From assembly GCA_040879385.1 (NCBI GenBank), contig JBBDKM010000057.1:4838-68837 (forward strand): a stretch of DNA of 64,000 nt, read 5' to 3'. Below, one piece after another: positions 1 through 64,000 of this stretch. Source of the DNA: Thermoanaerobaculia bacterium (lineage in GTDB: Bacteria; Acidobacteriota; Thermoanaerobaculia; UBA5066; Gp7-AA6). The notes beneath the pieces were generated by a model. The model was not told the origin of the DNA. It searched no databases and saw only the letters and a program-made list of their open reading frames with translations. Position 1 is the first letter of the stretch. Every line of letters starts with the position of its first letter. A program made the translations under genes and the position numbers.

Positions 1-621
1 CGGCTTCCGGCCCATCGTCTCGAAGAAGACCTTCCGCGCCAGCGTGTACCCGTTGGTCTGCAGGCCGACCGACGGGAGCCCCACGGCCACATCCCCGGCC
101 GCGATCCGCGAGCCGTCGAGGATCCGGTCGCGCTCGACGACGCCGACGATCGTGCCGGCCACGTCGTACTCGCCGGCCGCGTAGAACCCCGGCATCTCGG
201 CCGTCTCCCCGCCGAGAAGCGCCGTCGCGTTCTCCCGGCACGCGCGCGCGATCCCCTCGATCACGCTCTCGATGACGCCCGGCTCGACTTTCCCCGTCGC
301 GATGTAATCGAGGAAGAACAGCGGCTTCGCGCCCTGGACCAGGATGTCGTTGACGCAATGGTTCACGAGGTCCGCGCCGCACGTGTCGTGGCGGCCCATC
401 TCGAACGCCACCTTCAGCTTGGTCCCGACGCCGTCGGTGGAGGCGACGAGCACGGGCTCCCGGTACTTCGAGAAGTCCGGCCGGAACAGGCCCCCAAAGC
501 CGCCGACGTCGCCGAGCACGCCCGGCGTGAACGTCGAGCGGATGGCCGACTTCGCGCGAGCGAGCGCGGTGGCCTTCGCGTCGATGTCGACACCGGCTGC
601 CGCGTAGCGGGAGTCCTTCAA
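1..621 (-). CDS. purM: Phosphoribosylformylglycinamidine cyclo-ligase (AIR synthase), 3' end runs off the window
   Basis: Minus-strand translation (TTG)[30 protein letters not shown]...[10 protein letters not shown]...[24 protein letters not shown]...[11 protein letters not shown] matches PurM along its length. An in-frame stop lies immediately upstream of a TTG start at 621. Absent from the ORF track because it is open at the window edge. Confidence 0.88.
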
Positions 622-1071
622 GGCGTCCGATTATAGCCAGCGCGCCGCAGGATGACGCCCGCCGGCGTTTCGGCCGCCGGCTCGTAGCCGCGGCGGCACC
701 AATCCGCGAGCACGACCCCGCCGCCTCGTCGAACCACTCGATGATGTGGTGCAGATAGGGCGAAGCTGGGCGGAGGTCAAACAGCACATCCACGGCGCAG
801 ATCTCGGGCAGCACGAGCGCCCGCTCACCCGGGCGAAGCTCCCGCGCGAGAACCTCGAAGAACTGCGCCTGCGGGCCGTTCAAGAATACCTTGCCTCCAC
901 GGGTTGCGACGGGCCCCGCGCGATGGGAAACGCATTGTCTTGATGCCGGTCCAGGCGTACGGGACGGGCAGGCCCGTCGCCGCGAGGAAGTACGGCGACA
1001 GGCCCACAGGCCGACGGCCGTCGTGACTAGGATAAAAAGGAGCTGCGGGACCCGGTCGCGAGCCGGCAGCT

Positions 1072-2007
1072 TCATGGCGTTTCCGGCGACCCGTCCCCCG
1101 GCTTCCGGGCGATCGCGTAGACATTTCCGAGGGGCACTGACAGCGACACGCGTCCCAGGGCCCCGCCCCCGAGCAGCGCGAGAAGCGGCCCCTTCAGGAA
1201 TCCTGCCAGGGGAAGCAGCCGGAAGAGATAGCGCAGAGAATAGCGATTCCAAGCTGCCGCCACACGCTCCACCCGAAAGCCGCGCCGCTCGAAGAGTCGC
1301 CGGAGCGTCTGCGGCCCGAAGAGGTAAGTGTGCTCGACGTCCACGATCGGGCTCTCTTCCCCGAGCAAGCGCGCGGAGACGGCGTCTACATTGTGGTTCA
1401 GGCAGAGGACCAGGCCGCCGGATTTCAGCATCGTGAAGCATTCATCGAGCGCGGCCGCCGGGTCCGGAAGGTGATCGAGGACCTGGAAGAGACAGACGAC
1501 ATCGAAGCTCTCGGCTGGAAAGAGCCCAGGCCGGATGACGCCGACGAGGATGCGCGCGCGGATTGCCGCGTTGGCCCGCGCGACGGCCTCCGAGCTCGGC
1601 TCGACGCCGTGCGCGTCCGCGTACCCCTGGCGCAGAGCCTCCTCGAGAAAGAACCCGTTACCGCAGCCGATCTCGAGCAGAGACCCACGCCGCGCCCCGA
1701 AACGCTCGAGATCTCTCAGGTATCCGCCGTAGGTCGCTGCCAGGTTCTCGACTTCGTCTCCGTAGTCGAACGTGCTCCGCTCGTAAATCCGCGCGATCCC
1801 CTCGGGGTCGGCGGCCGGGTCCGAGCGAACCAGGCCGCACGAAAGGCATCTCACGAGCCGGTAGTGCATGCCGTCCGGCAAGCGGCGGGCCGAAAAGACC
1901 TCCGTGCTGAAGGCGTCGGGGGCGAGGCGCGCGGAATAGATCTCGGAGGCGTTGCCCAGGCTCCCGCAGATCGCGCAGCGGGTGGGCGCGAGCGCCGCGT
2001 CGGTCAT
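1072..2007 (-). CDS. Class I SAM-dependent methyltransferase with N-terminal Cys4 zinc-ribbon
   Basis: MTDAALAPTRCAICGS...CLSCG zinc ribbon, then LLEIGCGNGFF (motif I) and VVCLFQVLDHLPDP (motif II/III). ATG at 2007 overlaps the GT2 stop (ATGA). The 417-aa track ORF is an upstream over-extension. Confidence 0.8.
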   Translation of the reverse strand: MTDAALAPTRCAICGSLGNASEIYSARLAPDAFSTEVFSARRLPDGMHYRLVRCLSCGLVRSDPAADPEGIARIYERSTFDYGDEVENLAATYGGYLRDLERFGARRGSLLEIGCGNGFFLEEALRQGYADAHGVEPSSEAVARANAAIRARILVGVIRPGLFPAESFDVVCLFQVLDHLPDPAAALDECFTMLKSGGLVLCLNHNVDAVSARLLGEESPIVDVEHTYLFGPQTLRRLFERRGFRVERVAAAWNRYSLRYLFRLLPLAGFLKGPLLALLGGGALGRVSLSVPLGNVYAIARKPGDGSPETP

Positions 2008-2978
2008 TCCCGGGAGTCCGGCGTCTTTCCCGCGGGGGCGTTCCAGATGCTTTCCACGACGTAGGGCGGGCGCCGCTTGACCTCGTCGTAGATGTGCATC
2101 AGATAGGACCCGATGATGGAGAGGGACAGAAGCTGAATGCCGCCCAGAAACAGCATCAGGACGATGAGCGTTGTGAACCCGAGCGGCACGAGCTGCGGCG
2201 CGAAGATCCGCACGAGCACCTGTGCGACGATGGCGAGCAGCGAAGCGACGACGATCACGAAAGCCAGCACGTTGATGAAGTCGAGGGGAACGTAGGAGAA
2301 GGACAGGATCGCCTTCCGCGCCCACCCGATATTACGAAGCAGCGAGTTGGTCGACCGGCCGAACATCCGCTCGGGCCGCGTGTAGGGCACCCCCGTCTGC
2401 TCGAAGCCGGCCCAGGCTCGCAGGCCCCGGACGAACCGGTTGTTTTCCGGCAGGGCGTTCAGGACATCCACGACCCTTCGGTCGATCAGCGCGAAGTCTC
2501 CCGCATCGAGAGGCACGTTGACGTAGGAGACCGCCCGGAAGGCCCGGTAGAAGGCCTTGTACGCGGCATTCCAGAGCGCGCTCGCCTGCCGCCGGGTCCG
2601 AACGCCGTAGACGACGTCGAAGCCCTCGCGCCACTTCGCAAAAAACGCCGGGATCAGCTCGGGAGGGTCCTGCAGGTCGCCGTCGAGCAGGACGACGGCG
2701 TTGCCCGTCGCGATCCGCATTCCGCTGGTGAAGGCGTTCTGCGAGCCGAAGGAACGGGCATGGTTGACGACGACGACGCGGGGGTCGCGCGAGGCGAGAT
2801 CCTTGAGCACAGCCCGGGCATCGTCCGGGCTGCCGTCATTGACGAAGATGACCTCGTACTCCACTCCGAGGCCAGCGAAAACCGTCCGGAGGCGCTCGTA
2901 CATGATCGGAACGGCCGGCGCGTCCCGGTAACAGGCGATGACCGCGCTCAGTTTCGCGGACGCGGGCCGGGAGCTCAT
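2004..2978 (-). CDS. Family-2 glycosyltransferase, polyprenyl-phosphate sugar transferase (GtrB/ArnC/DPM1-like) with two C-terminal TM helices
   Basis: LSAVIACYRD...VIFVNDGSPDD...LLDGDLQDPPE (DXD region) and a C-terminal hydrophobic pair FVIVVASLLAIVAQVL / LIVLMLFLGGIQLLSLSIIGSY typical of the DPM1/ArnC/GtrB subfamily. ATG at 2978 overlaps the epimerase stop. Confidence 0.85.
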   Translation of the reverse strand: MSSRPASAKLSAVIACYRDAPAVPIMYERLRTVFAGLGVEYEVIFVNDGSPDDARAVLKDLASRDPRVVVVNHARSFGSQNAFTSGMRIATGNAVVLLDGDLQDPPELIPAFFAKWREGFDVVYGVRTRRQASALWNAAYKAFYRAFRAVSYVNVPLDAGDFALIDRRVVDVLNALPENNRFVRGLRAWAGFEQTGVPYTRPERMFGRSTNSLLRNIGWARKAILSFSYVPLDFINVLAFVIVVASLLAIVAQVLVRIFAPQLVPLGFTTLIVLMLFLGGIQLLSLSIIGSYLMHIYDEVKRRPPYVVESIWNAPAGKTPDSRE

Positions 2979-3982
2979 CGGCCGGCCGCGGCGGTTCGCG
3001 CCGTCTCGTTCGCGCGGCACCATTCGACCATGCGCCGAAAACCCTCCTCGAAGGTGTGCGCCGGGCGCCAGCCGAGATCGCGCTGGATCTTCCGCGCGTC
3101 GGCAACCCAGGTGCTCGTGTCCCACCGCCGATCCGGCATGGAGCCCCATTCGGGCTCGCACGTCAGGCCGAGCGCCCGGCGGGCAATCTCGACGGCCTCG
3201 CGGATCGACGTCTGCGTTCCCGTTCCCACGTTGTAGATCGCCCCGGCCTCGCCTCCCGGCGGGCGGGCCGCGGCCAGGAGATAGGCCCGGCACACGTCCT
3301 CGACCGACACATAGTCGCGCGCGATTTCCGGGTGGACGAGCGGGGGCAGCTTTCCGGCCAGTCCGCATCGGATCAGTGTCGGAATCAGCCGCCCCGGGTC
3401 CTCGTAGGGCCCGTAGACGGAGTAGAGGCGCAGCGTCGTGACGGCGAAGCCTTTGTTCTGCGCGACCCAGCGGCAATACATCGTCGCCGACGCCTTGGTG
3501 AGAGCGTACTCGCTGTTGGGCTCGAGCCAATCGTCTTCGGCCGGAGCGTGATCCTTGCAGCCGTATTCCGACGAGGATCCCGTGTTGACGACGCTCTCGA
3601 CGCCGGCCGCCTGGCAGGCCTGCAACAGATGCATCGTGCCGAGAACGTTGGTCTGTACCATCCGCTCGGCCGACTCCTGCCACGAGTAGGCTCCGTACAC
3701 GGCGCAGTGAAAGACCCGTTCGGGCCTCGCCTGGGCGACGACGCACTCGACGGATTCGCGGTCGCGGAGGTCTCCCTCGTAAATCCGCGCGTCGTCCCGG
3801 ATCGAGTCGATTCTCCACGTCTGATCGTGGCGGTGGGCCAGCAGGTGGACCTCGAAGCCCTCCCGCAGAAGGTGGCGCGCCAGGTTGGCGCCCACGAAAC
3901 CGGTGGCGCCCGTCACGAGCGCCCGCTTCGCGCTACTCACAGCGCTCGGCCACCTGGAGGTAGACCGCGCAGCCCGCCGCAT
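2975..3982 (-). CDS. NAD-dependent sugar epimerase/dehydratase (SDR family)
   Basis: ALVTGATGFVGANLARHLL (Rossmann GxxGxxG) and YALTKASATMY (catalytic YxxxK). Start is ATG 3982 or GTG 3940; either overlaps the upstream methyltransferase stop. Confidence 0.85.
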   Translation of the reverse strand: MRRAARSTSRWPSAVSSAKRALVTGATGFVGANLARHLLREGFEVHLLAHRHDQTWRIDSIRDDARIYEGDLRDRESVECVVAQARPERVFHCAVYGAYSWQESAERMVQTNVLGTMHLLQACQAAGVESVVNTGSSSEYGCKDHAPAEDDWLEPNSEYALTKASATMYCRWVAQNKGFAVTTLRLYSVYGPYEDPGRLIPTLIRCGLAGKLPPLVHPEIARDYVSVEDVCRAYLLAAARPPGGEAGAIYNVGTGTQTSIREAVEIARRALGLTCEPEWGSMPDRRWDTSTWVADARKIQRDLGWRPAHTFEEGFRRMVEWCRANETARTAAAGR

Positions 3983-4658
3983 TCAGGACGGGTGCGCGCT
4001 CGAGCGCGAGCTCGATCGACTTGAGGGCCCTGGCCAGCCAATCGGGGCAGAAGAAAGGCACGAGACCGACGTAGACCCTCGCGCGCACGACGCCGCCCAG
4101 CTCTCGCACCCACCGGTCGAGCACCGCCGGCGCGTAGGACTTCTCTCCGTGCTCCCGGTGATAGCGGGACAGTTTCTCGATGCACTTGAGCACGGGATTG
4201 TAGCCGTTGGGCTCGAGCACGATCAGGACCGGTGCCAGCCGGAAGGCTTCGCGCAGAACGTCCACCGGCCGCTCGAGGTGGTGGAGAACCCCTCGCAGAT
4301 GGGCGATGTCGAAGCTGCGATCCGGCAGGGGCACGGTGTAGGCGTCGTGCGCGGCGAACGTGATCGGCCGGCCCGCGATCTTCTGCCGGGCGACGGCGAT
4401 CGCCTCGCGAGCGGGATCGAACCCGTACATGCTTGCCGGCCGCCCCGCTTCGAACAGGTCGATGGTGTAGGTGCCGTCGCCGCACCCGACGTCGAGGATC
4501 CGCTTTCCCGTAAAGTCGGCGGCGGCCAGGGCCGCTTCGGTGAGCCTGCGGTTGGCGAGCTTGCTACTGAGCCTCGCGTTCGTCGTGTAGAGGTAGCCGC
4601 GGTTGTGGGTCGCGTCCCGATCGAACGCATCGACCGTGACGGCCGGCCGGCGGGTCAC
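3933..4658 (-). CDS. Class I SAM-dependent methyltransferase
   Basis: ILDVGCGDGTYT motif I and DIAHLRGVLHHLERP. GTG at 4658 overlaps the transketolase-C stop (GTGA). Forms the C-terminal third of the spurious 564-aa track ORF. Confidence 0.75.
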   Translation of the reverse strand: MTRRPAVTVDAFDRDATHNRGYLYTTNARLSSKLANRRLTEAALAAADFTGKRILDVGCGDGTYTIDLFEAGRPASMYGFDPAREAIAVARQKIAGRPITFAAHDAYTVPLPDRSFDIAHLRGVLHHLERPVDVLREAFRLAPVLIVLEPNGYNPVLKCIEKLSRYHREHGEKSYAPAVLDRWVRELGGVVRARVYVGLVPFFCPDWLARALKSIELALERAPVLNAAGCAVYLQVAERCE

Positions 4659-5584
4659 CCGGCGACCATTTGCAACGTCTGCAGGGCCGTGGCGACGATC
4701 GATTCCCTGGAAAGGCCGTGCACCCGCTGCATGTATTCCTGCCCTCCAAAGGGCGCACTCGGGACCGTCCGGACTCCGCACCGCACCAAGCGGCACGGCA
4801 GCCGGTGCTCGGCGATGATCTCCGCCACGAGCGAGCCCAGGCCCCCGGTCACGCAATGCGCCTCGACGGTGATCGCGAGCGGAACGCGAGAAAGCTCCGC
4901 GACGAGGTCCTCGACGGGCGGCGGGGTCACGCTGGCGACGACGACGGCCGAGCACGAAACGCCCTGGCGGGCCAGGTCGTCGGCCGCTGCCGCGGCCTCG
5001 CTCGAAATCGCGCCCATCGCAATGAGCGCCAGGTCGCTGCCCTCGCGAATCCGCTGCGCCCGGCCGATTGCAAAGCGACCCCCCAGTCCCGGGACCGTCG
5101 TCTCGTCGTCCTTTCCGATGCGGTAATAGACGGGACCCGGAAGGTCCCAGGTGGCCCGGAACGCGGAGCGCGCCTGCTCGTGATCGGCCGGTGCCAGACA
5201 GGTGATGCCTGGCTGGGCGCGCATCAGCGCCACGTCCTCCAGGCCATAGTGCGTCGGGCCGGCGTGGCCGTACTCGAATCCCCCACCCACGCCGACGATG
5301 CGTACCGGCAACTGGTGAAAGATCGGCCCGTTGCGAATGAACTCGTAAGGACGCAGCGACGCAAAAGTCGCGATGGAGTAGACAAACGGCAGAAACCCGG
5401 CTTCGGCCAGGCCGGTCGCTACCCCCACCATGTTCTGCTCCGCGACACCGACGTTGAAAAAACGATCGGGGAAGCGGTCGGCAAACGGCTCGAGCACGCT
5501 GTAGCCCAGATCTCCGGTCAAAAGGAGCACGCGCCGATCCGCCTCGGCCAACTCCAGGAGCGTCCGAACGAACGCGGCTCTCAC
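4655..5584 (-). CDS. Transketolase, C-terminal (pyrimidine-binding) subunit of a split transketolase
   Basis: MRAAFVRTLLELAEAD...FNVGVAEQNMVGVATGLAEAGFLPFVYSIATF...GPTHYGLEDVALMRAQPG match the Pyr and C-terminal domains of the two-subunit transketolase family. Confidence 0.9.
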   Translation of the reverse strand: MRAAFVRTLLELAEADRRVLLLTGDLGYSVLEPFADRFPDRFFNVGVAEQNMVGVATGLAEAGFLPFVYSIATFASLRPYEFIRNGPIFHQLPVRIVGVGGGFEYGHAGPTHYGLEDVALMRAQPGITCLAPADHEQARSAFRATWDLPGPVYYRIGKDDETTVPGLGGRFAIGRAQRIREGSDLALIAMGAISSEAAAAADDLARQGVSCSAVVVASVTPPPVEDLVAELSRVPLAITVEAHCVTGGLGSLVAEIIAEHRLPCRLVRCGVRTVPSAPFGGQEYMQRVHGLSRESIVATALQTLQMVAG

Positions 5585-6405
5585 GACGCTTCCTCGACCT
5601 CGCGGAGGGCTTGCCGGAACTCGTCATCGGACATCGGCCAATAGTGCCACTTGATCTTTCCTTCCATGAAGGACACGCCCTTGCCGAATCGCGTGCGGGC
5701 GACGAGGACGTGCGGCGAGCCGGCCGGATCGAGCCGGTCGACCGTTTCCGCGAGGGCCGCGACGTCGTGCCCGTCGACCTCGTGCACGTCCCAGCCGAAG
5801 GCCCTCCAGCGAGGCGCCATGGGCGTCAGGGACAAGACGTCCTCGGTGTACCCGAAGGCCTGCTGGCCGTTCAAGTCCACGATTGCAACGAGGTTGCCGA
5901 GGCGGTGATGCGCGGCGAACATGACCGCTTCCCACAGCGAGCCCTCGTTGCATTCGGCGTCGCTCACGAGGACGAAGACTCGTCGGGAAGACCCCTGCAG
6001 CCGGGCGGCCAGCGCGGCCCCGGCGCCGATGGAGAGGCCGTGTCCGAGCGACCCGGTCGAGAACTCCACGCCGGGCAGGGTGTGCTCCGGATGGACGCCC
6101 ACGTCGCTGCCGTCCGCGCAGAACGTGTCGAGGGCTTCGGCGGTCAGCCAGTCCTTGAGCCGGAGTGCGGCGTACAGCGCGAGAGCGGCGTGTCCCTTCG
6201 AGAGGATGAAGCGGTCGCGCTCGGGATCGGCCGGACCGTCTCCCCGGAGGATCCCACCGTAGAGCGCGGCGACGATGTCGGCGATGGACAGGGCGGACCC
6301 GATGTGCCCGACATGCGCTCTCTTGGACTGCTCCAGAACAATGCGACGGATCTGCCGCGGCGAGAGGGTTCCCTTCTGCACGTTCGGTTGCTTCGATCTT
6401 AACAT
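5581..6405 (-). CDS. Transketolase, N-terminal (ThDP-binding) subunit
   Basis: GHIGSALSIADIVAALY...SKGHAALALYAAL...GSLGHGLSIGAGAAL...VSDAECNEGSLWEA (ThDP/Mg motif). Start taken at internal ATG 6405 (MLRSKQ...). Overlaps the C-subunit start by 4 nt. Confidence 0.9.
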   Translation of the reverse strand: MLRSKQPNVQKGTLSPRQIRRIVLEQSKRAHVGHIGSALSIADIVAALYGGILRGDGPADPERDRFILSKGHAALALYAALRLKDWLTAEALDTFCADGSDVGVHPEHTLPGVEFSTGSLGHGLSIGAGAALAARLQGSSRRVFVLVSDAECNEGSLWEAVMFAAHHRLGNLVAIVDLNGQQAFGYTEDVLSLTPMAPRWRAFGWDVHEVDGHDVAALAETVDRLDPAGSPHVLVARTRFGKGVSFMEGKIKWHYWPMSDDEFRQALREVEEAS

Positions 6406-6416
6406 GCGGCCGACAT

Positions 6417-8168
6417 TCAACGGCTCGGCAACGAAGAGACGGGCGTTTCCCTCGGACGAAAAATCGCACCGCCGCGCAGGTTCGCGACGGGGCGGTAACG
6501 ACTCTCGATCCATGCCGCGAGCCGCAGACCGAAGCCCCGTCCAAACTGCTCGACGCCGAACTCCTGCGCCGGCCGGTCGAAAATGACGATGACGTCCGGA
6601 GGCCGCGTTTCAAACCGTCGAATCAGCACCTCCTCCGCGTGGGCGTCCAGCCAGCCCGGCATGTGGCCAAGAAAAGGCGAGGCGTCGTGGACGCCGAACA
6701 GGACATCGAGGCCGCTGGTCTCCGGGAGAAAGAGCGCTCGCTCCCCGGGACGCAGCTCCTGTCCGATTCGGGCGTAGAGGTTTCCGAGGCGCCTGTCCGG
6801 AAAGATGTCGCCCCGCAGCGTCGCAACAGGGACCCTGCCTTCCTCTCTCAAGCTTTCAATCCCATTGGCCGCCCAATACCAGGCCATGGGAAGCAGAACG
6901 AGCGTCCACACCAATCGGGCCCAGCGGGCGGAGGAGGAACCCCCCGGAAGCCGATCGGGAACCAGACACAGCAGGAGGAGGAGCCAGGTCAGACAGGTCG
7001 CAAAGTGGGACACACCACTGTATGGGCTGGCGAGGTCCCGGGAAACGGCCGTGCGCAGAGCGACGAGGCCCGCGAAGAGACCGAAACCGATGAAAAAGTC
7101 GCGTCCGGGCCTCCTCTTGTCGAACCAGGCGAGGAGCACGACCGCAAAAGCCGCCGTCATCGACAGACAGATCGGGTGGACCTGCGGCAGGAGACTGCGG
7201 CCCCGAAACAGATCCGCCGTACAGAGAAGCGCCAGCGGACCCAGGGTCAGCCACCAGCGTTTCTTGCTCTTCTCCCGCGCGAGGCACAGCCCGGCCAGAG
7301 ACACGAGGAGGATCAGCTTCGACAGCTCCCACGCCGAATTGAACAGGGCTTCGCGCCAGTCTACCGTGGCGAAGCCCGCGACCTTTCGGGACAGCAGCCG
7401 CCATTCCGGTGGCATCGACGCCATCGGCCAGAGGTGGCTGTCCTGCCTCAGAGAATCCAGGGAAGCGCCGGCGCCGAGCACGATGACCACTCCGAGGGAA
7501 GCTGCGGCGGAAAAGCCGACGAGACAGCGGAACACCCACGCCACACCTTTCTTGCCGTCCGTGACCAGAGGAGCGCAGAGCCCGAGGATCGCCGCCAGCC
7601 CGATCTCCTGCTTCGCGCACAACGCCAGCCCCGCCAGGATCCCTGCCGCGTACGCGCGCCAGAGCCCGCGTTCGCGCGATGGCATGAGCAGAAAGGCCCC
7701 GATGGAGAAGCAGAGCGCATGAACGGCCGCAGGACTGTACGGGAGGATCATTCGCGCCGGCCGAGGCGCGAGCACCGACAAACCGACGATGAGCCCGACG
7801 AGCGCGAGCCGATCCAGGCGAGAAAGAAACGGCCGGGCCGCAGCCAGGAGGAGAAGCCCGGCGACAATCGCGGGAATCCAGTTGGCGAGGAGATACCAGG
7901 TCAGCGAGAACCCGAAGGGCTTTCCCGTGGCTGAGAACAGGAGTGGCGAGAGCGGCCCGTACTGAATATAGAGGTCCCGATACAACCGCTCCCCTTGCGC
8001 CATCCGCTGAGCGAACGACAACCAGACTCCCGGATCACCCGTCGTGTCGAGCCATCGTCCTCCGGCCCAAATCCCGGCCGCCGAGGTAGCGGCCAGAAAC
8101 GTCAGCTCGACGCTCCAGTCGCGCAGCCACTCGAGGGCCCGACGCGCCCTGCCGGGCTGTTCGCTCAA
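6417..8168 (-). CDS. Polytopic membrane protein, putative GT-C-fold glycosyltransferase with C-terminal soluble domain (paralog 1)
   Basis: More than 10 predicted TM helices. First loop GERLYRDLYIQYGPLSPLLFSA. C-terminal domain VIVIFDRPAQEFGVEQFGRGFG...AAWIESRY. TTG start overlaps the paralog-2 stop (TTGA). Family assignment is an inference from topology and operon context. Confidence 0.5.
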   Translation of the reverse strand: MSEQPGRARRALEWLRDWSVELTFLAATSAAGIWAGGRWLDTTGDPGVWLSFAQRMAQGERLYRDLYIQYGPLSPLLFSATGKPFGFSLTWYLLANWIPAIVAGLLLLAAARPFLSRLDRLALVGLIVGLSVLAPRPARMILPYSPAAVHALCFSIGAFLLMPSRERGLWRAYAAGILAGLALCAKQEIGLAAILGLCAPLVTDGKKGVAWVFRCLVGFSAAASLGVVIVLGAGASLDSLRQDSHLWPMASMPPEWRLLSRKVAGFATVDWREALFNSAWELSKLILLVSLAGLCLAREKSKKRWWLTLGPLALLCTADLFRGRSLLPQVHPICLSMTAAFAVVLLAWFDKRRPGRDFFIGFGLFAGLVALRTAVSRDLASPYSGVSHFATCLTWLLLLLCLVPDRLPGGSSSARWARLVWTLVLLPMAWYWAANGIESLREEGRVPVATLRGDIFPDRRLGNLYARIGQELRPGERALFLPETSGLDVLFGVHDASPFLGHMPGWLDAHAEEVLIRRFETRPPDVIVIFDRPAQEFGVEQFGRGFGLRLAAWIESRYRPVANLRGGAIFRPRETPVSSLPSR

Positions 8169-9883
8169 GAGCCCGCCCCTCGAAAGGCCACGAAGACCTC
8201 GGCCCCCGTGACCCGAACCGGGCGCCGGGCGTAGTGCTCCTCGATCCAGGTGCGCGTCCGCTGCCCGTATCCCTGTCCGAAGAATCCACGCCCGTACTCG
8301 CCCGCCGGTCGTTTCACGATGACGATGACGGCCGGCCGCGCGCGCTCCAACTCCCCGATGAAGTCGCTCTCGTTCGACTCCGTCAGGTAGCCCGGGATCG
8401 AGATCTTGCGTCGCATCGGATTCGGGCGTCCGGCGAGAAAATTGACGACGCCGCCTTCGGGAATCACGACGAGCCCATCGCCCTCTCGTGTCTCCGCGCG
8501 CACCGCCGCGGCCACCGTCGTCAGCTCACCGGCCGTCGACGGGAGCGCGGACAGCATGCCGCCGGTTCCCGGCACTGGCACGCGGTCATCGGCGGCGTAC
8601 TGCATCGTCCGACCCAGGAAGGAGATGGCGATGAGAGTAGCGAGCGCACCGTCCAGGGCCGCCCGGAACCGGACGCGCACGAGCCGCTTCGTCTCCCCAG
8701 CCACGAGGACCCGCAGCAAGCCGGCCGCACACACGATGGCAATCAGGAGAGGCGGCGCCACGTAACCCGCGTCGGCGATGTGAAAGAGCCTTCGATGAGA
8801 AGCCAGCAATCCCAGGCACCCGAAGGCAACCAGGGCCGCGGCTCGCGGGCCTCGCCGCCGGACCAGGCCGGCCCCCAGGGCCAGGAGACAGAACGACGGC
8901 GCCGCGCTGAAGACGACGGCGCCCGACCCGGCACCGACCGCCGCGAGAATCAGGAGGCCCAAGAGAACGACCACCAGCCGCCGGAGCCAGCGCGCGGCCT
9001 CTGCCGGATGGGTGCCACGGGCGGCGAGCGCCCCGGCGAGCGAGATCGCGCCGATCCAGAGCGCGGTCGAGTACAAGAGAAGCGGAATGCCGTCGCGCCA
9101 ACCCCGGAAGACCGACAGCACCGACCCGACCGGCGTCTCCGCGGGGATCCCGACCAGCAACACGGGCGCCTCCCGCAGGAGTGCCGCCGGACCGGCAGCC
9201 GCAGCGAACCCTCCCAGCGTTGCGGCGAACGCCAGTGCGGCCACCCCCGCGATCCGGAGGGCCTCTCGGCGGAAGCCGCCGCGGGACCGGAGCCGGACCC
9301 ACACGGCCGCGAGCACCGACACGAGGGCGATCACGCCCCATTCGGTGCGGCAGAGTCCCGCAAGGCCGACGCAGACGCCCGCCGCCACATTCCTCCCCAT
9401 CGCGCGCCCGGAGCCGGTCCCCGAGGCGAGCCCGCACGCAACGAGCGCGAAGCCCGCGGGATGCCAGATCCGGTATCCCATGCCCAGGATGGCGCCGCCC
9501 GAGTTGGGCATGAAGACGAGAGTCGGGACGGCCAGCGCGGTCCACAGCGAGGCCCCGCGCCGATCGGTCAGTTGTCGCAAAGCGAAATGCAGGGCCGCCA
9601 GAACACCGCAGGCCCCCGCGGCTCCGGAGAACGCCAACGTCGAAAAGCTCGATCCAAGGAGACGAAAGAAAACCGACTGGAAATACGGCGTGAACGGACC
9701 GAACCAGTACACGACGTCCCGATAGAGCAGCGCGCCGCCCGCCAGGGCATCCGCATACAGCCACTCTGTGCCGGAATCGATGAGCGCATCGGACCACTTG
9801 CCGCGGGAAACGAGGAAGAGCGCGGCGGTCGCGGCCGCCGCTGCGCAGACGAAAACGGCCGCCGCCGTCCGCCCGCGCCTCAC
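8165..9883 (-). CDS. Polytopic membrane protein, putative GT-C-fold glycosyltransferase (paralog 2 of 6417..8168)
   Basis: Similar in size and architecture to the downstream gene: GALLYRDVVYWFGPFTPYFQSVFF loop and C-terminal VIVIVKRPAGEYGRGFFGQGYG...TWIEEHY. GTG at 9883 overlaps the kynU stop (GTGA). The 1010-aa track ORF is an over-extension through kynU in another frame. Confidence 0.5.
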   Translation of the reverse strand: MRRGRTAAAVFVCAAAAATAALFLVSRGKWSDALIDSGTEWLYADALAGGALLYRDVVYWFGPFTPYFQSVFFRLLGSSFSTLAFSGAAGACGVLAALHFALRQLTDRRGASLWTALAVPTLVFMPNSGGAILGMGYRIWHPAGFALVACGLASGTGSGRAMGRNVAAGVCVGLAGLCRTEWGVIALVSVLAAVWVRLRSRGGFRREALRIAGVAALAFAATLGGFAAAAGPAALLREAPVLLVGIPAETPVGSVLSVFRGWRDGIPLLLYSTALWIGAISLAGALAARGTHPAEAARWLRRLVVVLLGLLILAAVGAGSGAVVFSAAPSFCLLALGAGLVRRRGPRAAALVAFGCLGLLASHRRLFHIADAGYVAPPLLIAIVCAAGLLRVLVAGETKRLVRVRFRAALDGALATLIAISFLGRTMQYAADDRVPVPGTGGMLSALPSTAGELTTVAAAVRAETREGDGLVVIPEGGVVNFLAGRPNPMRRKISIPGYLTESNESDFIGELERARPAVIVIVKRPAGEYGRGFFGQGYGQRTRTWIEEHYARRPVRVTGAEVFVAFRGAGS

Positions 9884-11082
9884 GTCACCACGGCCGGCCG
9901 GTCGAGCCAGCGGCGCCAGGCTCCGGTAGCGCGGATCTCGTCGATCGCCGCGAACGCCCGGTCGAGCTCGGCGTCCTCCGTGTAGAAGTGCGGGGCCATG
10001 CGAATCCCGACTCCCGGCCGGTAGTCCACGACGACGTCCCGAGCGTTCAACTCGCGCGAGACCTCGAGCGCATTGTCGAAATCGACCGAGGCCGTGCCGG
10101 CCCGGCGGCGCGGGTCGCGAGGCGTCGAGGAACGGAAGCCGCGCGCCTCGGCGAGCGCGATCAGCCGTCCGGTCTGCCGAAGCGATTTCTCGCGAATCGC
10201 CTCGAGGCCCGCCCGCCGCACGATGCGCGGGCCCTCGCGAGCCGCGTAGAGAGCGGGCACCGCCGGCGTGCCGAGAAGAAAACGGAAGGCGTCCTGGCGG
10301 TAGCGCATGGGAGGCGCCTCGAAGGAGAACGGGGCCGGATGGGCCATCCAGCCGGTCAGCGCCGGCGTCAGGCGGGCTCGCAGCTCCGGACGCACATAGA
10401 GGAACGCGCCTCCGGGGCCGCCGCAGAGCCACTTCAGGACGCCGCCGACGAGGACATCCGCGCCGAGCGCCTCGACGTCCACGGGCAGCGTCCCGACCGA
10501 CTGATACGCGTCGAGCGCGAAGAGGGAGCCTGCCCGGCGGCACTTTTCGGCTATCGCCGCCGCATCGAGGACGAAGGCGCTCTTGAAGAGGACGTGCGAA
10601 ACCGCGACGAGCGCCGTCCGGTCGTCGATCGCGTCGCGGATCCGCTCCTCGTCGGCCGAGAGCCCGTCGCCTCCCGGCGAGGGCACGGTCACGACCTCGG
10701 CGCCGAGCCGGCGCCCGAGCGACTCGTAGACGTACCGGATCGAGGGGAATTCTCCCTCGGCCATCACGATGCGATTCCGGGGACCCGAGTAATCGAGACA
10801 CGACATCAGCACGGCCGACGCCGTGGTCACGTTCGGGAGCATCGAGACGGTTCCGGGACTCGCGCCGAAGAGCGGCGCGATCTCGTCCCCCACGGCGACG
10901 GACATCTCCCACCAGGAGTCCGCCCAGGCGCGCACGCCGCGAGTGGCCCAGGTCCCGGCGTACTCGGCGAGCGCCGCGGCGGCCGCTCGCGGCATCGCTC
11001 CGAGCGAGTTGGAAATGAGGTAGGTCGAGCTTTCGAGGATCGGAAACTCGGAGCGGTGGCGCAGGAGCGGATCGGAGGCCAT
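9880..11082 (-). CDS. kynU: Kynureninase-family PLP-dependent hydrolase
   Basis: DPLLRHRSEFPILESSTYLISNSLGAMP, WWEMSVAVGDEIAPLFGA and VLVGGVLKWLCGGPGGAFLYVRPE (PLP-lysine region) align with bacterial kynureninase (for example the YLDGNSLGARP and CTYKYLNGGPG regions of the Pseudomonas enzyme). Confidence 0.75.
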   Translation of the reverse strand: MASDPLLRHRSEFPILESSTYLISNSLGAMPRAAAAALAEYAGTWATRGVRAWADSWWEMSVAVGDEIAPLFGASPGTVSMLPNVTTASAVLMSCLDYSGPRNRIVMAEGEFPSIRYVYESLGRRLGAEVVTVPSPGGDGLSADEERIRDAIDDRTALVAVSHVLFKSAFVLDAAAIAEKCRRAGSLFALDAYQSVGTLPVDVEALGADVLVGGVLKWLCGGPGGAFLYVRPELRARLTPALTGWMAHPAPFSFEAPPMRYRQDAFRFLLGTPAVPALYAAREGPRIVRRAGLEAIREKSLRQTGRLIALAEARGFRSSTPRDPRRRAGTASVDFDNALEVSRELNARDVVVDYRPGVGIRMAPHFYTEDAELDRAFAAIDEIRATGAWRRWLDRPAVVT

Positions 11083-11271
11083 CAGCGTTCCGCGGCGCGG
11101 ACGGGCTGGCCGTTCTTGTACACGATCCGGCCGCCGGAGACGACGAGCAGAGAGTTGGGGACAGGCGGCGCGCCCGTCCCATCGATGAGTGTGGCACCCC
11201 GGATGGCGATCACCGCGGCCAGGTCGCTCGATCCGCGCAAAGCGGGCACGTTCGGGCGGGCGGGCGAAACG

Positions 11272-12675
11272 CTACTTCGCGTCGAGCGCGTGTTCCTTCT
11301 CGCGCTCCTCGTCCTCGATCTCGACCGGGTAGATGCCGGTGAAGCAGGCCGTGCAGGTCGCCTGCTGCGGCCGGCCGAAGGCTTCGAGCATGCCCTCGAC
11401 GGAGAGGTAGCCGAGTGAATCCGCCTCGATGAACTTGCGGATCTCCTCGACGGACTGGTTGGCCGCGATGAGCTCGCTCCGGGTCGGCGTGTCGATCCCG
11501 TAGTGGCAGGAGTTGACCGTCGGCGGAGAGGAGACGCGCACGTGGACCTCGCGCGCCCCCGCCTCGCGGAGCATCCGGACGATCTTGCGCGACGTCGTCC
11601 CGCGCACGATCGAATCGTCCACGAGAACGATGCGCTTGCCCTCCACGACCTCGCGCACCGGGTTCAGCTTGACCTTGACGCCGAAGTGGCGGATGGCCTG
11701 CTTGGGCTCGATGAAGGTGCGCCCGACGTAGTGATTGCGCACGAGGCCGAGCGTGAACGGGATCCCCGACTCCTCGGCGTAGCCGAGGGCGGGGTACATG
11801 CCGGAGTCCGGCACCGCGACGACGACGTCCGCCTGCGCCGGATGCTCCTTCGCCAGGCGCCGCCCGAAACCCTGCCGCGAGGCCGCGACGCTGCGCCCGA
11901 AGACCATGGAGTCCGGCCGCGCGAAGTAGACGTGCTCGAAAACGCAGGGCGTCGAGACGGGGAAGGCGAACCGGTGCGAGGAGAATCCCTCGCGCGAGAG
12001 TTTGACGATCTCGCCGGCCTCGACGTCCCGCTCGAAGCGCGCGCCGATGAGGTCGAAGGCGCACGTCTCGGAGGCGACCACCGGCGAGCCTTCCCGCACG
12101 CCGAGCGACAGCGGCCGGATCCCGTTGGGGTCGCGCGCGGCGAAGATGCCCTCGCGCGACAGGATCACCAGCGAGTAAGCCCCGCGCACTTCGAGAAGCG
12201 CGTCGGCGATGGCGCCGGTGAGCGTGGGCGCCTGGGAGCGGGCCACCAGGTGAAGGATCACCTCCGAGTCGGAGGTCGTCGTGAACAGCGCGCCTTTCGA
12301 CTCGAGCACCGCCCGGATCTCGCGGGCGTTGACGAGGTTCCCGTTGTGGGCGAGCGCGAGAGGGCCGCGCCCGGTGGCGAAGACGATCGGCTGGGCATTC
12401 TCGAGGAGCGAGGCGCCGGCCGTCGAGTAGCGCACGTGGCCGATCGCGGTCCTGCCGGGGACGCGCGAAAGCCTTGCCTCGTCAAAGACATCCGCGACGT
12501 AGCCCATCTCGCGCTCGACCCGGATCCGGCCCTCGTCGAGCGCGGCGATCCCCGCCGACTCCTGGCCCCGGTGCTGGAGGGCGTAGAGGCCGAGGTAGGC
12601 GAGATTGGCGGCGTCCTCCGAATCGCAGACTCCGAAGACTCCGCATTCGTCGGAGAAGCCACTCCGATTAGCCAT
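11272..12675 (-). CDS. purF: Amidophosphoribosyltransferase
   Basis: Propeptide MANRSGFSDE then catalytic CGVFGV. GATase-II and PRTase domains (VVAVPDSG, IVLVDDSIVRGTTS). C-terminal CxxC iron-sulfur ligands. Confidence 0.95.
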   Translation of the reverse strand: MANRSGFSDECGVFGVCDSEDAANLAYLGLYALQHRGQESAGIAALDEGRIRVEREMGYVADVFDEARLSRVPGRTAIGHVRYSTAGASLLENAQPIVFATGRGPLALAHNGNLVNAREIRAVLESKGALFTTTSDSEVILHLVARSQAPTLTGAIADALLEVRGAYSLVILSREGIFAARDPNGIRPLSLGVREGSPVVASETCAFDLIGARFERDVEAGEIVKLSREGFSSHRFAFPVSTPCVFEHVYFARPDSMVFGRSVAASRQGFGRRLAKEHPAQADVVVAVPDSGMYPALGYAEESGIPFTLGLVRNHYVGRTFIEPKQAIRHFGVKVKLNPVREVVEGKRIVLVDDSIVRGTTSRKIVRMLREAGAREVHVRVSSPPTVNSCHYGIDTPTRSELIAANQSVEEIRKFIEADSLGYLSVEGMLEAFGRPQQATCTACFTGIYPVEIEDEEREKEHALDAK

Positions 12676-12730
12676 TGGAAACCAATCTTAACACTCGAAC
12701 CGCGGGGGTTAATCCCGCGGCGGCGTCCGG

Positions 12731-13585
12731 CTACGCGTCCGGGATCCGCGTCGCCGTTTCGAGGCTCGCGCCTTGCGGAATGCCGGCGAGCCATTCGGGA
12801 TACGGCCAGTCCGACGGCTGCAGAAGCAGATGACAGCGGCCGCGGTTCGCGAGGAGCTCGGGACCGGTCAGCCGCGTCCCCCGCGCGAGGTACCAGGCGA
12901 AGTAGCCGAGCTCATCGCACCAGCGCAGCACGCGGGCGGCGTTCTCGACCATGGGCAGCTCCGGATTCGAGTGCATCTCGACGAGGAAGCGCGTCTGCCG
13001 GCGCCGCGCACAGCCGCGGCCGCCCGCGAGGACCAGCGCCTCGGCGCCCTCCACGTCGACTTTCACGAAGTCGGGGAACAGGCCATAGGTGACCTCGAGC
13101 CGGTCGAGGGTGATCGTGGGAACGTCCATCGAAAGGCCCGCCTTCGCGGCCGATTGCGCATGACCCGGGTACATGCTTCCCGCCGCGCCCGTTCCGACCG
13201 TCCAGAGCCGCACGCGATCGCCCGCGCGGTCCGACACGAAGGCGCAGACGAAGCGCACTCTCTCGGACAGGCGGTTGCGAACGATGTTCTCGGCGGCAAT
13301 GGCAAGAGCCTCGGCGTTCGGCTCGACGAGCAGCAGGTCCGTGACGCCGGGCGACGCGAGCTCCAGGAGGGCCGCCTGCCCCATGTTCGAGCCGACGTCG
13401 AAGATGACCCTCGCGCGCATCGAGCAGGCGAGCAGCCAGGCATCGTCGTAATCGGGGGACTCGCGGACCACCGAGTCTCGCACCACGAGAGGCATTCCGA
13501 GCAGCGTTTCCCTCCGGAGAGGCGCCGGCAGCCGGGCTACCCGGCGCAGAAGACTCGACGCTCTCGAAAGCGGCGTACGGGTCAT
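12731..13585 (-). CDS. FkbM-family methyltransferase
   Basis: VIFDVGSNMGQAAL and KVDVEGAEALVLAGG motifs characteristic of FkbM-domain methyltransferases. Confidence 0.8.
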   Translation of the reverse strand: MTRTPLSRASSLLRRVARLPAPLRRETLLGMPLVVRDSVVRESPDYDDAWLLACSMRARVIFDVGSNMGQAALLELASPGVTDLLLVEPNAEALAIAAENIVRNRLSERVRFVCAFVSDRAGDRVRLWTVGTGAAGSMYPGHAQSAAKAGLSMDVPTITLDRLEVTYGLFPDFVKVDVEGAEALVLAGGRGCARRRQTRFLVEMHSNPELPMVENAARVLRWCDELGYFAWYLARGTRLTGPELLANRGRCHLLLQPSDWPYPEWLAGIPQGASLETATRIPDA

Positions 13586-13683
13586 GCGTCCCCCCTCTTC
13601 TCCGCCGGTCGTAACGGTCCGGGGTCATGCTAGCACTCAACCGTAATCCGCGGACGGCGGCGCTCGTCCAATTCCCCGAGGTG

Positions 13684-15345
13684 ATGATGAAGCTCCCCCG
13701 CTCCCGCTCTCTGCTCGCGCTCGCGGGCGCCGGGGCACTCGCGCTCGCCGGCACGACCGGCGCGCGCACCGATGCGCTGACGCCGCGCGAAGAAGCCCTC
13801 CACGTCCTCAACCGTCTGGGCTTCGGTCCGCGCCCGGGCGACGTCGAGCGCGTCCTCGCGATGGGCCGGGCGAACTGGGTCGCCGCGCAACTCCACCCCG
13901 AGCGAATTTCCGACGCCGCGGTCGAAGGCAAGCTCGCACGCCTCGAGACGCTAACCCTGTCGAACGCCGAGCTCATCGCGCGTTTCGAGGTTCCCTTCCG
14001 CGAGGCGAAGAAGAAGCTCAAGGCCGAGCGGGCCGCCATGGAGAAGGAGGGAGACGAGGGGGCGGCGGACAACGCTCGCGGGTTGCTGCGGAAACTGATC
14101 CCGCCCGAGAGCCGCCCCCGAAGGATCCTCGACGAGCTGACGTCCGCGCGCATCCTGCGGGGCGCCGAGTCAGAGCGGCAGTTCAACGAGGTCCTCGTCG
14201 ACTTCTGGATGAACCACTTCAATGTCTACGCCAACAAGGGGGCCGGCCGCGTGGCGATCACCTCCTTCGAGCGCGACACCATTCGCCCTCGGATCTGGGG
14301 AAAATTCGAGGACCTGCTCCTGGCCACGGCCGCCTCCCCCGCCATGCTGGCGTACCTCGACAACGCGCGCTCGGTGGCCGACGAGGCGCACCGCCCGGCC
14401 GGAATGTCCCGTCCCGGCGCGGACGCGAAGGCGCTGCGGGGCTTAAACGAGAACTACGCCCGCGAGCTCATGGAGCTCCACACTCTCGGCGTCGACGGCG
14501 GATACTCGCAGGCGGACGTCACGGAGCTCGCGCGCCTCCTGACCGGCTGGTCGATTGCGCTCCCCCGCGGCGGCGTCGAAAAGGCGGCGTCCCGGCGGCG
14601 GGCGAAGGAGACGGCGGAGCCCGGCACGTTCGTCTTCCGCGCCCGGCTGCACGACTCGGGCAAGAAGACGCTCCTCGGGACCACGTTTCCGGCCGGCGGA
14701 GGAATGGAGGAAGGAGAACGCGCGATCCGCCTCCTCGCCCGCCAGCCTGCCACCGCCCGGCACATCGCGTACCGGCTTTGCCAGCGCCTCGTGGCCGACG
14801 AGCCGCCGCCGCCGCTCGTGACTCGCGTCGCTCTACGCTTCGAGGCGACCGGAGGGGACCTGCGCGAAACGGTGCGCGCGATCGTCGAGAGCCCCGAGTT
14901 CTTCGATCCGCGGTACTACCGCGCCAAGGTCAAGTCGCCGTTCGAGTACGCGGTCTCGGCGATCCGGGCGGGCGGCGGCTCGACCGACGGGCGCGCCATC
15001 GCGAAGCGGATCGCCGAGATGGGTCAGCCGCTCTATCTCTGCCAGCCGCCGACAGGCTATGAGGACACCGCCCAGGCCTGGGTCAACTCGGGAGCGCTGC
15101 TGGCCCGGTTGAACTTCGCAATCGCTCTGGCGCAGGGGAGGATCCCGGGGACCTCCGCCGGGCCGGCCGCGAAGACGTCTGCGCCCGCACAGGAGCTCGG
15201 GCGGGGCCTCTCGGGCAGCGAGCTGTCGGCCGAGACCCTGGAGACGATTCGACGGCGCGTCGCCGAAGACGATTCGGCGGCTCCCGAGCTCGCGGCCCTC
15301 ACGGCGGGCCTCGTCCTCGGCAGCCCGGAATTTCAGAGGCAGTAG
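13684..15345 (+). CDS. DUF1800 domain protein (secreted)
   Basis: Signal peptide MMKLPRSRSLLALAGAGALALA. VLVDFWMNHFNV and ELHTLGVDGGYSQADV are hallmark DUF1800 stretches. The track ORF begins 19 codons upstream at 13627. Confidence 0.85.
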   Translation: MMKLPRSRSLLALAGAGALALAGTTGARTDALTPREEALHVLNRLGFGPRPGDVERVLAMGRANWVAAQLHPERISDAAVEGKLARLETLTLSNAELIARFEVPFREAKKKLKAERAAMEKEGDEGAADNARGLLRKLIPPESRPRRILDELTSARILRGAESERQFNEVLVDFWMNHFNVYANKGAGRVAITSFERDTIRPRIWGKFEDLLLATAASPAMLAYLDNARSVADEAHRPAGMSRPGADAKALRGLNENYARELMELHTLGVDGGYSQADVTELARLLTGWSIALPRGGVEKAASRRRAKETAEPGTFVFRARLHDSGKKTLLGTTFPAGGGMEEGERAIRLLARQPATARHIAYRLCQRLVADEPPPPLVTRVALRFEATGGDLRETVRAIVESPEFFDPRYYRAKVKSPFEYAVSAIRAGGGSTDGRAIAKRIAEMGQPLYLCQPPTGYEDTAQAWVNSGALLARLNFAIALAQGRIPGTSAGPAAKTSAPAQELGRGLSGSELSAETLETIRRRVAEDDSAAPELAALTAGLVLGSPEFQRQ

Positions 15346-15356
15346 GCAGGACGAAC

Positions 15357-16598
15357 ATGTTCGATCGTCGGATCTTCCTCAAGTCCTCCAGCCTGGCTCT
15401 CATTGGCGGCGGGCTACTGCCCAGCGTCTTCGTCCGCATGGCGCAAGCCGGCGCACCGGGAAGCCGCCGCGTCCTCGTCGCGATCTTTCAGCGGGGCGCC
15501 GTCGACGGCTTGAACGTTCTCGTGCCCTACGGAGAGAAGGCCTACTACGACGCGCGGCCGACGATCGCCGTCCCGCGACCGGGCGCGGCCGGGAAATCGG
15601 CGCTCGATCTCGACGGCTTCTTCGGGCTCCACCCGTCGCTTTCTCCGCTGCTCCCGTTTTTCCGCGACCGGTCGGCGGCCTTCGTCCACGCCGTTGGCAG
15701 CCCGGATGCGACCCGCTCGCATTTCGACGCGCAGGACTTCATGGAGTCCGGCACCCCCGGCGTCAAGTCCACACGGGACGGGTTCCTTTCGCGGGCTCTG
15801 GCCGAAAGCGTCACGAAGGCTTCCCCTCTCCGCGCGGTCGCCATGGCGCCGGCAATGCCGCGGATCCTGGCCGGAGCGTCCGGCGCGATCGCGCTGACGA
15901 GCCTCGAGGGATTCGGCATCCGCGCCGGCGCCGCCAGCGATCCGGCCGCGGAGTCCTTCGAGTCCATGTACGCGGGTGCGGCCGCCGGCGCCCTGCGGGC
16001 CACGGCCAAAGAGTCCTTCGAGGCCGTGCGACTCGTGCGGTCGGCCGACCCCTCGAAGATCTCGGCTGCGAACGGCGCCGACTATCCGCGCGGCCCCCTC
16101 GGACAATCCCTGAAACAGATCGCCCAGCTCGTCAAGGCAGACGTGGGGCTGGAGGTTGCGTTCACCGACGTCGGCGGTTGGGACACGCACGCGGGCGAGG
16201 GCGGCGGCGAGGGGCAGCTTGCCAACCGGTTGCGCGACTTTGGCCTCTCGATCGCGGCGTTCGCGAAGGATCTCGGCTCGAAAATGGCGGACGTCACGCT
16301 CGTCACGATGTCGGAGTTCGGCCGAACGGTGAAGGAGAACGGCAACCGCGGCACGGACCACGGCCACGCCAACGTCATGATGCTCCTCGGCGGAGACGTG
16401 AAAGGCGGAAAGATCTACGGGCGCTGGCCGGGGCTCGACGCCGCGCATCTTTACGAGAACCGCGACGTCGCGGTCACCACCGATTTCCGGGACGTCTTCG
16501 CGGAAGTGCTGGCCAAGCGAGCGGGGGTGGCGGACCTCGAACGAGTCTTTCCGGGTTACGACTGTGACGAAGGCAAGCGTCTGGGGTTGATCGCGTAA
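15357..16598 (+). CDS. DUF1501 domain protein (Tat-signal, sulfatase/phosphatase-like fold)
   Basis: Twin-arginine signal DRRIFLKSSSLALIGGG. DVGGWDTHAGEG and GTDHGHANVMMLLGGDVKGG are typical DUF1501 motifs. Standard DUF1800/DUF1501 gene pair. Confidence 0.85.
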   Translation: MFDRRIFLKSSSLALIGGGLLPSVFVRMAQAGAPGSRRVLVAIFQRGAVDGLNVLVPYGEKAYYDARPTIAVPRPGAAGKSALDLDGFFGLHPSLSPLLPFFRDRSAAFVHAVGSPDATRSHFDAQDFMESGTPGVKSTRDGFLSRALAESVTKASPLRAVAMAPAMPRILAGASGAIALTSLEGFGIRAGAASDPAAESFESMYAGAAAGALRATAKESFEAVRLVRSADPSKISAANGADYPRGPLGQSLKQIAQLVKADVGLEVAFTDVGGWDTHAGEGGGEGQLANRLRDFGLSIAAFAKDLGSKMADVTLVTMSEFGRTVKENGNRGTDHGHANVMMLLGGDVKGGKIYGRWPGLDAAHLYENRDVAVTTDFRDVFAEVLAKRAGVADLERVFPGYDCDEGKRLGLIA

Positions 16599-16855
16599 GG
16601 GCGGCCGTGCACATCACCGACTACGACCTCGCGCCTCCCGCCGAAGAATCCGTTCCCGCTCCCGGGGGATTTTCAACCCAAGCCCCGCTGACGCGACGCC
16701 TGAGCCCCCATCTCCATCGTCTCCTGGCTCGTCTCCGGGTCCTGGCATCCCCGTCGCGCCAACGCCCGGATCGGGCTCAGGTCGCCCTGCGCGAGTCCTC
16801 GGTTCTGAGCTACCGGCGACCCAACGCCGCGCGGTAGGCCGTACGCGGCGCTCAG

Positions 16856-16927
16856 CGCGGCGGCAGGTCAATCAGAACGACGTCGGAGCTCTCGCGGTAG
16901 CGGTCGAAGAGGATCTGCTTGCCGTCA
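16856..16927 (-). pseudogene. Relic of the last ~25 codons of a Ser/Thr-kinase-propeller paralog
   Basis: Minus translation [24 protein letters not shown] compared with the kinase-1 terminus [24 protein letters not shown] (about 85% nt identity across 17777-17850). Abuts the hepT stop codon. Confidence 0.6.
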
Positions 16928-17341
16928 GACGGCCGGCAACCGCTCGCGAATCACGGCAGCAAACTGCAACAGGTCGCCGAGACGGTTGCGCAAGACGTCC
17001 TCGACGACGGCCAGATCGACAGCGTCGTACCCGTGCACGAGAACGTTTCGGAACCCCACCATGTTTCGAAGGGTCCGCGTCAGTTCGGGCGCGATCCAGC
17101 CGCCGCGCTCGAGCAGGTCGAAGAGCTCGCGATTGGTGCGAGGCTCTCCCATCCTTTCGTCAGACACGATGTGGGAAGCCACGTCCAGGGCAGCCTGAAT
17201 CGCAAGCTGGAGAGTGTGCTCGATGAACCGCCGCTCGCGAATGTCCTGGCGGATCCTGTCCGGTTGGGCGAGCGTCCGAAGGTCGCTCACACACGTCTCG
17301 ATCTCCCCGAGCTTCTTCGCGATCAGCTCAGGGTCGGTCAT
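16925..17341 (-). CDS. hepT: HepT-family toxin (DUF86, type VII TA, tRNA-targeting RNase family)
   Basis: RNVLVHGY = Rx4HxY catalytic motif. 138 aa. 4-nt overlap with the upstream nucleotidyltransferase. Confidence 0.85.
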   Translation of the reverse strand: MTDPELIAKKLGEIETCVSDLRTLAQPDRIRQDIRERRFIEHTLQLAIQAALDVASHIVSDERMGEPRTNRELFDLLERGGWIAPELTRTLRNMVGFRNVLVHGYDAVDLAVVEDVLRNRLGDLLQFAAVIRERLPAV

Positions 17342-17742
17342 GAGACTGCGCGCTCGAGCTTCCGATAGCGGCGAAGGATCGGGAGCAAGTCGAAGTACTC
17401 GTTGCGGGCCTTCACCTCGAAGTCGATGCGCGCGGACCGGTTCGCCTCGCAGAGGAGCCGGCCGTCTCGAAGGACGCGGTGCACGAGATCGACGGGCGCC
17501 GAGTTGAGAACGACCACCTGGACCGCTCGTCCCAGGAGACGTTCTAGTTCTCCTTCGAGAGTGAGATTGGGCGAATCGAGCGTTCCACGCGGCTTGTCCG
17601 CATAGAGCACCGCCACATCCACATCGCTGCCGGGTCCGGCGGTCCCCCGGCCTTCACTGCCGAACAGATAGACCGCGATGCTCCCTCGGGGCCGCGCGGA
17701 AAAGTAATCTCGAAGCTGCTCCTCTGTGTCCGTCCCCTGCAT
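17338..17742 (-). CDS. mntA: MntA-family minimal nucleotidyltransferase antitoxin
   Basis: LFGSEGRGTAGPGSDVDVAVL = GSx10DxD nucleotidyltransferase motif. Partner of hepT. Confidence 0.85.
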   Translation of the reverse strand: MQGTDTEEQLRDYFSARPRGSIAVYLFGSEGRGTAGPGSDVDVAVLYADKPRGTLDSPNLTLEGELERLLGRAVQVVVLNSAPVDLVHRVLRDGRLLCEANRSARIDFEVKARNEYFDLLPILRRYRKLERAVS

Positions 17743-17776
17743 TCTGAACAGTATAGCGGCGGCGCCCTCGGTCTGC

Positions 17777-20434
17777 TCAGCTCGGCGGCAGGTCGATCAG
17801 GACGATGTCGGAGTTCTCGCGGAAGCGGTCGAACAGGATCTGCTTGCCGTCGGGCGAGACGTCGAAGCTCTTCATGTCGAATTCCGGCTTCAGGTTCGTC
17901 AGCTGGCGCAGGCGGCCGGTGGAAAGATCGAGCAGCCAGAAATTGATGCGCCGGAACGCTCCCTGCATGACGACCACGGACTTGCCATCCGGCAGGAATC
18001 TGTAGCGGTCGCCCCCGCCCGGGACGTCGCACTCGGGCACGGAAAAGGCCTGTCCCTCGGGCGATACGCCCCGGATCCGAACTGCCGAACCGCGTTTGGC
18101 TTCCGAGTAGAGGATGAATCTCCCGTCAGGCGACCAGACCGGATTGGAGATGACCGCGTCGACCCCGTCGACCAGGCGCACCGGCGCTCCCCCGTCCACG
18201 GGTACCTCGAGAAGCGGAGTCGCCTTCCCGTCGCTCGCGACAACGGCGATCCACTTTCCATCCGGAGACCAGGATGGGGCGCCGCCAACCCCGACGGTCT
18301 CCGCGATCGGTCGCGCGCCGGTGCCGTCGGAGGCCATCAGGTAGAGATGCGCCCGGCCTTCACGCTCAACCGGAAAGCAGATCTGGGTCCCGTCAGGAGA
18401 AATGGTTGGCGCTTGCGCCACGGTGCCGTCGCTCCCTTTCCAGAGCTCCAGCTCGGAGCCATCCTTGTGCTTCCACAGTCCGTTCGTGCCACCCTTGGAG
18501 GAGAGATACAGGAGGTAATCGGGCGCGAATCGCGGAGCGGCCGCGCTCCTGGTCGGCAGCTCGAAGTGGCTCACCCCCGACTCATCGACGACGTGGTCCG
18601 TGATGGGTGCCATCCAGAGGTTTCGGAGGGGGTTGGCCACGGTTGCGGCGAGCCGGCGCCCATCGGCACTGGCGCTGACGGACTGGTACTCCTCCACTCC
18701 CGAGGTCATCGCGTGCGGAATCCGTCGCTCGACATCCATCGCATAGAGACCCGACCCGGAGCCGTCTTCCCGCGTGGCCAAATAGATGAGTGTGCGGTCG
18801 TCGAGCATGGCCGGATAGGTCACCCGCGAATCGTGGTGAGTCAAACGCTCCGCGGCTCCGCCGGCAGAAGCGATCCGCCAGAGATCCGAGTTGTTTGGAG
18901 GTCTCCCGTGGACGAAATAGACGTAGCGGCCGTCCGGAGACCAGGTCGGAAAGTGATTGTGGATTCCAGGCTTCTCCTTGAAGATCTCCCTGGGACTCCC
19001 GCCGTTATGGTCGGCAATGAAGATCGGATCGCCCGGGTCCACCGAATGGAAGAGGAGCCTGGTCCGGTCCGGAGACCATACCGGCTCAACGGCGTTCTTG
19101 AGGAAGGGGCGCGGCAACCCGCCCATAGTGGGCACGAGCCAGGAGTCCACTAGTTTTCCGTCCTTCTGCATACGCGGCAACGACACCTGAGCCCCATCGC
19201 CGGAGAAGCCGAGGTCGCGAGTCCGTCTCCCGGCAAGGGACGGGGCCTGTCCCTTTGTGAGATTCAGGAACTCGCCGCCGCCCACCTGGCCCACCCAGGC
19301 GTCGAACGAGCCACCGCGGTCGGAGACAAAGGCCACGAACTTGCCGTCGGATGAAATCGCCGCACCGAGCTCAGAGCCTTGCCAGTCGGTGAACCGCGTG
19401 AACCGGGCGCCCGCCAGCGGGTTCTTCCAGAAATAGTCGCGCTGCCGCAGACGCCATCCCGCGATCCCGAAGGCGACGAGAATCGCCGCGGCGATTGCCG
19501 CCGGAATCCACCGGCGCCGTCGGCTCGGCGGAGCCACCGGCACAACAGCTTCGATCGCGCTCGTCGCTTCGGAGAGATGATCGCGAAGTGTCGCCAGATC
19601 GCGCGCGAGGTCTTCGGTCGACGCGTAGCGACTCTTGGGCCCCTTCGCGAGACACCGTTCGACGATCCATCGCAACTGAGTTGGAACCCTGGAGTCGATC
19701 GTTGCGATTGGCTGCGGCTCCTCCCGGATGATCGCCGTCAGTGTCTCCGGGGCCGAACCGCGGACGAACGCGGGCCGGCCCGTCGCCATCTCGTACAGAA
19801 TCGAGCCGAACGAGAACTGGTCCGACCGGAAGTCGATCGATCCGCCCGTCGCCTGCTCGGGTGACATGTAGCCGACAGTGCCGAGGATGACGCCCTCTTC
19901 GGTGGCTCCCGAGACCGTCGGCGCCTGCGTCCTCCCGCTGCCGCTCGAGTCCGGTTGTGTCAGCTTCGCCAGCCCGAAATCCAGGATCTTGACCAGGCCG
20001 TCCTCGGTCACCATGACGTTCTCGGGCTTCAGATCCCGGTGGACAATGCCCGCGGCGTGTGCCTTCCCCAGGCCTTCGGCCACCTGCGCGCCGATCTGAA
20101 GGAGACGCTTCGTCGGCAGCGCCCCCTCCGAGAGCGCCGCCCGCAACGACTCTCCCTCCACCAGCTCCATCGCGATGTAGGAGACCGAATCCGCCGACCC
20201 GATATCGTAGATCGTGACGATGTTGGGATGATTGAGCGACGAGGCCGACCGGGCCTCGCGTTCGAACCGCTTCAGACGCTCGGGGTCTGTCGAGAGCGCC
20301 GCCGGGAGCACTTTGATCGCCACCTCGCGCCCCAGCCGCGTGTCCCGCGCCCGATACACCTCCCCCATCCCGCCCGCGCCCAGCGGCGCGAGGATCTCGT
20401 AGGGGCCGAGGCGTGAGCCGGCGGAGAGTGTCAC
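17777..20434 (-). CDS. Ser/Thr protein kinase fused to TM segment and TolB/PD40-like beta-propeller (paralog 1)
   Basis: [22 protein letters not shown] (P-loop), [46 protein letters not shown]. Repeated PD40-like blades (SPDG.../WSPDG...). GTG start. Confidence 0.9.
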
Positions 20435-20460
20435 GGAGTTGGCGTAATCCTACCTTCAGC

Positions 20461-20760
20461 GCGGCGGCAGATCGATGAGAACGATGTCGGATGGCGATCC
20501 ATTTCCCGTCCGCAGACCAGGAGGGCGCTTCGCGAACTTCGAGCGACTGCGCGATCAGCCGCGCGTTCGTGCCGTTGGAGGCCATCGAGTACAGGCGCCC
20601 TCGCCCCTCACGGCGAATCACAAGGCAGATCTGGGTCCCATCGGGAGAAACCGCAGCCGCAGCGGCTACAACCCCGTCACTCCCCTTCCACAACTCCGTT
20701 TCCGAGTCGTTCTGGAACTTCCACAGTCCATCCGCCCCGCCCTTGGACCGGCAGAAATGG
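20461..20760 (-). pseudogene. 5'-truncated, internally deleted fragment of a kinase-propeller paralog
   Basis: Minus translation ...[67 protein letters not shown] is joined out of frame to [11 protein letters not shown], i.e. a deletion of about 0.5 kb relative to kinase 1. Confidence 0.6.
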
Positions 20761-20876
20761 TCATTCAGGTCTCTTTGATCGGTCCCTCGCGGCGATCGGC
20801 CACAGCGCTCCGTCTTGGATCCGGCGATCCCCTGCCCGACGCGCGTCGACGCAAGCCTGGGATCCGGAATCCGGGC

Positions 20877-21314
20877 CTACCAGCCCTTGATCACCGCGAT
20901 ATCGGGCATCGGATAGTGCTTGACGTTCTGGGTATAGATCTTCCCGCCGGTCGCCGCGGCGGTTGCGGCCAGGATCGCGTCGTTCACGTCGATGCCGTGC
21001 GACGGATGCCAGCGTCGATAGAAGGCTCCCGCCGCATCGACGATCTCGCGCGTCACCGCTTCCGTTCGAAACCGCGACAGGAGCGACAGGGTCGCGGCCT
21101 CTTCGGCGGGGCGCAGGAAGAAGACGACCTCCGCGCGATGGATCGCGCCAGTCCACAACTCGGCGCCGGGGTCCCGCGACAACTTCCGCAGCAAGCGCGC
21201 CGCCTTCGGCTCGCCGCGCAGGTGCCAGATCAGGATGTCGCTATCGACGTACGCGCGCACGCTTGCCCTGCTGGTGCCGCTCGAAGCCGCGTCGAAACGC
21301 CTCCCGCGACTCAC
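20877..21314 (-). CDS. vapC: PIN-domain toxin
   Basis: AYVDSDILIWHL (first acidic residue) and GIDVNDAILAATA (PIN motif). True start probably GTG near 21257 (VRAYVD...). Confidence 0.8.
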   Translation of the reverse strand: MSRGRRFDAASSGTSRASVRAYVDSDILIWHLRGEPKAARLLRKLSRDPGAELWTGAIHRAEVVFFLRPAEEAATLSLLSRFRTEAVTREIVDAAGAFYRRWHPSHGIDVNDAILAATAAATGGKIYTQNVKHYPMPDIAVIKGW

Positions 21315-21522
21315 GTATGGAGCTCTCCGGACGCTCGGCCCGATTCCAGGCGCCGAGCGTCTCTGACCAGACGTCCCGGGACTCCGATCCCTCGAGCTGC
21401 CGGGCCCTCAGATGAATGGCCTCCTCGAGAAACCGGCGCTTCGTCATCTTGAGCTTTCGGGTCACTCTTTCCATCTCATCCAGAGCGGCCTCGTTCAGCC
21501 GGGCCGAGAAAATCCTTTCCAT
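21241..21522 (-). CDS. vapB: Ribbon-helix-helix (CopG/VapB-type) antitoxin
   Basis: 93 aa. N-terminal MERIFSARLNEAALDEMERVTRKLKMTKRRFLEEAI fits an RHH beta-strand plus two helices. Overlaps the vapC start. Confidence 0.7.
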   Translation of the reverse strand: MERIFSARLNEAALDEMERVTRKLKMTKRRFLEEAIHLRARQLEGSESRDVWSETLGAWNRAERPESSIRESREAFRRGFERHQQGKRARVRR

Positions 21523-21529
21523 GCAGGGC

Positions 21530-21560
21530 CCCCTTACGTAAGCATGATAACGTAAGACCG
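21530..21560. promoter_or_regulatory. Candidate VapB operator: perfect palindrome CTTACGTAAG plus half-site repeat ACGTAAG
   Basis: cttacgtaagcatgataacgtaag lies about 10 nt upstream of the RHH antitoxin start. A GC-rich hairpin (gcccctgtcc...ggacaggggc, ~21602-21646) follows in the divergent truA/vapB intergenic region. Confidence 0.4.
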
Positions 21561-21695
21561 AGGTTGGGTCCGGCTGCCCTCCGCGGGGGCACGCCCGAGC
21601 GCCCCTGTCCTCCGCCCCGGTCCCGGTCGCCTCGGGGACAGGGGCCGCGATCTCCCCCGCCTTCCGCCCGCTGCCAATCCCGGTAGACTCCGCGC

Positions 21696-22427
21696 GTGCC
21701 GGCCTGGAAGCTCACGCTCGAATACGATGGAACCCGCTACAGCGGCTGGCAGTCGCAGAAGAACACGGACAAGACGGTGCAGGGCACTCTCCTGCGGGCC
21801 GCGCGGGAGGTCCTGGGCGAGGATGCCACCTGCGGCGGCGCCGGGCGCACCGACGCCGGCGTCCACGCTCTGGAGCAGGTCGCGCATCTCAAGGCGCGCA
21901 AGTCCCTCCCGGAAGGCGAGATCGCCTGGCAGCTCAACGAACGGCTCCCGTTCGACGTGCATGTCCTGTCCGTCCTCGAGGCTTCGCCCAAATTCCATGC
22001 GCGCCACGACGCGACGAGCCGGACGTACCTCTATCGGATCTCCCGGCGGCGCACAGCCTTCGACAAGCGTTTCGTCTGGTGGGTGAAGGACCGGCTCGAT
22101 GTCGCCGCAATGCGGCGCGCGGCGAAGCTCTTCGAGGGCCGGCACGACTTCGCCTCGTTTTGCGAGAACCCCGAGGGTCAGGAGTCCACACTCGTCGTCG
22201 TCGAGAAGAGCGACGTCGTCGAGGCGGGCCACGAGATCCACGTGCGAATCACCGCCTCGCATTTTCTCTGGAAGTTGGTCCGGCGCCTCGTCGGCGCGCT
22301 CGTCGAAGTCGGCCGCGGAAACCTCGACGGCCCCGGCGTCGAGGCGCTCCTGCGCGAAAAGTCCGCGGCTCCGGCGAAGTGGACGGCGCCGCCGTCGGGC
22401 TTGTTTCTCGAAAAGGTCGTCTACTGA
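21696..22427 (+). CDS. truA: tRNA pseudouridine(38-40) synthase
   Basis: WKLTLEYDGTRYSGWQSQ and GAGRTDAGVHALEQVAHL (catalytic Asp region). GTG start. Confidence 0.9.
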   Translation: MPAWKLTLEYDGTRYSGWQSQKNTDKTVQGTLLRAAREVLGEDATCGGAGRTDAGVHALEQVAHLKARKSLPEGEIAWQLNERLPFDVHVLSVLEASPKFHARHDATSRTYLYRISRRRTAFDKRFVWWVKDRLDVAAMRRAAKLFEGRHDFASFCENPEGQESTLVVVEKSDVVEAGHEIHVRITASHFLWKLVRRLVGALVEVGRGNLDGPGVEALLREKSAAPAKWTAPPSGLFLEKVVY

Positions 22428-22431
22428 GCCA

Positions 22432-23197
22432 GGATCACTGGGACCCCGATCGGTACGCGCGCTTCGCGGCCGAGCGCCGGCAGCCGTTTCTCGATCTCCT
22501 CGCGCTCGTCTCGCCGATCCCGGGGGGCCGAGCGGTCGACCTCGGCTGCGGCACGGGAGAGCTCACGCGGGAGCTGCACCAGCGGACCGCCGCCGCGGAG
22601 ACGCTCGGAGTCGACTCCTCGCCGGCCATGCTCGCGAAGTCCGAGCCGTACGCGGGCGGCGGCGTCCGGTTCGAGCCGGGAGACATCGGGACCTTCGCGC
22701 CCGAGCGGATGTTCGACCTCGTGTTCTCCAGCGCCGCGCTCCACTGGGTCGCCGATCACGACGCGCTGCTGGCCCGGCTGACCCGCGCCGTCGGTCCGGA
22801 CGGCCAGCTCGCCTTCCAGGTGCCCGACAACTTCGACCATCCCTCGCACCGCGCGGCGGAAGAGACCGCTTCGGAGGAGCCCTTCCGCTCCGAGCTCGGC
22901 GGGACGGCGCATCCCCGCAACGTTCTCGCCCCGGAGGCCTACGCGGTGATCCTCGACCGCCTCAGATACGCCGAGCAGACCGTGCGGCTGCAGGTCTACG
23001 GTCAGCGGCTCGCCTCTCGCGAGGACGTCGTCGCCTGGGTGGAGGGCTCGCTCCTCTCGGAGTACCGTCGCCGGCTCTCGCCCGAGCTGTACGCGTCCTT
23101 CGTCGACGAGTACCGGCGGGAGCTCTTTCGCAGGATCCCGGACGAGCGCCCGTACTTCTTTACCTACCGCCGCATTCTCGTCCGCGCGAGGCGATAG
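22432..23197 (+). CDS. tam: Trans-aconitate 2-methyltransferase
   Basis: SQDHWDPDRYARFAAERRQPFLDLLALV...VDLGCGTGELT...LAFQVPDNFDHPSHRAAEETA is collinear with E. coli Tam. No canonical start codon directly after the truA stop (CTG at ~22429, or GTG ~22380 overlapping truA), so the start is uncertain. Confidence 0.8.
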
Positions 23198-23212
23198 GGG
23201 GCTCTACAGCAC

Positions 23213-23403
23213 GTGTCGGCGGCTTCGATCGCCGAGCGTCGTGTCCCGCGCGCGGTACATCTCCCCCATCCCGCCGGCGCCGAGGAAAGGCAGGATCAGG
23301 CCGGGTTCTACAGGACGTCGGCGGATTTCCTCAGCCCGCGCCGAGCGGCCCGAGGATCTCGTAGGGACCGAGACGAGAGCCGGCGGAGAGTGTCACGGAG
23401 GCT
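23213..23403 (-). pseudogene. Scrambled 5' fragment (~35 codons) of a kinase paralog
   Basis: Minus strand: GTG ACA CTC ... [21 protein letters not shown], a ~45-nt insertion, then [25 protein letters not shown], then junk. The GTG overlaps the vapC stop (ccGTGAca). Confidence 0.55.
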
Positions 23404-23821
23404 TATGTTCCTTCGTTTCCTTGCGCGCTGCCCGATTGAGTGCCTCATCGAACGCCGAAAATCGGACCTGACGCGCGCCGGCCCGGTAGAGAGAGAGGTA
23501 GGACGCGAGGTGAAGGCTGTCAAAGCCGCGAAGATGATGCTTCTCGGCAAGATCTCCAGCGCTGCGGTAGACCGCCTCGCTGACCTCGATGGTCAGATAC
23601 CGGGGCCAGTCCCGCTCGAAGTCGTTCCTGGCTCGATCGTACCCGGCGCTCGTGAGTCCTCCCTCGCGTCGCTGGCGGGCGAGTGCCGCCCGCGCTTCGG
23701 CGTAGGCCACGACGGAAGTCGCTACGAGCTCGGCGCGATCCACGAGCTCCCGAATCAGGGCCGACCCTTCCTCCTCGACGTACAGCTTAACGAGGCTGCT
23801 CGTGTCGAGATAACCGATCAA
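23393..23821 (-). CDS. vapC: PIN-domain toxin
   Basis: MIGYLDTSSLVKLYVEEE and GFDSLHLASYLSL (PIN acidic residues). 142 aa. Overlaps the antitoxin by 4 nt. Confidence 0.85.
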   Translation of the reverse strand: MIGYLDTSSLVKLYVEEEGSALIRELVDRAELVATSVVAYAEARAALARQRREGGLTSAGYDRARNDFERDWPRYLTIEVSEAVYRSAGDLAEKHHLRGFDSLHLASYLSLYRAGARQVRFSAFDEALNRAARKETKEHKPP

Positions 23822-24090
23822 CGACGGTCCTCAAGGACCATCTCCGATGTCGCCTTCTTCCCCTTCCGCAAGGCCGTCCTCGCACTTCCCCGAGGTTTGC
23901 CGCCGCTCCAGTTCGCGACCCTTTCGCGGACCAGGATCCACCCCCAACGCGCCTCTTCCGTCTCTTCGATCGGTGTCAGCGCCGCGAGCGGCTCACCCCG
24001 ATCCGTCACGACGATCCGCTCGCCTTCCCCGGCGCGCCTCAAATACTCGCTCAGATGATCCTTGAGGGCCCGGACTCCAATACGTGTCAT
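23818..24090 (-). CDS. Phd/YefM-type antitoxin
   Basis: MTRIGVRALKDHLSEYLRRAGEGERIVVTDRGEPLAALTPI is a typical Phd/YefM/VapB N-terminus. GGAGG 9 nt upstream. Inverted repeat gtggcc-N19-ggccac at 24106-24136 is a plausible operator. Confidence 0.8.
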   Translation of the reverse strand: MTRIGVRALKDHLSEYLRRAGEGERIVVTDRGEPLAALTPIEETEEARWGWILVRERVANWSGGKPRGSARTALRKGKKATSEMVLEDRR

Positions 24091-24249
24091 GGGAAGTAAC
24101 CTCCTGTGGCCATAAGGATAACATTAATGAGGCCACATTGGGTCTCAGCACGACGGGCGCGTCGCCGGGTTCGGCTCCCGCGACGGCAAGAGGCTCGCTT
24201 CCGTCGACCCCCGGATCGGTTGCCTGAACGCGGCGGCCGGAGACGCCTG

Positions 24250-24952
24250 GCTACCGCCGCGCGAGCGCGCAGCCGAAGGCCTTCGTCTCGGCCGGCCGGA
24301 TCGGCTGCCCCGCGAGCAGGGCCTCAATCGCCGATTGCAGGTCCGGAGCGGACAGCTTCGAGGCGATCCGCCCGTGGTAGCGCAGCGTGCCGCTCGAGTC
24401 GAAGAGGAATGCCTCCGGTGTGCGCCGGGCGTCTAGGAGCTCCGGCGATGCGCCCCTCCGGGTTCTTGATGATGTCGAAGGTGTGGCCGTGCTCTCGCGC
24501 GTGAACCCGGGCCTCCTCCGCGGTCTCCAGCGTCCCCGAGTTGACGCCCACGAAGGTCACGCCCCTCTTTGCAAACGCCGTCGCCATGTCCCGGATCAGA
24601 TCGTTGTAGTAGTTGGAGTAGGGACAGATCGTGGATATGAAGAGGATGACGACGGCGCCGTGGGTCTTCCTCGCCTCGGCGAGCGAGAGGCGGGGCCCGT
24701 CGGCTCGCAGGCGTACCAATCAGTATTGTTGATGAGACCGACACCTTGGTCGCGCCGTCCCTCCACGGATCGAAATCGCAGCGGTTCTCGATCGCGCTGC
24801 CGAGGCGCCTGTAGGTGCCCTTCAAATCGCACGAGCCCGGAGACCGACTACAGCCGGTGCGCGATCATGCCGCGACCCGCTGGCGCTGCCAGAACCAGCA
24901 CCGTGACGACGACGGCCAAACGGTAGGAGCCGCCGGACACCATCTCAGCCAT
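24250..24952 (-). pseudogene. TlpA/ResA-like thioredoxin-fold protein (CxxS active site) disrupted by at least 3 frame breaks
   Basis: Segments in three frames: MAEMVSGGSYRLAVVVTVLVLAAPAG (membrane anchor) / FDPWRDGATKVSVSS / HGAVVILFISTICPYSNYYNDLIRDMATAFAKRGVTFVGVNSGT...DIIKNPEG / AFLFDSSGTLRYHGRIASKLSAPDLQSAIEALLAGQPIRPAETKAFGCALARR*. Confidence 0.55.
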
Positions 24953-25020
24953 CCTTCCAGGAGGTGCTTCACCCGGCATGCTTTTCGATCCGCGATTCGC
25001 CGGAGAATCACCGAGCGCCG

Positions 25021-25200
25021 TCATCTCCACCAGCTCGGGCCGACTTCACTGAGGATGAGCCTGCTCGAATCGGTGAGGATCGTATACGCGTAAAACCGCC
25101 CGTCGGGCGTACCTTCGATCGTCAGCGCCAGCACGCGCCCCTGCGTCCTGCCGCGGTCGAAGAAAACACGAGAACGGACACAGCCACTGCGGCTCGCCAG
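25021..25200 (-). pseudogene. Possible relic of the terminal propeller blade of a kinase paralog
   Basis: Minus translation ...RVLALTIEGTPDGRFYAYTILTDSSRLILSEVG resembles kinase C-termini (MMTPDGKSYAYNCSRDLADLFLVTGVR; [12 protein letters not shown]...). Lies directly 3' of kinase 2. Confidence 0.35.
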
Positions 25201-25252
25201 AGGCGGCACCGCACGGCCATAGTCCATTTCCGTCGTTGCACTTTCAAGGCCG

Positions 25253-27790
25253 CTATCGGACACCGGTCACGAGAAACAGGTCCGCCAGGTCCCTCGAGCA
25301 GTTGTAAGCGTAGGACTTCCCGTCGGGCGTCATCATGAGATCGGCATTCCAGATGCCGACCGGGTCCTGCGGCGTGATCGTTTTCCACGGCTCACGCCGG
25401 CCGGTCGAGAGCTCCACCCGAAAGACCCGAAAGGGCAGCTCGTCGATGTTCCACGCATACGCGAAACGGCCGTCTTCGCTCCAGTTCCTCCAGATGTAGT
25501 CGGTCGGCAGGAAGCCTGCGACAGGCCGTCGCTCCCCTCCATCAGTCGGGTAAATCCAGAAGTCGTTGCCCGTTTGCACGACCACGAAATGCCCGTCGGG
25601 GGAAATTGAAGCGCATTCCGCATTCACGCCCTCCAGGGTGACCGCCCGCGGGGGCCCCCCGGCGAGCTCTTGCACATAGAGCCTCCCCCCGTGTCCTTTT
25701 TCATGAGCGCCAAAGAGCAGCCGCCGCCCGTCCTGCGACCATCGGACGTAGAGGCGGTCATACCCTTCGATGGTCCCTCGCTCGAGCAGCCTCTCCTGAC
25801 CCGCGCCAGTGGGAACGAGAACGAGCTGCGCCGGCGGCCCCGCACGAACCACGGCCGCCCATTTCCCGTCGGCCGACAGCTCCGAAGCAAACCCCTCGCC
25901 GAGCTTCTTTGGAGGAGAGCCGTCGCTCCGGCGCAGATAGAAGCCGCCATTCTCATTGTCGAGCAGCATCTTTCCGTCGGCGGAGAGACCCATCGCGTTC
26001 GAGGACCCGAAGATCGTCAGATTCCGCTCTCTCGGTTCGCCCGCGGAACCTGCCCAGACTTCGTATCGGCGACGGTGGACGCCGAGGAGCATTCGTCCGT
26101 CTCTTGAAACGTCTTCCACGGTCAGGCCGTGGGGCATTCGCAGCAGCACGCGCTCCCTGCCCGCGAGGGTCACTGCCCGAAGCGTGCTGCCACCGCCCCG
26201 TTCATCCGTAGCGAACCAGATCTCGTCGCCCGAAGGGCTCCAAGCGAGGCTCCGCACGTCCCATCCCGAGACCGCGCGGCTCACGACCTCCATCTCGTGC
26301 CCGGAGACATCGGTCGCATGGAGGCGGTGCTCTTCAAGGTACGCGATGAGGTCCCCCGCCGGGGAAAAGCGTGAAAGAAAAGAGTGGCCCCGATGAATGA
26401 CCTTCCCAACGGGAAACTCGAGTTGGTCGCCCCGAACCACCATCATCTGCTTGCCGTCGGGGCTCCAATCGGCCCACCGGACATCTTCCGCTATTTCCCT
26501 GGGAGCTCCTCCCGCCAGCGGGGCCGTGGCGAGAGTTCCGCTCACGTAGAACCAGCCCTGGTCGATCTGAATCCTCCCCGTGATGATGGCGAGCTCACCG
26601 CTCGAAGAGAGGGAAACCAGACTCGCATCGGGAAGATCGAGTCTTTGCGACTCGGGAGCCTCAGGTCGCGTCAGGAAGATGCGGGGAGGGTCGCCGTCCC
26701 ATCGAGCGCTGTAAACGATTGTACGGCCGTCGGGTGTAAAGCGGGCTGCGCTGACGAAGCCACTGCGAAACGTGAGCCTCTGAAATGACGGCTGTGAAAG
26801 CGGCGGCTCTTTCCAAAGCATCCTGCCGGCGAGGAGACTCGCCGCGAGGAGGGCAGCCGCGGCGAGCACCTGATTCAGGCCCGTCCTGCGGCGCGGCGCC
26901 GCGGCGAGGGTCCCGCCGGAGCTGGCTTCCGAGAGGTGCCCCCCGATGGTCGCGAGCTCGCGCGCGAGGTCCCTGGTCGAGGCGTAGCGGGCTTCGGGAT
27001 CCTTGGCGAGGCAACGCTCGACGGTCCAGCGCAGCGGCGCTGGCGCTTGCGGGCTGACCGTGGCCATCGGCGCGGGTTCCTCGTTGATGATGGCCGAGAG
27101 CGTTTCCGCTCCGGTCTTTTTCAGGAACGCCCGCTTGCCCGTAGCCATCTCGTAGAGAATCGATCCGAAGGAGAACTGGTCCGACCGGAAGTCGACCAGC
27201 TCCCCGCTCGCCTGCTCCGGCGACATGTAGCCGACCGTCCCCACGATCATCCCGGGGCTCGTGCCCGTCTCCGTCGGCAGATGGGATCCCTCGTCGCTGC
27301 CCGACCCCACGTGCGTCGGCTTCGCCAGACCGAAGTCCAGGATCTTCACCAGCCCATCCTTCGTCACCATCAGGTTTTCGGGCTTCAGGTCCCGATGCAC
27401 GATCCCCGCTTCGTGCGCCTTTGCCAGTCCTTCCGCGATCTGGGTTGCGATCGGCAAGAGCTTCCGGGTCGGGATCGCTCCGCCCAGAAGAAGCTTGCGG
27501 AGCGTCTCTCCTTCGACTTTCTCCATCGCGAGGTAGGAAACGCCGTTTGCCGACCCGATGTCGTACACCGTAACGATGTTCGGGTGGTTCAGGGCCGACG
27601 CCGACCGCGCCTCCTTCTCGAATCGCCTCAGACGCGACGCGTCCAACGAGAGCTCCGAAGGCAGCACCTTGATCGCCACCTCACGATCGAGCCGCGTATC
27701 CCGCGCCCGATACACCTCCCCCATACCGCCCGCACCGAGCGGCGACAGCACCTCGTAGGGACCCAGGTGCGCGCCGATGCGAATGGTCAC
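25253..27790 (-). CDS. Ser/Thr protein kinase fused to TM segment and TolB/PD40-like beta-propeller (paralog 2)
   Basis: [64 protein letters not shown]40-like repeats through to ...MMTPDGKSYAYN. Confidence 0.9.
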   Translation of the reverse strand: MTIRIGAHLGPYEVLSPLGAGGMGEVYRARDTRLDREVAIKVLPSELSLDASRLRRFEKEARSASALNHPNIVTVYDIGSANGVSYLAMEKVEGETLRKLLLGGAIPTRKLLPIATQIAEGLAKAHEAGIVHRDLKPENLMVTKDGLVKILDFGLAKPTHVGSGSDEGSHLPTETGTSPGMIVGTVGYMSPEQASGELVDFRSDQFSFGSILYEMATGKRAFLKKTGAETLSAIINEEPAPMATVSPQAPAPLRWTVERCLAKDPEARYASTRDLARELATIGGHLSEASSGGTLAAAPRRRTGLNQVLAAAALLAASLLAGRMLWKEPPLSQPSFQRLTFRSGFVSAARFTPDGRTIVYSARWDGDPPRIFLTRPEAPESQRLDLPDASLVSLSSSGELAIITGRIQIDQGWFYVSGTLATAPLAGGAPREIAEDVRWADWSPDGKQMMVVRGDQLEFPVGKVIHRGHSFLSRFSPAGDLIAYLEEHRLHATDVSGHEMEVVSRAVSGWDVRSLAWSPSGDEIWFATDERGGGSTLRAVTLAGRERVLLRMPHGLTVEDVSRDGRMLLGVHRRRYEVWAGSAGEPRERNLTIFGSSNAMGLSADGKMLLDNENGGFYLRRSDGSPPKKLGEGFASELSADGKWAAVVRAGPPAQLVLVPTGAGQERLLERGTIEGYDRLYVRWSQDGRRLLFGAHEKGHGGRLYVQELAGGPPRAVTLEGVNAECASISPDGHFVVVQTGNDFWIYPTDGGERRPVAGFLPTDYIWRNWSEDGRFAYAWNIDELPFRVFRVELSTGRREPWKTITPQDPVGIWNADLMMTPDGKSYAYNCSRDLADLFLVTGVR

Positions 27791-28467
27791 GACGAATCCG
27801 CTCCGTCGCGCTCCGCCCCGGTCTCGGTCGATTCGGGAACCGCGAAGATGCGGATCGTCAGGGCAACCGACCCGACCTTGAGCTTGTCGCCGTCGGAGAG
27901 CGGCACCGCGGCCTCGACTCTCTTCGCGTGAAGAAAGGTCCCGTTCTTGCTGCCGAGGTCCTCGAGGGTGGCGCTCTCGTCGGCCACGAAGATGCGGGCG
28001 TGGCGACGCGAGACGCTGCGGTCATCGATGGACACGGCGGCGCCCGGGTCGCGGCCGATGATCGTCTCCCCCGGCTCCAGGGGAATGCGCAGCCGACCGC
28101 GTACCAGCCAGTGCACGGACTTGCGGCCGGAAACGACCGAGCGCTTCCCGGTCGCCTCCTGCGCCGTCCCGGAGAACGCGTAGCCGAAGCGGTGCACCGT
28201 GCGCACGAACTGAGACTCGTGCGCGTCGTCCCCGATCGCCTCGCGCACCTCGGCGAGCAGGCTCGTCACCGTGCCGTCTGAAACGAACGTCTCGGGCCAC
28301 AGGTGTCTGTGGATCGCTTCCTTGGCGACGGCCTTCGGACGATTCGCCAGCAGGAGCTCCAGGAACTGAAACGTCTTCGGCTGCAGGTGAACCTCTTCGC
28401 CGCGCACGAAGAGCTGGCGAGTTTCCGAATCGAGCAGGCACTCCCCGAACCGCACGCGCATCACCAC
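27787..28467 (-). CDS. Transcriptional regulator: OmpR/PhoB-type winged-helix DNA-binding domain plus C-terminal FHA domain
   Basis: N-terminus ETRQLFVRGEEVHLQPKTFQFLELLLANRPKAVAKEAIHRHLWPE...FVRTVHRFGYAF (trans_reg_C). C-terminus GETIIGRDPGAAVSIDDRSVSRRHARIFV...LEDLGSKNGTFL (FHA: GR...SR.H...D.S.NGT). Stop overlaps the kinase-2 start (4 nt). Confidence 0.8.
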   Translation of the reverse strand: MVMRVRFGECLLDSETRQLFVRGEEVHLQPKTFQFLELLLANRPKAVAKEAIHRHLWPETFVSDGTVTSLLAEVREAIGDDAHESQFVRTVHRFGYAFSGTAQEATGKRSVVSGRKSVHWLVRGRLRIPLEPGETIIGRDPGAAVSIDDRSVSRRHARIFVADESATLEDLGSKNGTFLHAKRVEAAVPLSDGDKLKVGSVALTIRIFAVPESTETGAERDGADSS

Positions 28468-28594
28468 CCCCGGAAATAAGCCGGAGATTCCCCGCGAATT
28501 CGCAACGACTCCGGCGCGCCCTGAGCGAGATCTTGATTATCGCGCAAAGGGCATCCGAAACACGGATGACCCGGCGCTCCGAAAGGAGTCGCCC

Positions 28595-29128
28595 ATGTTC
28601 TGCCGCGATGAAGGGTCACGCCACCGCCACTTCGGTACCGTCTTCGTTCTCGTGCTCCTCGCTCAAATCGACGAGGCCCTTGGAGGGGAACCCGGACAGC
28701 CAGTTCAGGTCGCGCGGGCCTCCAACCTTCCCTCGATCGTGGTGCGGGCGGTTCAGGACGCCGCCTCGAAGCTCGCGACCCCGGCCTGCCGGGAGATCTT
28801 CTCCGACTTCCGCGATGTGGGCGGAAACACCCTGCAGAGGAACCTCGATGCGCTGGGCGTGTCCGGCGCGGACTATCTCGGGTGGACCCTCTTCTACGAC
28901 GGCCAGGGAAAGCGGATCTGCGAGTCACGAGGAATCCTTGCCGCGACTTCGCCGGGAAGCCGCGCCGTTTTCGTCTGCACCGAGCAGTTCTCGGCCGTCG
29001 CACACCGGGAGCCAGGCCTGGCGGCGGCCCTGATCATCCACGAGGAGCTCCACTCGCTGGGGCTCGGCGAGCGCCCGCCGGACAGCAAAGCCATCACCGC
29101 GCAGGTGATCGCGAGGTGTGGAAAGTGA
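28595..29128 (+). CDS. Hypothetical protein with HExxH motif (possible small zinc metallopeptidase-like protein)
   Basis: AAGGAG 7 nt upstream of ATG 28595. AALIIHEELHSLGLGE motif. High GC3. No family recognised. Confidence 0.45.
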   Translation: MFCRDEGSRHRHFGTVFVLVLLAQIDEALGGEPGQPVQVARASNLPSIVVRAVQDAASKLATPACREIFSDFRDVGGNTLQRNLDALGVSGADYLGWTLFYDGQGKRICESRGILAATSPGSRAVFVCTEQFSAVAHREPGLAAALIIHEELHSLGLGERPPDSKAITAQVIARCGK

Positions 29129-29853
29129 GCGCGATCGTGAGGCCCCCGCTGCCACCCGCGGCCCGCGCCCTTGCGTCGGGCGGGGAGCTGGAAGGGCCGG
29201 AAGCCCTGCTGGCGCGGGCTTGCGCCATGGGGATCCCGTGGGAGCGACTGCTCCGCCGCGAGATCGCAGCCGAGACGACGCTGCGCGCGTTCTTCGTCGA
29301 GGTGGACGGGAACTGGCCGCTCTGGGCCGCTCTGGCCGCGCTGCCCTTCTGTCCGCTCCAGTCGTGGCGCGTTCGCGACCGGCTCGAGGGGCTCTCCTCG
29401 GAGGCTCGCAGCGTCGGTTGCCCCAGGGCCGCCCGCGCGCTGCGCGCCGTGTTCCGGCACCTCTGCGGCAAGGCGAGCGGCTGCGCCTCGGCGCCGGCCT
29501 TAGCTCGGCACCTCTGGTTCGCCTACCAACGCGTGCTCGTCCTCCAGCACATCGGGCGGGCCGCGCACCGCAGTCACGGCAGCTACGAGGAATGCGTCGC
29601 CTGCGTCACCGCGAAAACCACGTGCTGCCGCGCCGACGCCGAGTGGGCGGTGCGCCGGGAAGACCGCCCCGGGAAGTCTCACCTTCTCGACGACGCCATG
29701 CGCAAGGCCCGCGAGGAGGGATTCGAGATCCCGCACCAGTCGACCGAGGCGCGAGCTTTTCGCCGCCTGCGCAGCGTCGCGCGCTCTTCGCCGCACCTGG
29801 TCCCGCGCGCTCCCGCGCTCCAGAACGGGAACGGTTCGGAGGATCTGGAGTGA
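29125..29853 (+). CDS. Hypothetical Cys-rich protein
   Basis: GTG overlaps the upstream stop (GTGA). Codon GC3 ~87%, consistent with coding. SYEECVACVTAKTTCCRADAEW cysteine cluster. No family recognised. Confidence 0.4.
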   Translation: MSAIVRPPLPPAARALASGGELEGPEALLARACAMGIPWERLLRREIAAETTLRAFFVEVDGNWPLWAALAALPFCPLQSWRVRDRLEGLSSEARSVGCPRAARALRAVFRHLCGKASGCASAPALARHLWFAYQRVLVLQHIGRAAHRSHGSYEECVACVTAKTTCCRADAEWAVRREDRPGKSHLLDDAMRKAREEGFEIPHQSTEARAFRRLRSVARSSPHLVPRAPALQNGNGSEDLE

Positions 29854-30038
29854 TCCACATTTCTGCGACGCGTTCAATTCGCCGGATCGTACTGGGGGTC
29901 GCGAGAGAAATCGCCCCGCTCGCAGCTTCTCGAGCCGCGAAGGTTGTTTCGTTTTCGACACCGAATTTGAACTGGTCTCCACATTGCTCTTTGGGAAGTC
30001 ACCACGAAAGTCGTGGAAAGTACTTTGGAGGTTTAGTC

Positions 30039-32981
30039 ATGCGAAGTCTTCACCGATATACCTGGTTCCTGGCCCTCTTTTGCATCCTCGCGGCGACCGC
30101 CGCAACGGCCCAGACGACGGGTGCGATCACGGGAACCGTCAGCGACGCGAGCGGGCAGGGTCTGCCGGGCGTGACGGTCGAAGTCCGGGGGGTCGCTCTC
30201 CAGGGCTCGAAGACCGCCGTCACGGGCCGCAACGGCGAGTACCGGTTCCCCTCCTTGTCTCCCGGCTCGTACACGATCACATTTGCGCTCGCGGGCTTCG
30301 GCAAGACTCAGACGAACGCGCAGGTCTTCCTCGACAAGAACGTCGTCGCGGACGCGACGCTCCAGATCAGTGCGCAGGAAGACATCACGGTCACGGGCGA
30401 GGCGCCCGTCATCGACGCGACGTCGTCTTCCACGGGCACCAACTTTACCGCCGACTTCTTGAAGACGCTGCCCATCGGGCGCGGCTTCCAGTCTGTCGCC
30501 ACGAAGACCCCGGGCGTCATTCAGGGATTCGGCGCCGACGCGACCAACTTCAACGTCCAGGGCGCCACGGGCGCCGAGAACGCCTTCATCATCGACGGCG
30601 TCGATACGACCGAGATCCAGTACGGCCGGCAGGGCAAGGCCGCGCCGAGCGAGTTCATCCAGGAAATCGAAGTGAAAGCGGGCGGCTACTCGGCCGAATA
30701 CGGCCACGCGCAGGGTGGCGTTTTGAATGCGATTACCAAGCAGGGAGGCAACTCCTTCCACGGCGACGTATTCGGCTACTTCGCAGGCCGGCCCGGCGAG
30801 GCCGACTCCGGGAACTTCTGGCAGGCGAAGGACGACAATCTCCAGGCCAAAGCCGACAGCCTGGGGACCGTGCGCGCACAGACCGACCCCATCCGGAACA
30901 CGCTGCGTAACGACTACGGCGCGGATCTGGGGGGGTACTTCATGAAGGACCGCATCTGGTTCTTCGGCGCGTACGACCGCGTGCACCAGGATCAGAAGAA
31001 TTATCTGAACGATCCCGTTGGACACTGCAGCGGCCCATGCGACGCGGGCCCGGGAACCGGAACCCTGACCGGCCAATCGCTGTCGACCGTCGTGGATCAG
31101 GACCTCTTCGCCGGCAAGCTCACGTTCCAGGTGCTGGAAGGTCTCTCGATCGTCGGCTCGATCTTCGGGGACCCGACGACCACGGGGCCGAACCTGGCCA
31201 CGCCGATCGCCGGTGCCGATCCGGGCACGTATCTGGGAACGCTCAAGCAGGGCGGCACGGACTACACCGGCCGGCTGACGGGCGTCGTCAAATCGAGCCT
31301 GCTCTTCGAGCTCCAGGGCGCGCTCCACGCCGAGAAGACCGTGCAGACGCCCGACAACTCGACTGATCGCCGCTTCATCACGGTGACGCCTTCCGGGGTT
31401 CCGGCGACGGGCGGCTTCGGCTTCCACCGGGACCAGAGCTTCAACCGCACGTACTTCCGCACCGCCGCAACTTATTTCGCGAATCTGGCCGGCACGCATG
31501 AGTTCAAGGTCGGCGGCGACTACGCCCATGTCAGCTCCGACAGCAAGCGCGTGTATACGGGGCCCGCGGGAATGAAAGAGACGGTCTTCGTCTACAACAC
31601 GGCGGCAGGCCCCGTCTATCAGCACGAGTACAATGCGATCAACGCGCGCAACGCCACCGGCGACCCGATCGAGGTCGACATAGCGCCGGGCGGCACGGTC
31701 TCCCGCACGAACAACACCGGCGTCTTCGCGCAAGATCGCTGGCAGCTCCTGCCGGAATTGACCCTGAACCTCGGGGTCCGCTGGGAAGACCAAAAGGTCA
31801 AAGACGTCGACAATCGCACGCAGATCCACATCAACGACGAGTGGATGCCGCGTGTCGGTTTTGCGTGGGATTTCGCCGGCGGGGGGCGCTCGCGCCTCTA
31901 CGGCAACTACTCGCGCTTCTACCAGACGATGCCCTCGGACATCAACATCCGCGCCTACGGCCTCGAGGTCACGACGGCGGTCTACAACTTCGACCCGAAC
32001 AGCGCCGTCGGAGACCCGGCCGCGTGCCTGGCGCCATACAGCGTCTGCGCTCCGGGAACGAACCCCGCAAACAAGTTCGGGTCGTCAAGAATCAAGACCG
32101 GCGGGTCCTTCGGTGAGCCCACGCAGCCGGGCCTCCAAGGTCAGTTCTCCGACAACATCACCCTCGGCGTCCAGTACGAAATCGTTCCGAACTTATCGGT
32201 CGGCGTCGAGGCTCTCTACAGAGATCTCGGCCGCGTCGTCGAGGACGGCGGCGTGCTGGATTCCAACGGAGACTTGAATTACTTCATCTTCAACCCGGGC
32301 ACGGTTTTCACTCTTCCGGGGGGCACAGAGGCGGTCGGCGCCGGGATCACGCCGCCGAAGCGTTACTACCGCGCCTTGCAGTTCACCGCCCAGAAGCGCT
32401 TCTCGAACCAGCTGCAGTTCCTCGCCTCGTACGTTTTATCGAAGCTCGAAGGCGACTACGACGGAGTCTTCCAGACCTCGACGGGGCAGCTGGATCCGAA
32501 CATCAACTCGGCCTACGACTACCCCATCTTCCAGCAGAACGCCCGCGGCTACCTGACCAACGACCGCCGGCACGTCGTCAAGCTCGATGGCTCCTACATC
32601 ACGCCGTTCCGCCTGACGCTGGGCCTCTCCGCCTTCTACTACTCGGGCACACCGCTCAACCGGTACGGCTACTACAACGACTACCGCAATTACGAGCTGT
32701 TCCTTCTCCCGCGCGGCACCGCGGGGCGCACCCCGAGCATCTACGACGCGGACCTCCACATCGGGTATCTGCTTCCGCTCGGGCCTGTCGACTTCAATGT
32801 CGGCTTGGACGTTTTCAACGTCCTGAACCTGCAGCGCACGGGCTCGCAGGACCAGCGGTTCGACCTCTCCGGTGGAGACCCTCCGGGCGAGAACCCGGGC
32901 ACGTTAAATCCCAACTACCTGCAGCCGGTCACTTTCACCGGGCGCCGCAACGTGCGGATCTTCGGGAAGGTGTCGTTCTAG
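30039..32981 (+). CDS. TonB-dependent receptor-like outer-membrane protein with N-terminal carboxypeptidase-regulatory-like domain
   Basis: GGAGG 8 nt upstream of ATG. Signal peptide MRSLHRYTWFLALFCILAATAATAQ. TGAITGTVSDASGQGLPGVTVEV (CarbopepD_reg). Plug-like EDITVTG...IDGVD. C-terminal aromatic residue (F). The 1287-aa track ORF is a 5' over-extension. Confidence 0.85.
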   Translation: MRSLHRYTWFLALFCILAATAATAQTTGAITGTVSDASGQGLPGVTVEVRGVALQGSKTAVTGRNGEYRFPSLSPGSYTITFALAGFGKTQTNAQVFLDKNVVADATLQISAQEDITVTGEAPVIDATSSSTGTNFTADFLKTLPIGRGFQSVATKTPGVIQGFGADATNFNVQGATGAENAFIIDGVDTTEIQYGRQGKAAPSEFIQEIEVKAGGYSAEYGHAQGGVLNAITKQGGNSFHGDVFGYFAGRPGEADSGNFWQAKDDNLQAKADSLGTVRAQTDPIRNTLRNDYGADLGGYFMKDRIWFFGAYDRVHQDQKNYLNDPVGHCSGPCDAGPGTGTLTGQSLSTVVDQDLFAGKLTFQVLEGLSIVGSIFGDPTTTGPNLATPIAGADPGTYLGTLKQGGTDYTGRLTGVVKSSLLFELQGALHAEKTVQTPDNSTDRRFITVTPSGVPATGGFGFHRDQSFNRTYFRTAATYFANLAGTHEFKVGGDYAHVSSDSKRVYTGPAGMKETVFVYNTAAGPVYQHEYNAINARNATGDPIEVDIAPGGTVSRTNNTGVFAQDRWQLLPELTLNLGVRWEDQKVKDVDNRTQIHINDEWMPRVGFAWDFAGGGRSRLYGNYSRFYQTMPSDINIRAYGLEVTTAVYNFDPNSAVGDPAACLAPYSVCAPGTNPANKFGSSRIKTGGSFGEPTQPGLQGQFSDNITLGVQYEIVPNLSVGVEALYRDLGRVVEDGGVLDSNGDLNYFIFNPGTVFTLPGGTEAVGAGITPPKRYYRALQFTAQKRFSNQLQFLASYVLSKLEGDYDGVFQTSTGQLDPNINSAYDYPIFQQNARGYLTNDRRHVVKLDGSYITPFRLTLGLSAFYYSGTPLNRYGYYNDYRNYELFLLPRGTAGRTPSIYDADLHIGYLLPLGPVDFNVGLDVFNVLNLQRTGSQDQRFDLSGGDPPGENPGTLNPNYLQPVTFTGRRNVRIFGKVSF

Positions 32982-33004
32982 ACTACAACCCAACGGTTCA
33001 TTTC

Positions 33005-33034
33005 GAGGGGCCCCTTGCGGGGCCCCTTTTTTTC
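33005..33034. terminator. Rho-independent terminator, likely bidirectional (TBDR on +, GWxTD gene on -)
   Basis: gaggggcccc-ttgc-ggggcccc followed by TTTTTTT. 24 nt after the TBDR stop. Confidence 0.7.
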
Positions 33035-33046
33035 CCCCGGAACGGA

Positions 33047-34120
33047 TCAGTCGTTCGACTGGTCCGGTCCCTGTGCGGCCAGCTCGAGGGTGGTCAACAC
33101 GTTGGGATCTCTCTGCAGCACGGCGACGCCGTAGCCCCGCTTCGTGAGGAACTCGAACTCGACCTCGGCGAATCGCACGGCGGCAGGCAGGCGGTCGCGC
33201 CGGTAGTGCCAGACATCTCGCGTTCCCTGGAGGTGCTCGGTGGTGAGCCCGTCGCGCGGGGCGTACACGAGCCGCGTCGAGCCGTCGGGATTGCTCCGCG
33301 GCTCGAGCAGTGGCGCCGCTCGCAAGGTCTGGACGGCGTCGTCTTCGGGCATCAGGGGCCGCTGTCCGATATAGCTCGGCGGACCCAGAAGAACGAACAC
33401 CATCCCGCGGTCGGTCCCGCTTCCTTTCGCCTCGCCGTCGTTGAACCGGCTATCCGCAAAACGGACACGGCGCTCGATCTCCGCCCGGTATTCGTTCTCC
33501 GGGGTCTCCGGCGTCGGGTCCCGACGCTGCCAGAAGGCAGCGACGAACTCGGCGCGCGTGACCGGGTCGCTGATTCGCTTCCAGTCTTCCTTCTCGCTCT
33601 TGCTGTTCAGGAACCGAAGCGCGCCGTCCGCCCACTTCTCGTCGATCGGCAGGGGCGGTACCGGCGCCGATCGCTGAAAGCGCGCGTACTCCTCGGCGAG
33701 CCCACCCTCGCCCGACTCCCGCCCGCGCGAGCCCTCCCCCCGCACGCTCCGATACAGCTCGACCACGGACTTCGGATACGTCCCGGGATCGAGCCGCGCC
33801 GCCGGCGACGGCGACGAGGCCACATAAGCCTCGAACGCTGCGCGCGCCTGTGCGGTCCGCCCGAGCGCCGCGAGGTTGACGGCGCGGTAGAAGGCGATGG
33901 CGGACTCGAGCTTCTTTCGCGACGTCTCGAATTCCGGTTTGCGGCCTTCCTCGTCCAGCGTTTGCAGCGTCGAGAGCGAGGCTTCGTAGGCGCCGTGCGT
34001 GAACTGCCCCTTCGCGCGATTGAAGAGCTCGGCCAAGGACGGAGCGGGCGCATCCTGCGCGGCGACCCGGCCGGCGATGCTGAGGAAAGCCGCGAGAGAT
34101 AAGGCTGCGATGCGTTTCAT
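33047..34120 (-). CDS. GWxTD domain protein (secreted)
   Basis: Signal peptide MKRIAALSLAAFLSIAGRVAAQ. Core KEDWKRISDP...FVAAFWQRRDPTPETPENEYRAEIERRVRFADSRF...GSGTDRGMVFVLLGPP matches the GWxTD domain. Confidence 0.75.
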   Translation of the reverse strand: MKRIAALSLAAFLSIAGRVAAQDAPAPSLAELFNRAKGQFTHGAYEASLSTLQTLDEEGRKPEFETSRKKLESAIAFYRAVNLAALGRTAQARAAFEAYVASSPSPAARLDPGTYPKSVVELYRSVRGEGSRGRESGEGGLAEEYARFQRSAPVPPLPIDEKWADGALRFLNSKSEKEDWKRISDPVTRAEFVAAFWQRRDPTPETPENEYRAEIERRVRFADSRFNDGEAKGSGTDRGMVFVLLGPPSYIGQRPLMPEDDAVQTLRAAPLLEPRSNPDGSTRLVYAPRDGLTTEHLQGTRDVWHYRRDRLPAAVRFAEVEFEFLTKRGYGVAVLQRDPNVLTTLELAAQGPDQSND

Positions 34121-34173
34121 GATTGGCCTCCTGGAGAATCTCACTGTATACCTCTCGCCCACTGTCGGCTCAC

Positions 34174-35809
34174 TCACTTCAATCCGCTGACGAGGTAGAG
34201 ATCAGCCAGTGTTCGCTGGTATGAGTAAACATAGGATCTGCCATCATCAGCGATGAAGAAGCTCGTGATGCCCCAAAAGCCGGCAGGGTCGGCCGGGACG
34301 ATCTGTTTCCATAGGCCCCTGTGCCCTGTCGCGACATCGAGGCGGGAGATGCTGAACGTAGTTCCAGTCCTCTCCATGAGATAGACACTACGACTGTCCG
34401 GCGTCCACTGAAGCGGCCGATCGCCCGGATACACTCCCGGGAGAAGCTTCGACTCTCCGCTTTCGACCGAGTACCGAGACAGCCTTCCATCCGGACCGTT
34501 GGCGAATACCCAAAGGCCATCCGGGGAAACAGGCTTCGATGCCCGAATCGGACGTATACCCTCGGGAGTGATCGGTCGAGGCCGGCCACCCGCAAGCTCC
34601 TTCACATAGAGGCGCAGGCCATGTCGGGGTTCTTCACCTGCCACCAGGAGGCGCCGGCCGTCGGGGAAAAACGAGGCACCGCGAAGAGTGAGTCCGTCGG
34701 GCGAAAGGGGCTTCGGCTGCCCCGATTTCGTGGGCACGAGAACGATTTGTCCGGCTGAAGCGTTCGCCCTGGAAACGACCCAGAGCCCGTCGGAAGACAA
34801 AGTGCCGCAGCCTCCGTCGAAGAGTCGGGTCGGAGCCGAGCCATCGGTTCGGCCCAGATAGAGCCGATAGTTCCCTCCGACACCGGCCCCCGACTCGTCG
34901 AAAGTGAAACTTTTCCCGTCTGAAGACAGATCGCACGCGAAGGAGTAGTCGAGCCAAGACAGATCTTTTTCTACGCTTTCGCCAGGTGCAAGACCAGTAA
35001 TTTGCATGCTCGACGTGTGCTCTCGTACGAGAACGCTTCCGTCGCCGGCAACGTCAAGAAGCGTCATGGGCGCCGGACTACGCAACAGAACGCGCTCGTT
35101 CCCCGAAAGGGACACGGCGTAGAGCGTATCTGCGATTCCTTGTCTCGACGCCGTGAACCAGACTTCCCGGCCCTCTCGGGACCAGGCGAGGCCGCTCATG
35201 CTTGTGAAGCCTGAGGCAAGCGTCTTTTTCCCACCTTTGCGATCCACCACCGCGACCGAGCCCCCGTCGTCACCGGGGTCCGGATTGTCCAGGAACGCTG
35301 CCAGATCGCCTCGCGGGGAAACCCGCGGGGAGCGAATCTCTCCTGCCGTCACGTAGAGCACGCTGCCGATGGGGTACTCCATCCGAACCGTCCCTCCCAC
35401 GTTGCGTATGACGAGGAGGCTCGATCCGTCGGCTGCCCAGTCTGCGGCCGTCCGCGATCTGTGTGGCAATCGGCAAAAGCTTCCGGGTCGCAAGCGCTCC
35501 GCCCACGATCAGCTTGCGCAGCGTCTCCCCTTCCACCCTCTCCATCGCGATGTAGGAGAGCCCGTTTTCGGACCCGATGTCGTACACCGTGACGATGTTC
35601 GGGTGGTTCAGCGCCGAGGCCGACCGCGCCTCCTTCTCGAAACGCCTGAGCCGCGAAGCGTCCGACGCCAGCTCCGAAGGCAGCACCTTGATCGCCACCT
35701 CACGCGAGAGCCGCGTGTCCCGCGCACGGTACACTTCACCCATACCGCCGGCGCCCACAGGCGCGAGCACCTCGTAGGGACCGAGACGCGTTCCGCTCGC
35801 GAGGGTCAC
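34174..35809 (-). pseudogene. Kinase-propeller paralog with large internal deletion and frameshift
   Basis: N-terminal 125 aa are intact ([31 protein letters not shown]...LPIATQIA), then an out-of-frame junction into the propeller ([19 protein letters not shown]...), with loss of the catalytic loop, DFG, TM and first blades. Track ORFs 35270..35809 and 34174..35493 are the two pieces. Confidence 0.75.
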
Positions 35810-35813
35810 GCGG

Positions 35814-38375
35814 TTACCGAATCCCGTCCAAGGCGAAGAGGTTCGATGAGTACTCGCTCATTTGGCGGACATAGGACTTCCCGTCTCTCGAGATGACGAC
35901 GGCAGAAATCCAACCACCCGGATCGGGAGAGAACTGCATCCAGGGCTTGCGCTCGCCCGTGGCAGGGTCGAGAAGAAAGACTCCCGGGAACACCGGCCTG
36001 CGAACGAAGAGCCGGCGCCCGTCCTGACTCCACTGGATGGGGAATTCCGGAAGGTGGCGAGACTCGAGTCCGCGGACCGGCTGAGGATCCCCGCCTTCGA
36101 TCGGATAGAGCGACGCCTGCTTCTTTTCATCCATCCCCACGACGAGCTTTCCGTCCGGCGAAACGACGCTGCCGCCAAAATTGGGCAGGTAGACGCCCTG
36201 CGGTGTGATCGGTCTGGGAAGTCCGTCCGAGATGTTCTGAAGGTAGATCCGCGGCTTCGCGCCGGCAGCGTTTGCCGCGAAGACGATCCTCTTCCCGTCG
36301 GGAAGCCAGTTCGCCCAGCCGACGGTGTTCAGACCTCCATTCGGAAGCCGACGGGGCTCGCCCGCCCCCGCTGGCAGCAGATCGATCTCGTCGGCGATTC
36401 CGGTCGACGTCGCGATCACCCAGTTCCCGTCCGGGGAAAGAGCGCGCGCGTAACCCCGGCCGATCAGCACCGGAGGACTCCCCGCCTCGCGGAGGTAGAT
36501 GGTCGAGCTGGTTCCATAGGATTCAATCTCGTTGAAGAGAAGGCGGCTTCCGTCAGCCGACAGGTCCACGGGTTGCGTGCCGGCTAGATGCGAGAGGTTG
36601 CGCTCGCCGGAATCGCCCCGGAGGCGTCCAGAGGCCCTGGAGCGGTTCGTCCCCTTCTCGAGCAGGACTCGACCGGTCCGAGAGATGTCGCGGATCTGGA
36701 AATCGCCCGCCAGCGATGCGAGGAGCCGATCGCGGCCGTTCGGAGTCACCGCGCGGAGCTCGGTTGCACCCCCTTCGATCTTCGCGTACCAGATTTCGTC
36801 GCCGCGCGGAGACCAGGCGAAGAAATCGCAGTCCGCCGCCTGACGAAGCCTTTTGACCTTTCCGTGATGATCGACGAGCGCCAGTCCGCCCGGTTCGATG
36901 AACGCGATCAAGTCTCCCTTCGGAGAGACGCGACAGCCGCGGATCGAGCTCCGGATCTGGGCGGAGGCCCCCCTTTCATAGAGGACCTTTCCGACCGGAA
37001 ACTCGAGACGGTGGTTTCCATCGACCGAACGCACGACGGCCAGGGTCTTCCCATCCGGCGACCAGTCTGCGTCCCACACGTTCTCGAGCAGCTTGCGTGG
37101 AGAGCCACCGGCGAGCGCCGCCTGGGCGAGCGTTCCGGGCGACGTATCTCCGCCATCCTGAAGAAATGCCATCTGCCCGCCCTTAGAGATCGAACAAATG
37201 TCCCTTGCCGGAATGCCGAGTGGCCGGGATTCGGGACTTCCAACCCGCCCCATGAAAAGTTCGTCGCCGTCTTTGCGCCACGCGGCATAGACGAAGGTCT
37301 CGCCGTCAGGGGCAAATCGGGCCGTCATGATCCCCTGCTCCTCGAAAGTCACCTGTCGGAACCGGGGAGAGTCGCCGCCCGGGGCCGGCCGTGGCCACTT
37401 CCAAACGAGCAAGGAGCCGAGGATGACCACGGCCAGGGCGAGAGAGGCGGTCAGGACTTTCTGTCTCCGGAGTCCCAAGCGACTCCGAGGCTCGCCGCGC
37501 CACGCCAGCTCGTCGGACAGATGACCAGACAAACCGACCAGATCGTTCGAGAGATCGCGCGTCGAGGCGTAGCGGCCCTCCGGCTCCTTGGCCAGGCATC
37601 GCTCCACGATCCAGCGCAGCGGCGCCGGCGCCTGCGGAGCGACCTCGGTCATCCGCGGAGGCTCCTCGTTCAAAATCGCCGACAGCGTGTCCACCGCCGT
37701 CTTCTTCTGAAACGCCCGCTTGCCCGTGACCATCTCGTAGACGATCGACCCGAAGGCGAACTGGTCCGAACGGAAGTCCACGACCTCGCCGCTCGCCTGC
37801 TCCGGAGACATGTAGCCGACCGTCCCCACGACCGTCCCCGGGCTCGTCCCCGTCTCGGTCGGAAGATGCGGCCCCTCGTCGCTGCCCGAGCCCACGTGCG
37901 TCGGTTTCGCGAGGCCGAAGTCCAGGATCTTGACCAGGCCATCTTTCGTGAGCATCAGGTTCTCGGGCTTCAAGTCCCGGTGAACGATCCCGGCTTCGTG
38001 CGCCTTGGCCAGGCCTTCCGCGATCTGCGTGGCGATCGGCAACAGTCTCTTCAGAGGGAGTGCGCCGCCCACGAGCAGCTTGCGCAGCGTCTCCCCCGTT
38101 ACCAGCTCCATCGCGATGTAGGAAACGCCGTTCTCCGACCCGATGTCGTGGACCGTGACGATGTTCGGGTGGTTCAGCGCGGAGGCCGAGCGCGCCTCCT
38201 TCTCGAAACGCTTCAGCCTCGACGCATCCGACGCCAGCTCCGAAGGCAGCACCTTGATCGCCACCTCGCGTGAGAGTCGCGTGTCCCGCGACCGATACAC
38301 CTCGCCCATGCCTCCGGCGCCGAGCGGCGAGAGCACCTCGTAAGGGCCGAGACGCGCGCCGGAAGCGAGGGTCAC
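35814..38375 (-). CDS. Ser/Thr protein kinase fused to TM segment and TolB/PD40-like beta-propeller (paralog 3)
   Basis: [62 protein letters not shown]40-like repeats. Only 5 nt from the TBDR-2 stop. Confidence 0.9.
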
Positions 38376-38379
38376 GCTG

Positions 38380-41331
38380 TCAAGGACTCAGAAAGAGACG
38401 CGAACGGCCGCGCGAAAGAGGCCGCGGGTCCGAGCGACCGGTGACCTCCCCGTACACCACGTTGTCCTGCGCCTGATTGGGATCGTGGATCGTCGCGGGA
38501 TATCCCGCTGGCTGACTGACGGTCCACTCGTCGTTTCGGAAAGTCGCGATCTGCTTGTCGAAGACGTTGAAGAGGTATGCCTGGAGTGTCACGGTCGCAG
38601 GGCCGACGACGACCGGGTACGAGAGCGTGAGGTTGGTCCCCCACAGCGTCGGCAGCCGCCCCGCCGAGCCGCGCGGATCGAGGTAGATGACCGAGCCGTA
38701 GAATTCGTTCAGGTAGCCAGTTCGGTTGAGCGGCGCACCCGACTCGGCAAACGCCTGGAGGCCGATGGAGAGGCGCCACGGCGTTACCCAGTAGCCGTCC
38801 AGCCGGAAGCGGTGAGGTCGGTCGAGGGCGAGAATCCCGTATGCGTTGTGCGACATCTCGGGATAGTCGAAGTCGGCGTTGATGCCGGGCCAGGTCTATC
38901 CATAGGGGCCCTGGTTGACGCCGCCGTCGTAGTTCCCCCGCAAGGACGAGTAGACGTAGCTCGCCTGGAGCCAGAGGCTCGTGCCGATCGACTTGCGCGC
39001 GAGGAGCTCGAGGCCCCGATAGATACGGCTGACCGAAGGGACGGCGGGGCCTGTTGAGGAGCACTGACGCCAGTCGAAATCGAGCCCGTTACACGTCGGA
39101 ATGTCTCCACTGGCGATATCGCCGCTCGAGCCGGGATTCACCAGGCCGCATTGGCTGAAGTTGGTTTCGGGGAAGCTGTAATCGAGATCACAGCGATCCT
39201 CGAGGACGTTGCGTAGGGTGCGGTAGGTCCCCTTCAATCCGACCGTCAGCGTAGGCCCGAGCATCCTTCCCACACCCGCCGTGAGCTCGTCCTGGTACCA
39301 CCCCCGAGCACCGGAGTCCACGGCGTCCCCGAAGGCGCCGCCGCCACCCAGGGCTTCTTCGTGTCCGATCACGTTCTCGTCCTGCGTCACGCTGACAGGG
39401 TCGAAGTTGTAGGTCCTGAAAAACGTTCCCATCCCGAACACCAGCACCGCCGCGACGGTCGGCAGGGCGTAGGAAAAGCGACCGGCAAAAGCGTAGAGCT
39501 TCGTCTCGCCGTTTCGCCAGGGGTCCCAGACGACGCCCAAACGGGGCTGCCACTGGTCGCCGAAGCTCAGGACGGTCTGACCCGCGTAGTTGCGTGTCTG
39601 CTCGCCGTCCCACCGCAGGCCCAGGTTGACTGTCAGACCCGGCGCGGCCTTCCATGAGTCCTGCAGGTAGACGCCGTAGTCCAGAACCCGCGCGCCGAGC
39701 GGACGGCCCGGAACCACCGTTGGGTCGTCGGGACTCACTGCGTAGAAGGAATGTTCGTAGTAGAGCTGGCCGCGCTCGTTTCGGATTCTGACGCGCTGGC
39801 CGCCCGTGAAGAAGTTCAACGCGGTTGTTCGACCGTTCTGATAGTCGCCGCCCAACTTGATCTCGTGGTCGTCCGCGTAGAGCGTGAGCCCGGCGGCGTA
39901 CTGTTGACGTTCCGACGTGCTGTGGTCGTCGACGCCGAAGATCCGGCCGTATCCTCCCGTGATCGAGTTAGGCTCGAACGGAAGGGCGCATGGATCGTCG
40001 GGCGTGCCGCCGGCGCATGTCTGGTCTTCATACCGGATGCCGTCCGGAGGTGTGAGGGCGTTCTCGTTTTTGTGGTACGAGCCCTGGAGCGTCGCGATCG
40101 CCCGGGAGCCGTAGAGCTGCGTGGCGCGAACGCCGAAATCGGTGCCGCCCTGAAACCGCTCGGAGTACCAGGTCGAAGGGTCGGGACTCACGGGCGGCGT
40201 CGCCTCGCCAACACCCAGGCCCTGCCGCGGATCGGCGCCCGCCGCACCCGAGCTCTTTGTCGGGTCGGCGAACACCGTGCCGACGATCGTCGTCGAGCTC
40301 GCCGCGTTCCAGGTCAGCTTCCCGGAGTAGAGGTTGTTCGTCGCATCGAGGGGGAACCGATCCTCCGTCGAAACGTAGGTCGACGATTGCAGCCGCGACA
40401 GCTCACTCTGGATCGTGACACGGTTGTAGGCGCCGAAGAACCACAGTCTGTCCTTGAGAAGGAAGCCGCCCAGGTCGACGCCGTAATCGAATCGCTCGCC
40501 GTCGGCGAGACGCATCTCGGCGATGCCCGAGTCTCCTGGCTTGAGCTCTCTCTCGGCCGCAGTCGACGTCGAGTCGTAGTAGAGAAAGCCGTCGCCGTGA
40601 AACGTGTTGCCTCCCGACTTCGTGATCACGTTGATGACGCCGCCGAGCGCCCGGCACTCGGCCTGGTAGCCTCCTGTCTTGACCTCGACCTCCTGCACGA
40701 ACTCGTTGTTGATCGCCTTGCCCTGAACTCCCTTGAAGACGTTCGTCGTGTTGACGCCGTCGATGATCCACTGGTTCTCGGCGGAGGTCGCGCCGTAAAC
40801 GGTCAACGCCAGCGAGCGGCCCTCCGTGGTGCCGCGATCGGTCGAGACACCGGGGTTCGACTTCACGATGTCTGCGTAGTTGCGGGCCGTCGGCAAATGC
40901 GAGATCACGCCGCTCGTGTAGTTCGTGCCGGTCGTGGTCGAAGTCGAGTCGATCAACGGAGCCTCTCCCGTCACCGCGATCTGCTCTTCCAGCGCGGGCT
41001 CGAACACCAAGTCGGCGCTCGATGTCGCGTCGAGCGAGACGGTGGCCGACTTCTCGGCGGGACGGAACCCGGGAAGGGCCGCGCGAACCCCGTAAATTCC
41101 CGGCGGAAGGGCCGGGAATCGGAACCGGCCCTCGCTGTCTGTCGCCCCGACGCGCACGCCCTGGAGACTTGCGCTCGACGCCTGCACCGAGACGCCGGGA
41201 AGCGCGCCTCCGGCAGTGTCCCTCACGACTCCCTCGATCAGCCCTGTCGTCTGCGCGACGGCTAAGCTGCAAACGAGCAAGCCGCAGAAAGACAAGCGGA
41301 GCGACGCCGAGAACCTCGGCCTGATTGGCAT
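38380..41331 (-). pseudogene. TonB-dependent receptor-like OMP (CarbopepD_reg type) interrupted by a single in-frame TAG
   Basis: Track ORFs 38896..41331 and 38380..38856 are in the same frame (516 nt apart), separated by one amber codon: ...GNYDGGVNQGPYG * TWPGINADFDYPEMSHNAYGIL... The whole protein is collinear with the 30039..32981 receptor. Could instead be a sequencing error. Confidence 0.7.
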
Positions 41332-41541
41332 GGGAGTAACCCCCCAGTTGAGCCATTCTCATGCCGGCGCGTTGCGGAGATCAAGAACGATCCGGGATCG
41401 GCGGTCGCGACTCACGAGAATTGGTCGGCGGAAACGCAGAATTCTGGATTTAGGGAATGACGATTTTGTAAGGGTTTCTGTGAAAGATCCTCAGAATGTG
41501 CACGTTAGATGAGATTCAAGAGTCGAGTATCGTCAGTCACA

Positions 41542-41727
41542 TCACCGAAGCCCTTCGACCAGGTAGAGGTCCGAAGTGCACCGCATGAGGCTGTAGGCGT
41601 ATGAGCGGCCGTCGGGCGTAATGCGGACTCGGGAGTCGCGCGCACGGTACACCTCGCCCATCCCGCCGGCGCCAAGCGGGCCGAGCACCTCGTACGGGCC
41701 AAGCCGCGTACCAGCCGGAAGTGGCAT
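41542..41727 (-). pseudogene. 61-aa in-frame N-terminus/C-terminus fusion relic of a kinase-propeller gene
   Basis: [33 protein letters not shown] fused directly to [28 protein letters not shown]. About 2.4 kb of kinase and propeller is missing between them. Confidence 0.6.
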
Positions 41728-41761
41728 CGAAAATCTGGCGAGATCCTATCTCGCCGCGCGG

Positions 41762-43981
41762 CTACAGGACGTCGGCGGCTTCGATTGCGCGGGCGAAGGC
41801 GGTGCGCCAGAGCTCCGTCAGCGAGGCGACGGGCTCGTCGATCAGCGGCCGGCTGCGCACGTCGATGCGGAGACGGTCGCCGCCGACCCAGCCGGCGGCG
41901 GAGAACGGCACGCGCTTTTCGGCCGCGGCGGCGCAGACGGCGGTCTCGTGCTCGGGGGCGAAGGAGATAACGGCGCGGCCGGTCGTCTCCCCGAAGAGCA
42001 GCGCGCTGTGCCGCGCGGCGCCGTCGAGGGAGATCGTCGCTCCGATCTCAGCCTGCATCGCGGACTCGGCGAAGGCCACCGCGAGGCCGCCGTCGGAGAC
42101 GTCGTGCGCGGAGGCCAGGAGCCCCCCTTCGGCCAGGGTCGCGAGCAAGTCGACGAGGCGCTTCTCGTGCTCGAGATCCAGCTCCGGGCACGGGCCCTCG
42201 TCGCGGCCGCGGATCGTGCGGAGGAACTCCGAGGCGCCGAGCTCGTCGCGCGTCTGGCCGAGGAGCGCGACGAGGTCGCCCGAGCGGCGGAACGGGACGC
42301 GCACGTGTTTGGAGACGTCTTCCAGAAGGCCGACCATGCCCACGGTGGGAGTCGGAGGGATCGCGCGGCCGTCGGTCTCGTTGTAAAAAGAGACGTTGCC
42401 CGAAACTACCGGCGCGTCGAGTGCGCGGCAGGCGTCCGCGATCCCGCGGACCGCGGCCTCGAACTGGGCCATGACCTCGGGCTTCTCGGGGCTGCCGAAG
42501 TTCAGGCAGTCGGTGATGGCGAGCGGCCGCGCCCCGGTGCAGGCAATCGAGCGCGCGGCCTCGGCGACGGCGATCGCGCCCCCGCGGTAGGGGTCGGCCA
42601 TGCAGAAGAAGGGGTTCACGTCGCTCTTCATCGCGATGCCCTTCGTCGTGCCCTTCACGCGGATGACCGCGGCGTCGCCGCCCGGGCGCTGGACGGTGTT
42701 GGTCTGCACCATGTGGTCGTACTGCGTCCAGATCCAGGACTTCTCGGCGATGTTGGGCGAGGCGAGAAGACGGCGCAGGGTCTCGCCGTAGTCCGCGGGC
42801 TCTGGCTCGCTCTGCCAGAGAAACGGCCCGGAGGCCGGCGCGAGTGCGGCCCGCGGCCGGTCGTAAACCGGGGCGCGATCCGCCAGCGGCGCCGCGGGCA
42901 GGTCCGCGACGATCCGGCCCTCGAAGAAGAGAACGACCCTTCCTGAGTCGGTGACGCGGCCGATCTCGACCGCGTCGAGCTCCCACTTGTGGAAGATGGC
43001 GAGGACTTCGTCGAGTCGGTCGCGGCGGGAGACGAGGAGCATGCGCTCCTGCGACTCGGAGAGCATGATTTCGTACGGCGTCATCCCGGTCTCGCGCACG
43101 GGCACCTTCGAGAGGTCGAGCTCGACGCCGCTGCCCGCGCGCCCGGCCATCTCGAAGGTGGAGGACGTCAGCCCCGCCGCGCCCATGTCCTGGATGCCGA
43201 CGACGGCATCCGTCTGGAAGAGCTCCAGGCAGGCCTCGAGCAGGAGCTTCTCGGTGAAGGGGTCGCCGACCTGCACCGTCGGGCGCTTCTGCTTCGCCTC
43301 GTCGGCGGCGAACTCCTCGGAGGCCATGGTCGCGCCGTGAATGCCGTCGCGCCCCGTCTTCGAACCGACGTAGACGACAGGGTTGCCCGCGCCCTCGGCC
43401 CGCCCGAGGAAGATGCGGTCGGCGGCGACGAGGCCGAGGTTCATGACGTTGACGAGGATGTTGCCGTCGTAGCCCTTGTGGAACGTCGCCTCGCCGCCGA
43501 GCGTCGGGATGCCGATGCAGTTGCCGTAGCCCGCGATCCCGCGCACGACGCCGTCGACCAGGTGCTTCATACGCGGCGCGTCGAGGCGCCCGAAGCGCAG
43601 CGAGTTCAGCGATGCCATCGGTCGGGCGCCCATCGTGAAGACGTCGCGCAGGATCCCGCCCACGCCCGTGGCCGCGCCCTGGTAGGGCTCGATGAAGGAG
43701 GGATGGTTGTGCGACTCCATCTTGAAGACGACCGCGAGGCCGCCGCCGATGTCCACGACGCCGGCGTTCTCGCCGGGCCCCTGGATGACGCGCGGCCCTG
43801 TCGTCGGGAAATTCTTCAGGTGCACGCGCGAGGACTTGTAGGAGCAGTGCTCGCTCCACATCGCCGAGAAGATGCCGAGCTCAACGAGGTTCGGTTCGCG
43901 GCCGAGGATCTCGAGGATCCTGGCGTACTCCTCTTCCGAGAGGTTGTGCTCGCGGACGAGATCCGCGGTGATCGCGGTCAC
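41762..43981 (-). CDS. purL: Phosphoribosylformylglycinamidine synthase subunit II
   Basis: GTG start [25 protein letters not shown]-synthase-related domains ([28 protein letters not shown]). About 739 aa. The 859-aa track ORF is an over-extension. Confidence 0.95.
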
Positions 43982-44673
43982 TGCGCCGCCAGCGCCGCCA
44001 CCGCGGACTCGAACATGCGGATCCCCATCGCGTTGCCGAGGAGGCCCTCCGAGCAGCGGTCCGGATGCGGCATGAGCCCCACGACGTTGCCCTCGCGGCT
44101 GCAGATGCCGGCGATGTTGCGGGCGGCGCCGTTGGGGTTCGCGGCGTCCACGATGCGCCCCTCCGGGTCGCAATAGCGGAAAACGACCCGCCCTTCCCGC
44201 TCGAGCGCGTCGAGCACCTCCGGGGGAGCCGTGTAGTTGCCCTCCATGTGCCCAATCGGCATCTTGACGACGCTCCCCTTCTCGTACAGCGACGTGAACG
44301 GCGTCGCGGCGTTCTCGACTCTCATGTGCACGTCGCCGCACACGTAGCGGAGGCCGCGGTTGATCTGCATCGCGCCGGGCAGGAGGCCCGCCTCGAGCAG
44401 CACCTGGAAGCCGTTGCAGATCCCGAGCACCGCGCCGCCCTTTCGGGCGAACAAGGCCACGCTCTCCATCACGGGCGAGAAGCGGGCGAGCGCTCCGGCG
44501 CGGAGGTAGTCGCCGTACGCGAAGCCGCCGGGAAGGATGACCGCGTCGGCGCCCTTGAGATCCGTGTCGTGGTGCCAGATGTACTCGGCCTCGCAGCCGA
44601 GGAGGTCTTTCGCGATGTGGTGGCAGTCGGCGTCGCAGTTGGAGCCGGGGAAAACCACGATCCCGAACTTCAT
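43978..44673 (-). CDS. purQ: Phosphoribosylformylglycinamidine synthase subunit I (glutaminase)
   Basis: [16 protein letters not shown]. Catalytic [10 protein letters not shown] and MPHPDR. Overlaps purL (GTGA) and purS (ATGA). Confidence 0.95.
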
Positions 44674-44913
44674 TGCACGACCTTGACGTCGAACCCTTCG
44701 ATCACGGTGTTGGCGAGGAGCTCCTCGGCCATCTTCCTCGCGTCGGCCTCGACAGCCTTCGGGTCGCTTCCCGCGACGTCGAGGAAGAAGATCTTGCCCG
44801 CGCGCACGTCGCGCACGGCGCCATGTCCCAGACGGCCGAGCGCGGCGGCGATCGCCTTGCCCTGCGGGTCGAGAACGCCCTCGCGAGGAAAGACCCGGAC
44901 CTCCACCTTCATG
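44670..44913 (-). CDS. purS: Phosphoribosylformylglycinamidine synthase subunit PurS
   Basis: 81 aa. [29 protein letters not shown] is the typical PurS fold signature. Confidence 0.9.
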
Positions 44914-45676
44914 CGTCGAATGCCTCCAGGCCCTTGATCTGGTCCGCGATGTCGAATGGAACGTCGAACCCGGAGCGTTCGAGGGCCCGCGCGAGCACGG
45001 CCCGCACGAGCTCCGGAGTGTTGTTGGTTCGGGAGAGGTGCGTCGCGATGACGCGCCGGAGCCGCGGGCCCGCCGCGCGCCGGATCGCATCGGCCGACTG
45101 GACGTTCGAGAGGTGCCCGTAGCCGCCCGAGATGCGCTTCTTGAGAGGCCAGGTGTACGGGCCGTCCCGGAGCATGTCCTCGTCGTGGTTCATCTCGACG
45201 AGCAGCGTCGTCGCCGCGCGCAGGAAGTCCACGAAGTCCGCCTCGGCGCGCCCGAGGTCCGACGCGATCACGAGACGCGCGCCGTCGGACTCGAACGCGT
45301 ACGCCACGGACTCCGCCGCGTCGTGCGGTGTGGCGAAGGCGCGAAAACCGAGCTCGCCCACGCGGTCGTCCCGCCCCGGGGTGATGCGCACGAAGGGCGT
45401 GAACAGGTCGCCTTCGAACCCGATCGCCGAAGCGGTTCCCACCGTCGTGAAAATCGGGCAGTTCCAGCGCCGCGCGAAGACGGGAGCGCCGCTCGAGTGG
45501 TCGTTGTGCTCGTGCGTCAGGAAGAGAGCCGCGATCGACTCCGCCGGGATCCCCCGGGCTTCCATCCGCCGCTCGATCTCCCGGGCCGAGAGACCCGCGT
45601 CGACGAGGACTCGGGTCCGCCCCGACTCGACGACACACGCGTTGCCGCCGGAGCCGGAAGCGAGGACGATGACCCG
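44909..45676 (-). CDS. MBL-fold metallo-hydrolase
   Basis: [13 protein letters not shown] (HxHxDH) and downstream His/Asp ligands. Start probably GTG ~45676 ([14 protein letters not shown]). Confidence 0.75.
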
Positions 45677-45710
45677 CACGTTTGAAACTGTACCAGAAAC
45701 GCGGCGCGAC

Positions 45711-46163
45711 TCAGCGCTTCCCGGTCGAGCCGAAGCCGCCCGCATCGCGCGAGGTCGGCGGAAGTTCTTCGACCGTTTCGAGTTTCGCGCGCGCGACGGG
45801 CGCGAGGATGAGCTGGGCGATGCGCTCTCCGCGCGCGATCGTGACCGGCTCGGCGCCGAGGTTGGCGAGAATCACGCCGATCTCGCCCCGATAATCGCTG
45901 TCGATGGTGCCGGGGCCGTTCAGGAGCGAGAGGCCGTGGCGCAGAGCCAGGCCGCTGCGCATCCGGACCTGGCCTTCGTAGCCCTCGGGGATCGCGACCG
46001 CGAGCCCCGTCGGAACGAGCGCGCGCCCGCCCGGCAGAATCGTCAGGGACTGCGACACGGCCGCGCGCAGGTCGCAGCCGGCCGCGCCCGGCGTGGCATA
46101 GGACGGCAGCTCGAGACCCTCCCCGTGGGGCAGCACCGCGACGGGCACCACGAGATCCGCCAT
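45711..46163 (-). CDS. dut: dUTP diphosphatase
   Basis: [27 protein letters not shown] are Dut motifs. 150 aa from internal ATG (MADLVV...). Confidence 0.9.
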
Positions 46164-46250
46164 CGGTCGTATTGAATCAGAGTGCCGCGGCCGAAAGATA
46201 CGGCCTGGATTCTTTCCATCCCGATGGACAAAGTCCGGACCTGACCCCAT

Positions 46251-47519
46251 TCAGAGCGCGAGGTCGGGCGCGGAGACGGGGAGCTTGCCGACGTTGCCGA
46301 CGACCGAGAGCGACAGGACTCGGCCGTCGAAGAGGCGCTCGGCTTCCTCGCCCACCTCGACCTCGCAGACCGCCTCGACCTTCGCGATCCACTCCTCGGG
46401 CGTCACGATACGCCCGAAATAGAACTCCTGCCGCGCCGCGAGCGACATCCGGGACACCGTCGACTCGAGGGCCAGGATCATGTTGCCCTCGAGATTCTCC
46501 TTGGCCCGGGCCAGCTCCTGCGGACGCACTCCCCCGCGTTTCAGCTTCTTGAGCTCCCGCAGTGTGACCTCGAGGACGCGCGGCAGGTTCTTGGGTGCGC
46601 AGGCGGCGGAAATGGTCTCGTAGCCGCCAAGCCGATAGGCGCTCCACGAAGACCCGATCGAGTACACGAGACCGCGCTTCTCGCGGACCTCCTGAAAGAG
46701 CCGTGAGGACATGCCTCCGCCGAGGATGACGTCGAGGAGGCTCGCGGCGAACCGCCGCGCGCTCGCCTGGGACGGCCCCTCGACGCCGAGACAGACATGG
46801 ACCTGCTCGAGGCCTCGCCGCGTCTTGAGCGCGAGGTGCTGATGCGATCGCGGGCGCCGATTCGTCTCCGGCGGCGAAGGCTTCGAGCCGCCCGGGCGAC
46901 GGTGGAACAGCTGCGCGAGCGCCGCCAGCACGTCCGCCGCGCGCACGCGGCCGGCGACCGCGACGATCAGGTTGCCCGGAGAGTAGCGCGCGCGATAGTA
47001 GCGATAGAGGTCGTCGCGCCCGATGGCGCGCACGGTCTCCCCCGTCCCGAGGATCGGCGCGCCGAGAGGGTGGCTCTTCCAGAAGGAGCGGACGAACGTC
47101 TCGTGCGCGAGATCGTCGGGATTGTCGTTGGCCTCTCCGATCTCCTCGAGGATGACGCCGCGCTCGTTCTCGATGTCGGACTCCTCGAAGGCCGGCGAGA
47201 GCACGACGTCGCCGAGGAGGTCGAGCGCCTCGGCGAAGCGCGTGTCGAGCGTGTGGACGTAGAAGCCCGTGTACTCCTTGGTCGTGAAGGCGTCGACGTC
47301 GCCGCCGAGCCGGTCGATGGCCCGCGCGATCTCGACGTTGGATCGGCGAAGCGTTCGCTTGAAGAGCACGTGCTCCAGGAAGTGCGAGAGGCCCTGCCGG
47401 CGCGCCGGCTCGTCTCCGGAGCCCGCCTTGACGAAGAAGCCCAGCGCGAACGAGCGCACGTCCTGCATCTCGTCGATGAGGACGGTGACGCCGTTGTCGA
47501 GGATGTGTTTGACGACCAT
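46251..47519 (-). CDS. M16-family (pitrilysin/insulinase-like) zinc peptidase
   Basis: GLSHFLEHVLFKRT (inverted HxxEH zinc motif) and downstream Glu region ERGVILEEI. Confidence 0.85.
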   Translation of the reverse strand: MVVKHILDNGVTVLIDEMQDVRSFALGFFVKAGSGDEPARRQGLSHFLEHVLFKRTLRRSNVEIARAIDRLGGDVDAFTTKEYTGFYVHTLDTRFAEALDLLGDVVLSPAFEESDIENERGVILEEIGEANDNPDDLAHETFVRSFWKSHPLGAPILGTGETVRAIGRDDLYRYYRARYSPGNLIVAVAGRVRAADVLAALAQLFHRRPGGSKPSPPETNRRPRSHQHLALKTRRGLEQVHVCLGVEGPSQASARRFAASLLDVILGGGMSSRLFQEVREKRGLVYSIGSSWSAYRLGGYETISAACAPKNLPRVLEVTLRELKKLKRGGVRPQELARAKENLEGNMILALESTVSRMSLAARQEFYFGRIVTPEEWIAKVEAVCEVEVGEEAERLFDGRVLSLSVVGNVGKLPVSAPDLAL

Positions 47520-47525
47520 CGCCGG

Positions 47526-48221
47526 TCAGGGCCTCCGCGGCGTCACACCATAACGCAACGTGTTCGGATCGAAGGCCTGCTGCTGGTCGTTGTCCGCGTC
47601 GCCCGCGATGAAGCGCCACTCGTCGGTGTAATCGCGTTCGCGCCACTTGCGGAGGGCGCGCTGCCGCTTCTTGGCGCGCACGCCGACGATCGGCCCGATG
47701 GTCTGCGGATCTTTCGGGGCGAAGATGCCGGTGCTGAAGGGCGGCGGCGGCGGCGGCGTGGCCGCTTCGCCTCCGCCGAGAAAAGGCGGCTGGGTCGGTT
47801 GGAGCCCCGTGTAGGTGGAAGGCGGCTGGTTGCCGGATCCGGGCGTGCGCCGCGAGCCCTCTCCGGGAAGCCCGCCGCCCGGCGGCAGCGGGCCCTGCCC
47901 CATCGGAACCGCCTCGGGAGAGCCCGCGATGATCACCTGCCACCCGTCGTCGCAGTTGCAGAGAGGCTCTCTCCAGAGCTGGCGGATCGAGCGCGGGCGC
48001 AGGGCGAAGAGCTCCTTGAGCTCGTTGGGATACCGACCGTACCGCTTCTGGAACGCCACGATCGACCGCGCGTACTGCTTTCCGCGGAAGACGAGCTCGA
48101 TCTCCTTGTCGCGCTGGACGATCGTGGCGATCGACGGCCCGACCGCAGCGATCAGGATCGTCAGGATGGCGATCCCGACGACGACCCCCACGAGGGTGAA
48201 GCCGGAAGTCTTCGTCACCAC
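47526..48221 (-). CDS. Pseudopilin/pilin-like protein with atypical N-terminus (Gly instead of Glu at +5)
   Basis: MVTKTSGFTLVGVVVGIAILTILIAAV resembles a prepilin leader plus hydrophobic helix, but GFTLVG lacks the conserved Glu5. Pro/Gly-rich C-terminal half. Confidence 0.45.
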   Translation of the reverse strand: MVTKTSGFTLVGVVVGIAILTILIAAVGPSIATIVQRDKEIELVFRGKQYARSIVAFQKRYGRYPNELKELFALRPRSIRQLWREPLCNCDDGWQVIIAGSPEAVPMGQGPLPPGGGLPGEGSRRTPGSGNQPPSTYTGLQPTQPPFLGGGEAATPPPPPPFSTGIFAPKDPQTIGPIVGVRAKKRQRALRKWRERDYTDEWRFIAGDADNDQQQAFDPNTLRYGVTPRRP

Positions 48222-48619
48222 TCGCTGTACGGCGTCGCGTCCAGCGCGACCTGCGTGGAGGCGCTGTGGACGTCGATGATCCCGGGGACGGCCTCCACGT
48301 TGGGGTCGTCGGACTCGGTGGCCTCTTCCTCGAAGGCGAGCACCCAGTCGGCCGCCTTGGTCATGGGGTCCAGCGGGATCTTGCGGATGTACCCGTCCCT
48401 GATGAGCGTCTGGAGGTCCGGCGGATAGTTGCCCTTGTCGCCCTTGTACTGGTCGATCACGCTCCGGAACGTGAAGAGGTCCGCCCGCAGCGTCGCCTCC
48501 CGCGCGCGCTTGGGCGAGTCGCGCAGGGCAGGCACCGCGATCGCGGCGAGGATCCCGATGATCGTCATGACGACGAGCAGCTCGAGAAGGGTGAAGCCGC
48601 GCTGGGACGTTTTCCGCAT
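48215..48619 (-). CDS. Type II secretion / type IV pilin-like pseudopilin (GspG-like)
   Basis: MRKTSQRGFTLLELLVVMTIIGILAAIAVP is a class-III signal peptide (G/FTLxE). Start taken at internal ATG 48619. Confidence 0.75.
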   Translation of the reverse strand: MRKTSQRGFTLLELLVVMTIIGILAAIAVPALRDSPKRAREATLRADLFTFRSVIDQYKGDKGNYPPDLQTLIRDGYIRKIPLDPMTKAADWVLAFEEEATESDDPNVEAVPGIIDVHSASTQVALDATPYSEW

Positions 48620-49107
48620 CACCAGTCCTTGTAGTACGTCCCGTCCAGCCCCTTCTTGTCGGACAGGGAGTAGACGTCGTAGATGTTCTGGCCGCCCCAG
48701 GCGAAGGAATCGGGCTCGTCCTGATAGGACCGCAGGCCCCACTCGGCCTGGCCCGTCATGGAGTCGATGGGGATGCGGCGCAGGAACTTCTGCTTCTTCT
48801 GGACCTGGCCGATGAGATTCACGCCCTTCACCATCACGTCCATGTCCGGCGGGTAGCCCTCCCCGCTGACCTCGAGCGGGATGAGCCCCGCGTCGGAAAG
48901 CTGCTTGTACTTGTCGATCGCGTCGCGCATCGTCCGGAGCTGGTGCCGCAGCTCCAGCTCCTTCTGGCGCCGCACCGAGTACCGGGCCACGGGCACGGCC
49001 ATGGCCGCCAGGATCGCGATCATGGCGGCCACGACCGCGAGCTCCACCATCGTGAAGCCTGCCGCGTTGCGGCGGGGCGCGACGGAGATCGGGGCCGACA
49101 ACATCAT
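48619..49107 (-). CDS. GspG-like major pseudopilin
   Basis: AAGFTMVELAVVAAMIAILAAMAVP, then RRIPIDSMTGQAEWG...YDVYSLSDKKGLDGTYYKDW collinear with GspG. Confidence 0.75.
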   Translation of the reverse strand: MMLSAPISVAPRRNAAGFTMVELAVVAAMIAILAAMAVPVARYSVRRQKELELRHQLRTMRDAIDKYKQLSDAGLIPLEVSGEGYPPDMDVMVKGVNLIGQVQKKQKFLRRIPIDSMTGQAEWGLRSYQDEPDSFAWGGQNIYDVYSLSDKKGLDGTYYKDW

Positions 49108-51443
49108 CGGATCTCGACGACCGCCTGCGACAGCGTCACGGAGGCTCCCGGCATCTCCATCGGCTCGAACGCCAGCGCCGCGCGCCCGGGAGCAATTCCG
49201 CGCAGCGTGATCTCCGCCACTGCGCGCGTTCCGGAGAGGTCCGGCGACTCGGGAATCTGGATGACGACGCGGTCCGAGTCGATGCGGCTTTCGGCCATGC
49301 CCGTGCCGCTGCCGAGAATGGGACGCACGCCGACGGCCGCCGCGACCGACGGATCGAAACGCACTGTGAGCGTCCCGCCCGGAAAGCCCGCCGCGGAGGT
49401 CGCGCGGACGAGGATCGACTGCTGCTGTCCCGACGACAACGCGATGTAGGCCGGGTCGAAGTCGAGGAGGACGTGGTTCGTGCCGTCGGACGGGCCGGTC
49501 ACGGCCGCCAGCGCCCCCACCGACACGCCGCCCGCCTCCGCTTTCGCGCCCTGCGGCGGCACCTGCTCCCGCGGCGAGGTCGGAGGCGTCGCCGGCTGGG
49601 GCCGGAAGATGTCGGTCGGCCCGCTGCTCGGCGCCAGATTGATCCCGGGGTTCGCCGGGGGTGTCGGCTGCATCCGCGGCGGCGGCGGCTGCTTGCCGGC
49701 GGGCGGCTCGAAGGGCCCGGCGTCGCGCTGCGGGTTCTCGACGCGCGGCGTCCCCTGGTACGAGATGTTGGCGTCGGTGCCGACATAGACGGGCATCAGG
49801 TCTTCCTCGGTGATGTCGGGGATCCGGATGATGTGCGGCGTCAGCGTCAGGACGAGGTCGGTGGTCTTGTTGTCGTTGCCCTTGTACGTGAAGAGGCGGC
49901 CGATGATCGGGATGTCGCCGAGGAAGGGGATCGTCTTCGCGTCGACGGCCTTGTCGGTCCGGTACAGCCCGGCCAGGAAGTTCGTCTCGCCGTCCTTCAA
50001 GCGGATGTTCGAAGAGATCGTCCGCGTCCCGAACTGGGGCTGCGTCGTGCCCGGAGCCAGTCCTTCCTGATTCGAGACTTCCACCATCAGCTTCAGCGTC
50101 ACCTCCTTGTTGTGGTGGACGCGCGGCTCGACCTCGATCTTGATGCCGACGTCCTGGTACTGGAAGGACGTGATCGGGACGATGTTGCCGCCGCTGATGT
50201 TGCCCGAGTTGAAGCTCGTCACCGGGACCGGCACCTTGCTGCCGATCAGGAGCTGCGCCTTCTGGCCTTCCGAGATGCGGAGCTGGGGCTTGGCGAGGAG
50301 CTCGGAGTTCGTGTTGTCCTTGATGAACGTCAACGTCGCGGAGGGGATGGTGAAGCCGAACGAGTTGACGTTGAGCTTGTTCAACTGGCTCCAGCTGAAG
50401 GCACCGGTCGGAAGCGCCGCGTCCAGGTTGGTGATGCCCCCGGGCGCGGGAACCGACGCCCCGACCTCATTGCGCGGTTTGAGCTGCAGACCGAGCTGCT
50501 CGAGCTTGCTCGTGTTGATCTGCAGCAGCTCCACGTCCACGACGACCTCGGCGACCTGCTTGTCGTTCTGCTCGACAATGCGCTCCGCGACGGCCACCTT
50601 GTCGGACGTGTCGCGCAGCGTGACCGAATTCTCCGCCTTGTTGACGGAGATGCGGGTCGTCTGCAGAAGCGCCCGCAGCGCGTTGGCCACTTCGGTGACT
50701 TCGGCGTTGGAGAGGAAGAAGGTCCGGATGACCAGGTCCTCGTAGGTCTTGCGATTCTGCGGTGTGTCCGCGGCGATCAGGATGGTCCTCTCGTCGATGA
50801 CCTTGTAGAAGTGGTTCTCCTGGCGCAGCAGCGTCTCTAAGGCCTTCTGGAACTCGATCGAGGACAGGACGATCGAGACGTTGTCGTCCTTCAACTGCGG
50901 ATCGAAGACCACGTTGATCCCGGCCGCATCCGCGAGCGCCCGGTAGATCTGCTTGATGGGCTTGGGCTGCGGAAAGTTCAGGTTGATGGGACGGTCGCTC
51001 GCGGGCTCGAGCATCGGGGTCACCGCGCGCATGCCCTTCGCCTTCTTCTTCATCCTCTGCATGTTCGAGTCGGCGTTCTTCTCGGCGTCCTGGCGGACCT
51101 TCTCTTCCCTCGCCTTGCGCAGCTCGACGTCCGCGTAATCGTTCGTCGGATCGAGCAGTACGGCCTGCTCCAGCTCCACGGTCGCGAGGTCCGGCCGCCC
51201 GGACGCCCGGTACATCTTGCCCTTCTCGAAGTGAAACTGTGAGGCGCGCAGGCGCGCGCGCGCGAGCGACGCCTTGTACCCCGCGTTGCCGGGCTCGAGA
51301 TCCAGCGCTCGGGCGTAGTTCAGGACCGCGAGATCCCAGTGGCCGAGCGTCTCCTCGTCGCGAGCATTCCGAAACGTGTTCGAGCCCGCGCACCCCATCG
51401 TCACGGCAAGCAACGCCGCCAGCGAAATCTTCCGGAGCTTCAT
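49104..51443 (-). CDS. Secretin (GspD/PilQ family) lipoprotein with N-terminal TPR-like region
   Basis: Lipobox MKLRKISLAALLAVTMGCAGS. Secretin core LAKPQLRISEGQKAQLLIGSKVPVPV...ETNFLAGLYRTDKAVDAKTIPFLGDIPIIGRLF. Pro-rich linker. Confidence 0.85.
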   Translation of the reverse strand: MKLRKISLAALLAVTMGCAGSNTFRNARDEETLGHWDLAVLNYARALDLEPGNAGYKASLARARLRASQFHFEKGKMYRASGRPDLATVELEQAVLLDPTNDYADVELRKAREEKVRQDAEKNADSNMQRMKKKAKGMRAVTPMLEPASDRPINLNFPQPKPIKQIYRALADAAGINVVFDPQLKDDNVSIVLSSIEFQKALETLLRQENHFYKVIDERTILIAADTPQNRKTYEDLVIRTFFLSNAEVTEVANALRALLQTTRISVNKAENSVTLRDTSDKVAVAERIVEQNDKQVAEVVVDVELLQINTSKLEQLGLQLKPRNEVGASVPAPGGITNLDAALPTGAFSWSQLNKLNVNSFGFTIPSATLTFIKDNTNSELLAKPQLRISEGQKAQLLIGSKVPVPVTSFNSGNISGGNIVPITSFQYQDVGIKIEVEPRVHHNKEVTLKLMVEVSNQEGLAPGTTQPQFGTRTISSNIRLKDGETNFLAGLYRTDKAVDAKTIPFLGDIPIIGRLFTYKGNDNKTTDLVLTLTPHIIRIPDITEEDLMPVYVGTDANISYQGTPRVENPQRDAGPFEPPAGKQPPPPRMQPTPPANPGINLAPSSGPTDIFRPQPATPPTSPREQVPPQGAKAEAGGVSVGALAAVTGPSDGTNHVLLDFDPAYIALSSGQQQSILVRATSAAGFPGGTLTVRFDPSVAAAVGVRPILGSGTGMAESRIDSDRVVIQIPESPDLSGTRAVAEITLRGIAPGRAALAFEPMEMPGASVTLSQAVVEIR

Positions 51444-51469
51444 CAGGACTACCCCTTCTCCCATGTTCG

Positions 51470-52096
51470 TCACGGCGTGATTCCCAGGCGGCGCGTCTCG
51501 GATTCCGCGAACCCCACGAAGCCCACGTCGATCGACTCGTATCCCACCTTACGCAGTACGAACTTCCCGAAGAGAACGTCGCCGGTGCGGACGTTGAGAA
51601 TCTGATCTCCCTGCTGAATCACCGCGATGGGGCGATCCCTCGGCCCGAAGGTGCCGATGAACTTGAAGCTGACCGCCGGCGGCGCGGGCGTCGGCGTCAA
51701 CGGCGGCGGCGGCGGCGGGCCCACGAAGCGGATATCGCCCGGCACCGGCGGCGCGGGCGTCGGCGTGGGCTGCGGAGGCCGCGTCGGCTCGCTCAGGCCG
51801 AAGAGATCGCGGCCGGTGTCGGCGAAGCCCCGGGCCGGGCGGGCCCCCAGGTCCTCGACCGAGAGAAGCGGCACCTCGTCGGGCGAGACTTCCTTGCTCG
51901 CGGAGCGCCTCGCCCCGCGCGGGGGTCCGGCGTCTTCCGCGAAGACCCCGTCCGGGGCCGGTCGGGCGGGTCCCGGCCGAGGGGGCGCCGGCGCCGCGCC
52001 CGGGCGCCACCGCACGATCGCGAGGACGAGGACGACGGCGAGCACCGCGAGCAGGATCGCCTGCTTGCGCGAGCCGAGCGACTGGCCGAGCTTCAT
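51470..52096 (-). CDS. Hypothetical TM protein, possibly PilP/GspC-like
   Basis: MKLGQSLGSRKQAILLAVLAVVLVLAIV anchor, Pro-rich spacer, C-terminal beta-rich IAVIQQGDQILNVRTGDVLFGKFVLRKVGYESIDVGF. Its position between pilO-like and secretin genes supports a PilP role. Confidence 0.4.
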   Translation of the reverse strand: MKLGQSLGSRKQAILLAVLAVVLVLAIVRWRPGAAPAPPRPGPARPAPDGVFAEDAGPPRGARRSASKEVSPDEVPLLSVEDLGARPARGFADTGRDLFGLSEPTRPPQPTPTPAPPVPGDIRFVGPPPPPPLTPTPAPPAVSFKFIGTFGPRDRPIAVIQQGDQILNVRTGDVLFGKFVLRKVGYESIDVGFVGFAESETRRLGITP

Positions 52097-52727
52097 CGGC
52101 TCGCCTTCCGCGCCGGCAGGGCCGCCGCCGACGCCGCGTCGGGCTTCCCGGGAGGCCCTTCCCGCTCGTCGAAATAGGTCACCAGGTCCATCTGAACCTG
52201 CACGGATCCCGGTTGCTCCGGATCGCGCTGTATGGAGACGGTCCGCACGGCGAGCCAGCGGCGGCTCCCCTCGAAGGCCTTGAGGAGGCGCTTGAACCGC
52301 GGATAGTCGCATCGGACCGAAAAGCTGATCTGCATCTGGGTCAGCGGGAGCGCCTTGTCGGGGGTGGTGCTGTAGGAGATCTGCGCCGCCGCCACACCCG
52401 CCTGCTCGAGGATCGCGTGCAACTCGGCGACGACGGAGGCGAGCAGCGCCCGCTGCGTCCCGATGCGCCGGCCGTAGAACTCCTCGATCGCGTCCGACAC
52501 GCCCGACAGCCGCTCCTCCTGCGCCGAAATCCGCGCCGCCTCCGCCTCGCGCTTCTCGACCGATTGCTGCAGCTCCACGCGCCGGGCCTCGAGGGCCTCG
52601 CGCCGGGTCTGCGAGCTCGCCCGATAGGAGAAGAACAGCGCGAGGTTCCCGGCCGCGAAAAGCGCGGCGGCGGCGGCGAGCGGCAGCCGGCGCTGCCAGG
52701 AGGGGCGGCGGACGGTCACGGTCACGG
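52093..52727 (-). CDS. PilO-like pilus/secretion assembly protein
   Basis: GTG start overlaps the pilN-like stop. Single TM (LPLAAAAALFAAGNLALFFS), coiled coil, C-terminal periplasmic domain. Inferred from position and architecture only. Confidence 0.5.
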
Positions 52728-53297
52728 GCGCTCCTCCGCGTGATAGCGGGTCTCGAGCTGGAACCCGAAGGGGTCCGGAGCTCCCGCCTCCCCCGCCGAT
52801 TCGCTGCGCAGCACGACGTCGGCGAAGACGGGGTCCTTCGCGAGCGCCGTGATCGTCGGCACGACCGCCTCGCGGCCGCGCGCCACCAGCTGCATGTCGA
52901 GCCAGACCTCGCCGGGCAGGCCGAACCGGGGTTGCAGGCGCGCGACCCCGACCTGTCCGGGCAGGGTGCGCTCCAGCCGGGCCAGGAGCCGGGTCCACGA
53001 GAACTGCCGCTCGGCGGCGATGCGCGTCAGGCCGCGGCTCTCCTCTGCGAGGGCCGAGAGCCGGTACGAGGAGAGGGCCGTTTTCGCCGCGTTCGCCTTC
53101 TGGTCGGCCCGCCGGCCGCGGTCTTCGAGGGCCGCGATCGACCCGCGCGTGTCCGCCACCCCGCGGCGGTACTCGGCGATCAGCCGCAGGTTGGCAACGA
53201 GAAAGGCCGCGCCGATCACGAGCAGGACGACCGCGGCGGCATAGAGCCGTCGGTCGTCCCGAAAGGGGCGCCTGGCGAAGTTCCAGGTCCGGCTCAT
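52722..53297 (-). CDS. PilN-like assembly protein
   Basis: N-terminal WNFARRPF followed by TM (AAAVVLLVIGAAFLVANL), as in PilN. 191 aa. Confidence 0.55.
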   Translation of the reverse strand: MSRTWNFARRPFRDDRRLYAAAVVLLVIGAAFLVANLRLIAEYRRGVADTRGSIAALEDRGRRADQKANAAKTALSSYRLSALAEESRGLTRIAAERQFSWTRLLARLERTLPGQVGVARLQPRFGLPGEVWLDMQLVARGREAVVPTITALAKDPVFADVVLRSESAGEAGAPDPFGFQLETRYHAEERP

Positions 53298-54211
53298 GGG
53301 CTTCCGTACACCGCGGCGAAGCCGGCCAGGAGCTCGGGCCGCGAGGCCACGCGCTCGTCGAAATCCGGGGCGGCCTCGAAGAGCCCGGCCGAGATCGGAA
53401 CCACGGCGACCGGGAAGGCGCCGGCTCGCGCGAGCTCCCCGCCCGGCAGCTCGTCGTGGACATAGACGGCCTTGAGCCCCGGACCCCGGAGCTTCTCGGC
53501 GTAGTAGGACAGCGACAGGCGCGCCTCGCGGTCCTGGTCTTCGTCGTCCTCGGGCGGCCGCTGCCGGAAAAAGATCGGCACGCCGTCCCGCGCGATGAAG
53601 AACGCCAGTGTTCCACGGGAGCGGTGCAGCAGCGCGTAGTCGCCCTCCGCCTTCGACGACAGCCGGGCCGCGAGGCCCTCGAAGAGAGCCAGGCTCGCGG
53701 GCGCGAGATAGCCGATCCGCACGCCGAGGTCCTCGAAGGCGCGCTCGATCGAGGCGATCGCGTCCCGGGGCGCCGCGGCGACGAGCACGCGCTTCTCCTC
53801 GGACAGGACAGGCATGGCCTGCCAGACGACGTCGAGCTCCGCGGTCGACCCGGGCAGGAGCTTTTTCAATTTCCAGAGGATCATCTCGCGCCCCGCGTCC
53901 TCGTCGGCCGGCAGCGTCTCGAGCTCGACGGTCAGGATCTTCGCCCAGGCGTCGGGATACACGACCGAGGCGCGCGCCAGGCGGCCGCCCGAGAGAGCGC
54001 GGGCCGCCTTCACGGCTTCCGCGAGCGCTTCGCGCGTGACCAGAGGAACCCCACCGGGGCCGGCGTGCAGCGCCCCCGACGGATAGCGGAAATGCCGCGC
54101 CTCCTCGAAACCGGGTGGCGAATCACGGCGCACCCGCGCGTAGGTCACGCCGTCTTCGAGCAGGCAGAAGACGTGCGGCGGCACCACGGAACTCAGGAAC
54201 GGCAGCTTCAC
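53294..54211 (-). CDS. PilM-like cytoplasmic assembly protein
   Basis: 305 aa cytoplasmic protein immediately upstream of pilN-like with 4-nt overlap. Weak actin-like fold features. Assignment mainly by synteny. Confidence 0.45.
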   Translation of the reverse strand: MKLPFLSSVVPPHVFCLLEDGVTYARVRRDSPPGFEEARHFRYPSGALHAGPGGVPLVTREALAEAVKAARALSGGRLARASVVYPDAWAKILTVELETLPADEDAGREMILWKLKKLLPGSTAELDVVWQAMPVLSEEKRVLVAAAPRDAIASIERAFEDLGVRIGYLAPASLALFEGLAARLSSKAEGDYALLHRSRGTLAFFIARDGVPIFFRQRPPEDDEDQDREARLSLSYYAEKLRGPGLKAVYVHDELPGGELARAGAFPVAVVPISAGLFEAAPDFDERVASRPELLAGFAAVYGSP

Positions 54212-54232
54212 GCGATCGCGCTCCCGACTCGT

Positions 54233-55870
54233 CTAGTCGACAAAGGTCACCTTGTTGATCTCCTTGAGGGTCGTCGTGCCCTCGAAGACCTTGGCGAGGG
54301 CCGCGTCGCGCAGGAAGATCATTCCCTCCTCGCGCGCCGCCTTCTTGATCTCGGCCGCCGGGCGGCGCTCGAGGATGAGTCCGCGAATCTTGTCGGAGAG
54401 GTCGAGCAGCTCGGCGATCGCCATGCGGCCGTGGAAGCCCGTGCCGTCGCACTCGAGACACCCCTTGCCCTCGTAGAACTTCTGGCCGCGGAGCTTCTCC
54501 GGGTCGAGCCCCGCTTCGAGCAGCAGCTCCGGCTTGATCTCGACCGGCTCCTTGCAGTGCACGCAGATCTTGCGGACGAGCCGCTGCGCCAGCACGCAGT
54601 TCAGGGCCGAGACGAAGTTGTACAGCTCGACCTTCATGTTGAGGAAGCGGCCGAGGACGTCGACGACGTTGTTGGCGTGGACCGTGGTGAACACGAGGTG
54701 GCCCGTCAGCGCGGACTGGACGGCGATCTGGGCCGTCTCCTCGTCACGGATCTCGCCGACCATGATCTTGTCGGGGTCGTGGCGCAGGATCGACCGCAGG
54801 CCGCGCGCAAAGGTCAGCCCCTTCTTCTCGTTGACGGGGATCTGGGTCACGCCCCGGAGCTGGTACTCGACCGGGTCCTCGATCGTGACGATCTTGTCCT
54901 CGACGGACTGGATCTCCGAGAGGCAGGCGTAGAGGGTCGTCGTCTTGCCCGAGCCGGTGGGCCCCGTGACGAGCACCATGCCGTAGGGCTCGCGGATGAA
55001 CTTGCGGAGCTTCTTCTTGGTCTCCGCGTCGAAGCCGACGACCTCGAGGTTCAGGCTCTTGAACTCGGCGTTGGCCGACTCCTTGTCCAGGATGCGGATG
55101 ACGGAGTCCTCGCCGTGGACGGTCGGCATGATCGAAACGCGGAAGTCGATCGTGCGGCCGCGCACGCGGAGCTTGAAGCGGCCGTCCTGGGGGATGCGCT
55201 TCTCGGCGATGTCGAGCTCCGACATGATCTTGATGCGCGAGATGATCGTGCCGTGGTGGCGCTTGTCGATCGGGTCCATGGCCTGGTAGAGCACCCCGTC
55301 GATGCGGTACTTGATCAGAACGACGTTCTCCTGCGTCTCGATGTGGATGTCGGAGGCGCGGCGCTGGATCGCGTTGAACACGACCGAGTCCACGAGCTTG
55401 ATGATCGGCGAGGTGTCCTGGGTGATCCGGTCGATCGTGAGGGTCTCCTCGCCCTCCTCGTCCTCGGACACGAGCTGCATCCGGAAATCCTCGGTCGCCT
55501 CGTCGAGAACCCGCTGCGAGGACTCGCTCTTCTGGAGGATGTCGGCGATGGCGGTGCGGCTTCCGACCTTGACGCGCAGCGGCAGCCCCACGAGAAGCTG
55601 CAGCTCGTCGAGCCGCACGACGTCCGTCGGGTCGGCGCAGATGATCGTCAGGGCCTTCTCGGTGCGGCTCTCGGGCACGAAGCCGTAGCGCAGCATCCAC
55701 TCCACCGGGACCGACCGGAAGAGGTCGGCGTCGACGCGGAACGCGGGGATGTCGACGTACGGGAGGCCGAGCCGCTCGGCGAGCGCGATCGCCTGGGCCT
55801 CCTCCTCCGCCCGGGAGGAGAAGCGGACCGCGTCCGCGACCGACTTGCCGTTCGAGACCTGTTTCGCCAT
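54233..55870 (-). CDS. gspE: Type II secretion / type IV pilus assembly ATPase (GspE/PilB family)
   Basis: Walker A LVTGPTGSGKTT. Asp box, Walker B and His box (VGEIRDEETAQIAVQSALTGHLVFTTVHANN). Tetracysteine CVHCK...CLECDGTG. 546 aa from ATG 55870. Confidence 0.9.
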   Translation of the reverse strand: MAKQVSNGKSVADAVRFSSRAEEEAQAIALAERLGLPYVDIPAFRVDADLFRSVPVEWMLRYGFVPESRTEKALTIICADPTDVVRLDELQLLVGLPLRVKVGSRTAIADILQKSESSQRVLDEATEDFRMQLVSEDEEGEETLTIDRITQDTSPIIKLVDSVVFNAIQRRASDIHIETQENVVLIKYRIDGVLYQAMDPIDKRHHGTIISRIKIMSELDIAEKRIPQDGRFKLRVRGRTIDFRVSIMPTVHGEDSVIRILDKESANAEFKSLNLEVVGFDAETKKKLRKFIREPYGMVLVTGPTGSGKTTTLYACLSEIQSVEDKIVTIEDPVEYQLRGVTQIPVNEKKGLTFARGLRSILRHDPDKIMVGEIRDEETAQIAVQSALTGHLVFTTVHANNVVDVLGRFLNMKVELYNFVSALNCVLAQRLVRKICVHCKEPVEIKPELLLEAGLDPEKLRGQKFYEGKGCLECDGTGFHGRMAIAELLDLSDKIRGLILERRPAAEIKKAAREEGMIFLRDAALAKVFEGTTTLKEINKVTFVD

Positions 55871-55881
55871 GCCGTCCTTCC

Positions 55882-57093
55882 TTACGACTTGATCGCCGAC
55901 ATGAGCCGGAACATGGGGAGATACACCGACAGGAGGATCGTCACGATGACGCCTCCCATGATCACGAGGATCGCCGGCTCGACGAACGAGATGACGCGGG
56001 CCAGCAGCACGTCGATCTCCTCGTCGTAGAACTCGGACACCGAGGACAGCATCTCCTCGAGCGCCCCCGAGGACTCGCCGACCTTGATCATTTCGATGGT
56101 CAGGTCCGTGAGGATCCCCGTCCCGTCGAGGGCCCGCCAGAGCTCCCCGCCTTCGCGCACCTTCGGAATGACCTCGGTGATCCTGCGGGAGATCCACCGG
56201 TTGCCGATCGCGTCGGCGGCGTTCTCCAGCGCCGGCACGAGCGGCGTGCCGCCCCCGAGGAGGGTCCCGAGGCTGCGCGTGAACTGGGTGATGGCGAACC
56301 GCCGGAAGATCCCGCCCACGACGGGGACCTTCAGCACCGCGGCGTCGAGCCACTGCCGCCCGGAGGCGGTCTTGAACCAGCGCGAGGCGAAGAAGCCGGC
56401 CGTAGCAAAGCCTCCGAGGAGAAAGAGGATGTTGGCCTTCAGGAAGTTCGCGACGCCGAGCACGACGACCGTCAGCAGGGGCAGGTCCGCCTCGAAGTCG
56501 GCGAAGAACTCGGCAAAGCGCGGGATCACGTACGTCATCAGGATCGCGATGAGCCCGATCGAGAGCGCGATCAGGATCACCGGATACACGAGCGTCGAGA
56601 CGACCTTGCGCGTCAGCGCGATGACGGTCTTCTGGTACTTGAGATAGCGCCGCAGAACGCTCTCGATCTCACCCGACTTCTCGCCGGCCTTCAGCGAGGT
56701 CCAGTAGAGCCGGGGGAAGAGGTCCCCTTGCGCGGCGAAGGCCTCGGAGATGGAGGCCCCCGAGTTGACCCGATCGCACACGTCGCCGAGCACGCGCCGC
56801 AGGACCGGGTTCTTCTGTCGCTCGAGGAGCAGCTCGAAGCAGCGCACGACCGGAAGCCCCGCCTTGAGCAAGGCGATCAGCTCCTGGTTGAAGACGAGGA
56901 AGTCGCTCATCTTCACCCGGCCCTTCGAGGCGGTCTTCCCCCCGACGAGCGTGAAGCCCTTGCGCTTGACCTCGAACACGTGTCCGCCGCGGCGCTCGAT
57001 CTCGAGGCGCGCCGCGCCGATGTCGGCCGCCAGGACCGCCTGTTCGGCCACCGAGCCGTCGGGCCATCCGGCCCTCACGCGAAACTCGCTCAC
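55882..57093 (-). CDS. gspF: Type II secretion / type IV pilus platform protein (GspF/PilC family)
   Basis: Two GspF repeats (FNQELIALLKAGLPVVRCFELL... and FTRSLGTLLGGGTPLVPALE...) with three TM helices. Start GTG ~57093. Confidence 0.85.
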   Translation of the reverse strand: MSEFRVRAGWPDGSVAEQAVLAADIGAARLEIERRGGHVFEVKRKGFTLVGGKTASKGRVKMSDFLVFNQELIALLKAGLPVVRCFELLLERQKNPVLRRVLGDVCDRVNSGASISEAFAAQGDLFPRLYWTSLKAGEKSGEIESVLRRYLKYQKTVIALTRKVVSTLVYPVILIALSIGLIAILMTYVIPRFAEFFADFEADLPLLTVVVLGVANFLKANILFLLGGFATAGFFASRWFKTASGRQWLDAAVLKVPVVGGIFRRFAITQFTRSLGTLLGGGTPLVPALENAADAIGNRWISRRITEVIPKVREGGELWRALDGTGILTDLTIEMIKVGESSGALEEMLSSVSEFYDEEIDVLLARVISFVEPAILVIMGGVIVTILLSVYLPMFRLMSAIKS

Positions 57094-57812
57094 GGCTGCT
57101 TCCCCGCCGCCTTCGGGGCCGCGGGGCCCTTCTCGGGGCCCTCGGCGCGGGGCGTCTCCTGGGCCAGGAGAATCAGAATGAGAGCGCTCTTGGACTTCTC
57201 CTCCCTCGACGCGCCGACGACCAGCGTCTGCCCGAGGGTCACCGGCATCGAGGCGCGGTAGAGGGTTTTGAGGAAGGCGGCGTAGCCCGGCGGGTTCCAC
57301 AGCTTCGAGAGCGCGAAGGGCGAGAGCACGAGTTCGTTGCCGGCGCCGGGGTTGCGGATCGTGAAGTCGATGTTGTAGCCGCCCGCGAACTGGTACTGGA
57401 CGCGCCCCGCCTCGACCCCGCGCAGCACCGCCGAGTCGATCAACGAGTAGTCGTTGAACTGGAAGAGCGACTTCAACTTGGCCCCGAGCCCCCCGATCTC
57501 GCGGGCGATCGATCCGGCGGGAACGTCCGCGCGCGCGCGCACGAGCTTGACGGCGAACGTGAAGCCGCGCGGCGGCTGGTCGAAAGCGGCGAGGACCTTG
57601 CCGATCTGCTCGAGCTTGGCGGGGCGGTCGGTCACCGTCATCGCGTTCAACTTCTGGGTCAGGGTGATCGAGGCCGACTCGGAGAGGTGGGGCCGGATCA
57701 GAAGCATCGCTTCTTCGACGCGCTTGTGCTTCAGCACGTAGACGCGCACTCCCGCCTCATCCGCCGCCCGAAGAGGCAGGGCGGCAAACACGATCGCGGC
57801 GAGCATGAGCAT
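57090..57812 (-). CDS. Hypothetical secreted protein
   Basis: Signal peptide MLMLAAIVFAALPLRAADEAG. No recognisable family. Sits between the anti-sigma factor and gspF. Confidence 0.4.
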   Translation of the reverse strand: MLMLAAIVFAALPLRAADEAGVRVYVLKHKRVEEAMLLIRPHLSESASITLTQKLNAMTVTDRPAKLEQIGKVLAAFDQPPRGFTFAVKLVRARADVPAGSIAREIGGLGAKLKSLFQFNDYSLIDSAVLRGVEAGRVQYQFAGGYNIDFTIRNPGAGNELVLSPFALSKLWNPPGYAAFLKTLYRASMPVTLGQTLVVGASREEKSKSALILILLAQETPRAEGPEKGPAAPKAAGKQP

Positions 57813-57898
57813 GTGCACGTGCACGTGGAAGAGAAGCGGCTTTGTTTTCACGCGATTGACAACCGCGGCACAGCGTCGGCCGCCTTCGGGCGGAGGCC

Positions 57899-58423
57899 CT
57901 AGATGTCGAGCCCCCGATCCACGATCCACACCACGCGGGGCTCCTCCCGGCCGGCACCGGGATTCAAGTCGTAGACCGTCGCCTCCGAGGTCACCGCCAC
58001 GGCCTCGCTCGGGAGGGCGGCCGGCTGCACGGGAGCGGCCGGCGCCGGGGCGATCCCGCGCGCCACGACTTCGGCGTCCGGGCGGCGTCCGCCGGGGATC
58101 GCCAGCAAGAGGACGGCGACCGCGGCCGCCGCGGCGGCCCCGCCGGCAAACCGCCGGTGCGACGCGCCCCCGATCCGACGTTCGGTTTCCAGGAAAGCCA
58201 CGCCGGTCTTGACCGCCGCGAGGATCCGCTTGGCGTCGGCGGCGGGGACGTCCTCGCGCATCGGCCGCGCGAAGAGGAACGTCGGATCCTGCGCCGCGGC
58301 CAGGTCCCGGCACGAGACGCACGCGGCGAGGTGCTCGCGCAGGATGCGCCGCTGCGGAGCCGGAAGCGCGTCGCGCAGGTAGTCATCGAAGCTGCCGCGC
58401 AGGATCCCGCAGATCGGGCTCAC
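57899..58423 (-). CDS. Putative zinc-finger anti-sigma factor (single TM)
   Basis: GTG overlaps the sigma-factor stop (GTGA). N-terminal HLAACVSCRD (HxxxCxxC) and TM AAAAAAVAVLLLAIPGG. Confidence 0.6.
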   Translation of the reverse strand: MSPICGILRGSFDDYLRDALPAPQRRILREHLAACVSCRDLAAAQDPTFLFARPMREDVPAADAKRILAAVKTGVAFLETERRIGGASHRRFAGGAAAAAAVAVLLLAIPGGRRPDAEVVARGIAPAPAAPVQPAALPSEAVAVTSEATVYDLNPGAGREEPRVVWIVDRGLDI

Positions 58424-59046
58424 GACGAGAGCCTCCCGCGAAGGAACTCGGGATACAGCCGGCCGATCTCCTTGCGCAGGATGCGGCGCGCGTTGAAGAG
58501 GTGGTTGCGGACGGTCGACTCGCCGCAGCCGAGGATCTCGGCGATCTCGCGCGTCTCGCAGTCCTCCATCTCCTTCAGGACGAACACCGCCTTCTGCTTC
58601 TCCGAGAGCCGGCCCGAAACTGCCTCGAAAAGGCGCGCCAGCTCCGAGTCTTCCGCGGTGCGGGTCGCCTGGGCGGCCGTGGAGTCCTCGCGCTCGCGCA
58701 CGAGATGGAGTGTGGCGCCGTGGGCCCGCTCGCGGCTCCGGGCGCTGCGGAGGAAATCGATCGCGAGGTTGATGGCGATCCGGTAGAGCCAGGTGTTGAG
58801 CGAATACCGCTCGTCGTAGCGGTGCAGCTCGCCCCAGACGCGGAGGAAGACCATCTGCGCCACGTCGCGGGCGTCCTCGCCGTTGCCGACGACCCGCCGG
58901 GCGAGCGAGACGACGGTCGGAGTCTTTCGGGTGACGAGGGTCTCGAATGAGAGCATGTCTCCGCCGCGGGCCCGGATAGCCAGGTCCCGGTCCGGGAGCT
59001 CGGCCAACTCCTGGCGTTCCCGGTTTTCGCTGTAGACGAGCTCCAT
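58420..59046 (-). CDS. ECF-subfamily RNA polymerase sigma-70 factor
   Basis: Region 2 MVFLRVWGELHRYDERYSLNTWLYRIAINLAIDFLR and region 4 AVFVLKEMEDCETREIAEILGCGESTVRNHLFNARRILR. Start taken at MELVY (59046). MGALL (59094) is also possible. Confidence 0.85.
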   Translation of the reverse strand: MELVYSENRERQELAELPDRDLAIRARGGDMLSFETLVTRKTPTVVSLARRVVGNGEDARDVAQMVFLRVWGELHRYDERYSLNTWLYRIAINLAIDFLRSARSRERAHGATLHLVREREDSTAAQATRTAEDSELARLFEAVSGRLSEKQKAVFVLKEMEDCETREIAEILGCGESTVRNHLFNARRILRKEIGRLYPEFLRGRLSS

Positions 59047-59140
59047 CAGTCGAAAGGTCTCCTCCTGCCGCTGTATACGGAGGAGGGCGCCCATTCGTTG
59101 GGGCGGTTTCCCCCGTCCTAAGCCTCTGAATCTTAAATCT

Positions 59141-60469
59141 TTGTGCGCGTCCCGGCAAGCAATCCGAGGGCCCGTCGGTGATAATCGCACCGCTTTGCTT
59201 GCCTACCGGGCGCTCTTCGCCCTGACTCTCGCCGGTTACGCTCCCTGGGCCCTCGCCCGCTCGCTCCTCGGCAGGCGTCGGATGGGGGACATTCGGGGGC
59301 GGCTCGGCAAGTCTCCGTACCCGGATCTGGCGGGCGGAGTCTGGATCCACGCGGTCTCGGTCGGCGAGGTCGGCGTGGCTCGCCATCTCCTGAGGGCGCT
59401 ACGCAACCGGCTTCCCGACGGCAGGTTCGGCGTCTCGGCAACGACGGAGGCCGGACGCGCGCTGGCCGAGAGCACGCTGGCCTCGCAGGCCTCGGTCTTT
59501 GCGTTTCCGTTCGACCTCGCCGGGCCGGTCGAGCGCGCGTTGAACGGCGTGCGGCCCGGCCTCATCCTTCTGATCGAGACCGAGATCTGGCCGCTCTTCC
59601 TCGAGCGCGCAGGCAGCCGCGGCATCCCGGTGGCGCTCACGAACGGGCGCATCTCGGAGCGCTCCTTCCGGAGATACCGGCTCGCCCGGCGATGGCTGGC
59701 GCCGACGCTCTCGCGCATCGCGCTCTTCGCCATGCAGTCGCAGGAGGACGCGCGCCGGATCGAGGCTCTCGGCGCGCCGCCCGAGCGCGTGCGCGTGACG
59801 GGCAACCTCAAGTACGACCTGGAGCCGCCGGCTCCCTTTCCCGACGCAGAGCGGTTGCGCGAGGCTGCGGCCGGACGGCCGGTGCTCGTCGCCGGCTCCA
59901 CGGGCGAGGGGGAGGAGGCGCTGGTGCTCGACGCCTGGAGCCGTCTGCCCCGCCGGCCGCTGCTCGTGCTGGCGCCCCGCCGGCCCGAACGTTTCGACGG
60001 AGTCGCGGAGCTCGTCGAATCCCGGGGCCTGCGCCTGTCGCGTCGCTCCGCTCCCGACTCCCGAACCCCGACTCCGGACGTGTTCCTGCTCGACTCCATC
60101 GGCGAGCTCGGTTCGGTGTACCGGGAAGCCGCGGTGGCCTTCATCGGAGGGAGCCTCGTCCCGAGCGGCGGCCAGAACCCCATCGAAGCCTGGGCGGCGG
60201 GTGTGCCCGTGATTGCGGGGCCCCACATGGAGAACTTCCGGGACGTTGCCGCGCGGGGCGAAGACCTCGGGCTGCTTTCCCGCGTCCCCGACGCCGCGGC
60301 TCTCGCGCCGGCGATCGCCGCCGCCCTCGACGCGCCGGAGGAGACCGCGCGCCGGGGGCAAGAGGCGGCCCGCTTCGTCGCCGCCAGCCGCGGAGCCGCC
60401 GAGACGACGGCTGGCGCGGCGCTTGCCCTTGCGCCGGCCCTCGCGCGCGGGCCAGTATCCGCTCGGTGA
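59141..60469 (+). CDS. waaA: 3-deoxy-D-manno-octulosonic acid (Kdo) transferase
   Basis: N-terminal LLAYRALFALTLAGYAPWALARSLLGRRR...GRLG, VWIHAVSVGEV, and C-terminal GGSLVPSGGQNPIEAWAAGVPVIAGPHMENF match WaaA/KdtA (GT30). Confidence 0.85.
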   Translation: MCASRQAIRGPVGDNRTALLAYRALFALTLAGYAPWALARSLLGRRRMGDIRGRLGKSPYPDLAGGVWIHAVSVGEVGVARHLLRALRNRLPDGRFGVSATTEAGRALAESTLASQASVFAFPFDLAGPVERALNGVRPGLILLIETEIWPLFLERAGSRGIPVALTNGRISERSFRRYRLARRWLAPTLSRIALFAMQSQEDARRIEALGAPPERVRVTGNLKYDLEPPAPFPDAERLREAAAGRPVLVAGSTGEGEEALVLDAWSRLPRRPLLVLAPRRPERFDGVAELVESRGLRLSRRSAPDSRTPTPDVFLLDSIGELGSVYREAAVAFIGGSLVPSGGQNPIEAWAAGVPVIAGPHMENFRDVAARGEDLGLLSRVPDAAALAPAIAAALDAPEETARRGQEAARFVAASRGAAETTAGAALALAPALARGPVSAR

Positions 60470-61491
60470 CCCCGCTCGAGCCGCTCTCCCGCCTCTACGG
60501 CAAGGCCGTGAGCCTGCGCGCGGGCTGGTACGTCTCGGGACGGCTCGAGTCGCACGCGCTGCCCCGGCCCGCGATCTCGGTCGGCAATCTCACCTTCGGC
60601 GGCACGGGCAAGACGCCCTTCACCGAGTTCCTGGCGCGGCGGTTCCGCTTCGAGGGCCGGACCCCCGCCGTGCTCTCGCGAGGCTACGGACGCCGGTCCC
60701 GCGGCGTCGTCGTCGTGTCCGTGGGCCAGGGCCCGCTCGTCGCGCCCGAGGAAGGCGGCGACGAGCCGGTCGCCCTGGCCAGAGCGCTTCCGGGAGTCAT
60801 CGTCGTCGTCGCGGAGCGGCGCGCGGACGCGGCCCGGCGGGCGGCCGACCTCGGCGCGGATCTGCTTCTCTTAGACGACGGCTTTCAGCATCTGGCCGCC
60901 CGGCGCGACGTCAACCTGCTGCTCCTGGATTCCCGTGACCCCTTCGGCGGGGGAAGGCTTCCCCCCTCAGGAAGGCTGCGGGAGCCGATCGAGGCCCTGC
61001 GGCGGGCCGACGCGATCGTCTTCACGCGGGTCGATCGCGCGGCGCCGCCGGCCGAGGCCCTCGCGGCGATCTCCCGCCTTCACCCCGCGGCCCCGGTCTT
61101 CCGCGCGCGGATCCGGGCCTCGGGCCTGCGCGACGAGAGCGGCTCCCCGGTGGAGGTAGCCGAGATCGCCGACCGCCGGTCGATCGCCGTTTGCGGCATT
61201 GCGACTCCGGCGGAGTTTTCCGCGTCGCTCGCCGAGCTCGGCGTGACCCCCGAGGAGCGGCTCGAGTTCCGCGACCACCAGCGTTACGGGCAACGCCAGA
61301 TGGCGAGGATCCGGAGGGCCGCGGAAACCGCGGGGGCCGCCTTTCTCGTGACGACGGAGAAGGACGCGGTCAAGCTGTCCGGGCGTCTACCCGTCCCGAT
61401 GCTGACGGTCCGGCTCTCCGTCGAGGTCGCCGAGGCGGGCTTCTTCCCGTTCGTCGCGTCGCGGCTCCCCGCCAGGGAGCCTGCACGGTGA
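60466..61491 (+). CDS. lpxK: Tetraacyldisaccharide 4'-kinase
   Basis: ISVGNLTFGGTGKTPF (P-loop) and LSRGYGR. GTG overlaps the waaA stop. The track ORF 59692..61491 is an over-extension. Confidence 0.9.
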   Translation: MTPLEPLSRLYGKAVSLRAGWYVSGRLESHALPRPAISVGNLTFGGTGKTPFTEFLARRFRFEGRTPAVLSRGYGRRSRGVVVVSVGQGPLVAPEEGGDEPVALARALPGVIVVVAERRADAARRAADLGADLLLLDDGFQHLAARRDVNLLLLDSRDPFGGGRLPPSGRLREPIEALRRADAIVFTRVDRAAPPAEALAAISRLHPAAPVFRARIRASGLRDESGSPVEVAEIADRRSIAVCGIATPAEFSASLAELGVTPEERLEFRDHQRYGQRQMARIRRAAETAGAAFLVTTEKDAVKLSGRLPVPMLTVRLSVEVAEAGFFPFVASRLPAREPAR

Positions 61492-62474
61492 GCGACGCCG
61501 CCGCGTCCTCGGGACGCCGCCGCGCGCGATCGGCCGGCCGGCACCGCGCCGAGCTCGGCCTCTTCCGGATCGCGGCCGGCGCGCTGGCGCTTCTTCCGCG
61601 AGGCGCGCGGGAGGGCCTGGCCCGGCGCCTCGCACTGCTGGCCGTGCGACTCGGGGCATCGCGGCGCCGCATCCTGCTCGACAACCTCGCGATCGCGTTT
61701 CCCGAGAAGGACCCGGCGGAGATCGCGCGGATCGCCCGGGACTCGGCCGCGTCGCTCGGAGAAGCGTTCGCGGATTTCCTCGAGGTCTCGGCGATGTCGG
61801 AGGAGCGGATCCGCTCGCGGATCCGGGTGGTCGGGGAGGAGAATCTCCGTCAGGCGCGGGCGCGGGGCAAGGGCGTCTTCCTGCTCTCGGCGCACTTCGG
61901 GGGCTGGGAGCTCGGCGCGATCCGCGCGGGGCTGCTCGGAGAGCCGATCGCGCCCGTGGTGCGCCCGCTCGACAACCCCCTGCTCGAACGGGAGCTCTCG
62001 CGGCGGCGGACCCGGTTCGGAAACCGCCCGATCGCCAAGCGCGAAGCCGCGCGCGACATCCTGCGCGCCTTGCGCCGCGGCGAGACCGTCGCGATCCTCG
62101 TGGACCAGAACGTGCTGGCCCGCGAAGCGGTCTTCGTCCCCTTCTTCGGGCGCCTGGCGGCCACGACGCCGGCGCTCGCCCTCTTCCAGCTGAAGACCGA
62201 CGCGCCTGTCGTTCCGGTGTTCACCTGGCCGGAGGGCAGCGGACGGTACCGCCTCGAGTTCGAGAAGCCCATCGACGCCGAGGAGTTTCGCGCCGGGGGC
62301 GAGCGCGACGCCTCGGTCACAAGGGCCACCGCCCGCTACATGGAGGTGACGGAGGCCGCCATCCGGAAGGCGCCGGCGGCCTGGCTGTGGGTGCACAATC
62401 GCTGGCGGACGAGGCCGGAGAACGAGTCGGGAGTCGGGAGTCCGGAGTCGAGACTGGGGAACCGGGGTTGCTGA
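61488..62474 (+). CDS. Lipid A biosynthesis (Kdo2-lipid IVA) acyltransferase, LpxL/HtrB family
   Basis: LSAHFGGWEL (HX4D-like acyltransferase motif region) and VDQN. GTG overlaps the lpxK stop. Confidence 0.8.
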   Translation: MSDAAASSGRRRARSAGRHRAELGLFRIAAGALALLPRGAREGLARRLALLAVRLGASRRRILLDNLAIAFPEKDPAEIARIARDSAASLGEAFADFLEVSAMSEERIRSRIRVVGEENLRQARARGKGVFLLSAHFGGWELGAIRAGLLGEPIAPVVRPLDNPLLERELSRRRTRFGNRPIAKREAARDILRALRRGETVAILVDQNVLAREAVFVPFFGRLAATTPALALFQLKTDAPVVPVFTWPEGSGRYRLEFEKPIDAEEFRAGGERDASVTRATARYMEVTEAAIRKAPAAWLWVHNRWRTRPENESGVGSPESRLGNRGC

Positions 62475-62504
62475 AACACTCGCAACGCTCATGAATCGTC
62501 TGGC

Positions 62505-63482
62505 ATGAATCGCCTGGTGATCGCGCCCAACTGGATCGGCGATTCGGTGATGTCGCTGCCGTTCCTGCGCGCGCTGAAGGCCGCGCACCCGGGGGACCGG
62601 CTGGCGGTCTACGCGCGGCGCGGCCCGGCGGCGATCTACCGCGCCGAGGGCTCGGCCGACGAGGTCCTGGAACGCTCGGGCCTGCTCGCCGACGCCGCCG
62701 CCCTGCGCCGCGGCCGCTTCGACGAAGCCTGGCTGCTGCCGAACTCCTTTCGGTCGGCAATCGCCGCGCGGCTCTCGGGCGCACCCCGGCGGATCGGATA
62801 CGCCACGGATCGCCGCGGCCCTCTCCTGACCCGCGCCCTCGCCGCCCCGCCGTCGACGATCCACCAGCTTCGTGACTACGACGCGCTTCTCGAGGCCAAC
62901 GGAGTGCGCCCGGACCTGGAAGCCCCTCGCCTTCCGATCCCCGAGGCGGCGGCCGAGAAAGCGCGGGAGGTCCTCGCCGGCGCGGGCCTGTCCCCCGAGC
63001 GCCTCGTGCTGCTCGCGCCGGGCAGCGCCGCGGCCGAAACCAAGCGGTGGCCCTTCGGGCGCTTCGCCGGGCTCGGAGACCGGCTCGCGGAGAGACGGTT
63101 CGGCTGCGCGATCGTGATTGGACCGGGCGAGCGCGACCTGGGCGCCCGCGTCTCGAATGCGGCCCGCGCTCCCCTGCCCGTTCTGGGCGCCGACCTCGAC
63201 CCGGTCGAGCTCGCGGCGGTGCTCAAGCGGGCGCGGCTGGTCGTTTCCAACGACTCGGGCCCGATGCACCTGGCGGCGGCCGTCGGCACGCCCGTCGTGG
63301 CTCTCTTCGGTCCCACCGACCCCGGCCGCACCGCGCCCTCCGGAGCTCCCTCGCGCGTGCTCGACCGCTACGTCTTCTGCTCGCCCTGCTTCCGGGACGT
63401 CTGCCCGTACGGGCATGAGTGCCTGGAGGAGATCGCGGTGGGCGATGTGCTGCGGGCGTGCGAGGGGTTGATCGGCGCGTAG
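62505..63482 (+). CDS. ADP-heptose:LPS heptosyltransferase (GT9, WaaF/WaaC-like)
   Basis: MNRLVIAPNWIGDSVMSLPFLRALK and VVSNDSGPMHLAAAVGTPVVALFGPTDP are signature GT9 regions. Confidence 0.8.
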   Translation: MNRLVIAPNWIGDSVMSLPFLRALKAAHPGDRLAVYARRGPAAIYRAEGSADEVLERSGLLADAAALRRGRFDEAWLLPNSFRSAIAARLSGAPRRIGYATDRRGPLLTRALAAPPSTIHQLRDYDALLEANGVRPDLEAPRLPIPEAAAEKAREVLAGAGLSPERLVLLAPGSAAAETKRWPFGRFAGLGDRLAERRFGCAIVIGPGERDLGARVSNAARAPLPVLGADLDPVELAAVLKRARLVVSNDSGPMHLAAAVGTPVVALFGPTDPGRTAPSGAPSRVLDRYVFCSPCFRDVCPYGHECLEEIAVGDVLRACEGLIGA

Positions 63483-63489
63483 CGCCGTG

Positions 63490-64000
63490 TCACTTCAGCT
63501 CGGTGTTCCAGTAGGCCACGTCCACGAAGTTCCTCCACGCCGGGTGGAACTTGCTCGAGCCGAACTGGCCCACGGGGTGCCAGCGCGGCTTGCGGGGCGG
63601 CGCGACGAGCTTCATCGACGCCTCCTGCGGCGTGCGGTTGCCCTTGCGCACGTTGCAGGACAGGCACGCGCACACGACGTTCTCCCAGGTCGAGCTGCCG
63701 CCCCGCGACAGCGGGATCACGTGATCGAGCGACAGCTCGGAGGAGGAGAAACGGTGTCCGCAGTACTGGCAGCGATTCCCATCCCGCAGATAGATGTTGT
63801 GCCGGGAGAACTTCACGTCCTGGCGCGGCAGCCGGTCGAAGTCCTTCAGGGCGACGACGCGCGGCACGCGGATCGCCATCGAAGGCGTCAGGACGACCTC
63901 GTCCTGCGGCTGCACCGGGATGTCGCACCAGTTCTCGAACTCGTAGGTGGTGTAGTCGGGCAGGACGGCCTTGACGTGGCCCTTGTAGAAAAGGGAGAAG
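63490..64000 (-). CDS. HNH endonuclease-family protein (5' end may run off the window)
   Basis: CQYCGHRFSSSELSLDHVIPLSRGGSSTWENVVCACLSCNVRKGN = Cx2C...H...N...H zinc-finger HNH motif. The reading frame stays open upstream to the window edge. Confidence 0.7.
   Translation of the reverse strand, partial: FSLFYKGHVKAVLPDYTTYEFENWCDIPVQPQDEVVLTPSMAIRVPRVVALKDFDRLPRQDVKFSRHNIYLRDGNRCQYCGHRFSSSELSLDHVIPLSRGGSSTWENVVCACLSCNVRKGNRTPQEASMKLVAPPRKPRWHPVGQFGSSKFHPAWRNFVDVAYWNTELK

Follow-up and report, generated by a model that had tools for sequence, protein, structure and literature searches.

The serine/threonine kinases of bacteria seldom have a known dedicated transcriptional output, and the EmbR/PknH pair is the textbook exception. 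The Acidobacteriota, a dominant and poorly studied phylum of soil bacteria, have greatly expanded kinase repertoires. EmbR of Mycobacterium tuberculosis is a soluble protein that consists of a SARP-type winged helix-turn-helix (wHTH) domain at the N-terminus, a BTAD domain and an FHA domain at the C-terminus, and its gene lies beside that of a Hanks kinase that spans the membrane and has its sensor domain outside the cytoplasm. According to the literature cited in PMC6213207, the FHA domain of EmbR binds PknH. An FHA domain joined to a DNA-binding module is also found in the mycobacterial EspM, in which the FHA domain is N-terminal and the HTH is a different one, and in ArnA of Sulfolobus, which is archaeal and has a zinc ribbon.

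A locus with a comparable layout was analyzed in a stretch of 64 kb (the window) from a Thermoanaerobaculia bacterium (Acidobacteriota). The encoded regulator also combines an N-terminal winged helix with a C-terminal FHA domain, and it is also the neighbour of a transmembrane Hanks kinase, kinase-2. In contrast to EmbR it has no BTAD domain (no match with Pfam) and instead an unconserved linker of 25 residues, it carries a conserved T-x-T motif in a C-terminal tail, and the presumed sensor of its kinase is a PD40 propeller. The pair resembles a reduced relative of EmbR/PknH of mycobacteria, in a different phylum. We propose, with a probability of roughly 0.6, that the regulator is a soluble transcription factor of the OmpR/PhoB type with an FHA domain in place of the receiver, that it forms a cognate pair with the co-translated kinase-2, and that it is controlled by a switch made of the tail and the FHA domain. 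The features of the pair are:

27787..28467, minus strand: wHTH-FHA regulator gene (listed ORF of 226 aa; Pfam Trans_reg_C and FHA)
28162..28461, minus strand: OmpR/PhoB-type winged helix-turn-helix domain (aa 1-100, counted from ATG 28461; Trans_reg_C, E 2e-15)
27841..28119, minus strand: FHA domain of the regulator (aa 115-207; FHA, E 6e-19)
27820..27831, minus strand: S-T-x-T tail motif (S211 T212 E213 T214), candidate phospho-acceptor from its conservation in the tail
27787..27790, minus strand: GTGA overlap of the regulator stop and the kinase-2 start, read in the sequence
25253..27790, minus strand: receptor Ser/Thr kinase 2 (845 aa; Pfam Pkinase and PD40)

Results

A winged helix and an FHA domain in one regulator

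The regulator gene has a GC3 of 0.88. Homologues are 218-224 aa long and begin with MRVRFG, and therefore the ATG at 28461, two codons inside the listed reading frame, is most likely the true start. The resulting protein has 224 aa, as has its 99% identical homologue P0001. With Pfam, Trans_reg_C (PF00486) was detected at aa 23-98 of the ORF (E 2.2e-15, 56.9 bits, cutoff 26.2) and FHA (PF00498) at aa 135-199 (E 6.2e-19, 68.6 bits, cutoff 20.7). It was thus verified that one protein unites an OmpR/PhoB-type DNA-binding domain and an FHA domain, as an earlier sequence-only reading of this DNA had claimed. No further domain was found in the profile searches. In the AF2 model both domains were confidently folded (pLDDT 83-95 for the wHTH), and the about 25 residues that join them as well as the C-terminal tail were disordered.

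EmbR (2fez) was the best sequence match of the regulator in the PDB (E 2e-11), and the fold of the FHA domain was matched by the FHA domain of FhaA (3poa; TMt 0.92, rmsd 1.1, Foldseek). For the wHTH the best solved matches were effector domains of response regulators, with 45 bits for DrrB (1p2f) versus 7 bits for the wHTH of EmbR, which points to an independent fusion. On account of the latter value and the missing BTAD, orthology with EmbR was rejected. The EspM model NF052403 reached 24 bits (cutoff 550), and only with the FHA part.

The DNA-binding fold and the conserved wing (RT..GY) are shared with the OmpR/PhoB response regulators, and by analogy phosphorylation-dependent dimerization would be the expected logic. 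In contrast to these proteins, the acidobacterial regulator has neither a receiver domain nor a phospho-Asp. Response_reg did not match, the wHTH begins at residue 1, and all NCBIfam response-regulator models matched with C-terminal parts only, far below their cutoffs. The wHTH is thus N-terminal, as it is in CadC, ToxR and EmbR, and the input would be Ser/Thr phosphorylation that is read by the FHA domain.

The regulator belongs to a large, uncharacterized family of 539 clusters at 50% identity (E<=1e-30). Its domain architecture is shared by 120 homologues, and literature searches revealed no paper on a wHTH-FHA family devoid of BTAD. Conservation was determined with 139 diverse members, which were representatives of 50%-identity clusters. 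The recognition and wing residues of the wHTH were 97-100% conserved (W55, R73 and T88 100%, G93 and Y94 99%, R87 97%; the wing is R87-T88...G93-Y94). All canonical phosphothreonine (pThr)-binding residues of the FHA domain are present (G136 R137, S151 R152 R153 H154, N173 G174), and the pocket residues align with R312/S326/N348 of EmbR. In the family G136, R137 and H154 were invariant, S151 was conserved to 99%, and R152 and N173 to 98%.

A conserved T-x-T motif in the tail of the regulator

Thr-rich sites in the linker had been suggested as phosphorylation sites by the sequence-only reading. However, no linker residue (positions 99-118) was conserved in more than about 42% of the 139 members and no Thr was conserved there, which ruled out the linker in favor of the C-terminal tail. 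There, T212 (83%) and T214 (76%) were conserved, and the rest of the tail was not. A T-x-T was present in 111 of the 139 tails, compared to about 36 expected from shuffled sequences (maximum 50), which is a three-fold enrichment. In 86 cases it was located exactly 8 aa past R204; 28 members were devoid of it. The tail sequence ESTETGA is similar to the activation-loop sequence in kinases 2 and 3, and a T-x-T activation loop was found in all kinases that directly follow a regulator gene (window, L001b, L027a, L027c and L030).

Overlap with kinase-2 and recurrent gene order

The regulator gene ends with GAT TCG TCG TGA, and kinase-2 begins in another frame with GTG ACC ATT. The stop codon occupies 27789..27787 and the GTG 27790..27788, and thus the genes overlap by GTGA, so that the overlap noticed before could be read directly. 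A GGAG is located 10 nt upstream of the GTG, and from this codon onward the protein aligns with paralogous kinases at their N-termini; in one of these an ATG stands at the equivalent position. On the basis of the GTGA overlap, the two genes are taken to be translationally coupled. The same 4-bp overlap occurs at three independent loci, i.e., in the window, in L027 (2482/2479) and in L031 (16069/16066).

Kinase-2 contains a Pkinase domain (aa 12-271, E 2.7e-46, Pfam) and PD40 repeats. The Hanks domain is followed by a transmembrane helix (aa 304-326), the single hydrophobic helix in the hydropathy analysis, and by a PD40/TolB-like beta-propeller (aa ~330-845), which is presumed to be the periplasmic sensor. 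Judged by its motifs, GAGGMG at 19, VAIK at 38, HRDLKPEN at 132, DFG at 152 and SPE at 190, it is a catalytically complete Hanks kinase.

The order of regulator and then kinase on the same strand recurs in paralogs and in orthologs down to about 45% identity. A same-strand kinase gene follows at a distance of less than 250 bp, or with an overlap, at eight regulator genes (window, two in L001, L007, two in L027, L030 and L031), and one of the two in L001 is a kinase remnant of 33 aa only. In L003, L004, L005, L024, L029 and L033 a same-strand kinase gene follows one or two genes further down. Of nine kinases directly next to a regulator gene, eight share the same one of four possible configurations. 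Many orthologs, in turn, are separated from a kinase by other genes or have no adjacent kinase, and some close orthologs lie between purL and truA without a neighbouring kinase. A permutation of the gene order within nine annotated loci did not yield significance for an immediately adjacent kinase (p=0.29) or for one within two genes (p=0.07), and the test is weak because it is conditioned on a high local kinase density; for a TonB-dependent receptor within two genes of the regulator it was marginal (p=0.015). On contig L001, which is from a 98.7% identical strain, the region corresponding to 24498..27694, nearly all of kinase-2, has apparently been lost, and the regulator is intact. The pThr pocket, the complete kinase and the recurrent order speak for the postulated signalling pair, but the pairing is not obligate.

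The sequence-only reading had also placed toxin-antitoxin modules in front of kinase-1 and the kinase relics, and such genes were indeed located in front of kinase-1 and one relic:

20877..21314: PIN gene before kinase-1
23818..24090 and 23393..23821: Phd/PIN pair before the kinase relic
~23147..23305: kinase relic

A second copy of the regulator gene upstream of kinase 1 or 3 was not found in the window by tblastn. The ORF 38372..39064 was rejected as a copy; it has no Pfam match and a low GC3, and it is an out-of-frame tail of TBDR-2.

The divergent operon

Upstream of the regulator gene a three-gene operon is oriented in the opposite direction:

28468..28594, no strand: divergent intergenic region (127 bp) with conserved blocks upstream of orthologous regulator genes
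28595..29128, plus strand: orf177 (HEELH motif; GC3 0.81), head-to-head with the regulator gene
29125..29853, plus strand: orf242 (about 242 aa), second gene of the operon (GC3 about 0.9 in frame from 29121 to 29800)
30039..32981, plus strand: TonB-dependent-receptor-like outer-membrane protein, third gene of the operon (CarboxypepD_reg, Plug and OMP_b-brl_4, Pfam)

No Pfam or NCBIfam family matched orf177. Its head-to-head arrangement with a regulator gene is conserved in L002, in L027 and, with two copies, in L001. The GTG of orf242 at 29125 overlaps the stop codon of orf177 (29126-29128), and orf242 is conserved in L001 and L002. The receptor gene starts with an ATG at 30039, has a GGAGG and encodes a signal-peptide-like N-terminus. 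Receptors of the same subfamily (33-35% identity) were found beside regulator or kinase genes in L002, L003, L024 and L027.

In the intergenic region three blocks are conserved, GCGCGATAATC (28535-28545), GAGTCGTTG (28503-28511) and CCGGCTTATTTCCGG (28470-28484), which are common to the window, L002, L004, L005, L025, L028, L029 and L030. They recur nowhere else in the window, where neither the second nor the third long block has another exact copy, and thus no regulon is visible. Direct repeats of 11 nt upstream of 22 regulator genes were individually significant at 3 of the 22 loci, with a summed excess of 168 versus 147.5, and as candidate operators they are suggestive only. A consensus scan did not reveal a sigma-70-like promoter, and a small terminator-like hairpin (28482-28494) was within chance expectation.

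Discussion

For phosphorylation, binding and DNA targeting we infer the following steps. A periplasmic signal would activate the kinase, which would autophosphorylate the T-x-T of its activation loop. The FHA domain of the regulator would dock on the phosphorylated kinase, and the kinase would then phosphorylate the look-alike T-x-T (S211-T212-E213-T214) in the disordered tail of the regulator. The FHA domain of a second regulator would then bind the phosphorylated tail, an arrangement in trans that would be favored since the motif follows the last FHA strand by no more than 8 residues. Solved precedents for a phospho-tail bound by an FHA domain were among the fold matches, namely GarA/OdhI, DgcB and MDC1. 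The resulting dimers would set two wHTH domains on the DNA, and the likely target would be the 127-bp region that is common to the regulator gene and the divergent operon of orf177, orf242 and the TonB-dependent receptor gene.

The tail could also act in cis. GarA and OdhI are substrate-type partners of Hanks kinases in which a short Thr motif lies in a disordered stretch adjoining the FHA domain (GarA acts on enzymes and not on DNA), and the T-x-T tail of the regulator would be a candidate equivalent; both proteins were among the best FHA matches. By this mechanism the phosphorylated tail, with its motif at a constant spacing to the FHA domain, would fold onto its own FHA domain, close the regulator and turn the binding of DNA or partners off. 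However, the termini of FHA domains are normally opposite the pThr-binding loops, and with a spacing of only 8 residues it is doubtful that the motif reaches the pocket. Moreover, the GarA site differs in sequence (ETTS) and precedes its FHA domain, at a much greater distance. A switch in cis is thus regarded as unlikely. In a simpler scheme, the FHA domain would tether the regulator to the autophosphorylated membrane kinase, with regulation by sequestration or release, and the T-x-T of the tail would not be a phospho-acceptor. The intact pThr pocket and the T-x-T in the activation loop of the kinase are consistent with this scheme, as is the binding of PknH by the EmbR FHA domain (literature cited in PMC6213207), but it leaves a T-x-T at fixed spacing in an otherwise freely drifting tail unexplained, and we consider it to be even less probable than the closure in cis.

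The pairing itself could be less exclusive than proposed. The regulator might be a node of a many-to-many network in a genome with numerous paralogous kinases, and the overlap with kinase-2 might be local and recent. The 64 kb hold three intact kinases and three kinase relics, and L027, L031 and L032 each contain several regulator paralogs within 16 kb. The kinase domains of kinases 2 and 3 are 83% identical (the sensors 38%), and their activation loops hardly differ, so that either of them could serve the regulator. The near-identical strain without kinase-2 and the permutation result would also fit. In contrast, order and strand recur in lineages that are 45-70% identical, and neither the 4-bp overlaps at three independent loci nor the predominance of a single configuration among the adjacent kinases would be expected; this explanation ranks between the preceding two, at a low probability. 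Very improbable is a defence island, i.e., an anti-phage region of PD-T4-6/Stk2-like kinases, toxin-antitoxin modules and strain-variable content, to which the FHA protein would be an accessory. The kinase domain does match the PADLOC models of PD-T4-6 (E 8e-88) and mad6/Stk2, PIN/Phd modules stand between the kinases, and content is present or absent between strains. Yet the PADLOC matches are confined to the generic Hanks domain (aa 10-300), and no match was obtained for the regulator (0 families), orf177, orf242 or the PIN proteins. Furthermore, the kinases are transmembrane proteins with periplasmic propellers, and their neighbours are outer-membrane receptors.

A wider proposal, which is tentative and on balance doubtful, is that the regulator, the propeller kinases and the CarboxypepD_reg TonB-dependent receptors together form an undescribed trans-envelope signalling module of the Acidobacteriota. 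The kinase propeller would sense receptor occupancy or a periplasmic ligand, Thr phosphorylation would pass the signal to the wHTH-FHA regulator, with the FHA domain and the phosphorylated T-x-T tail as the dimerization switch instead of a receiver domain, and the receptor operon would be under feedback control of the regulator. One regulator would receive the signals of several kinases whose catalytic domains are near-identical and whose sensors have diverged. As in FecA/FecR/FecI, the regulator gene is head-to-head or in line with genes for a TonB-dependent receptor and a membrane transducer; this likeness concerns the gene neighbourhood only, and in contrast to the Fec system the acidobacterial locus has no STN domain, no anti-sigma factor and no ECF sigma factor. 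If true, FecIRA-type cell-surface signalling and two-component systems would both have a counterpart in this module that is based on Ser/Thr kinases.

The regulator family would be a minimal version of a kinase-controlled transcription factor, in which a DNA-binding domain is combined with a reader of pThr and a short tail that is a candidate for phosphorylation, and it is abundant in the Acidobacteriota (hundreds of 50%-identity clusters). If the proposed switch of tail and FHA domain is true, it would be a second route, besides receiver domains, to a phosphorylation-dependent OmpR-type regulator, and the family would offer a tractable route to the signals of propeller kinases and to the control of TonB-dependent receptor genes in these bacteria.

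Domain architecture and coupling to the kinase gene

The following genes are central to the analysis:
25253..27790, minus strand: kinase-2, a receptor Ser/Thr kinase
27787..28467, minus strand: the wHTH-FHA regulator
28595..29128, plus strand: orf177, coding-looking, with an HEELH (HExxH) motif
29125..29853, plus strand: coding-looking gene of about 242 aa, its start overlapping the orf177 stop as GTGA
30039-32981: TonB-dependent receptor, third gene of the operon divergent from the regulator

The sequence-only reading had proposed that an OmpR/PhoB-type DNA-binding domain and an FHA domain are combined in one protein. Both were matched above the Pfam cutoffs in the 226-aa regulator ORF, Trans_reg_C at residues 23-98 (E 2.2e-15, 56.9 bits, cutoff 26.2) and FHA at residues 135-199 (E 6.2e-19, 68.6 bits, cutoff 20.7). 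A Yop-YscD_cpl match overlapped the FHA match and represents the same FHA-like fold. Because the homologues have 218-224 aa and the N-terminus MRVRFG, the true start is probably ATG 28461, from which regulator residues are counted below.

The proposed overlap of the regulator stop with the kinase start was also found. The regulator gene ends with GAT TCG TCG TGA, and the embedded GTG is the start of kinase-2 (GTGA at 27787-27790), with a GGAG 10 nt upstream. This start was supported by the paralogous kinases, the N-termini of which align there residue for residue, one having an ATG at that position. The 845-aa kinase-2 is of the Hanks type (Pkinase E 2.7e-46) and has the full set of catalytic motifs. 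It has a single hydrophobic helix (residues 304-326), its C-terminal region is a PD40/TolB-like propeller, and it is predicted to be a receptor kinase whose sensor lies in the periplasm.

Family and relation to known systems

A word-indexed search retrieved 4123 similar proteins at E<=1e-5, the best 120 of which all had Trans_reg_C and FHA and were 65-99% identical to the regulator. When 50%-identity representatives were searched exhaustively, 539 clusters were obtained at E<=1e-30, nearly all of 205-240 aa. Database names were only "FHA domain-containing protein" or "DNA-binding wHTH protein", NCBIfam had no model at or above its cutoff, and literature searches found no published work on the BTAD-less wHTH-FHA architecture. 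In L027, L031 and L032, two or three paralogous regulator genes lie inside 16 kb, some of them split or truncated (L027 1830-2482; L031 15581-16069, FHA-only); one conserved copy lies between purL and truA, without an adjoining kinase.

The principle of an FHA transcription factor encoded next to a Ser/Thr kinase is established, and it is proposed that the regulator works beside its receptor kinase in the manner of EmbR with PknH. However, EmbR has a BTAD, which the regulator lacks, and the regulator wHTH scored 45 bits against a response-regulator output domain and only 7 bits against the EmbR wHTH. These differences rule out membership in the EmbR family and indicate that the wHTH-FHA fusion arose independently. 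A response regulator was excluded by the missing receiver domain, and EspM by a score of 24 bits against a cutoff of 550.

Structure and conservation

An AlphaFold2 model built on a 52-sequence alignment had confidently folded domains at residues 1-100 and 115-207, and a disordered linker (104-112) and tail (210-224). A low pTM (0.49) is normal for such a beads-on-a-string arrangement. The FHA part superposed on mycobacterial FhaA (TMt 0.92, rmsd 1.1 Å), and its pocket residues align to EmbR R312, S326 and N348.

Conservation of regulator residues in 139 full-length representatives
FHA pThr pocket: G136, R137, H154, 100%; S151, G174, 99%; R152, N173, 98%
wHTH core and wing: W55, R73, T88, 100%; G93, Y94, 99%; R87, 97%
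Linker: positions 99-118, none conserved
Tail: T212, 83%; T214, 76% (plus 10% Ser)

A phosphosite in a Thr-rich linker, as envisaged earlier, was thus not borne out. T212 and T214 stand out in an otherwise unconserved tail. T-x-T was present in 111 of the 139 tails; 500 composition-preserving shuffles gave 36 on average and at most 50. In 86 cases it begins exactly eight residues past R204, the end of the last FHA strand. The window motif, E-S-T-E-T-G-A, is similar to the activation loops of kinases 2 and 3, and in the sampled loci every kinase directly following a regulator gene has T-x-T in its activation loop. The conserved tail motif is a precise, testable candidate phosphosite.

Kinases and receptors near the regulator genes

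A same-strand kinase follows within 250 bp, or overlaps, at eight regulator genes: in the window, L007, L031, L027 (two cases), L030 (three kinases follow) and L001 (two cases, one now a 33-aa kinase remnant). The 4-bp overlap recurs in L027 and L031. In L003, L004, L005, L024, L029 and L033 the kinase comes after one or two intervening genes, frequently including a CarboxypepD_reg/Plug/OMP_b-brl_4 TonB-dependent receptor. Among the Vicinamibacteria-like loci, L006 has a convergent kinase and L009-L012 have a divergent one about 0.9 kb away. Not every regulator gene has an adjacent kinase: several close orthologues are flanked by purL and truA, with no kinase beside them.

Gene orders were shuffled within nine annotated loci, where kinases are very dense (about 13% of genes), a density on which the test conditions. 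Immediate kinase adjacency was not significant (p=0.29), nor was a kinase within two genes (p=0.07); for a receptor within two genes p was 0.015. Eight of nine immediately adjacent kinases shared one of four possible configurations; this orientation bias is suggestive, though the cases are not phylogenetically independent.

The regulator is head-to-head with the three-gene operon, and orf177 homologues have the same arrangement with regulator genes in L001 (both copies), L002 and L027. Neither orf177 nor the 242-aa gene had a family in Pfam, NCBIfam or PADLOC. Receptors of the same subfamily (33-35% identity) lie beside the module in L002, L003, L024 and L027.

The window has a second module without a regulator (34177..35809, 35814..38375 and 38386..41331, all on the minus strand). 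The reading frame of its receptor TBDR-2 is interrupted by a TAG near 38896 and is shifted late in the gene, which ends about 10 nt before kinase-3; behind kinase-3 lies a degenerate second kinase copy in tandem. Between kinases 2 and 3, identity is 83% for the kinase domain and falls to 38% for the sensor region. Toxin-antitoxin modules of the PIN/Phd or PIN/RHH kind repeatedly alternate with tandem propeller kinases in the window (20877..21314, 23393..24090) and in distant relatives (L030 13949-14592; L025 3851-4081).

The near-identical strain L001

L001, a Thermoanaerobaculia MAG contig (JBKJWL010000041), is 98.7% identical to the window in DNA over 6.5 kb, which places the window in the Acidobacteriota. 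It lacks window 24498..27694, 3.2 kb with almost all of kinase-2, while the regulator is intact. At the junction (6525/6526), a CGAG microhomology links 33 kinase codons to a thioredoxin-fold pseudogene; the loss may be genuine or may stem from a join made in short-read assembly. The AhpC/TSA (thioredoxin-fold) gene of the window (24324..24719, minus strand) has an apparent frameshift near the C-terminus, and the expected ...LDARRTPEAFLFDSSGTLRYHGRI is readable in an alternative frame. The lesion recurs in L001, so both probably carry the same pseudogene. The two strains diverge completely past window position 20818, and in place of the propeller relic and kinase-1 of the window, L001 has a second orf177/regulator/kinase module (10217-12431).

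Candidate DNA targets

Three conserved non-coding blocks, GCGCGATAATC, GAGTCGTTG and CCGGCTTWTTTCCGG, were found upstream of orthologous regulator genes (window 28468..28594, L002, L004, L005, L025, L028, L029, L030), in an order that varies by locus. GCGCGATAATC is a plausible -10 element, and CCGGCTTWTTTCCGG overlaps the ribosome-binding site. Several loci have two or three direct repeats of about 11 nt, clearest in L005, L014 and L027a, as expected for OmpR-type operators; they were individually significant in only 3 of 22 loci (summed score 168 versus 147.5 expected). The window holds no further copies of the blocks, so the regulator's control of its own gene and of the divergent operon is a hypothesis only.

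Proposed mechanism and significance

Most likely, the regulator and kinase-2 are a cognate pair of receptor kinase and FHA regulator. The FHA domain would recruit the regulator to the autophosphorylated kinase, which would phosphorylate the activation-loop-like T-x-T tail; binding of phospho-tail and FHA between regulator molecules would then yield DNA-binding dimers, the FHA domain functionally replacing the receiver domain of OmpR/PhoB regulators. A cis autoinhibitory switch was considered, and among the fold matches solved phospho-tail/FHA switches act in cis (GarA/OdhI) or in trans (DgcB, MDC1). Trans binding is favoured on general structural grounds, since a stretch of eight residues would probably not reach from the C-terminal end of the FHA domain to its pThr loops.

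Docking on the kinase without tail phosphorylation was also considered, as was a many-to-many network without a dedicated partner. A defence island is poorly supported, since PADLOC did not match the regulator and matched the kinase over the generic domain only.

The sequence-only reading was right about domains and gene coupling. The interest of the finding is lowered by the established principle and by functional steps that all remain inferred, and it is raised by the large uncharacterised family, the conserved tail motif and the recurrent link to TonB-dependent receptors.
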